A stretch of 64,000 nucleotides of DNA from Botryllus schlosseri. Its lineage: Eukaryota. Shown here in pieces: positions 1 to 64,000 of the stretch (its first letter is position 1; every line of letters starts with the position of its first letter). Under the pieces are notes generated by a model that saw only the letters and a program-made list of their open reading frames with translations, ran no database searches and was not told where the DNA came from. The stretch lies in assembly GCA_051294905.1 (NCBI GenBank), contig CM119371.1:19718001-19782000 (forward strand). Direction: 5' to 3'. Both the position numbers and the translations under genes were made by a program.

Positions 1-290
1 AATACAAGCAGCAATTACTACTAAATAAATACTAGTCCATCCTCAAGATTACCGGACCACGACCTGACCTGTCGAACTCACCTTCTATGACATGCCACTT
101 CATTTTTGTCGCTTGCTTTTCTATATTATCTTTTACTTTTCATTCAGTGTGCATGCCTATCCTCTTCACATTGCCTAGGCCAAGGTGGGTGTCTGACTCC
201 AAAGACTACTCCAAGTCGCTTCGACACCTTTCTATCTTTTCTTTGTATCGCATTTTTGCGGTGTATTTATCTGATAAAATTGCTAATAAA
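1..290 (+). mobile_element. 3' end of an L2/Crack-like non-LTR retrotransposon (last ORF2 codons + 3' UTR)
   Basis: Frame ending ...YKQQLLLNKY* at the window start, then a 3' UTR with hairpin ggtgtc...gacacc and AATAAA. Related 3' UTR copies at 13483-13531 (+) and 59885-60018 (-, with a TTGAA tail). Clade assignment is by recollection of typical ORF2 C-termini. Confidence 0.5.
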
Positions 291-1203
291 CTAGTTTCCA
301 AATTACACTGGGGCTGGGGAAACCGGAAAATCGAGTGTCTGAGTGGTTCAATTTCGAGTCGAATACGAATTGTGTCACTTTAACGTCATCAGAATAAGAC
401 TAACACGAAGAGTTCAAATATATGTCAGTCAACAGTGCGGTCCAATCACTGCTTCACAGACATGTCTTGTCTGTGAACTGAGCTTGACTGGCCAGTGGAC
501 ATGCGCAACACCGGTTTGTATAGACCAGAGGTCTCAAACTCAAATGTGCTCGCGGGCCAATTTCCTAATTTGTGATGACCCGCGGGCCGCAGCATCAATA
601 AATAGGGATATTCAATCTATAATATCCAACTAGGCCTTATTTAACGGCACCTTGCAGACAGGCATTCCATAACCACCGAGAAAATGTAATTTACTATTAT
701 ACTATTCACGCTTGGCACGAACAAATCAAATTTTCAAATATTTGAATAAAATTGTTTTTGTGCCGGGCATAATTTGTTAGAAATAATGAATTTAGACATC
801 ATGCGAGAGGACGCATGGTGATATCGTAAAAGCTGTCCGGTTGTAATATTGCAGCTATTGGTCCATTGAAATGTCGCAACTTTATGTAGAATATTTTAGA
901 ATTCACTAAATATTGATCTGATATCAGAGCATGTGAGCAGTGAAGCCTAATCGGGGTTTCTGATATGATTACCAGTGAACCCAGCCTTACAAACTCGGCC
1001 CTCGGGAACTTTTGTAATTAAGTGTATTACCAAGTATTATTATGAATTATTAAACCAATATTGTTATTATCAACAACTGATTTGTCGATCTTGTAAGGAG
1101 GTCAGGGCATGCGTAGATCACGCAGTCATTGAAATGCGATGCGTGCAGCATGTGCTGCCACATTGATTGTGGGATTACCACTGAACTCAGACCTCGGTGA
1201 ACT

Positions 1204-1525
1204 CAACCCTAATATCCCACCTCCACCAACCCTAATATCCCACCTCCACCAACCCTAATATCCCACCCCCAGCAACCCTAATATCCCACCTCCAGCAACC
1301 GTAATATCCCACCTCCACCAACCCTAATATCCCACCCCCGGCAACCCTAATATCCCACCTCCGGCAACCCTAATATCCCACCTCCCCCAACCCTAATATC
1401 CCACCTCCCCCAACCCTAATATCCCACCTCCGGCAACCCTAATATCCCACCTCCGGCAACCCTAATATCCCACCTCCACCAACCCTTATATCCCACCTCC
1501 GGCAACCCTAATATCCCACCTCCAC
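1204..1525. repeat. 23-bp minisatellite (caaccctaatatcccacctccac variants), continues at 5926-5990
   Basis: About 14 tandem units before the LTR element and about 3 after it. Confidence 0.95.
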
Positions 1526-2079
1526 TTTAACGCAGAGCGAACGTTTGTAGTTGTATAATTGTATATCTGACTCCAAGAAGGTTGCGTTTACAATTCGCTG
1601 CGTGTTTCTTCTTTCGTTCGACGGACCGGCTTACCACGCCGTACGACCTTGTTGGCTGACGTACCACCAAGCCTGTCTATTGCACACGTATTCGATGGAT
1701 CACACTGACGAATATATATTTTGTTTCCGTCTCCACGACTTGTAACTTTATTGAATGTCACGTACGGTTCAAAATGCAATATATTTTTCTCGCAATTGGC
1801 GAAGTACTTATGAATGTCTATTGACTTCCGAACCAGCTAATAATCATGAATGTATATCAACTTCCGAACCAGCTAATAATCATGAATGTATACATACACA
1901 CGTATATCTCGAAATGAACCCAACGTCGTACGATTTCCTATTTCGTTATCTACGTTCACACGACAAATTATACAACTCACAAAGGTCTTATCAAGTCTCA
2001 ATTCAGGGAATTACGTACGGTTTACCAACTCCTTATTAACCATTATTCAAATGGCGTTATACCAATATATTTCGTTAAA
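1526..2079 (-). repeat. 3' LTR
   Basis: Direct repeat of 5372-5925; internal 36-bp tandem duplication; AATAAA on minus strand at 1747-1752. Confidence 0.92.
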
Positions 2080-2080
2080 A

Positions 2081-2096
2081 GTTCCCCCTTCTTACC
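2081..2096 (-). other. Polypurine tract
   Basis: Minus strand GGTAAGAAGGGGGAAC, 1 nt before the 3' LTR. Confidence 0.8.
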
Positions 2097-3012
2097 AAAA
2101 AGAACTTGGTGTAAAAAAAACACGAATATATTGGTAAATATCTTATACCTAGGGTCATACAACATATGGACTGGGGCTAATCATAGGGACTGAAGCTAAT
2201 CCTAGGGATTGGAGACAGGAAACGATTTTATATGCAGGGGCAAAAGTAAACTAATGAAACGACATACCATCCAAGCGTGGCATTCGGAAACCCTATTTTA
2301 CATTACCACCTCGGAACGACTCGCAATATCATCGTTCCGTCCTACTGGCAACTGAAACTCAGATCAACAATAGTTAGCGTTCTAACAAAACAAAGAAATA
2401 AAATACATAATATAACCAGCACAAAAGCGTTACAACAGCGACATTAAAGGTCACTTCGCATGCACTAACAACAAATTAATGAAAATGTATAATAAAGAGC
2501 AACGAAAACTAGAAAATGCAATCCAACTCATAGACGAAACCAGTCTATATGCACTGACGAATGCCATCAACGTGTATGCAAGGTCAACACCATAATTCAT
2601 CCAGCAATCATGCTTCAAAACCCACAGAACATTCTATTCACTGTCATTCGCTTATACTACTTCTACTTTCTCATCATTACTGCTAACCCGTCCAGCGGGA
2701 AAAGCAATCATTCCTACCAAATCCGTGTTGTTCGCGCGCAACAACAGAGGGCTTATGGCAACTCAACGACAATTCTGCCGTGACCATCTCAAACATGACG
2801 CACCGTTCCGTGACCACAACCGGGCCTACACGAGACTAACATTTTGATGTTAGCATTTATTACTACAACGCATACTTCAGCAATGAGCTTCGGTGACCCC
2901 ACGTTACATTCTACGACGGGGAGTCACAACATGATGCAGCAATCCTGCATTTACATAATATATCAATGCACAAGGCACGCTTTTCACTACGCATATCTTT
3001 ATTCTACGCGAT

Positions 3013-3435
3013 TTAATGCAACACGTAATCATTCAAATGTCTTGGTCTAACAATTCGTCTCCCTCTGGACGTATACTTTGGGCTTGTCTCGTTGAGAGTT
3101 CTGCCTTCACTACATGTTTGGGTCATAGCGTTATCGTCCAAAATGGATTCATGCCCAGGATTATCGCGATCAACCTCAACAGGTAAGCTATCAGATATTC
3201 GCTCTCGAGCCGCGTCACTGATACTACCCGGACAGTCGCTACCGCTGTCATCATCACTAGACGACACTACACACGCGTCACCCGGAGTTACCGCGGAGTT
3301 TAGTACCCCTGTGTCCGCATCAACGGGCGGAAACTGCCGAACAAAGTCATCGAACATGTCTTTATCTACATCAAATGGCGGCAAAAGTAACAACGGTCTG
3401 TTTATGCAGACTACTGAAATACAAATCAACAACAT
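3013..3435 (-). pseudogene. Remnant of Gypsy Pol C-terminal tail
   Basis: Acidic/Ser-rich linker ending YTSRGRRIVRPRHLNDYV, like the TRSGRxVxxPxRLxDYV tail after Gypsy integrases; no integrase core upstream. Confidence 0.55.
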
Positions 3436-4106
3436 AAGGCGCTAAAAAAAAACACAAACATCACGTAATACCTCAAAACAGTACATACACCTTATTACGG
3501 CAACATTAAAGGATACATTACATAGGCATTCAAAAACCGATATTATTACTCGCACGCAAACTAATTAGAAAGATACTGTTATGGGTATTAAAAGGCCTAA
3601 ATTCACTTGCAATCATTTTATTCTAAATTGATACGAAACTTCCTAATTCATATCACGTAGCATTTAACATTGGCATATACCAACAGAACGAGAGTGTGCC
3701 CTATTTATTGTATTACATGCAAAGCACTGTTTGCAAATATCATGCACTACCGCGGTGCATATTTTCTCAATGATATACTCAAGATAAGGGTATCGTCGTA
3801 TGGCAGAGGCCTAATATCTCTTCATAAGGCTTGCAATATATCATCATTCATCACACATACATATCAAGCTATTCAGCTATTGGATGCATCATGGCATCGA
3901 ATAAATAGGGTAGCCTTCTTGCCACGGGTTTACCCGCACACATCTCTTATCAAAACATCATGCTATATAAGCACCTGCGTCCTACAGCTCTAGTAGCGGA
4001 GGATTTGACTCGCAGGAAATGCGACCCCTACCTGGGTTCAGAAACCAATGATTGCAAGTTACTCTACTAAACTATACTTTGTCAATATCCCAATAACAGT
4101 AACCAA

Positions 4107-4532
4107 CTAACGTCGTAGTGCAAGAAAATAAAATCGATCTACCTTACATTTTTCTACTCCGTGTGATGCATTAATCAGCGATTTCAGAGCTCTGGGGTTC
4201 ATGCCCGGAACTGCCTCGGCATAAAAGTTATTTAACTTCTGATTAATCGGAACCTCAAAACGGTCCAACAAAACTTTTGTAAGCAAATCGTAGCAATTAG
4301 GATCATGTGAGCTAGGAACACTTCCGTCAATAGCGTCGAATTGCGCGTCATTCAAGTTCCTCAGCAAAATGATATATTTAAATTTTTGCGACCGTATATT
4401 CTCGCCTTCAAGTTGACATTCTAACGTCATGAAATACCGTGCCGGGGCATTCTCGTTAAAAGGCCGATTGATGTTGATCTCGCGAGAGGTGAATCTATCC
4501 AGAGGTTCGCTGTCACTACTTTCCACTTCCAT
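4107..4532 (-). CDS. Truncated Gag N-terminal domain (DUF7041/CsRn1-type)
   Basis: ATG-initiated 141-aa ORF. RPFNENAPARYFMTLECQLEGENIRSQKFKY...NCYDLLTKVLLDRF follows the PPFWxxDPxxWFxQxExQF...KF...YDxLKxxLIxR pattern of Gypsy Gag. Its position after the PBS and 5' leader fits. Confidence 0.6.
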   Translation of the reverse strand: MEVESSDSEPLDRFTSREININRPFNENAPARYFMTLECQLEGENIRSQKFKYIILLRNLNDAQFDAIDGSVPSSHDPNCYDLLTKVLLDRFEVPINQKLNNFYAEAVPGMNPRALKSLINASHGVEKCKVDRFYFLALRR

Positions 4533-4964
4533 TTATGACAGTGAATAGCAATTGCTCATGCGAGAATTGAAAATGATTACCTTTTCGTTGCCCGTACACG
4601 CAAATGTCGCACTGCACACAGACGAAGATTCCGCAGCAAAAACAGCTCAGCTTCTAGCACGAATTATTGGCTATATCACTGAGAAAACAAAATTAAAGTA
4701 AGCCACATGGAATTTACACCGAAATACTAGAAATCTTCTACTTTTAATTTACTTATTTAATCGGAAATGGAATATTCATACCACAATACACATTTACAAC
4801 ATATCTCGATTCTCTGACATGACTCAAAGAATGAATTCTGATAATTATGCAGTTCAATACACACTCCACCGTCTCTGAAACCGAAATAAAATGCAAAGCC
4901 CTCTCCGGGAATGCTACTTCACTTCAAAATATGTTACAATCCTCCGTATCTTCTGCGCAGGCGC

Positions 4965-5320
4965 ACTTCGTTGTCAATTCTTCTTGCGAGAACGTCGCGA
5001 TGCCTTTTGTTGTCCGTCCTCGTCACTGATTGTTGATTGAACGTTCCCACCGTCGCCGTTTTGCAAGGCGAATCTTTATATTGATCGTTTCCGTGGTCCG
5101 TTGCTGTATTGCTCTTTCTCGCCGTCGTGCAAGGCGAATCTTCGATTGTCAATTCTTCTTGCGAGAACGTCGCGATGACTTTTGTTTCCGTCGTCGCTGT
5201 ATTGCTGATTGATCTTTCTCGCCGTTGTGTGAGGCAAATCTTTATATTGATCGTTCCCGTGGTCCGTTGCTGTATTGCTGTTTCTCGCCGTCATGCAAGG
5301 CGAATCTTTATATTGATTGT
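4965..5320. repeat. Imperfect modular tandem repeats in the LTR element 5' leader
   Basis: Recurring blocks gcaaggcgaatctttatattgatcgtt, ccgtggtccgttgctgtattgct and ttgtcaattcttcttgcgagaacgtcgcgatg. Confidence 0.85.
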
Positions 5321-5351
5321 CTTCGGTCGGCCGGTCGGTCTTGATTATTTG

Positions 5352-5370
5352 AACGTCGGAAGGTCAACCA
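5352..5370 (-). other. Primer-binding site, tRNA-Trp-like (imperfect)
   Basis: TGGTTGACCTTCCGACGTT versus TGGTGACCCCGACGT, the complement of the tRNA-Trp 3' end; 1 nt from the 5' LTR. Confidence 0.6.
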
Positions 5371-5371
5371 C

Positions 5372-5925
5372 TTTAACGCAGAGCGAACGTTTGTAGTTGT
5401 ATAATTGTATATCTGACTCCAAGAAGGTTGCGTTTACAATTCGCTGCGTGTTTCTTCTTTCGTTCGACGGACCGGCTTACCACGCCGTACGACCTTGTTG
5501 GCTGACGTACCACCAAGCCTGTCTATTGCACACGTATTCGATGGATCACACTTACGAATATATATTTTGTTTCCGTCTCCACGACTTGTAACTTTATTGA
5601 ATGTCACGTACGGTTCAAAATGCAATATATTTTTCTCGCAATTGGCGAAGTACTTATGAATGTCTATTGACTTCCGAACCAGCTAATAATCATGAATGTA
5701 TATCAACTTCCGAACCAGCTAATAATCATGAATGTATACATACACACGTATATCTCGAAATGAACCCAGCGTCGTACGATTTCCTATTTCGTTATCTACG
5801 TTCACACGACAAATTATACAACTCACAAAGGTCTTATCAAGTCTCAATTCAGGGAATTACGTACGGTTTACCAACTCCTTATTAACCATTATTCAAATGG
5901 CGTTATACCAATATATTTCGTTAAA
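5372..5925 (-). repeat. 5' LTR
   Basis: Direct repeat of 1526-2079 (offset 3846). Confidence 0.92.
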
Positions 5926-6639
5926 TAATATCCCACCTCCACCAACCCTAATATCCTACCTCCGCCAACCCTAATATCCCAGCTCCCAGCTTTAATTCAA
6001 AATTGTTCGGGGGCGGAATTCACCGAGGTCCATAGTATTCGAGAAACACCATGAATACCACAAAACAAACAAGTAGAGTATGTGAGCGTCGCGTTATCTC
6101 CCCCGCTTACTCAATCCGTGAATACAAAATTTCCCGAGGGCCGAGTTTCTAAGGCTGGGTTCACCGAGGGCTGGGTTCACCGGCAACCTTCTGATATACT
6201 AGTGATAAGTATAGGCTATTGTTACTGTCATTGCCAAAGTCAAATTAAGCCAGCGTTAAGTTTTCTTCGATTAATATTGGAACAGATCAATAACAACTTC
6301 ATATAATCATTATTGTTCCATAGTAATAGCATTGTTTCTTAACCGTTTTAGCGATCGTACCCCTTGTACTTTCAATTAGATTTCCAGTGACCCCTGTCGA
6401 TTTTCAGCACAATTTCTGATAATCAGACAGTCCATTCACATAAAACCGCGCGTAGCGTGAAGAATATCTTCCAGTTGAATAAATTGGCCCAGAAAATATT
6501 CCACAGCTTATAGGTCAATTTCCACAATGCATCAGGCACCCCCTATGGTGCTTTGTACCACGAAGGGGATACGGACCCCTGGTTAAGAACCCCTGGAATA
6601 GTAATGACTAATCGCGTAAGAATCCATTGGTGTTACAGC

Positions 6640-8241
6640 CAGAGTTGGATCAATTGTAATTTGTAATTGTAATTGAATGTAATTAATTACATTTTTCAAT
6701 GTAATTGTAATGTAATTGTAATTGGAGCATATTTATTTTGTGTAATTGTAATTGTAATTGTAATTTGACAAAAATTTTGCTCAATTACAATTTCAATTAC
6801 ATTAAATTGCTATTGAGACCTGACAAGCACAACATAAAACAATTGACTTATAATGCATTCTCTTACGAACGACAAGGAATTTGGTGGATCCATTCGCGAA
6901 GGCCATTGACCGCGCCCTTGCGGGCGAAGTTTATTTTTATTTTCACCGCTATGCTGGCCTCGGCTGCCATTCCATACAATTTTTAAATTACTAACCAACC
7001 GATGGATTCGCAACACGTGGCTCACGATTGAATACGCCGAGAAGCGAACTGCTGAGCCGGCTAAAAGCGGCAGAATTGATAGTCCCGTAGCTGGCGATCC
7101 AAGAGTCGAAATTTGATATGTATGGTCCTAATCGAAAGCTAGTGTCGCACTGATTCCGCAATAAAAGTATATTTCCAGGCAATGGTACCATCCCAAAATA
7201 GTTGTGAAAGTCTGGGAATCGGCATTGTTCTGAACAATCGCTATGGGCGTAACTGGTAATTGTTGTAGTCATGCTGGTGCAGCGCTCTCACTTTTCAGAA
7301 CAGTCCGCCTTAAACGGCTATTTTGGAGCAGTTACATTGCCCTGACGAGATTTTATTTTGTATTTTCGGAATTAGTACATCAATAGCTTACGATGAAGAC
7401 CAGATGCATCAAATTTGGACGCATGGATCGCCAGCTCTAGGACTATAAAGTTTGCTGGTTTTAGCCGACTTTTCAGTACGTTTGTCGGTGCATTCATCCG
7501 TGACTCACATATTGCGCATCTATCTGTGGGTTGGCAATCTACAATACGATTTCAGATCACGATGATGCATCGTTATTTCGTCTGGCTAACTAACCAGACC
7601 ACTGGATATTATATAACGTCTTATCTGACAAAGCACGGTTTTGTTTTTACTCCTCATCCTAATTCCTACGTCCCTCGATAAAAATAATATTCTTTCTTTA
7701 ATTATATACTATATACGCAAATACAACACATGCATATATTATAATACTTTTTCAACGACATACTGCACCCTATCCTTAATCCTAACCCATAGGAAATTAG
7801 GTAAATAACATTTTACATTTCCAATTACGTGAGCCATAATTACCTAGCACACAAAACACGCTTACATCACGTCACAGTGACATCTTACATAGCATACTAT
7901 GTACGCACATCAACGCAATTATTACTACACAATCTGAACTAGACTTGAATTGTTGTTAAATACGACGCTATGGTTGTCAAGGACCACGGTTGAATTTATG
8001 ACTATTCAATTACATGTTCAACAGCAGCAATTGTAATTGTAATGTAATTGATGCATGCAAGGAGTAATTGTAATTGTAATTGTAATGTAATTGATGCATA
8101 CAAGGAGTAATTGTAATTGTAATTGTAATTTGATATTTTTAGCATGTAGTAATTGTAATTGTAATGTAATTTAAACATTCATGGAAGTAATTGTAATTGT
8201 AATTGTAATTCAACTGAAATAATGTAATTGATCCAACTCTG
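6640..8241. mobile_element. Non-autonomous hAT element with (GTAATT)n subterminal arrays
   Basis: TIR cagagttggatcaatt / aattgatccaactctg; 8-bp TSD GTTACAGC (6632-6639, 8242-8249). Confidence 0.88.
6993..7535. mobile_element. Old MITE/foldback with diverged ~150-bp inverted arms
   Basis: 6993-7141 is an imperfect reverse complement of 7384-7535. Related fragments occur near 57540 and 58360. Confidence 0.6.
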
Positions 8242-9330
8242 GTTACAGCTGTGGTGCGTAGCACTACCTTACTCGCCACCGATGATAACATGGACAGAGA
8301 GAACAAACAAAATCCAGGATGTAACAAAATGTACGTCACGGGGGCCACAGAACGCCAATGGTTTCCATACAGACCTGATTCTATATACCCTACGCTACGG
8401 GCTTTTGATAAATTACTATTCCCCACGACAGCTTCCTAGATTTTTGCATCCGTAGAATTGCCAAATCACTATTCCGAGAGGCAAGTCCTTCTCTGATTTT
8501 TACGTTCGACCCTATACTCAACTCGAGTAATTTTTAGTATATCACTCAGTCAATCCAACATCGAGTAATTTGACGAAAGGTCGCACCAATTAAAATCACA
8601 ATTTTCAGCGACGAATCATCAACGGTTCATGTTTTATCATCAGGAACCTGAAATGTGACGAAATAGCGATCTTCCACCGCATGGTAGATTTTAGAAGTGA
8701 TGTGATAGTGAAGTAATTGTTTGGGTTTCCGGTTTTTGTAGTAGTTTTAGAGTGAAATTTAAGTTCCTAAATCTACAAAAAAGATATATGACACTAGAAT
8801 ATATTGTCGAATACTTGAAATTGAAAAATGCCTTCGCGGGCCGCACAAAATGTTCTCGGGGGCCGCATGCGGCCCGCGGGCCGCGTGTTTGAGACCTCTG
8901 GTATAGACGGATATTCCATTCAAGGTATATAAATTAGCAAAATGATAATCATCATTGATAAAATATATGTTGGGCATGAGGGTGTAAAGGTTAGGTACTC
9001 TAAAATCGGCTCTGACTGCTCAACTTGAATCATGAAAATTGATGCTCAGTTCGGATTTGAGTAGGCTACTATGAGTTTGTTGCGTTCCGAGATTTAACCA
9101 AAACAATAATTTCCTATTGTTAATTTATTCCCTAAAAGCTTTTAGAGTGTATCTTCAGTAATCGGATGAATCAAATTCCCAATATAGGATATAATTTGCT
9201 GTATGACCTAATATTATTAACAGAAGCAAACAAATCGTAGACACTGTATTAACGGCACACAATAAACCTTGATAAGTACTTATCTGATTATGAATGACCA
9301 GAAACAAAAACATTGTTCCATGAGTGTAGA

Positions 9331-9925
9331 GTAGGGTTATGACTAGAAAAAAATTCAAAATTTTGTGTGTCTTGTAGTCACAAACGATGAACTTTGTGTC
9401 CTGATTTCAAAATTAACAAGTTGAGACTGGTTAAACAAAACCTCTCGCACAAAAATTTTCCAGTTTTCACTGTATGAAGGATAGGCTTTTATTGTAGATA
9501 CAGATTATACAATATATATACCATTACCGACTTATTTGAATTTAACTGACACAATTCCAATTGCGAAGATTTAAAATAGAATTTTGGTAAATTGTGATTG
9601 CCCAGATTGAATTAATCCGATCGTTTTCTTGCTTACATACAATATTAAATAATTAATTATTAGTTTTTATTTTAGATGTAGACTGTATATATCGTATAAT
9701 TTCAATTTGCCTGACACAAATCCAACTGGCTGTTCGAAAAGGCGAAAGTAGAACAGCTCAACATATTTTCAGCGGTCTAGAAAACAGATTCGAGGAATTT
9801 GATGAAAATTTGAAAATGACATATCATACTTGACTCAGTATCTGGTGATACTGGGCGGCGGAATGTCGTCTTGAAACTGCAAATTGCGACGACGAGCAAG
9901 GGTTTTCATAAATCACAATACATTG
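9331..9925 (+). repeat. Dispersed repeat; uninterrupted paralog of 17980-23437
   Basis: Colinear with 17980-18124 + 18603-18827 + 23214-23437. Confidence 0.85.
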
Positions 9926-10384
9926 GTTGCCGACATAATTTTATCGATTCTTAAACATAGGCCTATGTCAGAGTTCTTCAATCCAACATCCTCCACAAAT
10001 CCAACTCTCAGCTACAAATTTGTAGATGATATGTTAAAACACTACTAAGCCATAATTTCAAGTAAAAATATTAGAAAACCGAGGATGGAGTCATGATTTT
10101 AAGTTTATCTATGTGCTGCGCAGAGCGTGCCGCTCTTTCAGAGAAAATAGTAGATTACCACTAATAGCATCAACTTCCATCTTCTACGCAATGCGAGATG
10201 GAGCTCAAGGGTATAATTCCATACTGCCAAGTCCCCAGATGGAGAGTAACTCTTGAGATATCATGCTGATTCATCGCAAATGCGTGCCAGGAAGCTTGCT
10301 ATTCTAACCAGGTGTCTATAGATGGAATATACTGTATCCCGAACTGACGATATCACACTTTTAAAGAATCATCAGTATCGGCCA

Positions 10385-10701
10385 TTGAAAGGACGTAGTT
10401 TTATTTTTGTCCTCGATATTTTTGCGGCATATACACGGACTCGTGATACACATAGCCTACACACGATCTGCACATATGCATATCATGAGTGAATGATTTG
10501 CATATGCCGCTGGACAAGGAATGGTGTAGATAATAGCCTTGTACGGCTTTCTAAGTCTTGCAACACCTCTCCATGCTATCCCAGTAATGCATGAGCGCCA
10601 AGCATTACTAATTAGGTCTTTGGTCTGACGCGGCCGGGGATCGAACCCACGACCTACCGATCAAAAAGCCGGACGCTTCACCATTACGCTATCTTGTCGG
10701 T
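10385..10701 (-). mobile_element. tRNA-derived SINE (family A)
   Basis: Minus strand A box TAGCGTAATGG and B box GGTTCGATCC, body ...cagaccaaagac..., tail ...actacgtcctttcaa. Paralog at 30595-30914. Confidence 0.8.
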
Positions 10702-11018
10702 TAAAAGCTGAAAATTATCGAGTACGAGTACAAGTAACGTCACGGATTTCTACTCGAGCACAAGTAGAATTACAAATTTCAAGACGTGCTACTACTTGAA
10801 GTATAGTAGTGCAATGTCTGAAATTACTTGAGTAGTTTGATGAAGAGCTTGAATCGTGATGGACAAAGGACAATCATTCGTGAGTATATAAAACGTTCAG
10901 AAATATCTGAAATTTTGAAATATCAAAGTCGAACAATATACAGATTAATAAAACTATAAGCTGTAGTGCCATTGCTGGGGATAAATCGCGCTGAGCGCGA
11001 AAACAATGTTCTATAAAC

Positions 11019-11976
11019 CAGTGTTGGGATGACTCGAGCCATGACTTGACTCGAGTCAGACTCGAGTCAACTTTTTCGCATGACTTGACTTGACTCGAGT
11101 CACTTTGGAAAAATGACTCGACTTGACTTGACTCGGAGCTTTAAAAATGCACATTGACTCGTGACTCGGAGCAAAATTTACGAGTCAATTTCAAGTCATC
11201 AAGTAAACGGTTCGAAAAAATCACTGTATCTTGTGTATGTTTGGATTGTTCGAGATACGCCGGTGTCACTTGTGAGAGCATCCAGTCACTCACTGATCGT
11301 ACGATACACTGATCCTCGATTGTTGGATCACAAATAAATAGACCGCAAACTAAAGTATCACAGCTTGCGCTGTCGAAGTAGTAGTAGTAGTAGTAGAAGA
11401 TTACTCTAAATAGCAATGTGTCTCTGTTTCTTAGACGGATCAATGCTTACGTTGCGCAGTGCTCACCTTTACCAACCTTTATGTATGATTTAAATCAAAC
11501 AAATATAGTTTGGGCGTTTATTTACTCACGGATGTATAGATGTTGATTATGTCCTATATTTTGGCTGATAATAACTGACTTTAGCATGTGACTGTACAGT
11601 TACTCACGTATTTTATTAACAGTTCTACGTGTGCGTGAGTGGCACAACGTCTTTTCGCAGGTATATTTAACTAGATATTCGTTATTTGATTCAAGATAAA
11701 TGATCAGCATTGATCAATTTATCTGTCTTTCACACAGCTAGCAAAGTGTAATGACTTTGAATCATCACTCATACATCGAAAATTCAATTTGACTTGAATT
11801 GTGACTTGACTCGTGACTTGACTTGACTTGACTCGAGTCACCTCCAAAAAACGATTGACTTGACTTGACTCGAGTCACTTTTGAAAATCGATTGACTTGA
11901 CTTGACTCGAGAGTCAAAATCTGCAATGACTCGAGATGACTCGTGACTCGAAGGTAGTGACTTGATCCCAACACTG
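11019..11976. mobile_element. hAT MITE with (GACTT)n/ACTCGAGT subterminal repeats
   Basis: TIR cagtgttgggat / atcccaacactg; TSD CTATAAAC (11011-11018, 11977-11984). Partial relatives at 23440-24781, 44600-44980 and 57270-57433. Confidence 0.88.
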
Positions 11977-12535
11977 CTATAAACTTCGGCTTCGCCCCCC
12001 GCCCCCTGCTGATGATTTCACGCCCCCAGTTCGAGAACGACTGCACTGAATTGTATATGCAATAGTATACATAGTATATTTTCTTGGTGATTGCTTTCCG
12101 AGCCGTGTGCAGCTTGAATTGCCTTGATGTTAGCGAAGCTTGCAGTTTCGTGTTTTTGTCATAAGACCGACTTCAATTAAAATCCTTAGTCTCGTCGACA
12201 TGCTCGGAAAAAACTAAAAGGAAGGGTATACCTCTGACTACAGTATACAAATATCCATTATCCAATGCTCTGAAGTCTAAACCTTCTTTGATTTTCAGTT
12301 TTTGGCTTTCTTTTTTTGGCATGCCCGTTAATCCTTTATGAGTGATCGATATGATGAGTCATATAGTAATCGACAGCACTGATTTACTCCTTTTACGAAT
12401 TAGGGATTTGGAAACGTATCACGTAACAATTTGAAACAAATACCGTATAATACGTAATGTAAAAATGGCAACAAAGAAGGTTATTTGAACTAAACTATAG
12501 GCCTAAGGAAAGAGTGATTTCTTGTGACTCTAATT

Positions 12536-13263
12536 CAGGGCCGGCCAACCCGTGGCCCGCGGGCCACATATGGCCCGCGAGAAGGTTTTGAGTGGCCCGC
12601 GAGGTAATTTCCGAAATTGGTAATGTTATCAAAAATGGATTGTACAGATTGTATTGTGAACTTGGAAGGCCAACCAAAAATTCGATTAGTCTGGAAGCAA
12701 CAATTGAGATGTAAGGACTAAAATATCAGTTCCGACGCATTGGCATTTCCACGAGCCAGTCACACTTGGTAGATCTTCGTACACTGCAATAAAGCAAAAT
12801 AATTTGCGATAAATTTATCAAAAGTAAATATAGTCTACACGCTTCGCGCAACATGTTGTCGCTCGATTTCTTGCTTTTAATATTGTTACTCCTTCATGAA
12901 AATGAAATAACGCCTAATGTATTAGATTGAGTCTAACTATATTCTCGATTACGAGACAAAGTGTCGTTCTACATATGCGACATTGCGTTTGCGCTCGCAG
13001 AAAGACCGTCGACTATGAAACCTAGGCACAAAATGATTGACCCATGTTGGTAGAAGCTTACGAAAATGATATGTCTAGGCCCTGAATAGTCCAGTCCTTG
13101 CAAACTGAGCTTAGCGATATACTGTAGGCCCGCAATATAATCAAATGACAATATTATTGAGCTATGAACTTCGAAAAATTTTCGCACTTCGCGCGGCTAG
13201 TGGCCCACGCAGTATTTCGTCAATCTAATGTGGCCCTTTGGCTGAAAAGGTGGGCCAGCCCTG
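12536..13263. mobile_element. hAT MITE (CAGGG-type)
   Basis: TIR cagggccggcc / ggccagccctg; TSD CTCTAATT (12528-12535, 13264-13271). Relatives at 36465-37142 and 24783-25209. Confidence 0.85.
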
Positions 13264-15572
13264 CTCTAATTGTTACTTATACTTTGTCACATTGCCTTTA
13301 TTTTGAATCTGAATTACGCATGCGAGGTACGTATAAGGACGCGTAATCGTGGCATATTAATGCACACTGCACAGGCTTCAAAGTAAACGAATTTCCTGTT
13401 CAGTTGATACAGCCTATGGTTTAGTCATTAATAAAGCAACTTTATTGTTTTTGAATTTCAAGCAACCTTTTGCGGGCCGCCATTGTATCGCATTTTTTGT
13501 GGTGTATTGAACTGATAAAATTGCTAATAAACCAATGATGAGTATACTATCGTTTTGGATGAATTTGCATCACTGTAACTCACAAGGCCGAGAACCATTT
13601 CGCCAAAAATATTTATATCTATATTAGGCAAGATGGCATTTTTCAATGCTACAGAAAGCTGAACAACAAACGAGAAAACTGAAATTGAAAAGAATTATTG
13701 CTTAATTGTGCACACTGAAATTTGATATAACCCCAAAAGCAAAACGTGATACACAATCGCAGATCCGTCCAGCAGAGGTAGATTGTAATGCCGAAAGCAT
13801 AGTTTCTCTGCATGCTCATTGCTCACCCAGTTAAACTCGTCATGTAATGGTAAATCTGTCGCGTATCGCCTTTGCGCCGTCGATTTCTTGAGATTGAGAA
13901 CACGGATCATGGAATTTCCAATATTTTTGAATTTTTTCATACATAAAATATCGGCCGCGATTTCGAAATTCGGTAAAGTTTCAAATAACGGCCTCGATAA
14001 TCGGCGTGGTCGATAATAAATCGTTCGACCTCTAATTTATTCGTCCAAGCGCCGAGCAATCCTGTCCATTGCTAAATAATCCCGGCGGTATATAGAGGCG
14101 ACCCGCAATATAGGCAAGTAACACTTGCTATTCGCCGAATTCATTCGTTAACTTTGAAGAACAAGACTTAAATGCACATTTACTTTTCATGACATGAATG
14201 CTACTGATTTTGATGGGTAGTACGAAAAGTCTTGTTTTCACTTCTACCTAATCCGGTTCGCGCCTAATGGACGTCTAAAAAAGGTCTTTAACATTCAATT
14301 GGTCCGCACAATGGTTCGTAAATCTCATGTGCTCCTTCGGCCGAAGAGGATGGCCGCCCCTGCTGTATAGGCTATGGTACTGATTACCGTACTGATGAAA
14401 CAGATATAATCGCATGCACCACATGATTGAAACCTCGGGATTATCTTATCAAACGTTATGCTTGCGGATTAGTAGTTTTAATCAAACGATTAGCATTCTT
14501 CCGGATCAGCTAACTTTATTATCTCCGCCCTTAGTCTTTAACATGAAATGTCGTATCGAGGGGGCTTACTTTATGGGCATTAGGCGTGTCTATTGTTCAT
14601 GCTTCCGAGTGGCGGCTTTGACACAGTAATGGAGAATTTGTATGAAATACCGACAACAGCATTATGAACTAGGCAATCTTACTCAAAAGGGTATATCCCT
14701 TTATAGGTGAACAACAGTTGCTGTCAAATCATTTGTGGATATGTGGTAGAAATGACTTGAGGATGCAGACTGAATGGGAAATATGAGTGTTGCCTTTGCC
14801 CCATAAAATTTGTCCTATGCATTCTGACGCCATCCATACATCCATACCATTCTCTCCGGGATAACAGTATGTTGACAGGAATTCCACTAAATTTACTGAT
14901 TGGCAGGCAGTGTTATTTTTGGCATTTCTTGAACCAAATGCCAAAACTGCCAAAAATAAAAATTTTAAAATTCCAAAAATAATGCTTTTTGAAAATATGT
15001 ATTTTTATGAACGTTTTAGATAGAAAAGCATTGAAATGAGTCTGCTTAATTCCTAAATTGGGTTCAGTGAACCCTTCGGAAGGCTGCGGTCTACCGTCCA
15101 AGCCAAGAGATCTATGTAATGCGTATGAAAATCTTAGGGTTTCACCAAAATGCGAGTATTGAGATCTGGATTTACGATGTACAGTGGATTGATCAACCCA
15201 GGTAGTAGATGATATCCAGCGATTAGGAAGAAGATAATCGCTGCCCGCAACAGGCGAGTGTTCGTTGATAATTAGCATATTTTGGAATCCGTGAATGAGA
15301 GCATTAATTTTCAGATGTAACGTAATCACTAGTCATTTTCCTGTTGTCCCCCCTAGTGCATTTTGTTACTTTCATGTAGCCGACACGCGCGACCCATACC
15401 GCATTTAGCTCAATGCGTAGGCATATATATATATTTCCATGTCTTTCTAGCTTGTTAATTCAAAATGTCAGCATATGGTACAATCAGCATTAATGGTCTG
15501 TGTCCCGTTGGACAACATGGATATGGTTTCATCAATTAACAATTGAACACACCTACTTACACAGGGTAAAAT

Positions 15573-16875
15573 CAGAGGTGGCCAGAGTAGTCAAGAAAGC
15601 TACTCAAGTAGAAGTAGAAGTAGCGACGAAAGAATCTACTCAAGTACAAGTATAAGTACTTCTTCCATAAGCAACCAAAAACTACTTGAAGTAGAAGTAG
15701 AATTGACCGACTTTAAAAGTACTCTAGTAAGTAAGTAGTTGTGAAAACGATGCTAATTCGTTCACATGGATTGTAAAAAGGTGCAAATTGAGCTATGCGA
15801 TACGTGACGAGCTTGATTCATATTGATACATACCAGCAGGCAGCAGGTATCCGATTTTCGATAGCATAAGCAATAGGCATCCGTCCACATCATGTGATGA
15901 AAATGATAGTATTGATATGGAAATGCGATGCTAATCCCCTGTTTTCTCGAACAGCACGTCTTAGAAAATAGCATGGTATAGCGCCATACCCCATATTATA
16001 AGGCCCGTAGTTAAGTCGAAGAGCAATACGGAGAAGTTGTATAGGATACGGTGTAAACACTTTGCGCGATTAGTAAACGTTGATAAAAAATATGGTGGAC
16101 CTTAAAAATGCCATATTGTGTAGCTTTATTTCCAGAAATTAAAGGCATTACTACACTTGCTTTTATACTTTAACATGTATGTTATCGAGACAAAAGAACT
16201 GATATTATTTATAACTCAAACTATATGATACTGGGAATTGAAAGTGAAATATAAATACTACTTCTAAAAGCAGAACATGTATTTCATGCTTTTAGTCCAG
16301 AAAGTTTCAAAGGTGGTATGCTAACATAGCTCTAAAACTAAAAAAAGTCAGAGTCCACATTTCCAAATTAGGACACGCCATGGAAATGTTAGATTACGAT
16401 ATGACAAGTAAATGCTAGATTGCGAAACATCAGTTTCAAATGTTATGATGACCCACATATACTGTGATGGATTATTTCGTATGGGTGACATGCGACAATG
16501 TGGTGTGAACGGAATCACGTCAACCCTCTACCTAAATTATATTCACCGATATTTTCGTGAAACCATACTGGTCACCCCGTATCCACTGCGCGCGAAGCGC
16601 GACGAAAATTCTGGGCTTTAGTAAACTTTTATGAAAATTAAATGTTGATACTCCGTAAAAACAGCTCCGAAATTCCTCGAGCTATCTTCCTGATTGGAAG
16701 ATTGCACTACTTCTACTTGACAAACTGAAAATAGCGAAAAGTAAGTAAGTAGGTCACAAAATATTACGAAGTAAAAGTAGCGAAAATCAGATCTACTTGA
16801 GTAAGTACCAGAAGTAGAGGAAAGCTACTTGAGTACTTCGAAAAAGTAGAAGTACTTCGTTACTGACCACCTCTG
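15573..16875. mobile_element. hAT element with AGTAGA/CTACTT subterminal repeats
   Basis: TIR cagaggtgg / ccacctctg; TSD GGTAAAAT / TGTAAAAT. Confidence 0.8.
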
Positions 16876-18124
16876 TGTAAAATGCCCCAGTCACCAAGAA
16901 GTAAGCCCCATCCATACTTAAAGGTTTACAAACAGTCAATCTGTTACTGTTTTGCTTGCCGGTTGGACATTTTTTCATATGATATTGAATAATAAAGCCG
17001 CTCGTGATTTCTAACCATTATCGAGTTTGCGGTTATAGCGAGTGACGGGCTGGTTAGGAACCACTGCTCTAAAATATGCGCATTTTTCTCTGACTAATCA
17101 TATTTAAATGTACCTCTTATCGCATGAAATCGCGTAGCGAAAATTTTCAAATTGATTACATCTCCTCCAACAAACGACCAACAAAATAATTTTGGGCCCC
17201 TTCGATCTCCTCCAATTGGGGGTTTGGTGCGGCAGTTACTCCTGTGTACATTATGCCCATTCGCTGTTCCACTCACGTCGCGAAACCCAATGAACTAATC
17301 CCGGATGTGTGATTGGGGTTTTAGTTCCACTATGGTGGGGAATAAAATAACTATTCTGGGCCAACTTCAAACAATTCTTTTGTGAATGGGAGACTACAGA
17401 GAAGTGGAGAATGAATTTTTTAATATGCCAGCTGTACCATATAGGAGAAACCGGGGACATAATTGCAACACTTCTTGTATTTTCTAACATTACGTGTTTT
17501 TCTCGTGGAAATTTAATTTCCAAATTTTTATATAAAGAAGCCAATACCTCGATAGTGGATATAGAAACTAAAATGGAGCTCAATCATCAATCACTCATGG
17601 AAATTTTGGGTAGCGAAAATCGCTGCTTAAATCTTACAATCGCCCCGTAGCCAGGGCCAATCGTACCACCACTTCCGGGCAATTATAACAGTGTTATTTA
17701 TAACTAAAATCAAACGAAATAAACAACTAAAACGGGAGCACAAATTGTATTATTGTATTAAACTAAATAAAGAGCTACGCCCATCGCATTTTTGGCATCT
17801 GAATACATTATAACTAGGGCTGCATTTAAAACAAACGGTGTTTTAGAACACTTTGTTTAAAACATGTTTTAAACAGTGCTTTAAACAGAGGCCTTTTTAA
17901 AAGAAACATATTTGTTCTTGTCTTCAGTTTTTCTGTGCGCAGAGACCGTGTCAGCACTGCGCAATTGCGCTCGTGCGCAGTAGGGTTGTGACTAGAAAAG
18001 AATCTAAATTTTGTGTGTCCTATAGTCACAAACCATGAACTTTTGTGTCCTGATTTCAACATTAACAGAAGTTGAGACAGGTTAAACAGAAATCTCCCGC
18101 CTAAAATTTTCCAGTTTCCACTGT

Positions 18125-18589
18125 TGAATATAGTATATTCATATTGAAATGAACCCGAATATTTTCGGCTGACACTCGTCAGGGGTAATCGTCAGCAACT
18201 AGTAGAGAATTCGAAAGAACGGCGTATATCAACAATCGTAACACAAAATATAACGCAACCAGCACGAAATGTCGAATACGAGAGCGTTCAATGTACTATT
18301 TTTAGATGATACGCGAACTCTTTTTGTTGACACGGCGTTGGCTGGTGTATTTTGATAAAAGTCGACTCCAAGGCACACAAATGAAAGTGTGAGCGACCCT
18401 TTCCGAGTATGCGAAATCTGTCGTCTCGATAATTTTTTGCACAGGCGGGATTATCCAACAAGTGTTTGGCAATTGCAGAATTTATGGCCTTTGATTGTTC
18501 GGCATCAATCTTGAGCGGATGAGTTAAGGGTTCATTTCAATATGAATATACTATTCAATTGTATATTGAAGTTCTGTACCTCAAAGAAG
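18125..18589 (-). mobile_element. Penelope-like element fragment (GIY-YIG C-terminus + pLTR, with inverted pLTR piece)
   Basis: Minus strand encodes SAIAKHLLDNPACAKNYRDDRFRILGKGRSHFHLCALESTFIKIHQPTPCQQKEFAYHLKIVH*. 18125-18156 is inverted relative to 18528-18559. 13-bp TSD CAGTTTCCACTGT (18112-18124, 18590-18602); the empty site is seen in the paralog near 9461. Confidence 0.85.
18153..18186 (-). ncRNA. Minimal type I hammerhead ribozyme in Penelope pLTR
   Basis: Minus strand ACCC-CUGACGA-G-UGUCAGC-C-GAA-AAUAUU-C|GGGU: intact core, 1-bp stem II, palindromic stem III (AAUAUU), stem I ACCC/GGGU. Confidence 0.7.
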
Positions 18590-19748
18590 CAGTTTCCACT
18601 GTATGAAGGATAGGCTTTTTTGCAGATACAGACTACATAATATATATACCAACTGATTTGAATATACCTGACGCAATTCCAATTGCGAAGATTTCAAATA
18701 GTATTTTGGTAAATTGTGATTGCCTAGATTGAATTAAGCCGATCGTTTTCGTGCCTACAGTCAAAATTTAATAATTAATAAATAATTATTAATTTCGATT
18801 TTAGATGTAGACTGTATACATCGTATACACTGTAAAAAATCTGGTAGATTTACTGGGAAATCTCTGTAAATTTTACAACGAATTACCGGTCGCAGCCAAT
18901 AACTGTGCGTAGCTTGTAATTTTACATTTTGATATGTGATATTACCGTAGTTTAGCTGTGAAGTCAAGTTGCCAGAATTTCCTCGCAAAATTACTGACAG
19001 TTACTCGTAACTGCAGTTTACAAGGCTATTGGGAAGATTGATTAGCTTCATAATCGCTGCAGCCTATATATACGTGGAAATGAATGTTACTGATATATCA
19101 TTCTCGTGGTGATTTGACTTGATTCAACCTCGTTCGCGAAACTGGGGTCTGTCGTACGGAAATTGTTGGCCCTATAGTACCAATTTCAGTATAGTACATA
19201 GTAAGTAGGGTACAAGAAACAACTGACAATCGTAGCTAATGTAGTTACACCATAGCCATTATAATATATTATAAGGCTATATGGCTATACGGCCGTTCTC
19301 GCTGGTTACATTCGTTGTTACGGATACGGCTGATAAGTTAGAAAATCAGTTTAGGATGTATAATATTGTTCGGGAAACTAGAAATATCAGCACCGCATGC
19401 TCAGTTGACCATTTGCTAATGGCGGACAAGGCGACCTGTAATAGGTTACAATAGGTTACCGTTACGCGTTACTGGTTTTCTGAGATTTGTAGTAAACAGC
19501 CAACGCACAACTGTGACATCACAAGGAGCGTCTCGTTTAGTAAGTACAGAAAGTAGTGAACAACACTTGGGATAAATATCAATTTATACGAAATTAGACG
19601 GAAAAGAAAGGAACTATATGTACTGATAAATGTTTCTGTATGAAAGAGAAATAACTTAAGTCAAACATTATAACGTGGCCAGCAAATATTATTGGTGGCA
19701 TGTCAGCGGATGAATACGACTTATTTCGAAATCGTTCGAGTGTCGTAT

Positions 19749-21480
19749 CATAGTGTCCTATATGGTGTCGACACAAGCGAATCCCACGGTTCAATGAAAT
19801 TGTATCACGTCACAGTTTCCATTTGGCTACAGGCAATTTGACGGTCATTTTTGACCGGCTTGCCGAGCATTAAATTTGATGAATTGGGTATCAATCGAAA
19901 GCTGACGCTGTACTGCTTGCGAAAATATAAATTTTATTTCACTCATGGCCCTGGAACCCCCACAATCAGCCCCAAATTATTCATTGTCGAGTAGATTGGC
20001 AGTGTGACGCAACAATGCTGTCTGGCGAAACGAGAGACTAGCTCAAGAGCAAGGATGCGGCCGAGCGGCGAGAGTGGGATCAGCTGACGTCGCGGCAATA
20101 GCAATGTGCAACCGCGCCACAGAGAAACGCTGCGCTGTTGATACTTTTTCTATGCGCTTCGGTACAAGCGAGCACACACCAGCCTTTCCCTGACTTGTAA
20201 GGGTAGAACTGGGTCCACAGAATGTATTAGGGCCCTACCAATTTTCGCGCAATATCCTTCAGCTGATAGAGATATGTAGGCTACGTCTAAGTAGTCTACA
20301 TTGGAGATGTCAGATTATGATGATATTGATTGCCTTAGCCCGCTTGTTGCGTAGGGCTCCAGAGACACGTCGCGCTGTTGATGGCGGGTGTCGATACTTT
20401 CTATAGTCGCTTTCATGGTTAAGTGTGAGCAAGGAGCATTGAGCATGAGCATACATTACAAGCTTTTATTTTATCCGTATGGGTAGGACTTGGTCCGCGA
20501 ATGCAGCAGGTAAAATGTTGATTGTTGAATAAGTTTAACAGCAGGAGTGTCGAATTAAACTGGTATCGCTGTCCGGATTCAATCCGTTACTAGAAAGCTT
20601 GCGGGACATACCTGCCAAATGATTCCAAAATGTTACCACCAAATTCATACCTTTGTTTTTCACTGGAATATAATCTGATATCACTATAAACGTTGACGTT
20701 GGAATTTGGTTTAGCATTTTTCAATCACCAAACAGTTTTTTTTTTAATGCCGGGGACCTTTTGCGTCAAAAGTAATACAGTGGTATCACAGATATTTGAA
20801 TTATATTCATTCTGTAGCCTGTATTTATATTCCTAATGTAACTTACGTAAAACGGATTTGCATTATTTTTTCGCATCTGTGAATAACTGAATGTCCATTG
20901 TCCATTCGGCCCAACAGAGTTTGCACTTTTTCGCCTTCTCGGAATTTGGTGTCAAGGTCACCGACGTGGTGCTTATGGGGACTAGAGTGAAAACTCAACA
21001 CTGTAGTTGTATTACTACAATATGATATATTTACATTATCTAAATTTGCTGTCTTGAGTGAATCTTATTACTTGAAAGTATATTTTTCTTACTAGAAATA
21101 TCTCTATCAGATGAAGGATATTGCGCGAAAATTGGTAGGGACCAAATACATTCTGTGGACCCAGTTCTACCCTTACAAGTCAAGGAAAGGCTGGTGTGTG
21201 CTCGCTTTTAGCGAAGCGCCTATAGAAAGTATCAACAGCGCCACGCATCTCTGGAGCCCTACGCAACAAGCGGGCTAAGACAATCGATATCATAATAATC
21301 TGACATATCCAATGTAGACTACTTAGACGTAGCCTACATATCTCTTATCAGCTGAAGGATATTGCGCGAAAATTGGTAGAACAAGTGATTTGTGGTACAG
21401 AACTTCAGAATAACGCGAAACAATAACTTCATATTGATAATAACTTCATATTGTTAATAATAACAAAAACAAACAACTAC

Positions 21481-21516
<36 letters not shown>

Positions 21517-22006
21517 GTAGGGCCCTAATACATTCTGTGGACCCAGTTCTACCCTTACAAGTCAAGGAAAGGCTGGTGTGTGCTCGCTTGTACCGAAGCG
21601 CATAGAAAAAGTATCAACAGCGCAGCGTTTCTCTGTGGCGCCGTTGCACATTGCTATTGCCGCGACGTCAGCTGATCCCACTCTCGCCGCTCGTCCGTAT
21701 CCTTGCTCTTGAGCTAGTCTCTCGTTTCGCCAGACAGCATTGTTGCGTCACACTGCCAATCTACTCGACAATGAATAATTTGGGGCTGATTGTGGGGGTT
21801 CCAGGGCCATGAGTGGAATAAAATTTATATTTTCGCAAGCAGTACATCGTCAGCTTTCGATTGATACCCGATTCATCAAATTTAATGCTCGGCAAGCCGG
21901 TCAAAAATCACCGTCAAATTGCCTATAGCCAAATGGAAACTGTGACGTGATACAATTTCATTGAACCGTGCGATTTGCTTGTGTCGACACCATATAGGAC
22001 ACTATG
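19749..22006. mobile_element. Foldback element with long TIRs, P/Galileo-like
   Basis: About 490-bp near-perfect TIRs (19749-20238 vs 21517-22006), extended by internally duplicated ~250-bp modules; ends CATAGTG / CACTATG; 7-bp TSD GTCGTAT (19742-19748, 22007-22013). Confidence 0.85.
21479..21515. repeat. (TAG)n microsatellite at the end of a ~135-bp insertion in the right foldback arm
   Basis: About 11 TAG units; the insertion is flanked by GGTAG on both sides. Confidence 0.85.
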
Positions 22007-23925
22007 GTCGTATCGTTATCTGACCATTATTGAGATTTGAGCAAAGGGTGATGCGAAGCTTGTTGTGCTTGAAGAAAGTGGACACGATCGTGGAAGATTC
22101 CTAGGAACGCTGAATGGGATACGCATCGTAAAAGGTACAGTACTACATAGTACTTGTTACCGTGAATATCTGCGACTGTGCAATGTGCACACCACTTTGA
22201 TTTCATGATTGAAATATTTCATTCTCCGCATTCTCTGTTCTATTTTGGGATACTAGTCGACTTATCTAGTGACCTGTGACACCACATACTCCGCCACGGA
22301 GGAGTTGAAACTGTTGGCTTGTTTATGTCATTTTCGGGCCATAGCATAGAGATGTTTTCATCCACTGCTGGATTTGTTTGGCACACATGCCACCTCATAT
22401 CCAGAGTGGAATTGGTGAGGATGAGGAACCTTTTGCTTCAATACATTGATAAAGTAAGTCATGAATCTCTGCTATATCATGTACAAGGCGGAGCCTTCAT
22501 CACACAATGTACCAGTACCGGTACTTCAAAACATGTTACCGTATATTTTTGTTTGCCTATTTGTCTTGGTAGTCTTTATAATGTCATGTCTAGGTTAGGA
22601 ACTTTGCTTTATATAGCGACTTACTCATGAATTCTTTTTAGTGGAACTGCAAGATACTAGTTACACAGAAGGAATGAGGAAGATAAAAAGAAACAATTGG
22701 AAGTTTCGCCGGTGGTGGAATTAATTCTCCTTTTCTTGCGACCGCTCGTGTTACTGCATGTCTCCTAAAGAAGAATTAGACCTCCAGCAGCAATTCTTTT
22801 CCATCGATTACCACTTCATCGTGATATCAAGAATGAATATACAGTTTCTTCCAATGTCGTTTTGGGAGTGTGAAGAAAATTTTGCGATATTTTAGCATCG
22901 GGTTGCTTTGCGATAGGTATGGGTGTACGTGAATTTACAAGCTGGTATGTATCCTGATTTGCAGGGACAGCATGTAAGTAGGTAGGTAGGTAGGTGGGTA
23001 GGCGGTCTCGGTCTCAAATGTACAGGAGAACATGTAGATTGGATATATCCGGAGGGGACTGTAACCGCTGTCTGTCGTGTAAAGTGAGATTACCGGACGA
23101 GTGTAAGTTGGATTTGCATTGACCAACGGTAATGTTAGATTACCACGAAATGTCTGGCTACCGTGCTTCCAAACATTTCGCGGTAAATCGAGGTTTTTAT
23201 TTTTTACAGTGTACTTTCAATTTGTCTCACACAAATCGATCTGGTTGTTCGAAAAAACGAAAGTAGAACAAATCAACATACTTTCAGCGTTCCAGAAAAC
23301 CGATTAGAGGAATATGATGAAAATTTGAAAATGTCATATCATATGTGACTCAGCATCTGTTGATACTGGGCGGCGGAATGGCGTTGTTGTGAAACTACAA
23401 ATTGCAATGATAAACAAGGTTTTTCATGAGCCACAATAGGTCAGACTCGAGTCAATTTTTCGCATGACTTGACTTGACTCGAGTCACTTTGCTAAAATGA
23501 CTTGACTTGACTTGACTCGGCCTATCATAAATGCGAATTGACTCGTGACTCGGAGCAAAATTCACGAGTCAATTTCAAGTCATCAAGCAATCACTGTCGA
23601 TGAAAATCCAGTATCTTGCATATGTTCGGATTGTTCGCGCAACGCTGGTGTAACCCGCGAGAGTGAGCAATCATTCAATGATCGTGCGTTTTACTGAGCC
23701 TCCATTGTTCTCTCACAAATATATTGATCGCAAACGAAGTGATCGAAGCTTACAACCTACGTTGTCGTAAACTATAGTATAGTAAAGTAATTTAATACCA
23801 AAATGTCTATTTCTGTTCTGTGTACTTAACTTAACAAAATCTATTGTTTTATTGCAATTGAATTCGAAAATACTTTACATAGTTATCAACCATTGGCGCA
23901 GGCTCGAATTGTATCATATCAATTT

Positions 23926-24378
23926 ATATATATATATAGGTCTAGCTCTGTCTGCGTTCAGACTTAGAGCACCATCACCGAGGTGATGGAAGCAGCCTAT
24001 CCATCAAAAAAGAGAGCATCAAAGATTTAAGTTATAAATTAAATTTCCCTTGAAAGTGCTGCTTTTGAGACTGTCCTGATGTCGGTGTCGTTCCGATTGA
24101 GGACATTGTTCATCAGCGTTGCGGAGGGTCTTCCTTTTTTCGTTCTCCTTTCATCTTCAAACGTTATTGAACTTCACGACACTGTCATTATGTTTTCGAA
24201 TTATGTGTGCAAGAAATTTAGCTTGTTGGTGATCAATGAATGCTGAAAGGCCTTCAGTGCGACAAATTCTATGAAGATTCTGATTGCTAATTTTGAATGC
24301 GCGATCGGTTCCCCTTCGAGTGTAGCCTCCGTTTGCAAAAGGGTAATGTATTGCATCTTATCAATTCGTTTCTCTATT
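23926..24378 (-). mobile_element. 5'-truncated RTE-like non-LTR retrotransposon
   Basis: Minus frame NGGYTRRGTDRAFKISNQNLHRICRTEGLSAFIDHQQAKFLAHIIRKHNDSVVK / TFEDERRTKKGRPSATLMNNVLNRNDTDIRTVSKAALSREI*, the typical post-RT C-terminus with GHIxR-like and RGRP-like motifs. Short 3' UTR and (TA)n tail. Confidence 0.7.
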
Positions 24379-26542
24379 CTCTATTTTGGCTGGTAACTGA
24401 GGCTGTGCAATTACTTACGTAGTTTATTGGTTCTACTTATATGTGAGCGATACAGCGCCTTACATCCATGTATATTCAACTCTACATTCCGTCATCTGTT
24501 CAAAATCAATGACCACTCAATCGGCATTTAAGACAGCTAGCAAAATACAATGACGTAATCACGCCTCATAACTCGAAAAGGCAATTTGACTTGAATTATG
24601 ACTTGACTCGTGACTTGACTTGACTTGACTCAACTTGACTCGAGTCATCTCCAAAAATCGACTGACTTGACTTGACTCGAGTCACCTTCGAAAATCGATT
24701 GACTTGACTTGACTCGAGTCAAAATATGTAATGACTCGAAATGACTCGTGACTCGAAAATAGTGACTTGATCCCAACACTGTTAGGATTTTTCTTCACGC
24801 TTCGCGCGTTTACTTGTCACACGATTTCTTGCTTTGTAGCCTAGGCCTACCCCCCTGAAAAATTTATCCGATTGAGTCCAACTATATTCGAATTACGAGA
24901 GAAAGTCTTTTCGTGTTTGCACTCGCAGAAAGATCGTCGACGATGAAATGTAGGTACAAAATGATTGTCGTATATTAGCGGAAATCTTCGATATCGATAT
25001 GTCCAGATGCCGAATAGTCATGTCCTTGCAAACTGAGCCCAGCGGGCGGTATACAGTCGACCCGCAATATACCCAAGTATTATTAATAACTTTGAAAATT
25101 TTACGCGCCTGGCGCGGCTAGTGGGCAGCACACTCGTACGTGGCTAGTGGGCAGCACACTCGTTCGTCAATTTCATGTGGCCACTTAGCTGAAAAGGTTG
25201 GCCACCCCTGGTCTATATAGATTACTAATTTACTTGTAGGTTAGTTATCTATAGTAATCTAGAGTCGGTGATGTCATAATGAATTGTTGTCAATTGTCGA
25301 TAGCATCATAGTTGCACTGGAACGCACTTTACTCCTTGTCATTTCTCCGTACAGTATCAAAATTTTGATGCGGCGTTTTAACACTGGCGCTGTACTCGTT
25401 AAAATTAAGCCATACAGCTCAATTCAATCTTTAAATAAGCGATTATTAATAAAACTGTAACTGTAGTAAGAGCAATATGGTCGGACACCACGACCTGATC
25501 AATAGAAATTCGATTTGTACCAAAAACCCAATGTTTTGACGTTCGATATTGGTGCACTCGTTCCGTTACCAGTCCATCCGAATCAGAACATCAAGAATGA
25601 ATTTACGAAACAGATGATTACAAATTGGAAATCGCGTATCAAATCAGTAATTTGTCTCCACCATAAAATAATATGGGGTCCTGACATCGCATTGAGTAGC
25701 TCGCACCGCGAAAATTGTTCGCTGAGTGTAACGGCGATTTAGGCTACTCTTCTGCCATCCCCTATTTACGCTAGAAAATCCTTACTGGAGTGAATGACGA
25801 TCATGCCCAGTAATGAATTCCAATTCGCATGCATAATTGCATACTCAATAGCACTGTCCAATTTCGCGGCCCGATTAAAGAACTATCACGAAAGAACGAA
25901 TATTTGCTCATCCGATTCATAGCAACGATGAGATGGAATTTTTCGGCTCCTGCCCGTCATATCGACAAGTGCAACGAAATCACATTTTTATCCTCTCTCC
26001 CATTTTGCGTAATATACAGTGATCGTTATTTTCAAACCGTACTATTGGCCAACAAGGTTGTGCTGATGACGAAGTTGCGGGTATGTCGAATACCCACAAT
26101 ATTCACTGGCACATCTAGCATACCGAGTTTCAGCACTCGTGTATGAAAATTGAACATTGAACATATGACTGCTCTGCTGTTAAATCCTCAGGAACATGGT
26201 TAGTCGAAAAAAGTATCGCCAAAGACGAAAAGATTGTTAATTTCGCGAAGGCCTGCTGTTGAATTATGTGAACTCAGCAGATATGGTTGTTGCATATATA
26301 ATAGAATCTTATGAAATGCGTCGGAGCCGGAGCTACCCCTCAAATATCTAGCTCCGGCTCCTGCTCCACCTCCGGCAAAAATGCACAGCTCCGGGTTCCG
26401 GCTCCGGGTTCCGGCTCCGGCTCCAAAGCCCTGCTCTGTACAATAAAGATATTTTGAAGCATTTTGGCCAAATTAGTTAACTAAATGTACCTGTATTTGA
26501 GAGTTACAGAATTGAATTGTAAGAATGTTTCTTCATCGTATC

Positions 26543-27058
26543 TAGGGCTGGGCACAATGATTCGAGTACTCGAATCTGAATCGAATATTAATTTTAATGA
26601 TTCGAGTCGAGTAGTAAAAGATGATTTTTTCGAGTACTGAAATTGTACGCTTCTCGCCACTGAAAGTTAATTTATCAACGAAAATTATAGTTTCGACACA
26701 ACTTTTCACTGTTGAACCTCGAAACCTTGATCGGCCGTATCGTAGCATACGAAACATATAATACAAAGCTACAAACGTTATTGGAAACAGCACATTTCCG
26801 AAGTCATGATCATCTCACAACATTGTCACCAAGTGCAATGAAATCGGTATGGTCGAAAAAATACCAAAGAATCTTTGATGTGATGGAAAACAGGCATTAT
26901 ATTCTTTGTGGTCGCATAAAAGGTACATAATCAAACTTTTACATATTACATTCTGTTATGACGTCATAATGAGTGATACTCGATTACTCGACTTGACTCG
27001 AAGCATAATACGTGATTCAGAATCGAATCACTCAGGTACTCGATTTTGCCCAACCCTA
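26543..27058. mobile_element. hAT MITE (TAGGG-type, CGAGTA/ACTCG repeats)
   Basis: TIR tagggctgggca / tgcccaacccta; TSD ATCGTATC / TTCGTATC. Confidence 0.8.
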
Positions 27059-28417
27059 TTCGTATCACAAAGAGCTTGGTGCAGGACTAAATTTAATGTG
27101 AGCAAATCTCTGCCACATTCTCAGTTGATATAGTCGTCACACAAAGCAATAAAACAAAACAAAATGTATTACAATTAATTTCCATGTATTGCCAATCCCA
27201 TAGGAGAATTCGGGATGTCTACATCGATCAGCTCGAGCTAAATGCTGTGAGTCCGTAGGCCTTACCCGATGGTTGTTAGAACAACTTGGGTTTGATCCCG
27301 AAAATAGCGCATACAATTATGCCGTTAATTCGTCGAGTGGTCTTATAGTGAAGTCCCAACCCGACAACGGACTTCGACCACTTACCCATTGTTTTTACTA
27401 CAGTCCTTAAAATAGGAGAGCGCCAGACTCAGGCAGTTTTTGAAAGGGGGCGCTGGAGAAAAAAAGGTTAAGAACCACGGGTGTAAAGCATAATTCTTTA
27501 ATTAGGGCCCGTGGACCGTGAATCCTTCGGGGGGCCCACAGACTACTATCCAAGGGGTCCTTGAAAAGCCCAAAGAGTCTAGTGATTAAATCTGGATTTA
27601 CGACCAATCTGTGGATTGATGAATCCATCGATTAGGAAATAGATGATATCCCTCGATTAAGTAGTATATGATATTAAACGAATAGGAAGTGGGATGATCT
27701 CCTCACGCCAAAGTAGTAATCAACATATTTCGGAATGTATGATGGCGGGCCCTATAATCTTAAAATTTAGCACGATTACTAGGTATTTACCTGTTGTCAA
27801 TGCTCATTCATTTTGTTACATCATGCAGCCACCACGCGCGACCCAGGATACATCTATAGCTCAATTTGCGTTACAGCAAATTCCATTCCCCTTTAATTTA
27901 CAATTGAAATCTATCAGCATGTTCAGTGTTCAATAACTCATTGATTGCGTCACGTTTTCCAATAGGGACATAGTTTAATCAATGAACAGACATGGTGCAA
28001 AAGGCCTCCAGATCTATACGTACCAGTTTTTCATTGCCGGATGGATAAGTAGTGTGACCTGTGTGAATGCCGGTAATTTTGCACGCATAGTGAATCGACG
28101 GTTGAGAATATATATTGCAGAAGCACCCGGTTTTGTATCGGGTAAATTTCGTCTCCAACATCGTTTTCCATTTGGATTTATATCTCGCCGTTTGAGGGCA
28201 CAGTGTGGATACTGCATGTTTTGTGACTTCCGTTTTATAATAAAGACCATTTAACAGGGTTAATTCGAGTCTATAAGTATGAATTCACGGCGATGCCAAA
28301 ACTGCCAAAAATAATATATGAAAAATGCCTGATTATGACCATCACTAGTGTAGGCCTATCTAATGGGATCACAACTACGATTAAGTTGAGGACATGGGTT
28401 TTACCGGTTTGCACAAC

Positions 28418-28490
28418 GCCTCGATGGCGCAGTAGGCAGCGCGTGAGTCTCATAATCTCAAGGTCGTGAGTTCGATCCTCACTCGGGGCA
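28418..28490 (+). tRNA. trnM-CAT: tRNA-Met (CAT), elongator type
   Basis: 73-nt cloverleaf GCCTCGA...TCGGGGCA with anticodon loop CT-CAT-AA and TTCGAT T-loop. It closely matches the metazoan elongator tRNA-Met. T5 Pol III terminator at 28493-28497. Confidence 0.96.
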
Positions 28491-28586
28491 TGTTTTTCCA
28501 TCCGGTTAAAGCAGTGGTTGTTCACCTTTTTTCCTAGCGCCACCTTTCGGAAATTTTCATGGTCTGGCGCACCCCATCGTTTGAGG

Positions 28587-30161
28587 CAGGGGTCGCCAAC
28601 TCAAAACGGGTCGCGGACCACTTTTCAAAATTCGTAGAGGCCGCGGGCCGCATGACTTCAATGTCGAGATAAAACAGGCAACGCAGTTTAACAGCCACGT
28701 TTTAATACGTCTACGTCAGTACAACGCCGTTCTCTTTAACACGGGCAACGGGCAAAGTTACCGCAAAAGAAATAATATTTTATTGAAGAAATACAAATAG
28801 CCTACAAAAAAATCAAGACTTTCATTCTATTTTGAGCTATGAGCTGCGCACGATACCTGACAACACTATTCAGCAACTAAAGCACATGTGGCCAAACTTT
28901 TTCCTATTCAAGGCCGCATTTCGATTAGGCTACTTATGTTGGCTATGGTCGAATTCTAGTGCATAGTCGTAATGAGCTAACTGGAGGTCAAATACCCACG
29001 TTGAACTGTCTAGTGTCCATGTCCATTGCCGGTGAACTCCGGACTAATCGAGTTACTGATATCGGCATAATCTGCACCACAATCGTTAGTTAAAAATAAG
29101 CACAGGCATTCGTGGACTAGTCGCGCGAAGCGCGAATATTTTTTCATGTTCTTGAGTGCATTTCGTCGTTAATACATGTATAGTTTCACATATTACTATC
29201 ACATATTTATCCTTTGTCAGCCCATGTAATCAAATTCACCGGTAAAGCTGATGCCGAGGGTGTCGTCGCAAATTTAGGAAAGTTATAAATGCTCTGCTGT
29301 ATCTTTGGGTGGGCCAATTGTTATCAGTGCCCTTTGTGGCATGCTGTTTTCTTGACCATTCATCAGGATTGTCAGTGTAGTGGAAGGATATTGGATTCGC
29401 CAAACGTTGGCCTACCACATTTCCTTCGTGATGAAGAGAACGCGATTACAAATTGGTATTTTTTTAAGGGGCGCATCAATTTCCCCTGCTGTTTGCACCC
29501 GTACTGTGGGGATCAGATTACAAAGAACACTACTATATTAAAATCGAAAATCAACTCGCAATGAACCGCGCCTGGCGCAAGGGAAATTTCAAGAATAATT
29601 CAAACCTCTCATTATAATTAGGGAGTCAATTCGTTAATTCAATTTGCATATTGACTGCCGCCAACACATCCTAATAGAAATAAGTGTCGACGGCCGCATA
29701 ATATTCCTTCTACTGCCGCAGATTGGCCACTCCTGGACTAAATGATCGATATTGGGATTAGCTCGACATGGTGCTTGCTGGAAAACTATATCTTCTCGTA
29801 AAGCTCAGTATTTTAAGGCGCCCGAAGTCGTTTTCTAAGAGTCTTGCGGTCTTGGCAGGGGTGGTCCCTGTGCACTTCAAGGCAATATGCCCAACTGCTC
29901 ATTCATATTGGCAAATTCTTCCTCCATGAAATGTTATTACCATCGCCGAAGCCGTATCAGCTAGTGAGGAATAGTGATATTGGGCACAGAAGAATAGCTT
30001 ACTTCGAACGACAACAACAATATGTTTGAACTGAAATCATTTACAGCATTTCAAAATGCTTTACCAAGTGTTCTTCCGAAATTACAAAATCAGGTCGCGG
30101 CCAGCAAAATAGGACCTCGCTGGCTGCATGCGGTCCGCGTTCCGCATTTTGGTGACCCGTG
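28587..30161. mobile_element. Composite hAT non-autonomous element with a nested second hAT
   Basis: TIR caggggtcgccaa / ttggtgacccgtg; TSD GTTTGAGG / GTTTAAGG. The right half is the reverse complement of 56593-57150. Confidence 0.75.
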
Positions 30162-30594
30162 GTTTAAGGACTGTACTGCATGGGCGGGGTGGAGGTCTAA
30201 GTCCGGTAATTTTTTCGGGATTGGACCGAACTATCGGAAATACTTCGCGCTTGAATTGCGTCTGATGACCACTCGACTAATTAACGATCTAATATGATTG
30301 TATGTATTATTTTCGGGATAAAATCAAGATTCTTACCAAGATTCTTATAACAGCTGTCGGGTACGGGCTCATACCCCGAGCTTAATGTACAGTGTACACA
30401 CCACTATTCGTTCACGTTGTATTTTGTAGCTCTCGAGAACAAAGATATTTCTAGTTATTTATTCTGGTTGATGGCATCTAATCGTGTCTACTGTGCAAAT
30501 GGCTCTCGCTGTTAAAAGAGGTATGGAACCACGCTTCCAGATTCTCAGACGCAGTGTGCTGCAATATATAATACCTAGTTCAAACCATTTTGTC

Positions 30595-30914
30595 GCGTCC
30601 GGCATCTCGATCGGTAGGTCGTGGGTTCGATCCCCGGCCGGGTCAGACCAAAGACTTGATTAGTAACACTGGTATCCATGACTTCCCTGCTTGGCGCTCA
30701 TGCATTACTGGGATAGCCTGGAGGGGTGGTGCAAGACTTAGAAAGCCGTAATAGGCTGTAGCTGTACCTTCCTTGTCCTGCGGCATATGTACATCATGCA
30801 CTCATGATATGCATATGCGCAGATCGTGTGTAGGTATATCATGAGTCGGTGTATATATGCCGCAAAAAAAACATCAAGGACAAAAATAAACTACGTCCTT
30901 TCCTTTCCTTTCAA
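30595..30914 (+). mobile_element. tRNA-derived SINE (family A), 5'-clipped
   Basis: B box GGTTCGATCC, central cttccctgcttggcgctca motif, (CCTTT)n tail. Paralog of 10385-10701. Confidence 0.8.
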
Positions 30915-31210
30915 GTAACATTTTGCTATCTAGAAGTACGCGTATGAGCGATAAGGAACACATTTTAGATGAATTATAGTAGCCGCTTCATTAGCGGAAA
31001 CCCTACGCGACGAAAGTTTTCGTTAATTGATGAATTTTGTTTCGAATGAATGAATGGATAAAATTTGCAAAGGGATCGCAGAGAAATATAGAACTATCGA
31101 AATTTGCATCTCCCATTCCCCCCCCCCCATATCACCCCTGAGTGTTTCCGCCCCATTGGAAGTCCATATGGCCCATAGGGGGCGCTGACGACATGGTTAA
31201 GACTTAAGAA

Positions 31211-31607
31211 TAGGGTTGCATTCAAAACAAACAGTGTTTAAAAAAAGGCCTTAAAAACAAAATTTTATTTTTTTTAGTTGTGAAATCATGCCATAATTGT
31301 GTAAATACTTCCCAGAAAACATGTTGTATGAGCCTACGGACAATTACCACCCGAAATAGCCGACGTCAATCGATATGGGATGTTTGGATCCCTCAAAATA
31401 GTAGGTTCAACATTAATAGTACAAATATTTCGTCAAATGAGCCATCTTTACCCTATATTTTCAATTGTTAATGTCAATACACTATGACGTCACATTTGAA
31501 TATTCGTGACGTCATTGCTTTAAAAAACAAAAAAAACATGTTTTAAATTTGGGCCTTGTTTTAAACATTTTTGTTTTAAATTGATTTTATTTTTAAATGC
31601 AACCCTA
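31211..31607. mobile_element. hAT MITE inserted into the terminus of another hAT
   Basis: TIR tagggttgcatt / aatgcaacccta; TSD CTTAAGAA. Confidence 0.85.
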
Positions 31608-32941
31608 CTTAAGAACCACTGGATCAAAGTCTGTGACCAGACTTGTAATTCGTAATACTCTTCTATTACCTTTCTAATCAGACGATATTCCTCACATCGT
31701 AATCCAGTATCCCTCTCCTATATAATTGGGATTATAAACCAGAACGCAATATTGGTTTTTGATTATAGACTGAGGACATGGCAATAATATATATACTATG
31801 TATATTTAAAACCAACCAACCATGAATTTGATGATATCGTGCACGCATCAGAAGCAATGGCAAGATTTCATAGGCTGTTTAACCTCAATAACCAATCTTC
31901 AAAACTATAGGGACGAAAGTCGGCTGTCCCGATTCTTAGAACAAGATGGAAATTTGAATCTGTGAGTAGTACACTGTAAATTTCAAACTCGTTTCTGAAA
32001 CGGAAAATTAAACGCCAAAAGTGAGCCCCTTTTTACCGTCCGATTGTGTCTACAAATACGTCTACCACTTTTTCCGTTTAAGTATAACGCTGATGCGTTA
32101 AATACCAACGCAGAGCTCAAAATGAAAATAGCTACGCTGTCAGGCTGAGCAACGACACGGAGCTCGAACTGAAAACGAATTTTATTGCAAAAAAACAGTT
32201 CATTCATATGCAATATGCATGCACTCAAAATACTCTCTATGCACAGCTGTCAGGTAACGTTAAGGATTTCTTGTCCTTTTGTGCATGAAACACTGGTATT
32301 ATCAACCAATACCCATCCTTGATGAACGCCCGACTCATGGCAGACGATCAGTATGTGTGGTGGATCCATTTTAGAACATGCAACTTCCGCCTCATGCCCC
32401 TGAAATAATACGAATGCATATAAATTGTGCAGTAAGAGTATATATAGTCAATATATGAAATGATGACCACCATTTTCGAAGCATGACTGTTCAAGGGACT
32501 GCTGAGCTAGAATAAAACAGAACACTCTTAGCTCCGACTTCAATCCACACAGCTCAAATGTGCACGCTCATAATCAGACTTAGGCAACCAGATAATTCTA
32601 GTTGTCTAATTTGACTAAATTAGAGCAAAATGCCAGTAATCTAATTCTACTCTAATTTGGAGAAGCTGAAAATTTTCTAGTTGTCCAAGTCTGCTCAGAA
32701 TAACGTTTGTAACGATGTACTTTCAATCTTTCCTACACTATATTACTCAAGCAGGTTTTGGCTAGCGCGTTAGTTGCAAAAATGCCCCCTGAAACTTGGC
32801 AGCGTGAAATTGACTATATAGTTGGACCACTGATGACAAGACCACGACGCATAAAAAATGGCCTAGGGGTTGCCCACAAGATCAATCTTTAGGATGAAAT
32901 ATTCTTTCAGATACATGTATGACCATTGACCATAGTCCTAA

Positions 32942-33447
32942 ATGGGTTGTAACAAATCACAAGGCTCTGAGTCACAAGTCGATCGCAATTTTATAGTTTT
33001 GACTCGAGTCAAGTCGAGTCATTTTCAATTCACCACTGAATCAAGTCCGAGTCCAAGTCATTGTGTTGACTGATCAGTTTCCAGTTGAAGTCTTGTTAAA
33101 CCCACTTTTGTAGCCCTGTTTGGTGATATCGAATGGCCCGCATTCAAAATATACTGATTTTCCTCACTCTCAACAGTTTCTGGTCACATTTCCAAGTACC
33201 AGTACAAATATACGAAATCACAATAGGGTGGTTACTTAACTATTCGAAATTACAAGGAAATGTCAGTCTTGGCCGTCTGAGTCTCGAGTCATATGACTTG
33301 GTTCAAGTCATACGCAATGACTCGAGTCCAAGTCGAGTCAATACACAGATTGACTCGCGTCGGGTCGAGTCATTTCCGTATTTTGAGAAAATGACTCCAG
33401 TCAAACCGAGTCATCAGAAAATCGTGACTCGAGTTATTACAACCCTG
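32942..33447. mobile_element. hAT MITE (GACTCG repeats)
   Basis: TSD AGTCCTAA (32934-32941, 33448-33455); inverted paralog at 33910-34719. Confidence 0.8.
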
Positions 33448-33909
33448 AGTCCTAATTTCGATGCATTAGTCGATGAAGAACATGATAACTGATCAGGTAT
33501 CGTGCGCAGCTTAGTAGTTCAGAATAAAATGAAGTTTATGATCATAATACTTCTTGTTGTATTTGTACTCCTTTGATAAAATGACTTCTTTTGTGGTAAC
33601 CATGCCCATCGCCCATGCAAGTGAGCACGGCGCTGTGCTAACGTGGAGTTTTAAAAACGCGATCGCAGACTGTAAGTCACCGTATATGCCAGCATGGCTA
33701 TTATTGGTCACTGTAACTACTATTGTAGGAACGGTGCAGTAATGCGATGGCAGCTGGGCACTCTGCGCGAGAGGGTTATTCTTGCTGCAAAATGCCATAG
33801 ACAAAGAGGCACTTTCATGAAAACACTGAATTAGATTAGAACTAAAATTAGAGCACAAAAACATTTAACCAATTAGATTAGAATTACAATCTGACCGCAG
33901 GGACATTTC

Positions 33910-34719
33910 CAGTGTTGTGATGACTCGAGTCACGATTTTCTGATGACTCGACTTGACGCGCGTCATTTGCACAAAATACTGAGATGACTCGACTCCAGTG
34001 TAGTGACTCGACTTGGACTCGTGCCGATGCGCACGACTCGAACCAAGTCATATGATTCAAGACTCAGACGGCCAAGACCGACATTTCATTGTCATTTCAA
34101 AGAACAGTAAAGTAACCACCCTATTGGTATTTCGTCTGGTCTCGTACCTGAAAATGTGACCAGAAAACTGTTACAAGTGAGGAAAATTAGTACATTATAA
34201 ATGTGAACCATTCGATACCACCAAGCAGGTGGCGGGGTATAGCGTAGTAGTATAATCCGCGGCTGCAACACCAATGGGCGCGGGTTTGAGTCCGACCGAG
34301 GTCGACTTTCGAATGCCGGTACCTAAGTGTTGGAGGTTTACCTAGGCTCCTCCTCGCCCCCTCATATGCGTAAGCGCCGTCTTACAAAAAGCCTAGAGGT
34401 GGGCCGTGCTATAAGTCAGCAGTTACAGAAAATAAGACGAATACCGGCCTGGTGTAAATGACCATAGTAGTCGACAAACACCATGAATACCACAAAATAA
34501 ATGAACAAAACCAAATTGAGTTGTAAAAGTGGGTTTACCAAGACTATAACTGGAAACTGAGCAGTGAACACAATGACTTGGACACGGACTCGAGTCACAA
34601 TAACATGACTCGGACTCGACTCGTTGGTGAATTGAAAATGACTCCACTCGACTCGAGTTAAGACTATAAAAGTGAGATTGACTTGCGACTCGGAGCTTTG
34701 TGACTTGGTTACAAACCTG
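33910..34719. mobile_element. hAT MITE, inverted paralog of 32942-33447, interrupted by a SINE
   Basis: TSD GACATTTC / AACATTTC; internal sequence is the reverse complement of the 32942 copy. Confidence 0.8.
34229..34512 (+). mobile_element. tRNA-derived SINE (family B, Cys-like GCA loop)
   Basis: A box TAGCGTAGTAG, B box GGTTTGAGTCC, tail ...gtcgacaaacaccatgaataccacaaa. Paralogs on minus at 39590-39895, 46343-46630 and 60318-60478; tail fragment at 6031-6072. Confidence 0.8.
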
Positions 34720-35380
34720 AACATTTCACAAATTAGATTACTGGAATTTTTCGATAATTTAGTGAAACAAGTCAAGGTCTCGGTGAACATGCCGATATCA
34801 TTTTGTGCAAATGTTTCATCACCGACGCTCTCGCTGCAAGCGCAGTTAGACTGAATTCTTTAAATTAAACGTATTCATCATTTTCAGTAGGGGGCTCCAA
34901 TACCAAATGCAAGAAATCGAGTGACATTAAACCATGCGAAGTGCTAAGAGAAATTTCAAGTCAAATAAATCTACTACGAAATATTCTACTATACATGATC
35001 ATGAATATACCAAGATCTGCAACAAATGTTGCTGGCCCTGGTTACACCAATGGCCTTACAACTTAACCTGATGTTATAACTAATTTCGAAGAGCTTCTTG
35101 GAGGTACAGAACTTCAATATACAATTCAACTAATTTCGAGAATTATACCTCGCGGGCCACACGAAACCTTCTCGCGGGCCACATTTATCCGCCCCTTCCT
35201 CAAAGTATCGAGGTAGAACAGGGGTAGCCAACGTGGCAATTGGTAATATATCTAATTTCAACAATCAACTCCTCCCTTAAAACCTTCTCGCTGGCCCTAT
35301 GTAGCCGATGCACAGTGGGCCACCGTTTGGTCACTTGTGACCTATATAGAATTATACAAGTGACCTATATAGAATTATAC

Positions 35381-37748
35381 CTGTTTTACGTCGATGGCGA
35401 GCAATGTTGACTTTGATCTTAATCGCCCATCGGTCAATTCTTTCTGAAGCAGAATTTTCACTTTTTTTCTTTCATCTTCTCCCTGGAAAACATCGTTATC
35501 AACAAGTTAGTAATCGAAGTACACACATGAAAACAATGGCATGAATTTCGAGGCAACCTATAAGAATCATTTGTCTGGTACAGCCCCGGTGAGCGATCTG
35601 AATGTTTGAATCCGGTCCGTGATGTCAGTCCGGTTTGACAGCCCTGCCATCTTATCCTACTAATTTCCGTCGTGTTCAGGTATAGGATATATTCAGTATG
35701 TGTGGCTAAATAATAAATAATTTGGTACTGACCGTTCCTTCAGAAATTGCACCAATCATCTTGTCCACAGTGGAGAGCATAATACGGTACTGCTGTATCA
35801 TTTTCGATGTCGGGCATGATGCTAAAAGCTCAAATTCTTCTCGGATCTGAACATTCAAGTAGAACATCAGCATTTTATCGCTAAGGTTATCAGTATCACT
35901 CACAATGCGAGTAAATTGAGCACATTCTTGCCAAGAGCCCAGATACTCACTAGGTTCATATCGAAAAGATACAGAAATTTCTTCAGTATGTCACGAACAG
36001 CCTACCTGTGGGGGTATCCGCTAATATTTGGCGACGTGAGCTGTGAAATTATTTGAACAGCGCGCTAATTTTTGATAAGTCCGGATCATGCTTTGAATAC
36101 TCTTTCGCCAGAAGTTCTTCGCTGTCAGACACCATCTGGTCATTCCCTTATAATAATCAAAGGTTACGAAAACAGAGAAATGATTGAAATCATATTAGAT
36201 GCTATACCATCGATTGAACAGAAACTGACGACGGCTGTTTTCTTTTTGTTCTTGTAACGAATGCTTCTCATCTTTTGGGAGAGTTTCTTTGAGAAATATG
36301 TCTGTAATTGAGAAAGCCGTTTAAAGCAGGGCTTTGGAGCAGCCTTAAATTTTAATTGCTCCAGCTCCCGAGCTTTCTTCTATCATACATTAGCTCCGGC
36401 TCCAGCGCCGCATTATTACCACTGCTCCGGCTCTGAAAATTATAGAATGGGTCTGTCTATATATCAGGGTGGCCAACCCGCGGATCAACTGTGGCCCGCG
36501 AGAGGGTTTTGAGTGGCGCTCGAGGTAATTTGCTAGTATATTATTGAAATCCTGTTATCGAAAATGAATGGCTTAGATTGTGAACTTGCAAGGCCAACCA
36601 AAAATTACAAGTCTGGCTGCAACACTTGGGATGTTGATGACTAAAATATCAGTTCCGACGCATTGGCAGATAAAGGGTCAAGTCACATTTTTAGTAAATG
36701 GTCGTACATTACATTAAACTAAAATAGAAGTGAAATTTTTCTTCACGCTTCACGTGTAATTGTCACATGATTTTTTGCTTGGTAGCCTACCCCCTCCTGA
36801 AAATGAAATAATTCAACCGATTGAGTCGAACTGTATTAGCAATTACGGGCGAAATTCTTTTGCGCTCGCAGAAAGATCGACGATGAAATGTAGGCATAAA
36901 ATAATTGTTGCATATTACCGGAAACCTTCGATATCAATTTGTCCAGGCGCCGAATAGTCGTGTCCTTGCAAACTGAGCCCAGCGGGCGGTATACAGAAGA
37001 CCCGCAATATACTTGAGTAATAAAATTATTGACCTAATTCATTTATAAACTTTTTTTTTTACCCGCTTGGTGCGGCTAGTGGGCCGCGCACTCGTTCGTC
37101 AATTGCATGTGCCCCTTTAGCCGAAAAGGTTGGCTATCCCTTGTCTATATAGATTACTAATCTACCCATAGTTTAGTTATCTATAGTAATCCACAGTCAG
37201 TCAGCCGCCAGTAATATCGGATGCAGCAACGAAGTCATGGGTGCCGCCGTGCCGTCTTTGACATCATAATGAATACTTGTCAATTGTCGATAACATCTTA
37301 TTAGATGAGTATCAGCTCGAAAAGCTTCGGTTTTTAATAAATTCTGCAATGAATATATTATCAAAATGTATATTAAAGTTCATTACCCCAAAGAGTCTCA
37401 TCATAGTTGCAGTTGAACGCACTTTACTCCATGCCATTGCTGTGCACAGCATTAAAATTCAGGCCTGGTGTTATATTATGTGAAATTAGCTGATATGGTT
37501 CTTGTTGCATATATATATGTTGCATCTTGATTAATGCGTCGGAGCCGGAGCTACTCCGCAAATAACGGGCTCCAGCTCCGGCTGAATTTCATGTCGAGCT
37601 CCGGTAAAAATGCACGGCTCCGGCTCCAATGCTCTGGTTTAAAGGATATAGGTCAGGCCAAACAACTTGCAATGAACACTTACCCTTTATGTTGCCTGAC
37701 AACGTGATTCTTTAGCTCCTCAAGTTGGAAAAACGCGGATTATAGATT
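35381..37748 (-). pseudogene. Decayed multi-exon gene, probably a CACTA accessory (SAMD3-like) ORF
   Basis: GT-AG exons 37748-37684, 36301-36208, 36146-35951, 35846-35733 and 35482-35381 with compatible phases. They give ESIIRVFPT*GAKES.../TYFSKKLSQKMRSIRYKNKKK.../ELLAKEYSKHDPDLSKISALFK*FHSSRRQIL...VRDILKKFLYLF/IREEFELL.../GEDERKKVKILLQKE. Stops and one frameshift are present; family call is by motif recollection. Confidence 0.55.
36327..37636. mobile_element. Composite hAT element (GCTCCG repeats) with nested MITE 36465-37142
   Basis: TIR cagggctttggagc / gctccaatgctctg; TSD GTTTAAAG (36319-36326, 37637-37644). A second composite copy spans about 24783-26433. Confidence 0.82.
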
Positions 37749-39589
37749 CTGCATTATAATATGAAATCGCAATTATCCTTGTGACGATGCAACCAGTACT
37801 TTGTTAGAGTATCGGGATCAGAACAGAAAAATGGGCATAACCAGCACGCAATCCGTGATTCAGACATTATCCAACTCAAGTTACTACATTTACAAAATAA
37901 CAAAGCTGTGTCAATAGAAGGGGTAAAATCAATATTGGAAATTCATTCATGATTTTATCATCTAATGCAAACGATTTTGATACTATAACACATAACGTAG
38001 CGCTGTCGTAGCCTACAACTGTTCATGCCAGGAATTTGCACCAGTTTTTACTGTATATAATTTTGCACTCTGCCGATTGCTACAAAGGACAGCGGTGCCA
38101 TGAGCTGCACTGTTACCATGCAGTATGACGCAAAATTTAAGAACAGCTGCACTATATATCTGCATCTGAAAGCTTACAATGAACCAAAACGCGTTGCTGC
38201 GTCACATTAACAAATAACAGTCGAGCTATTGAAATGGAAGACATCATGGCATACCGTTAATAAAGAGAACATATATCTTAATAGCTTCCTGATGTGCGTG
38301 ATGGATATTAATCATATTATCAGCACTTACCTTTCAATAAGTCGACTTGTCTCTGTTCTATACCGTTTCCTAACAAAACTTGAGCTAATTCGGAATCCAT
38401 TACGAACCAACTCACAATTCGACACTCGTGGAAGACGTGACACAAAATGCGGTCAACACTCTCTGATTCCCGCGCCAGACACACCATCGAGCACGAGATA
38501 CCGCATTTCGTTTCTGAGTTTATATTAGGAGATAAGAGGAGAATGAGGAATGAGCACGAGTTATGTCACTCACGCGAAAACACACCTCGCTCTCTCGCTG
38601 GAACGGTGTTTACTTCAATATTACGCAACTCGAGAGTAGGGAAAAAGTCATTTTGTGTCCAAGCGTAACGCTTGGAATTGAGAGTGTAATCTATTTATAG
38701 ATTTGCTGATTCTACTTTCAATTTAACTCCAGGACATGACACGTAATGATGACAGCGTCATTACCAGCATGTTAGCTTCAAATGCGCTCCCAGTAAAATA
38801 CGTAGATTTTATAAATATAAATACTTCTGCCCATACAGAGAATGAATCTACCTAACACACACACGTATCTGATTTTCCAATAGCAGCACTAAAAGTAATA
38901 AACTTGCAGGAGTGGCAAATGCAAAGTTGCACTCATGATCCGAAAGTCATTCTCGTTTCACCTTCTGCGATGTTTAGCAGTTGAAAGCTTTTAAAATGGG
39001 TGAGCCTTGAGGTCGGGATATCGCGCCAGCAATGAAATAAAGTTCTAGTAAGAATAAAACATAATTATCGCGGTGAAATAAATTATGAAAAAGTTTGGCC
39101 CAGTCCTTGAAGTAACTAGATTTTTCGTACTCATTTTTTGCAATATTTTATTGCATTTCTTGAGCCTTTCGCGGGCCGCACAGAACGGTGTTGCGGGTCG
39201 CATGCTACCCGTGAGCCGTAGTTTGCCCACCCCTGCGGTAGACCAATTCACGACAACACTTGTTGGTAAATTGACGTCAGCGTTATCGAACCACAAGCTA
39301 CCGAAAAAAAAACAAGAACCACAAAACCAACAAAGCTCATGATAGCTTTTCGTTCTATGCTAAGAGCGATGTTGGTGGCCTTCTATCTATCCCATCGACA
39401 GAAATTGACTTTATCTCGATGATAAGTAGCGAATGAAAAGATTGAAAATGCCTGACAGAACGTCACCGGAAAGTCATTTGCGAAAATCCTATTGATAATT
39501 CGTAAATTCGTATAGAATATTAACGGCAGTCTACACAATACAGATACACAATCATTCATGGACGGCCGCACGTTGGACACCGTTGAGCT

Positions 39590-39895
39590 GTTGTTGTTTG
39601 TGATATTCATGGTGTTTGTCGACAACTATTGTCATGTACACCAGGCCAATTTTTCTTTTTTAATCCGTAATTACCGACTTGTAACACGACCCACTTCCTG
39701 GCCTTTATAAGACACCGCTACCACGGATGAGATGGCGACGAGGAGCCTAGATAAACTTCCAACACTTGGATAGGAATTGTGAAGTCGACCTCGGTCGGAC
39801 TCGAACCCACACCCTATTGGTGTTGCAGCTGTGGATTACACTATAGAATGTAAACATGTTAAGATTCGATAATTATACCATTACGCTATCTCGCC
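39590..39895 (-). mobile_element. SINE family B copy
   Basis: Reverse complement of 34229-34512, with a short insertion in the tRNA head. Confidence 0.75.
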
Positions 39896-41110
39896 GCCCA
39901 CATCGTTGAACTAAACTGATTCATTTTGAAATGTTCATTTCACGTGAAATCGAGATGTTCGCCAAAACATGTTTTTTAAAATATCATTCTTTCCTTTCTC
40001 AATGCGCTCAAATTTCGCCTGACTTCCACATAAAGCATCCTCTTACAAATAGGATTTTCTGCGAAAACACTGATACCAAAGTTTTCCCATGACTAACACG
40101 GTTGAAAGGCTATATATACTCTCAGCTGCGTCCAACTTACTGAATGTCATCAGTTTACGTTGAACCTACGCAGTAGGTTTATGCGCTGAGGAGGTCATGG
40201 TAGTCAAGTCGTCTTTGGTACTAATATAGAGGTAGTAGAAGCGCCGTAAACATTTACTTTAGTACACGTAGAAGTAGAGGTTTCCGAGCAAGTGAAAAAG
40301 TGAGTACTCTATTCGCCCTATTTCGCCTAAAAACCGAAAACTGTTAAGTAGAACTATATAGACCTATTCTACTATCCCAAGCACTTAAAAAAGTAGTGCA
40401 TTCTTGAGCACTCTAAAAAAGTATAGGTTCATCGGACTTCGGATCATGACTTTTTGGATCCGAATAAGAATCTGTTAGACAAAATCAATTCAGTAGAATA
40501 GGACTGTATTTTGACGTGAATGTGGCCATGCGCGACAACTGTCGGATTACCGACAAAATACTGTCCCACAGTCAAGGTCCGCCATAATAGATGTGTTCTT
40601 TTATGAACATTGTCCAGCTTATTGCCATTGTATTTTGTATATGTTGTTATGATATGTACTGTACACGTATATGTTGTACTTATGAGGTATACATTCTGAA
40701 GTGAAGAAGTGGTTGAATTTTGCGGCGTAGTTCCAGCAATGGAGATGGTACCTAAATGTATAGCAATTTCAGTATTGCTCTCCTCTTGTATGTTTAGAAA
40801 ACCAGAAACTTTGAACAGAGACTCGTCAGTCGCTCATCCAGGTCTTTTTAAGTCCCAATAAGCTATGACAGGAGGAACCAGATATGTCGTTGCAGAGCGC
40901 AAAGTTCCTTCCCACCGGCAGCGCTACAGTAGGGAATGTCATAGTTGAGCACTGATTAACCGGAATAGAGTACCAGAACAACCCAAAACGGCATGACACA
41001 TTTCTCATACCACATTCGTGTGATTACGGGTTTAATCTTGTTTCAGAAAAAACAAACCTTTGTGTGATTCCTGTCCTGCTGAAACGAAAATACTTATCCC
41101 GTAAATCTCT

Positions 41111-41405
41111 ATGGACTGTTTTGGCAACCTCAGTATGATTGGCATTACCTTGGCGTTTTCGCTGTCTTTGGTGGCGGCAGCTCGGGGACAGAGCGAATCC
41201 ATATGTGCAAAATTACTTGGCTTTTACCAAGCAACCTGTTCGCCCGGCGTAGAGGATGCTCTTACCATTGCTGTACAGGGCCCGCCAGGAGAACGTGGTG
41301 CGCGCGGTGAAAAAGGAGACCGGGGAAGTCCGGGTAGAACCGGTGTGTCCGCCGAAATTGACTACGGTCGAGTTGAAAGCATCGTATCAGGGATATTTGC
41401 GGAAG
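41111..41405 (+). CDS. ITLN: Intelectin coding exon 1 (signal peptide, Cys pair, collagen repeat)
   Basis: MDCFGNLSMIGITLAFSLSLVAAARG...GPPGERGARGEKGDRGSPGRTGVS...; donor GAAG|GTGAC. Confidence 0.85.
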
Positions 41406-44400
41406 GTGACTTTGGGCATATCGTCATACATTGGCAAACACCGAGCATAGATTTCAAATTCCAACCAGACACATAATCGGGGATTTTAACGGCGGAGGTG
41501 GTTAGCAACGAAATATTTCCATGTTTTCTTAGTGGGATACTTAAATACATTTGGTCTACTTACTAGGGATAGTGTGAACGTGAGGTTCACGTTCGCGCTC
41601 TGTGTGTGAACCTCAGAAATTTGGAGGTTCACGTTCAAAAACGAACCTTGGTATGCTCTGCAATGTGAACCTTTTCATACAATACAATTTTCCACGTCAT
41701 TTTAACATCTTTGGTTGAAATTCTTTGCATTTCAACGGCGGGCCACTATATGCATGGCGCTGGCAGCATAAAAAATCGACACCAAACGAGCGTGCACCTT
41801 GGCAATCTCAAATTTTTTACTTGCATGCTATGTTACAAAAGTTCGCTTGAAATATCCAGTTTTCCGTTTGTGAATGTTTAGGGACTCTGCTGTGAGCTTG
41901 ACCCGCAATCACGCAACATCAAGAGCAAAATGCGCTACAGGTAGGTAGTCAGCGAATGATGCATATTCAACAGATCAATGAAATCCATATAAAAAATACA
42001 TCGTTGTCTAATGTAAAAAAACTAGCAGGCGTATGGGGTCCATCTTGACTACAAATGTTTATTGTATCATAAAAACCAAATCCGTGTGATTAGGGTGTTG
42101 GCTATCTCTTGTATAACTTGTTAATGGGATAATATCGGTAGCAAGTATAGAAAGCCGTTTTACACTCTGCTCAATATCAATGTAAGGATACTCAGACGCC
42201 GAATACATATTCCGGTCTGGCGTAAGCTTATATTCTCTTGCAAGTCCTCAACGAAATTGTTGGCAAAGCGACTGCAGATGTTGATTTTATGGGATTATTA
42301 TATCATTTGTTTGCTCCAGTCGATACATTTGGCGACGACTAAAAAGTCAATATGTAGTATGTACTTCCCCATTGTTGCATAATGTGACCCGAGTTGTCGC
42401 TAGGTATGGTGCACACTGCACAATGCACAATCATATATCAAGTCACTGAAATCTAGGGTTGGAATTAGCAATATGACGTCACGTGACGTCATGAGGTTCA
42501 CGTGCGCGTTCATACAGAACCTTTCAAAAAAGTTCGCGTTCACACGAACCTGAACCTTTGAGAGGTTCACACCATCCCTACTACTTACCCTAATGATTAT
42601 GCTTTTGGACCATATACATTTCTACTTAACATTTTGGAAGGCAGAATTACCAACCTTTCATACTTACGAATTTGAAAACGTAGAATGTAGTTTAGCAGAA
42701 ACTTGCAGCACTTTAACAGCAACACTGACTACTTTGACTACTTCTGAGTTTACGTTATTGCCGGACAGGTATTCACATTCATATTTTATCCGAATTACAG
42801 ACTTCGGGTACGAATCAATTTGGTAAACGTATAGTAAGGATATGAGTTATATTGTATGTTCGTTCGCATGTTTTGACACGGTTCGTGTAACCCTGACGTG
42901 CTCCTACAATGCGTTACATTCCAGGTATGATTTATTCTGAAGTAACATATTCATTTCTCAAGTGATGACATTGGCCAGGGTCACTGTTAACAAAAACGCA
43001 CACGCTAGCTTTCTGCACTAAATCCGGAATCCAGGTGTGGAGACAGGTTCCGTTAGAATAAAGTATCAGCTTTTTCTGTTGTTCCGAATAAGCTTGGTAT
43101 CTATTTAAAGCTGTGGTGGTTCGCACATCTTTCATAATACGTACGCGTAATAGCCAATTCATAGCTATGTATGATCACGTAAACCATGGCGATGAAAAGT
43201 GACAATAATTTAGAGAAGGGAATTTGGAACTTGGAACATTGGAACTTGAATGACATGAATTGAAACCTGTGTCTTTCATAGATTTCATGACGGTCGGATC
43301 AATAGCACAACCGGCCTCCAGTTGCAATGAAATTAATCGAGTCAGCCCAGGAGCGGACAACGGACTCTACTATTTGCGGGATACGGAGGTAACGAACGAT
43401 ACGTCTTTTTTAAACTTTTTGTGTTTTGTTTTTCCGAAGATTATTTACAGCTCATCTGCTGAGCAATAATACGAAAGGGCGAATGCTATGCACATGTTGT
43501 GTTCCGCCTACAAACATTTAAAGTCCATGTTGTGGCAAATTGATAGAAATATCCTTGGCTCCGTTCGCGAAATTGCCAAAATTTTTAGGAGCCAATACGA
43601 ATAACCCGTACCCTAAAATATGGCGCAACCAATTGACAAACGTGACGCCTGAGCTTGTTGATAATTTTTGAGTGAGAACAGCGTTGTCATTGCAAGAAGG
43701 AATGCGTTGTTTTGATTGATTGCGTTAACAATTATGCTGTCACTTAGCCTCCGACGACTATAGTCTATAAGCACGAGTGTCTTTAAGCTGGGATTAGGAA
43801 GTTATAAAGCAGTGGCTGGCGTCATTCACAAAACAAAGTCTGTTGTATGATTTATCCGCAGACAAATCATGAAGGCAATTACCGCAATTACGCGGGTAAT
43901 ATATGATCAATGATCGTTCATCATTCATCATAAAACTGTAGGTTACTATTACTGTGATACTGGTGGTGAATCCGCAGGCAGTATATTTGAGTACGCCAAT
44001 CGTAAATGGAACAACTGTGAAGTTCATTTCACCGACCTATCTCGATTATTACCTCCGTTGACCAGAGGTGGTCAGTAACGAAGTACTTCTACTTTTTGAA
44101 GTACTTGAAGTAGATTTTGCCTACTCACACTACTTTTTAAGTAGTTATGATTTAAGACTACTTCTACTTCTACTTGACAGTTTTCAGTTTTGTAGGCAAA
44201 AATAGGCGTAGAATACCTACTTACTTACTTGCTTGTGAACCTCCACTCCTACTTCTACTTGAGTAGCGACGGTGACTACTTTGACCACCTCTGCCGTTGA
44301 CTGGAATAGAATAAAATAATGGCTGTACATTGTGTACAACCAAGGGCGTAGAAAACATGACAATTCCAAGGGGGGAATTGACTCGCCCTGATGTTACTCA

Positions 44401-47400
44401 GACATAAAATAGACAGGAAAATGTCCAAAACATGATTTACACCCATTTGCAATCGCCACACGACACAACAAAATCCGTACAGGGGCCACGCCCTATGTCT
44501 TCTACCGATAGGCCTAGGTTTATAATTGTATATCATGGACTCGACTTGTAAGGGGTTACAGTATTGCACAAAATCGTTTTTTCAACTCTCTGAGTTTTCG
44601 AGTATTTTATCCTATATTTTGGCTGATAATTATAGACTGGGGCTATACATCTACTTGCGTATGCGTGACCTATACAGCGCCCTTTTGCGTGTTTAATCAA
44701 CTATTTATATGTCCCTCGATTCAAAATAAATGGGGACTTCATCTGTATTTAAAACAGTTAGCAAAATCCAATGACTTTGAATCATTTCTCGTACTTCGAA
44801 AATCCAAGTTGACTCGAAAAGTGACTTGACTCGACTTGACTCGAGTCGCCTCCAAAAATCAAGTGACTTGACTTGACTCGAGTCACCTTTGGAAATTGAA
44901 CGACTTGACTTGACTCGATTCAAAATGTGCAATGACTCGAGATGATTTGTGACTCGAAGGTAGTGACTTGATCCCAACACGGGTACCGCGTCAAAAAAGT
45001 CCTGTATCTTCGAAACTGAATATCTTTTCGTAGACTGTACCCATTCGCAGTATCGCTGATCGTCGAGATATTCGCAGAGATATATATTGCAATTTCGAAA
45101 GAAGTCAACCTTGATTTAACTGCTAAAATTATTCGACTCCTCGACCACTTGAACTTTGGAAACTACACTTGACTGCTTTTCAGCCTTTTATTTTCTGCTT
45201 CTAAGTGAAGTAGTGTTGGCTACTACTTTCCGTGACTCATTGCCCATTTTGAGTCAATGCCCCCTATTCTATGTATAGAGAATATACCTTCACCAGGAAC
45301 ATTTGTCTCTGAAGGGGCATGTATTCCAAACGTACTGCGATTTCAACGTCGCAGCCGGCGGCTGGACTCTGGTTGCGTCCGTTCACGAGAATAACATGAA
45401 AGGGAGATGCACGGCGGGCGATCGCTGGTCGAGCGAACAAGGAAACGGGGCCGGCCATCCGGACGGAGACGGATTTTGGGAGAACAGAGCGACGCACGGG
45501 TCGGCAACTTCTGCCGCGAGCGACGATTACAAGAACTCGGGATATTTCGCCATGAACGCTACTGATGTCATGATATGGCAAGTGCCCAACGACACTCCTC
45601 TCTCCGATTTCGCCGCGAGGTTAGTAACGAGAGATTGCTATGGAGCTCTAGTGCTCAAAATATTTGGAGTGGGCTTTATTGGTAATGTGGCCACATTAAA
45701 GATAATGAATGCCAATACCACGAGGGCCATAATAGCGGGGCATGCAAATTAGCGAGTAGAAATATTGAGACAATCATTCGTAGCTTTGTGCTGCATGTTT
45801 TTGATGTTGCAATATGACCCATTGACCATTAACCAAATCGAGTTTGAAGGCTTTCACGGTTAAGAAAATACATTGAAATTATACAAGCGTCGTTGCTAAT
45901 ATAACTCTTGGTGAAAGGGGCGTTTAATTTCATATCACGAAAAAAACCGCCTCTTCCTACCCCAATAATCTACTCATTGCAATTAGTATCTGATTAGGAT
46001 TCAAGCACTCAAATCATTGTGCCTAGTCCAGCCCTAATTATATCAATCACAATGATATATTATTCTTGGAAGTGAGTTTGATTCTGAATCTTGGTTAAAG
46101 AATGACTAGTTATCTGAGAATAGGAATAAGAATATGAATAGGAAGTTATATAGTATGCATTTTTGTCCTTGCTGTTTCTGCCGCATATCCTGCAACCTAA
46201 AGCTTAGTCGTCTATGGTTGTACGCGATGACGATGTAGGCCTACAGGTATCTTAATCGACCCGCGTGGGTTCTAGAATCCTCTATTATTAGGCCAATTTA
46301 GCTTGAAGACCAATCACACTCTCGAATGTAGTTCCAATTATTGGTCTGTCTGTTGTTTGTGGTGTTCATGGCATTTGTCGACTACAATGGCCATTTACAC
46401 CAGGACGATAGTTCTTACTTTTTGATTTCGTAGCTCCCGACTTGTAGCACGATCACTTATATGCTTTTAAGACACCGCATACGCGGATGATATGGCGAGG
46501 AGGAGCCTATTAGATAAGCCTCCAACACCTAAGTAGGAATTCAGGAGTCGACCTCGGTCGGACTCGAACCCACAACCCATTGGTGTCGTAACTCGTAGCT
46601 GTGGGTTATACCACTACGCTATCTCGCCACTAGAATCATTGGTTCTTGTTCCACTTGTTCAGTTTCTTATACCTGTTCACACTTCTAACGCCGTTTTAGA
46701 GCTTTTCTAAAGTATCACACATCAAATGGCTTCATGACGCGCTTTGGCGGTAATCTCGCGTCCCTGTTCTCGCTTCATTACAACATAAAATCGAAGCAAT
46801 ACCGGACGAATCTGGACAACGGTCCCGCCATTCCAATCACGTGGGAGGTTGGGAGTAACCAGGAATTGATGAACCTGTACGGATCAAGCATCAGAGGCGA
46901 AGTAGACGCTGGGTATATCCAGGTAATATTGCATGTCTGCGTTATGTCTGGTTGTTTTAGTAAGAAGTGATATATATAACACGTATATTATTAGCATCAA
47001 GTGATCATTGTCAGATATGGCAGAAGTAGTTAGCGGTGACGCCGTACATTCCCAGTCAATTACAGGTAGAAGTTGCCATTTCCGAGAAATGTCTAACTTC
47101 CTTTAAGTGAAAGTACAAAATGAATGTCGTAGAAGTACCGATATAAGCAGTTCCAAAAAGTAGATTGGGTCGGGTGGTCGAATACTTTTAACACGCAATC
47201 GGAAGTGCTGTTGGAATTGCAGGGATGCATCTGCTCGACTATCTTACCAAAATAAACGACATTACAAATCGGTGTATTTTCAAAAATATATTCTGTTATC
47301 GTGGTGCGGGGGCCATTTCGCTTTTACGACAATTTCACTCGTGACGGGGATGCCAGCATTATTCAATATTATACTTTCTAATTTGCAAAGTGGAGAAGTG

Positions 47401-50400
47401 AGTAGTTTTGCCTGCTCACGTGGAAGTGGAAGTTTTCCAGACATATAAGCACGTACGAGCATAAGCAGTGTAAATAGGAAAACCCTCTTTGAATACTCCG
47501 ACGAAGTAGAAATACTTCATTACTGACCACATACGATCAATGTTCCTTAAACTCCCGCCCCCGCCTTTGCGTCCTTCAGGGCGAACTGCCGGCACATAGC
47601 ACGGCTAAATGCCGAGTTCGCTAGTTAAAATGGAAGCGGCACTTGTGTATCGGGGTCGAATATATACCACACCGAAACGGAACCCGCTGTGAGCCCGACG
47701 GTTGATAGCTCGATGGCCCTATTTGAGCCCACAAACTAGCACATTATCACATCGTTAAGTAATCGCGTGGGAACTAAGTTCGGTATTTTACAAATTCGAA
47801 CCCGATTTCGGCTAGAACCCGAAATTCACGCCCGAACCTTGACTAATGTGTCGCTCAGACACCACCACGAGCATATCTAGGATTTATATAAGTTCTTGAA
47901 GATTTAGATATGCAATATAGGATGGATTAAATTAGCTCATAGTTCATCATTATACTTGTATAGGCAAGGTATACCTGAGATTTCCTGCTCGATTGGCCGG
48001 CAAGAAAACATTGGAATTACATAAATAATGATATGTATAGGAGTTCGGATATCAATCATTTTCACTATCCGGATAACGGATATATCCGTATATTTGGAAT
48101 TTAGCTAACCGGTTAACCGGATAGTGAATCCTAAGTGAGATAATCGATTTCACGAGGTCTGCATGAAAAATGGATCGCAAAATCATTACACAGTGTAATT
48201 GCAGCGCCCTCCTTATAAAGCACACCGCATCAATAGTGGCATCCTGTAGCCGGGACCGGAGTTTTGTAACATAGAGTCCACACGTATTAAATGCTCTTTC
48301 TGCTTCCACAAAATGGGCTGAATTATAGTAGTCTAAGCAAGGCTGAATATAGTAAGCAGCGCTTCCTTTTTGCCCATCCTTCTGTTTAGGTGTCCAGTAC
48401 TGGAAGGACGAGTAGCTGATACCGGAATTGAGGCCGACATGATAGCTCGCTCTAATTCTTCCATGAGAAATTCAAATGATCAGGCCCGTAGCCAGCCGAA
48501 AAATAAGGGGGGTGTTTTGAATAAAACGAGGTGGTTTCGATAGTTTTTCGAATTTAGTATCAGCGGAAATCAATTACGCTTGCAAGCACGAACATGTTTC
48601 CGGAATGCGAACATTCGATGTCATTCAGTTTCGCAATGTCACTCATTAATCAGAATCGCTGATCATAATAATCTCAGCGGCATATTGTTTCCAAGCCACC
48701 AAGAGATAGGAGCCAACACATGCCAGGCCCGAGACTATGGTTACGCCAGCGATGATATCGTTCGTACCATGCCTATTGCAGATACGATTGCGCTGGCCAG
48801 CGATAATATCGTGAGCACCAAGCCAATGCACATGCGATGATGTAGGCCAGAGATGGTGTAATGTCCACAGAGCCTATTGCAGATGTGATTCTGCCAGCGG
48901 AACTATAGACTTGTTGAAGACTCGAAAAACCAGGCCAGCAACGATAGCCGAGTTCGCGGCAATCAATGACCTAATTTGGCGATCTTCTCAGCGGGAGATT
49001 GCGTCGCGTTACACTACACCAGGGGTTCTCAACTTTCCTTGTATAACGGGCCGCATTTTAACAGCAAAAGACGCTGCGGGCCGCAGAACTATGTTACCTT
49101 GCATTCATGGGCTACTATTAAATTTAGGCTATTGTAGCCGATTTACCAGTCGTATACCGGCATTTAGTACATTTCTATGTATTATAAAGTAATAATGAAC
49201 AGCGTTCGTAAGTTTGCAGCTGCTGCTTGTGAGAATGTGTATCTTCTAGCGGCGCATGTAAATCCCTTCATGGAGCGTGCATTACATTCGTTGTCAAGTC
49301 GGTATATGCAACTTCAAATCCTTCCACCAGAGAGCCGAACTCTTTGTTCCAATGCGTGGGCGAGCAAGTATAAAATTACTATAACTTTTGCGTTACAGAG
49401 ACCATTATCACATTGAGCTCTGAGTGATATGAGAAGAAATCTGGTGTTTGGGGGCATTTCTAAGCAAAACAATCAACATTTCTCCTTTCCGTTCATGCCT
49501 AGGGCACTGTACCAGTAGTTACAGAAGTCAGCTTTGTCAAGTTGATATTTTTCGCTGGTCCCCTCCCCACGTTTGCCCGGCCAGTATTTCTCTGCATATA
49601 TGTCCACTCTGATGAAATTCAACCAGATAATTAGTTATACAATGTCGGTGGATTCATCCAAGGCTGCGTAAAAGTAGTCTACGCGGCAACGTGTTTCAGA
49701 ACAGGCGATAAAAGATTGACTAATATTGATGTTACTCGTCTGGTCAGGATTGAATCAGACGATTGCATCTTCGAAATTTGTCTGGTGATGTTGTCCTTGC
49801 TGCTAAGTTCCGGAAACAGCAAATATTCGCAAAGTATGTTACGATTTTATTGAAATCACACCTTCTATATCAGATTTCTTGGGTTTAGCGATATTCGAAG
49901 CAATTTTAAGCGATGCGTCTGTAACGTCGTCGGCAATCTCAACAACCGTTCGCAGTGAGTCAAACACTCTTTAAAAGTGTAGGCCTACTAAGAAGCGGGA
50001 TTCTCTTGAACCAGAGTCCAGCCGAATAATGATTCGAAACAATACCAATCTGAAGTCGAGCATATATCAAGAAACGAGAGCACATTGAAGCAGTGGTTCT
50101 CAAACATTTTTTAGTCACGCCCCCCCCCCTTTTTGATAGGGAAAAATTTTGTGCCCCCTTATTATCGTCATATAACAAAATGCAACCAGAATGCTAGCAA
50201 TACAAACGGCTAGTTTGATGGCATGGAAGGTTATAGCCGTTGATCAGAGAATTCTCAAATATGATATTCGGACTATACAATACACAGAGAAATAACAGTG
50301 AATTAGGGATAAATTGCGCGCAGCGCGAAATTTTTTTCAGTTGACCGCACCTTCGCGCCCCCTTCAGATGCTTCACGCACCAAAGAGGGCGCGTGCCCCC

Positions 50401-53400
50401 AGTTTGAGAACCACTGTCTTCAAGAATGAGTAATCAAACGAAACAGAGACGGTGCGATAAAAGAGCTAAGTATCTAAATTAATTTGTAACAATACCGTGT
50501 CATTAGTACTTGCGTTTATAATGAAAGATGTCGCGGGCCACAAAATATACGTCTGTGGGCCGCATGCGGCCCGCGGGCCGCGGGTTGAGAACCCCTGACT
50601 ACACAGTGCATTGACGTATCCCGCTAATTGCCGACACGCTTCTCACTAATTGGCCGCGCGAAACACTGATAATAGCCTACGACTTATTGAAGCTTCCTAA
50701 AAGTTTAAAACACATTAATAACGATACTATTTTATCCGGTTAACCAGCAGATTTATATCCGGATATCGGATAATAAAAACACCTGCTGTTAACCGGTTAA
50801 CCGAATCCAACCCTTGGACCAGACATAGGAGATTACTGCAGCAATAAAATCGATGGCGATTGTGATTACTTCATAACTGCGTGATTGCAATTAAAGCAAA
50901 ATTTCGCGGTAGTTGATTAAGATTACGATAACGTGGAAGAGTAATCGTGATTATTCACGATCACATTTATACTGCTTTGTTCGAAAGAATATAGGCAGGG
51001 TGCATTATGAGATAACAAATGTTGGGAAATTGCGACATCATTTACTTGTTACGCCACAATATATCAACTTCGCAAGTTTAAAGCTGGTGATTTATTATTC
51101 CCGCCAATTTTTGTTCTGGGAAACACTCAAGCAACATGATACAGGTAGATTCAAGTATTGAGTTCAGCTGGCAAAATATCGATTTGGTTCGCATGCCGTA
51201 GGACAAGGGTCGGCAACCTACGGCCCGCGGGCCGGATCCGGTCCGCCAAGCGAAATCGTCCGGCCCGCGACATAATAATTAGTTATCACGAGAATACGGC
51301 CCGCCGTTTCATAATGAGTTTCAATCTGCAGTGCAGCGCTGCATGAAAAAATGCGGCATTGCTACGATATAATAGTAGCGTACATCGTATTAGTCTGTTG
51401 TTACGCCATAAAACGAAGGTGGTTGAAGTAGGAGATGGAGATAGACTAGACTGGATCAGTGCTTATCAATCGGGGGTATCTCGCAACCGAAGGTGTTCCA
51501 TACTTTTTTTAAAGGGTTTACCACTCTAACGGGGAGTGACAATAAAGGTGTTCTTCCTTTGCTTCAAAAACGCTTGGAACATCTCAGACGCAATGACGGA
51601 ATCTCAAACTGTTCATTGTTCAATTATAGATAACTAGCCTCCGTATGTTAGTTAGCCTGTCTATAGTTTAATTTTCCAGAAGGCATCGTGTGCCAAGACA
51701 AAAAAACTGAATAGTGTTTTGGCCACAATGGTGAAAACTGTTAATATGATTTTTGTCTCATTAACTGAATCAGTTACGCCAGATATTACTAGAGGCAGAG
51801 AATCAATATGGCGCTGTCATGTAGGCCTATACCTGTCATGTTCGCTCATTAAGTCGAGCAGCTATGCTTACACAAGTGTATGAACTGAGAAATGAAATAG
51901 CAACTTTCCTCGAAAACACAAATATCGCTGACTCATAATCTTGTAATCGAAAATGGGTATCTCATCTTGCTTTCCTGGTACATTTAACGTCACATCTGAA
52001 CAAATTGAATTTGCAACTTCAGGGGGAAAACGACTAAATAGCCTACATGAGATGTTGAGGCGCATTCAAAACAAATCTGTGACTCTGGAAATGTCAACAG
52101 CACAAAGAAAATTATGCTCACTTTCCTATACTTGAGGAGAGAAAACCTAGTACCAACACTACATTTGTAACTGTGAAACGAAATTTAACTACTGAATATT
52201 CACCCGCTTTTCCGACATTCCTTCTCTACAAAATGAATTCTGACTATTCAGTACTCTGTTCAATGCGGACGCCAATACCATTGCCTGAAAATTTCAAATG
52301 GCCTTTCTGAAATGCGATGCAGTTGAATTGAATGACAAATTTATACAAAGAGCATATCGCTGCATGACTTTGACAAAGAGAACGTTCTTGAAATTGGTCT
52401 TTATCCCAGCTTGACCAGCAATGCAAAAGAAATTGCATCGATTTTTGGAAGCACGTACGCATGTGAACAATAGTTTTGAACAATGAAATTCACGAAGAGC
52501 AAGCTAAGATCACGTATTTCGGACGTCCATTTTGAATAGGGTCTGATTCTTGTTTCATCTGACTTGTTACCAGAAGTTGAAAACCTTTCACAGAGCAAGC
52601 TGCGTCATTTGTCACAATTATTCTGTGTTGTTGAAGTGTAAATACATGTGTCTTCTGATTGGTATGATTGAGATTGCAGCAATGTAGGATAATATACCGA
52701 AGTGAGCGTAAAATATAGTACTAAGAAAAAATCCGGCCCGCCAAAAAGTTGTACACCCGAAATTTGGCCCGCGACTAGCAAAAGGTTGCCGACCCCTGCC
52801 GTAGGAGAATAAGACAAAATGATCATGATCACGAAATTCTGCCATTAAAACTAACGCTTTTTGTAACGTAACACTCATACGTCATACACCTATACAATCC
52901 CTACGATACACATATCGCGTACGGTGGCTCAGTTACTTGGGTAGTGAATATAATTCGTTACGACGCAATCAATGAGCCAACATAGCTAACACTTGGGATG
53001 TAGTAGTGGGCAGCGAGGTTCACAAATACGACGTTTCCACAGTTAATAACTATGATATATCGCACTATTTATTTTCCAGATTATGTCGTATTCCTTATTA
53101 TTTCAAAGGGTATAGTGACAGTTACCGTACTTTTACAACTTAATCTATTATATATGCGATATATTGGATTACACAGATGCAGTAACCGCCCATGTCAGGA
53201 TGTTACATAATTCCTGTCATTTATCACTACGACCACCAAACTTCTAACCTCAGTTAGCATATCATTATTTGGTAATGTTTAATCACTTACGTATGCGTTA
53301 TAGTTCCGGGCGATCAATCGCGAGCGAGACGCATTCGCCATGTGCCCAGGTGTGAAGATCAAAACGGGGAAGGGCGATATCGAACACGCGTGTATCGGGA

Positions 53401-53531
53401 GCACCAGCAATTCCCCGACCCTAACACATTGCGGCGATTATGCGTGGAGAGATATCGATGATCAGAGATGGATTGCTTACCGGCTGAATCAGAGGATGAT
53501 TGATTCTGTTGTGATGATATTTTACAGATGA
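41111..53531 (+). CDS. ITLN: Secreted intelectin (X-type lectin) with N-terminal collagen segment; join(41111..41405,43282..43388,45315..45619,46700..46922,53304..53531), 385 aa
   Basis: Signal peptide, 8 Gly-X-Y triplets, then intelectin motifs SCNEI, [58 protein letters not shown], CGDY, and C-terminal VMIFYR*. All introns are GT-AG with matching phases (1,0,2,0); total 1158 nt. Confidence 0.93.
41564..42580. mobile_element. hAT MITE in intelectin intron 1
   Basis: TIR tagggatagtgtgaac / gttcacaccatcccta; TSD CTACTTAC; GAACC/GGTTC repeats. Confidence 0.85.
43282..43388 (+). CDS. ITLN: Intelectin coding exon 2
   Basis: tttcatag|ATTTC... (D)FMTVGSIAQPASSCNEINRVSPGADNGLYYLRDTE|gtaac. Confidence 0.9.
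44063..44293. mobile_element. Short hAT MITE in intron 2
   Basis: TIR cagaggtggtca / tgaccacctctg; TSD CCGTTGAC. Confidence 0.88.
45315..45619 (+). CDS. ITLN: Intelectin coding exon 3 (fibrinogen-like core)
   Basis: [43 protein letters not shown]...IWQVPNDTPLSDFAA; donor AG|GTTAGT. Confidence 0.95.
46343..46630 (-). mobile_element. SINE family B copy in intron 3
   Basis: Reverse complement of 34229-34512, including A and B boxes. Confidence 0.78.
46700..46922 (+). CDS. ITLN: Intelectin coding exon 4
   Basis: ttttag|A GCT... AFLKYHTSNGFMTRFGGNLASLF...DNGPAIPITW...VDAGYIQ|gtaata. Confidence 0.93.
48037..50815 (-). mobile_element. Decayed hAT element with transposase C-terminal remnant, hosting 49020-50597
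   Basis: GGTTAACCGGATA subterminal repeats at both ends; minus frame VEAERAFNTCGLYVTKLRSRLQDATIDAVCF (hAT dimerisation domain). Confidence 0.6.
49020..50597 (-). mobile_element. hAT (Buster/SPIN-like) element with transposase remnant; nested MITE at 50091-50416
   Basis: TIR caggggttctcaac / gttgagaacccctg, flanked by ACTACAC. Minus-strand fragments ASLKIASNIAKPKKS and YFYAALDESTDI (first catalytic Asp motif). Confidence 0.75.
51204..52798 (+). mobile_element. hAT (SPIN/GTF2IRD2-like) element with decayed transposase
   Basis: TIR caagggtcggcaacc / ggttgccgacccctg; TSD CCGTAGGA; plus-strand remnant ASIFGSTYACEQ*F*TMKFTKSKLRSRISDVHFE. Confidence 0.85.
53304..53531 (+). CDS. ITLN: Intelectin coding exon 5 (ligand-binding region, stop)
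   Basis: ttatag|FRAINRERDAFAMCPGVK...EHACIG...CGDY...VVMIFYR*. Confidence 0.93.
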   Translation, partial: FRAINRERDAFAMCPGVKIKTGKGDIEHACIGSTSNSPTLTHCGDYAWRDIDDQRWIAYRLNQRMIDSVVMIFYR

Positions 53532-53787
53532 TTTATTAACCCGCCAGATCGCAGAAGAACATTGCTTTCCGAATGAACGTTTTGCATGAATGTTTTTGTG
53601 GCAATAATCACTTGTGTCGAAAGTGAAACGTCATGAAATTAAAGTTTACTGTCGCGTTGAGCTGCAAATTCCGTTCGCTTTGATTTTAGTGTCGACTGGA
53701 CCCAGAGACACATTGCAGATTCGACGGATGTATTACAACGAAGGCAGGCACAATAAACACATCAATACTTCCAATCCAATCCAAGAC

Positions 53788-54384
53788 TTAACACAGTAAC
53801 AACTCCACACAAAGACACTCCAAGACCAACTCCAATCCAACTACATATCTACCAAGAAAGACTAACTCAATCCTTTTCGGTATCACGTATGATTGTTGGG
53901 TACTAATACGACAACATACAATCTTTCGATTGGGCTTAACAATGGGCACCATTTTGCCAGCAACACTTATACACTCGTCTCTCGCGTATAATACCACGTC
54001 AAAATCGCGAAGAGCATCAAGGCCCAAAATACCAACAGGAGTGCCGAGTTTAGCAACGTTAACAGCCATTTCTTTACACACATCATTAATACAAAGCTTT
54101 AAGCACAATCTACCAACAACGTCTAGCTTGTAGCCATTTGCCACAGTAAAGTCTCTCGTAATGGGCTCCAACATATTCCAAGAATAACCCAAAATATCAA
54201 AAAGTTCGACGCTAATAAACGTTTCGGGACTACCACTATCAATCAAAAACTGGAAAAAATAACCATCAACACCAATACTCGCATACCAGTTTACCTTTAA
54301 ATCAAGCGCACAAATCAACTTCTCCAAGTCAGGGGCATACCAGTCAGGTGCCAATTGTTGGTCACCTATCGTCTCTCTAAAAAA
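53788..54384 (-). CDS. Gypsy-type aspartic protease (pol 5' part), in -1 frame relative to gag
   Basis: FLIDSGSPETFIS active-site motif, VANG flap, GILGLDAL. The frame is open from the slippery site at 54378-54384 and ends before any RT. Confidence 0.85.
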   Translation of the reverse strand, partial: FFRETIGDQQLAPDWYAPDLEKLICALDLKVNWYASIGVDGYFFQFLIDSGSPETFISVELFDILGYSWNMLEPITRDFTVANGYKLDVVGRLCLKLCINDVCKEMAVNVAKLGTPVGILGLDALRDFDVVLYARDECISVAGKMVPIVKPNRKIVCCRISTQQSYVIPKRIELVFLGRYVVGLELVLECLCVELLLC

Positions 54385-55145
54385 TCCTTCGGAGCAGTAG
54401 GCTGTTCGGTAGAGGTGTTCCTTTGACCAATCCCGTCATTCATATTATCGTTTGGAAGTATTTCCCTGCATTCATCCTCCCAGTGTCCATTTTTCCTACA
54501 TCGAGCACATACAGGCACACGGCAGAACTTTGCGGAGTGACCATACAATCCACAATGGTTACAATTACCTTGGAACCGTCTTCTGTGACCGTAGCTGTCT
54601 TGCCTACGCGCTGTAGAAAATTTCAATTCCTCCATCTCCTTTGAAAACATATTCTTCAGTTGCCTCATTTCATTTTCCAAGTCGGCTACCATCTTTGTAA
54701 ACTCAGGTTTTCCACCAGACGTACAACCGTCACTGCATGTCTTGCCTGTCGCAATCGGAGCAATCATGGGTTTACGTAGCACTGAGGACTTTGTAGTTTT
54801 AAGAACATCCAATACATCTGTTGCTCGGTCAACCAGGTCCCATAGCGAGGCTTCTTTGTTTTCAATCGACAAGGCCAAGGCAACGCTTGCATCTCCATAG
54901 CCCGTAGCAAATTGTCTTTTAGTCAAGCTCTCGACTTCCATTTGGTCACGCCCAGGAAACGCCTTCCTCGCCAACTTCTGTAGTGCGATAGCGAAATCAG
55001 CAGGAGACTCCTGAAGGTTTTTCTCCCGAGCATGAAATTCACGAACATAGTCCTTCTCGTGGGTTGATTTACCCAATCGTTTCTTCAGATGCGACACCAA
55101 CTTGTCATAATCGCGACGATCTTCTTCTTGTAGTTCTAAAGCCAC
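54366..55145 (-). CDS. Gypsy Gag (5'-truncated): capsid-like region + two CCHC zinc knuckles
   Basis: DYDKLVSHLKKRLG, ESPADFAIALQKLARKAFP, QFATGY, CNHCGLYGHSAKFC and CARCRKNGHWEDEC. Confidence 0.88.
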   Translation of the reverse strand: MALELQEEDRRDYDKLVSHLKKRLGKSTHEKDYVREFHAREKNLQESPADFAIALQKLARKAFPGRDQMEVESLTKRQFATGYGDASVALALSIENKEASLWDLVDRATDVLDVLKTTKSSVLRKPMIAPIATGKTCSDGCTSGGKPEFTKMVADLENEMRQLKNMFSKEMEELKFSTARRQDSYGHRRRFQGNCNHCGLYGHSAKFCRVPVCARCRKNGHWEDECREILPNDNMNDGIGQRNTSTEQPTAPKDFLERR

Positions 55146-55500
55146 ATAGTTCTAAAGTCACATATGTATCGTATTCCATGCGTCGGGGCAACGGCATTTA
55201 CTGGAATGATTTCTGCTGTTACCGAGTACTGACTATACTTATGATCAAATATCGTATGGTCGAAAAAGAATGGAGGTGTCATACCTTATAGACTTATGTG
55301 AATCAACCACGTCGCGTATCAGTTATAAATCTGGGAAATATCATACCATTAAGTTGACACTGTCGTGAGATGATAACTGGATGGTCGTTCATCCATTAGA
55401 CATCTCAAACCACCACCAGTCGAGCAGAAGTATACTTAGTTACTGATCACCCCGTCTAATTGAAGTATTAATTTATCAAAGATGTTTCCTCTAAAATCTA

Positions 55501-55740
55501 TTTGAACAGTATATTTACATGGAAATGAACCCGAATATTTTTGGCTGACAATCGGCAGGGCTAATCGTCAGCAACTAGTCGAGAATGGGAAAGAACATTG
55601 TAGATCAACAATCGTATTAAAAAATATGACGTTTGCAGGAACGCGTAAATCAGCATATCCCTAGCTTTATTGAGAAAATCAGCTTTGTTCTTTTGTTTAC
55701 TGTTTTCCTTTGCCCTTTTTTATTTTAACTAATGGAAAAG

Positions 55741-55775
<35 letters not shown>

Positions 55776-56251
55776 TCGGACACGCGCATCACGCTCGGTG
55801 AAAAGCTCACCCCTGACTCCTCCGCTCAAGCTTGAAACTCAACAATCAAAGGCCGTAAATTCTGCCATTGGCAAACATCTGTTGGATTATCCAGCTTGTG
55901 CGAAAAATCATCGATACAACAGATTTCGTGGCGTTGGGAGGGGCCGTTCACACTTTCATTTGTGTGCCTTGGAGTCGGCTTTCATCAAAACACACCAGCC
56001 AAGGCTGTGTCAGTGGAAAGAGTTCGTGTACCATCTACAAATAGCACATTTAACGCTCTCGTATTCGAAATTTCATGCTGGTGATGTCGTATTTTGTGAT
56101 ACGATTGTTGATATACGATGTGCTTTTCCCTTCTCTACTAGTTGCTGACGACCACCCCCGACGAGTATCAGCCGCAAATATTCGGGTTCATTTCAATATG
56201 AACTGCACATACTATTCGTATGTATATCGAAGTTCTGTACCTCCAAGAAGC
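55501..56251 (+). mobile_element. Penelope-like element fragment with inverted 5' pLTR piece
   Basis: 55501-55632 is antisense pLTR. 55800-56251 is sense, with SAIGKHLLDYPACAKNH...HFHLCALESAFIKTHQPRLCQWKEF plus pLTR. Flanking TAAAATCTA duplication; hammerhead cores mutated in both pLTR copies. Confidence 0.82.
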
Positions 56252-56592
56252 TCTTAAAATCTAATTATTAGCGATCGAACAATTTTGAAACTTTGCATGA
56301 TATGTCGCTATTACGTTATCCCCATTGGGCCGCTACAGAAAACGCACAAAATACGAATGTAAATGCTTTATTTACTGAAATATTGAACACTCTGGCTACC
56401 CTGGCAAAGCGGAAAATGCAATTCAACGATGAACCGTGGATGGTGCCCGCTTTCCGAAGAGCTGATATCAAGCCTTCGAGAGATAGTTGATGGGGGTGTT
56501 CGCGCAAATGAGTCCCGGCAACCTGCAGTGCCTGCGAAATCATTTCCTGAAACAAAGCAAAAAATCTATGAAAATGACAAGATTGTATAGGT

Positions 56593-57150
56593 CAGGGGTC
56601 ACCAACACATGGCCCGCGAGGTCACATTTTGCGGCACGCGACCTGATTTGAAATTTTGGAAAAACACTTAGTAAAGCCTTTTGAAATGCTGAAATTGATT
56701 CCAGTTTAAAAATACTGTTGTTGTTGTTCAAAGTAAGCTATTCTCCTATGCCCAACATCACTATTCCTCTATAGCTAATACGGCTTCGGCGATGGTAATA
56801 TCATTCAACGGATGAAGAATTTGCTGGTATGAATGGGCATATTGCCTTGACGTGCGATGGTCCGCCACTGCCAAGACCGTGGAGATTAGAAGACGACTTC
56901 GGGCTCCCCACAAGACCAAGCTTTTTGAGGAGAAAGTTTCCCAGCAAGTACCGTGTCCATAGCTAACCCCACTATCGATTCTTTAGTCCAGGGGTGGCCA
57001 ATCTGCGGTAGTAGAAGGAAAATTTTGCAGCCGTCGATTCATAATTCGATTAGGAAGTGTTGGCGGCCGTCAATATGCCATTGAATTTACGAATTGACTC
57101 CCTGCGCGCGGTTCAATGCGGTTGATTTTCGATTTTAATATAGTAGTGTG
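56593..57150. mobile_element. Partial inverted copy of composite hAT 28587-30161
   Basis: Reverse complement of about 29530-30161, including the nested junction. Confidence 0.75.
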
Positions 57151-58406
57151 CTTTGGGATCCAAGCCGTCCAGTACAGATGCAAACAGCAGAGGAAAATGA
57201 TGTGCCCCATAAAGAAATACTAATTTGAAATATATGGCGATTGGCGAATACCTCGTATACTTTGAAAAGACAAATTGAATTGACTTTCGAGTTGACTCGT
57301 GACTTAACTTGACTCGACTCTACTTGACTCAAGTCACATTTAAAAATCAATTGACTTGACTTTACTCGATTCAAATTTTGTAGTGACTCGAAATGACTTG
57401 TGACTCGACGGCAGTGACTTGATCCCAACACTGACGCATAGTAAGTCGATATGAGTAATTAGGGCAGTGGTTCCCAAACTTTTTCGGTGTGAGGGCCAAA
57501 TACTACGGCTATGAAACGAACCCAAACAGTCATCATGGCTATTTCGGAGTAGTTTTATTGCCCTGACGAGATTTCAAAACTGTACAGTGTACACTGTTTG
57601 CCGCTACTTAGCTGCTGCATTAGGTGTCCGTTGAGTGAATCAGCTTTTCTCGCCTAAACGCGCGAAGCGCGAGAAATTTCTTTAGTTTCATGACTGAATC
57701 GGTCAATATGATCGGGAATTGCATGTATTGCTATCAATTTTCATCCTGTCTCTGTTCACGTAATCTGATTTACCGGTAGAGCTGAGTGAGGTGTGTTTGA
57801 AAAGGTATGGGCCCCCTCAATAGTACTAATCAAACATCTCCGGCGGTATACCCGTTGGCAGGAATGTAACAGCACTTCGTCAGGACCCCGGGCTCCCATA
57901 GGGTGCCATATGGACAATTAAACCTATATGTATTTTGTATATATAACAAAGTTTTTTGTATTTCGAAGTTTTTGGTCAGCATAAAAGCAGTCCTTTACGG
58001 CCAGGCCTTTCTCGCTGCCAATCGTTCTGACACACTTCTTGGAGTCACATGTTACATGGCTAAAAACTTTATATGTCTGGATACGTTGTGGTGCGGTCAT
58101 GGCCTACGCTGATATGTCCATGTCTATAAATCTTGCATACTTTTTCTTGGGGATGAGTACCCAATAATAAAGAAAAGTGGCGAATTGAATTCACGCAAGG
58201 CGCGAAAATTTTTTGAAAAAATTGCATAAATTTTCAAAAAAGACTCTATAATTTCTGCTAATTCACGAAATAATTTGGGGGCCCCCTCAATTGGGGGGTT
58301 TGGGGTGCGGCAGTTACGGCCCCGACTATAAGACTACCAATTGAGCTAAGCAGTATGCATCTCGGTGTATTCAACCGTGAGTCACGTATTGCACATCTAG
58401 TTATCA

Positions 58407-60045
58407 TAGGGTTACCATACGTCCTCTTTTAAGATGATTTATCCTCTTTTTTGATTTTTTTTTAAAAATGTCCTCGGAGGATGTCTTCTTTTTTGAGATT
58501 TTGTCTTCTTTTTTGAGGATTTTGGTTACATATAGGGCCAAATTCGACTGATATACATTAAAGTCAGCAAAGTAGGAACGCTACGGAGGCTATTTCGGGA
58601 GCTAGACCGTAAAGTTGACCTTTTATTCCAGCCAACCACCTGTTAATGTGAAAGTAAAACTGTATTTTCCGGGAGTTGAGTCTCTTTTTCTTTTTTAGTC
58701 AAGCGACCACCAAGTGGGAAAAATTTACCATTTTTTCAGGATTTTACTCCGGTTTTAAAAGTTATCGATACCTTTTTATATCTATAGCTACTGCTCGTTC
58801 AACTGGAAAGTTAGCGCACATTGCATTGAAACAGCAATGACGTAACGTTAGCAGTCTATACTAACAACTCTCCAGCAATTCTATAATTAAAAACTACAGA
58901 GGCCATGCCAAGCAAAAAATATATTTTATAAGTATAATTTTATTTTTTGTCATAAATCGATTTCTTAATATATTTTTGAGGCCGCAAGAAGGCTATCTGG
59001 GGGCCGCGCTTGGGAATCACTGCTTTAATCCATGGCTTCCAACCAATGTTCCCGCTAAGCTGCGCAAGTGCGCAAAGCTGACACGGTCTCTGCGCACAGA
59101 AAATGTAAGCTGCGCACTAACAATCCGGAGAGACGAACTTTTTTTTGTTAGTCGTTACGCAATGTTGTCCAAGGGACCGCGCAGTGAGTTGGTGAGTGCG
59201 CGCAGACTCGTGAAGAATCAGCGGAAGCATTGTTTCCAACTTGGCCGATTTCTAGAAACTAGTGGGCGAAAATGTTAGAACGTCCGCTTGGATGTATGGT
59301 TGATTAACACGGCCAAAAAGTACACATGAACACAGCTTATTCAGGTCAACTCACCGGATAGTAGACGCGGAAACCGGTTTCCCGAGCACTTACTCGAAAA
59401 GAATGACCTTTTTTCAGTCAGGCCAACAGCGATCAGATTCAAGTGAATAAATTTCATGTTTACAACCCACTTCTATGTACAATTGAAACGTATATTCATA
59501 TTGGAATGAACACGAATGTTTGCGGTTGGCATTCTTCAGCAACTAGTAGAGAATTGGAAAGAATGTTGCATATCAACAACCGTATTTCGAAATATGACGT
59601 AACCAGCATGAAATGAGGTCTCAAATAAGAGAGCGTTCAATGTGCTATTTTAAGATGGTACGCGAACTCCTTCCGTTGACAAAACTTGGGCTGATGTATC
59701 GGTGTTAACTAAACAGATGTCATTTTTCAGATTTGACTCCCGCATAGCGCGTCGTCTGCCTTTAGCCCTAAATTTAACGTCTTTGGTGGTCTTTTTCTGC
59801 ATTTTAGGGTAAAAAGGAGGACATTTGGGCGAAGGGGGGTCTTTTTCTTCGAAAAGGAGGACAGGTCCTCCTAAACGAGGACGTTCAATTCAATTTATTG
59901 CTAATAATTTCATCATTTCAATACACCGCAGGACTGCGACGCAATGAAAGATTGGCAGGTGTCGAAACGACTTGAAGAATCCTTTGTTAATCAGACACCC
60001 ACCTGGCCTAGGCGATATAAAAAAAAGTAACGTAGGGTAACTCTA
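58407..60045. mobile_element. TAGGGTTACCA-type hAT element (GTCCTC/GAGGAC repeats) with nested fragments
   Basis: Ends tagggttacc / ggtaactcta; flanks TTATCA / CTATCA. Contains a Penelope pLTR relic (59480-59700) and a LINE 3' end (59885-60018). Confidence 0.6.
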
Positions 60046-61986
60046 CTATCATGAGACGGCAGATAAGTGTAAGATTTTCGAAATCATATCCCGTTACCTT
60101 GATACATGACACTTTCAATCAGCAATTGGTTGGAATTGAACCAAATTTGGTGTGTAGGCTTAAATTAGGTAACCTAACAATTTTATCAAGTAGCTAGTAC
60201 GATTTGAGAAAAAAAGTCATTTTTGAAGAGCCCTAATATGCAGCATAGTCTAATTATAGCCAACATTGTCACTTCATATCGTAACATTAAACGAATTCGT
60301 ATGAATATAGATCTCAGTTTGTTTTTGTTTGTTTTGGGGTGTTCATGGTGTTTGTCGACTACTATGGTCATTTATACAAGGCCGATATTCTTCTTATTTT
60401 CCGTAACTGCCGACTTATAGCACGGCCCAGCTCTAGGCTTTTGTAAGACACCGCTGACGCGGATGAGGTGGCGAGGATCTCAGTGATTTCACATCAAGTT
60501 CGGGCCAGGTTTTCAATGCCTAAATACAGGTGTGACCTATATAGACTTCGATCAGACACAATACACGAAGTCTGGCGAAAAGTTGCATGGGCAACACAAC
60601 CTTACGTATTGAAAGCTCCGCATATCTGCAAAAATTCGAAATGCCAATGGTAATGTCAAAGCATTTCTAAATATGATTTCGTCAAATAATTCGCTACGGC
60701 ACTGTTGCTGGTGACCCAAGAGGGTGGTGATCTGCACACTTTGATATACAATGTCAAATGTAGCCTACACGATACTATCTACGCATCCCCGTTGGACTCC
60801 ATAGAAACGAAACAATAAAAATCACATTAATCACGATTACTATCAATGAATTTTAGAATGACTGAAAGGATCTCGCACATTGAACTTTTTTACGTGGTGA
60901 AATTTGATATACCGGCAGGTGCTGATATTGGCTGGACGAGCACCGAAGTAACTTATATTCGCGAAGCTGACAACTGGTTTTCAATTCCGAACAACGAACT
61001 AATGCTGCATTCCTTTTGAATGAAGCAGTACCAGCAGTAGGCTACATGTGCCTTCATAACATACGCCCCATTATTCATGCTTATCGAAGGCACACATGAG
61101 AGAGTCGGTGTCTGGTTTGTATGAAATAGAAGACCCAGTTTATAATGTCTACGCTGGCAACGTCATGAAGAGGCGATTGAAGAAATAATTACCGCTAACC
61201 GATCTTTGATTCGTGCTACCGGAGTATCATCGCTTGAAATACTATTTAAATTTGGATGTCAACTATATGCTCCAAGATGACCGGTGCATGTCTCTAATTT
61301 ACGAGGTTGTCAATGTTCTATTTCAGTGGTGCTCAGCCTTTTTGTCTTCACGGATCCCCGCGTACCCCCCATTTTAGTTCAAAGTTAGCTTTATTACCAT
61401 GTATTCGTCATCTGTCTTGATCAAATATAAACTGTATACGCTAGTGATAAACAGCAACGTGACTTTCCCTGAAAATACCATCATACTATGAACGTGGAAA
61501 ACCGCAACCAAACATCTCTAATCAGCAGTATGTTTGTGTCAGTAGGCTAGTGGCAGTTTGGCAATTAAAATGAGTCTGAAAAGTATAAATTTTCGTCTCA
61601 AACAGTCATTCTGTTCATATGAGACCTGACGTTTTAACAGTTATGAAGCGAGTCTTCGTCGTGATTTCTCTAATTAAAAAATAAACACAAATTAGGTTGT
61701 CGACCAATTTGCAAATTTGGAGGTTTAGCGCGGCGCACCGTCGTTCAGTGCATTTGTAAAACACCGTAATCATACCAACAGGTCTACATCAATCAAGTCA
61801 CTGCCTCCGACTCGCAAGTAATTTCGAGTTCGCGTCGGATTTACAACTTGCAGTTTCACCCCGGACAAGCGACGATGCCTATAGATCTTCGCACGAATTT
61901 AGCCAAATAAACGGCTTGAAGGCTTCACACGACTTGACATCTTCATCTATTCGAGGGCAGTTCAATTGCAGTGCCGGATTACTAAT

Positions 61987-62322
61987 GTGATGATGTAGCG
62001 TCTCATTGTCACGATGAACGACATCGAAGGAATATTGATCGGAATGATTTCATTCGAAGTTTGCGCCAAGATGGCATTACGTGCAGACACGCGTTTTTGA
62101 TGTGATGACGGAGCTTTTCATTGTCACGTTGATCGACATCGAATGAATATTGATCGGACTGATCGGAGTGATTTTATTACAAATTTACGCCAAGATGAAA
62201 TACGTGCGGACACGCGTTTCTAACGTGATATGACGCAACGTCTCATTGTCATGTTAAGCGAAATCGAATGAGTATTGATATGTGTAGTTTACGCCAAGAA
62301 TGCAGCACGCGCGGAAACGCGC
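61987..62322. repeat. Diverged tandem repeat, 3 units of ~100-125 bp
   Basis: Units start tgtgatga..g..gc.t.tcattgtca and end gccaaga...cgtgc.gacacgcg. Confidence 0.85.
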
Positions 62323-62707
62323 TACCTACATAAGACTTCAACCGAGTGCATTTCAACAGGTCTGGCAATAAGGTACACGGGCGTGGTATGGGGAGTGAAC
62401 AGCCTTATTTCAGTCTGAGAACCTCAAATGTCCAGGGAAGTGCTTTTTTCGCACTATAAAATTCGCTTTATTCTGCTGTCGATCGCTAAACAATATTGAA
62501 AAGAAATGTGCACTGACGTGCAACATTAAAATTGTATTTTGATATTCTGAGCTATTTATTTTGTGGCAGACCGAAAATTAAACAGCGTGATGTGCATCCT
62601 TTGCTGGGTTTGGATATCGACCATGATTGTCAGAATCACCTGCCATGAAACAACATTATATCAATACCATCAAATGTTATGCTACTTATGTTGACATAGA
62701 AATAGAA

Positions 62708-62826
62708 ATGAATAGCTTGATGAGCAGCATTTGCTTGGTTTTTGTGCTGACCATGACGGTCGGAGATGTTCCAGGACTCAGCACCTACATGCCACTGAAA
62801 CGCGTTTTTCCAGAATTTGATTGTGA
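62708..62826 (+). CDS. Possible first exon of a small secreted-protein gene
   Basis: MNSLMSSICLVFVLTMTVGDVPG looks like a signal peptide and is followed by GT donors, with a strong acceptor at 63079. No recognisable family, and the splice path is ambiguous. Confidence 0.25.
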
Positions 62827-64000
62827 GTAAAATACACGATCTGCATCTAAATTATAAGTCAACCATATATTACCATATATCAAACTTTCTTGGTCCAGAT
62901 ATGCCACGTGGAAAATGTAAATTGGCAGAATATTCAAATAATATACCTATTATTGACTAGCCTACTCATTGGAAATTATTTGCATCTTCTATGCTCCAGT
63001 TTGATACTGTATGACGTTTGTGTTTTGCACATAGAGCATACTTGCAACGAGAAAATTAATTCATTTTGTATTTCCATAGGAGGATTTTGAGAATAAGAGG
63101 ACGGACGCTGTACGGAGGAATCGATCTCTGCAATCTTGGATGTTACAATTTGAATTCGTCTAAAAATATATCATTTGTATATATTACATTAGCATATATG
63201 TGAACAATGCGATATCAAGTATGTCACCGCGAACATTGTATACGAAAATAAATTTTCAAGTTTATATGGAAAAATGCATTGAATTCGCGATTGCTCTTGA
63301 AATTCCCGCAGATGTGATGATGGTTGGTATGTATAACTGTTCATTTGTGCAGCACCGAAGAAAAAACTATGGGTAATATTGCGGTTTTGTTATTGGCATA
63401 TCCAATTCGATTTCATTTCGAAATGTAAGTGATTGAAATGCACTCGTACACAGGAATCATCTAACTTTCAGTAATGGCAAAAGTATCTGCGACAATAACT
63501 TATAGGATGCGGGCAGTAGGAAATGACAGCATTTTCAGCAACCATCAATGATGGTTCATCATATATAATGACGTGGGATACACTTTTACGACTAAACGCC
63601 GTGCGAGTTATATATCCATGTATCTAGTTTCGGTCAGTCTATCCTGAATCGCCTGCCATCAGTGACATCGCTCGTCCTTTAGTAAATCTCATCTTAGTCG
63701 ATGAAATGAATCACGATAGATTTTACCATATAGTAGGGTTACCATGTTTTGGAATCGGGAACGGAGGGCACTCTTTCAAAATTTTCAGACTTACAATACT
63801 GTGGAGTGAAATCCGGAAAATGGTAAATTTATCACGAAGGGTTAGGTTCCCGGCTCGACTCCCGAAATACAGTTTTTCTCTTACATTTTCCGTTGGTTGA
63901 CTAAAAATTGGTCGTCGTACACGTTAGTTCCACGAATTTCCTGTTTAGCGTCATTTATGCCCGTTTACACTCGAATCTTTCCATCACCTTAGCTCTAAAG

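Follow-up and report, generated by a model that had tools for sequence, protein, structure and literature searches.

Termini of related LTR retrotransposons

Of all the features that retroviral-type integrases recognise, the 3' CA is conserved best. LTR retrotransposons usually combine TG…CA ends with a TSD of 4-6 bp; published exceptions exist for both, and the element described here shows neither. LTR terminal inverted repeats of about 7 bp are of normal size (PMC3601003). With regard to CsRn1-like elements, the published ends are TGT…AAA, ATA or ACA (PMC2582038) and the end consensus is MSYYAMA, i.e., YAMA (PMC3601003); Saci2 elements have TGT…ACA ends and a 4-bp TSD (PMC12471100). For the plant element TARE1, one end mutation was spread to both LTRs by reverse transcription while normal TSDs were kept, with 180 intact copies carrying a TSD and 12 lacking one (PMC3701649). 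One-ended integration with joining of the second end by the host leads to odd duplications or deletions, of which the duplications usually span hundreds of bases and often go along with a truncated viral end (PMC5041404). Such an odd duplication or deletion was found at 2/15 sites of XMRV (PMC2857682). Primer-site homology, in turn, marks integrase-independent junctions (PMC11042837).

Structure of the element and its insertion site

The element lies on the minus strand within the window, i.e., the whole analysed 64-kb stretch of Botryllus schlosseri contig CM119371.1. Its features are as follows (window positions, strand where assigned).

975..1016, plus strand: left arm of an inverted pair in the host repeat, inside which the minisatellite lies (42 nt, 95%)
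1204..1525: left part of a 23-bp minisatellite, 14 units, within an older high-copy repeat (tandem-repeat search)
1509..1525, plus strand: left 17-bp flanking copy, a partial array unit ending in CCAC, the 4 nt that also come directly after the 5' LTR (primer-site side)
1526..2079, minus strand: 3' LTR, 554 bp, TTTAACG…CGTTAAA (LTR pair comparison)
2082..2093, minus strand: polypurine tract AAGAAGGGGGAA, 2 nt from the 3' LTR (sequence)
3013..3441, minus strand: 142-codon open frame, a mere lead to the C-terminal tail of a Gypsy pol (weak Atlas leads)
4107..4532, minus strand: truncated gag, 141 aa, DUF7041 (PF23055), ending before the CHCC motif
4959..5308: leader segment of 166 bp duplicated in tandem (tandem-repeat search)
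5356..5370, minus strand: primer-binding site, 1 nt from the 5' LTR (published CsRn1 tRNA-Trp motif plus three inserted bases)
5372..5925, minus strand: 5' LTR, 554 bp, TTTAACG…CGTTAAA, with AATAAA at LTR position 328 and an internal 36-bp tandem repeat
5926..5995, plus strand: rest of the minisatellite on the right side, 3 units, beginning with the right 17-mer (5926-5942)
6123..6164, minus strand: right-hand counterpart of the left arm in the host repeat, inverted relative to it

The two LTRs differ by 2 substitutions (99.6% identity), and TTTAACG or CGTTAAA is found at 4/4 LTR ends. The resulting terminal inverted repeat is exact over 7 bp and no further, for which base composition gives a chance of about 8e-5. 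This confirms the first-pass annotation, which had described a young element with these ends and a 7-bp inverted repeat. Besides the pair, no further LTR copy was found within the window. Paired direct LTRs with short terminal inverted repeats, a hallmark of LTR retrotransposons, are thus present, as are a primer site beyond the 5' LTR and a polypurine tract before the 3' LTR, i.e., in LTR-retrotransposon order. The primer site agrees with one reading of the published Trp motif at 12/12 letters, provided that three inserted bases are allowed. Self-priming from the element's own LTR (Tf1/sushi type) was considered and rejected, as 30-115 of 300 shuffles pair equally well.

The gag frame matches DUF7041 with 29.1 bits (cut-off 28), and its Atlas matches include gag clusters. 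A search of 1.84 billion representatives returned four homologues, all of which (4/4) combine DUF7041 with CX2HX9CX3C; this CHCC motif is missing from the element's own truncated gag. A literature search for DUF7041 by name found no paper. The frame at 3013..3441 has weak Atlas leads to integrase C-terminal families (0.76-0.81) and no homologue in the protein search, and none of the six frames of the element encodes an RT or integrase core. Rfam yielded 5 matches for positions 1-12000 of the window, every one far under the gathering score.

Both flanks carry TAATATCCCACCTCCAC (1509-1525 and 5926-5942). It is the sole exact duplication at the LTR boundaries among the tried lengths of 3-44; in particular, no duplication of 4-6 bp was found at the boundaries TTTAACG…CGTTAAA. 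The 17-mer is part of the 23-bp array, such that a gain of 17 bp is indistinguishable from a loss of 6 bp (CAACCC). Here, too, the first-pass annotation, which had named no 4-6-bp TSD and either 17 bp on both flanks or the loss of 6 bp from a unit, was right. Since 5/16 other array units have the same 17-mer, the match favours a duplication just mildly. On the primer-site side the direct repeat reaches 4 nt past the LTR (CCAC, 1522-1525 = 5368-5371). When both boundaries are shifted 5 nt inward, the ends read CG…CG and the duplication becomes TTAA (4 bp). The first-pass annotation had named neither these two features nor the minus-strand orientation. The final unit of the array ends …CCAGCTTTAA, and the minisatellite was not found elsewhere in the 64-kb window. 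A duplication of about 70 bp up to the array's terminal TTTAA was rejected, as 4 substitutions and 2 extra bases distinguish the three units on the left from those on the right.

Copies in sequencing runs

Evidence on further copies comes from contig pieces of sequencing runs, with 32 pieces listed of 12,886 as well as 40 variants listed; six runs with shares under 0.2 do not count as evidence. Three pieces from three runs (records 6, 16 and 30) align up to the AA (U3) end at 5925 with 86-89% identity and continue in other letters; record 22, a fourth piece from a fourth run, stops at 5925. The U5/primer junction is spanned by record 17 (run X16) with only two substitutions, both at 5347-5348, and 5 unplaced gap letters. 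The 40 variants listed include no 5373 T>G and no 5924 A>C. Beyond these stand 534 loose ends and 37 variant rows, the latter including every A>C change from three runs and one or more T>G changes per run, such that a TG/CA subfamily may exist among the copies. Some copies end in other letters, since the alignments of record 1 of X1 and record 13 of X12 stop at 5374 and 5917, respectively, and one contig piece may carry another U5 end.

The junction 5925|5926 rests on a single assembly because none of the 32 listed pieces bridges it. TTTAAA precedes 0/5 listed joints into 5926, and no LTR-end/array joint is found among 15 of the 18 joints listed. Record 30 continues for 73 letters beyond 5925 without any fit to the array; its overhang may represent an inner junction.

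Pattern scans for copies in genome contigs gave 0 and 0 matches. The LTR pattern scan gave 2 loci in metagenome contigs and 6 in viral contigs, all unrelated (match confined to the pattern or to 28 nt), while viral contigs gave 0 matches for the other LTR end and 0 for the minisatellite. Scans with the gag profile gave 22 and 95 pattern matches in viral contigs, of which 0 were confirmed. Protein word-index searches found no autonomous helper or integrase, which is weak evidence of absence.

Origin of the TT…AA ends

We found no LTR with TT…AA ends in the literature; the CsRn1-like end alignment of PMC2582038 and the motif table of 10.1101/137141 may record some, and the available parts of PMC3286476 and PMC12471100 hold no information on TT ends. 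The U5 end …AAA could have been inherited from CsRn1-like ancestors, and a single G>T substitution, carried to both LTRs by reverse transcription, could have produced the U3 end TTT. That is, one new change (U3 G>T) rather than four is needed, because an AAA U5 is published and reverse transcription copies an end change to both LTRs. The ends are thus one letter away from those known in likely relatives.

The first-pass annotation had argued that the symmetric change at all four ends is not random decay. This is supported, as copies of 86-89% identity align through the AA end, but at most two changes suffice for all four ends. With regard to its proposal of an integrase with altered specificity, tolerance of AA-3' is plausible, but such tolerance is largely known already, given the AAA U5 in CsRn1-like elements.

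Insertion route and alternatives

Our leading interpretation, to which we assign a probability of roughly 0.45, is that of a recently inserted non-autonomous element of Gypsy type with TT…AA ends. A CsRn1-like helper, with an ordinary DDE integrase that would take AA-3', likely copied it in trans, and this copy was likely inserted by faulty one-ended integration that was finished by host repair. The integrase would join one cDNA end, most simply U3, where the junction shows no microhomology; a single copy may fit either end in this role. The other cDNA end, with its copied primer-site tail GTGG, would anneal to a GTGG of the array and be joined by host enzymes, leaving the 17-bp duplication or the 6-bp loss. 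The 4 nt shared by the U5 junction and the primer site are the maximum, which is reached in 2/23 array phases (coincidence chance about 9%), while the polypurine side shares none. The odd 17-bp repeat on the flanks most likely reflects a single faulty insertion event and not a new integration mode.

Several observations run against the one-ended reading. The changed end is U3 while the microhomology is at U5, and the simplest prediction from experiments with mutated ends is the opposite. Both element ends are intact. One insertion site is seen, and the primer site of the element needs three insertions to give the Trp motif. Finally, the alternative boundary yields a TTAA duplication that restores the array phase exactly.

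Alternatively, the element might have inserted normally, with a 4-bp duplication; the junctions would then have been altered later by a small deletion or by recombination or gene conversion among copies or alleles, or would stem from an assembly join within the array. We consider this unlikely, while it has points in its favour: a few percent of intact LTR elements lack a TSD and are read as recombinants (12/192 intact TARE1, PMC3701649), the site is an unstable array inside a very abundant repeat, and 5925|5926 is unbridged among the contig pieces listed. However, slippage by whole units leaves the phase unchanged, such that a change of other than unit length, placed precisely at the LTR boundary, is needed; the 99.6% LTR identity leaves little time, and a chimera requires two insertions into one minisatellite family. 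Capture independent of integrase throughout, i.e., host repair joining the cDNA at an array break with the primer-site tail annealed at GTGG and 6 bp lost, appears improbable to us. Homology to the primer site just past an intact U5 is a signature of integrase-free Tf1 and HIV-1 insertions (PMC11042837), and the 4-nt match at the U5 junction is of this kind, but such events usually truncate the far end (PMC11042837), whereas the U3 end of this element is exact and shows neither homology nor letters of the polypurine tract, as after integrase processing.

The family might also follow a different rule, with true ends CG…CG and a TTAA-specific 4-bp duplication at TTTAAA, or with an altered integrase that leaves long or no duplications and maybe targets the minisatellite. 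The inward shift makes the TTAA duplication perfect, and the implied empty site TTTAAA (6 nt) restores the 23-bp phase, a chance of about 1 in 23; the terminal …CCAGCTTTAA of the array and the lack of a published TT…AA LTR in our search point the same way. Still, we rate it as slightly less probable again, as TTTAAA is found at that position in 0/16 array units and before none of the five listed joints, TTTAA/TTAAA also occur at the inner ends, where the primer site is 1 nt and the polypurine tract 2 nt away and LTR ends are expected, 15 of the 18 listed joints are free of an LTR-end/array joint, and the overhang of record 30 is unlike the array. Equally doubtful is the bolder version, in which the integrase of an animal Gypsy family uses AA-3' for joining either cDNA end, with the clade's random 4-bp duplication absent throughout the family, either through TTAA-specific insertion at TTTAAA via matching LTR-tip letters or through routine one-ended integration finished via the primer-site tail, possibly favouring the minisatellite. 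No positive evidence speaks for a possible family-wide long TSD, a route free of integrase or targeting of the minisatellite; the junction fits the aberrant one-ended insertion that is already known. It is very improbable that the element is no retroelement but either a KolobokP-like composite DNA transposon, with long direct repeats, or an element of the tyrosine-recombinase kind. TTAA-bounded direct repeats and the absence of an ordinary TSD would fit, but gag, primer site and polypurine tract stand in LTR-retrotransposon order, and neither RR…YY ends nor a transposase or recombinase frame nor split or inverted repeats are found. DIRS/Ngaro tyrosine-recombinase retrotransposons have inverted or split direct repeats and a recombinase gene; the element has none of these. 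Both the DNA-transposon and the tyrosine-recombinase reading are largely refuted.

If the ends alone are odd, the element extends the known range of CsRn1-like ends modestly. Should AA-3' stand at both ends throughout a multi-copy family, nature would offer a variant with which to map the integrase residues that read the dinucleotide, and such elements can escape LTR finders tuned to TG…CA. Far greater weight would follow if other copies also lack normal TSDs, because the family would then rely on host repair or on a new target rule.

Relation to described elements

KolobokP DNA transposons (PMC9587614) share the long direct repeats and, if the ends are redrawn as CG…CG, the TTAA reading; in contrast to them, the element lacks RR…YY ends and a DDE transposase and has gag, primer site and polypurine tract. 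As in integrase-independent Tf1 insertion (PMC11042837), the flank past U5 equals the first primer-site bases, but here by 4 nt only, with the polypurine side unmatched and the far end whole. In aberrant one-ended integration of retroviruses (ASLV end mutants, HIV-1 with inhibitors; PMC5041404, PMC2857682), one end is likewise exact and host DNA is duplicated or deleted at the wrong length; the present case differs in its short repeat (17 bp), in having both ends intact and in being an endogenous retrotransposon. Plant non-TGCA LTR retrotransposons (TARE1, Tos17, lotus groups; PMC3701649, 10.1101/137141, PMC9804982) likewise have family-wide non-canonical ends via reverse transcription. They are mostly Copia while the present element is of Gypsy type, the lotus groups have a purine at position 2 where it has T (PMC9804982), and TARE1, unlike it, has a normal 5-bp TSD (PMC3701649).

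The CsRn1 clade of Ty3/Gypsy (CsRn1, PwRn1, AgCR1-14; PMC2582038) agrees with the element in the U5 …AAA and the polypurine tract before the 3' LTR, and possibly in the Trp-like primer site. The CHCC signature of the clade (PMC2582038) is found in the nearest relatives of the element's gag, which itself stops earlier. Differences are U3 TGT versus TTT here, a 4-bp TSD versus none here, as well as the missing pol core and the three extra bases in the primer site. Because the 4-bp TSD is missing, we term the element CsRn1-like and not a CsRn1 member.

Structure of the element and its flanks

The element is oriented on the minus strand and comprises, together with its surroundings, the following features.

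975-1016 and 6123-6164: inverted arms of the older repeat that holds the array
1526-2079, minus strand: 3' LTR
2 bases upstream of the 3' LTR, minus strand: polypurine tract of 12 purines
4532-4107, minus strand: gag frame with a DUF7041 match above cut-off
1 base past the 5' LTR, minus strand: primer site TGGTTGACCTTCCGA
5372-5925, minus strand: 5' LTR

Both LTRs are direct repeats of 554 bp with 2 differing positions, and both show TTTAACG…CGTTAAA ends, i.e., a perfect 7-bp inverted repeat that is broken at position 8. For tested lengths from 3 to 44, the 17-mer TAATATCCCACCTCCAC is the sole exact flanking duplication at the LTR boundaries. The first-pass annotation had described the ends, the LTRs and the 17-bp flanking repeat correctly. 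Since a 23-bp minisatellite forms both flanks (14 units left, about 3 right), this duplication is indistinguishable from a 6-base deletion of CAACCC. Given that the 17-mer is also present in 5 of 16 other array units, duplication is only mildly preferred.

The host repeat (930-1525 and 5926-6250) consists of sub-terminal inverted arms with the 23-bp array in its centre, an arrangement that may be akin to Helentron-associated non-autonomous elements. It is highly abundant in the aligned runs; depth there does not equal copy number. Its part 6030-6072 recurs in another repeat at 34462, 39629 and 60367. The last array unit (5983-5995) ends …CCAGCTTTAA, a near match both to the left junction …CCACTTTAA (1521-1530) and to the U5/primer end of the cDNA. 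Overlapping the LTR tips 1526-1530 and 5921-5925 on TTAA yields TTTAAA, precisely the 6 bases by which the array phase falls short.

In one of its readings, the CsRn1-type tRNA-Trp primer motif known from the literature fits the primer site TGGTTGACCTTCCGA, given three inserted bases in the latter. Other copies (records 9, 17 and 25 within 5300-5400) show 4-5 gap letters near this site, so the three extra bases may be family-variable. Self-priming instead of tRNA priming is not supported, with 30-115 of 300 shuffles pairing equally well. All 4 relatives obtained for gag by a full HMMER search carry DUF7041 as well as CX2HX9CX3C, the Gag signature given for the CsRn1 clade (PMC2582038). The window's gag ends ahead of this motif. 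In six frames, core motifs of RT or integrase are not conspicuous. For frame 3441-3013, which presumably resembles a pol tail by motif, the Atlas leads are weak and point to C-terminal families of integrase (0.76-0.81, with recognition under the threshold). The element is a non-autonomous Gypsy-type element. It is CsRn1-like, yet left outside clade membership, since its U3 end and target site duplication (TSD) fail the clade features and there is no pol to place.

Terminal letters in other copies

Seventeen sequencing runs contain part of the region; 4 of these, each consisting of contigs, were aligned to 5300-6250. The LTR is covered by many contigs with recurrent differences in these 4 runs, which identifies it as a diverged multi-copy family. 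Among the 32 pieces listed (12,854 others exist), 8 extend as far as 5923-5925. Alignment through 5925, with other letters thereafter, is seen in three of these, which come from three different runs and have 86-89% identity, while a fourth terminates exactly at 5925. Local alignment seldom continues past a mismatched 5924 to gain a single matching base; judging from alignment extent, the AA end is thus most likely borne by the three diverged pieces. The 40 listed variants include neither 5373 T>G nor 5924 A>C (37 further rows, among them all A>C rows from three runs, lie outside these). In run X16, one piece spans the U5/primer junction; its two substitutions lie at 5347-5348, and it has five gap letters without a fixed position. 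Alignments of two pieces stop early, namely at 5374 with 34 letters remaining (run X1, record 1) and at 5917 (run X12, record 13), such that other terminal letters exist, which speaks against uniform ends.

No loose ends at LTR tips occur among the 24 listed (534 others exist), and none of the 32 listed pieces bridges 5925|5926, the junction of U3 end and minisatellite. Likewise, no joint of LTR tip to array is found among the 15 of 18 joints listed, which speaks weakly against a targeting of the minisatellite. Scans of other sequence collections (metagenome, viral, genome contigs) returned no true copies of the element.

Interpretation of the junction

On the element strand, flank and primer site both start GTGG, i.e., the direct repeat extends 4 bases beyond the U5 end, while the polypurine-side flank shows zero matching bases. 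Four bases match the primer site in 2/23 array phases and more than four in none. Given exact ends on both sides and a single microhomology, one-ended integration is our best reading of the junction, at a probability somewhat below one half (about 0.45). Integrase would join one cDNA end and host enzymes the other. The 9% chance of a coincidental 4-base match weakens this reading; the short duplication and the position of the microhomology at U5, the unchanged end, also count against it. Such one-end-only joining is described to give wrong-length duplications or deletions once host enzymes join the second end (PMC5041404), and 2/15 XMRV sites are off-length (PMC2857682). The absence of a TSD is an observation from one site, for which there are known explanations.

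A later origin of the junctions by recombination, conversion or an assembly join is rather unlikely: the phase cannot be shifted by unit slippage, although no listed piece confirms the junction independently. Fully integrase-free capture agrees with the U5 side and fits the exact U3 side more poorly, which makes it improbable. Redrawing the ends as CG…CG gives a TTAA duplication; its implied empty site, TTTAAA, would bring the array back into exact 23-bp phase (a chance of about 1 in 23). However, TTTAAA occurs in 0/16 array units and 0/5 listed joints into 5926, and the same letters are found at the inner ends, i.e., at expected LTR-tip positions; we thus consider a different family-wide integration rule quite improbable. 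A KolobokP or recombinase element is very improbable, since such elements differ in ends and gene content from the one found here (for KolobokP, PMC9587614). The undescribed integration system that the first-pass annotation had put forward as a candidate is not supported, but keeps a small probability.

Further features of the window

A second retroelement remnant (53788-55151, minus strand) comprises two successive frames, the first gag-like and bearing two CCHC knuckles, the second of aspartyl-protease type (Pfam below cut-off); no LTR pair for it was found within the window. A 491-bp inverted repeat (19749-20239 and 21516-22006, 97.8% identical, with inner inverted pieces) is a putative young fold-back or MITE-like element. 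AATTGT-rich arms lie in inverted orientation at 6652-6765 and 8029-8210, and a GACTCGAGTC/TTGAC-rich repeat family is represented several times, at 11030-11950, 23444-24780 and 44700-44980. ARAGORN places a tRNA-Met (CAT) gene at 28418-28490. Exon-like frames at 41105-41476 and 45279-45752 contain a short collagen repeat and a stretch that we assume to resemble intelectin, for which no Pfam match was obtained.

Comparison with known systems

Because both LTRs derive their U3 and their U5 from a single template of each during reverse transcription, at most two changes explain the four odd ends. For the RSV U3 end, CA is reportedly not required. In TARE1, a single end change spread to hundreds of copies that retained normal TSDs (PMC3701649). 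CsRn1-like elements are published with TGT…AAA or TGT…ATA ends (PMC2582038) and a U5 motif of MSYYAMA is reported for the clade (PMC3601003), so the U5 end of our element is of known type. While its …AAA is shared, U3 reads TGT there and TTT here; at the sequence level, the novelty of the ends comes down to a single letter at U3 position 2, where T replaces G. The literature search found no publication on TT…AA LTRs, which is a weak test given punctuation-based terms and supplementary termini lists outside its coverage. The TT…AA termini seem to be a genuine characteristic of the family as well as a minor novel variant of CsRn1-like ends. The non-canonical LTR ends reported for lotus always keep a purine at the second letter (PMC9804982), in contrast to the T at U3 position 2. 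With regard to the junction, Tf1 and HIV-1 insertions that are independent of integrase are recognised by flanks that match the start of the primer site, as seen over 4 bases in our element; these insertions usually lack an intact far end (PMC11042837), whereas here the far end is exact.
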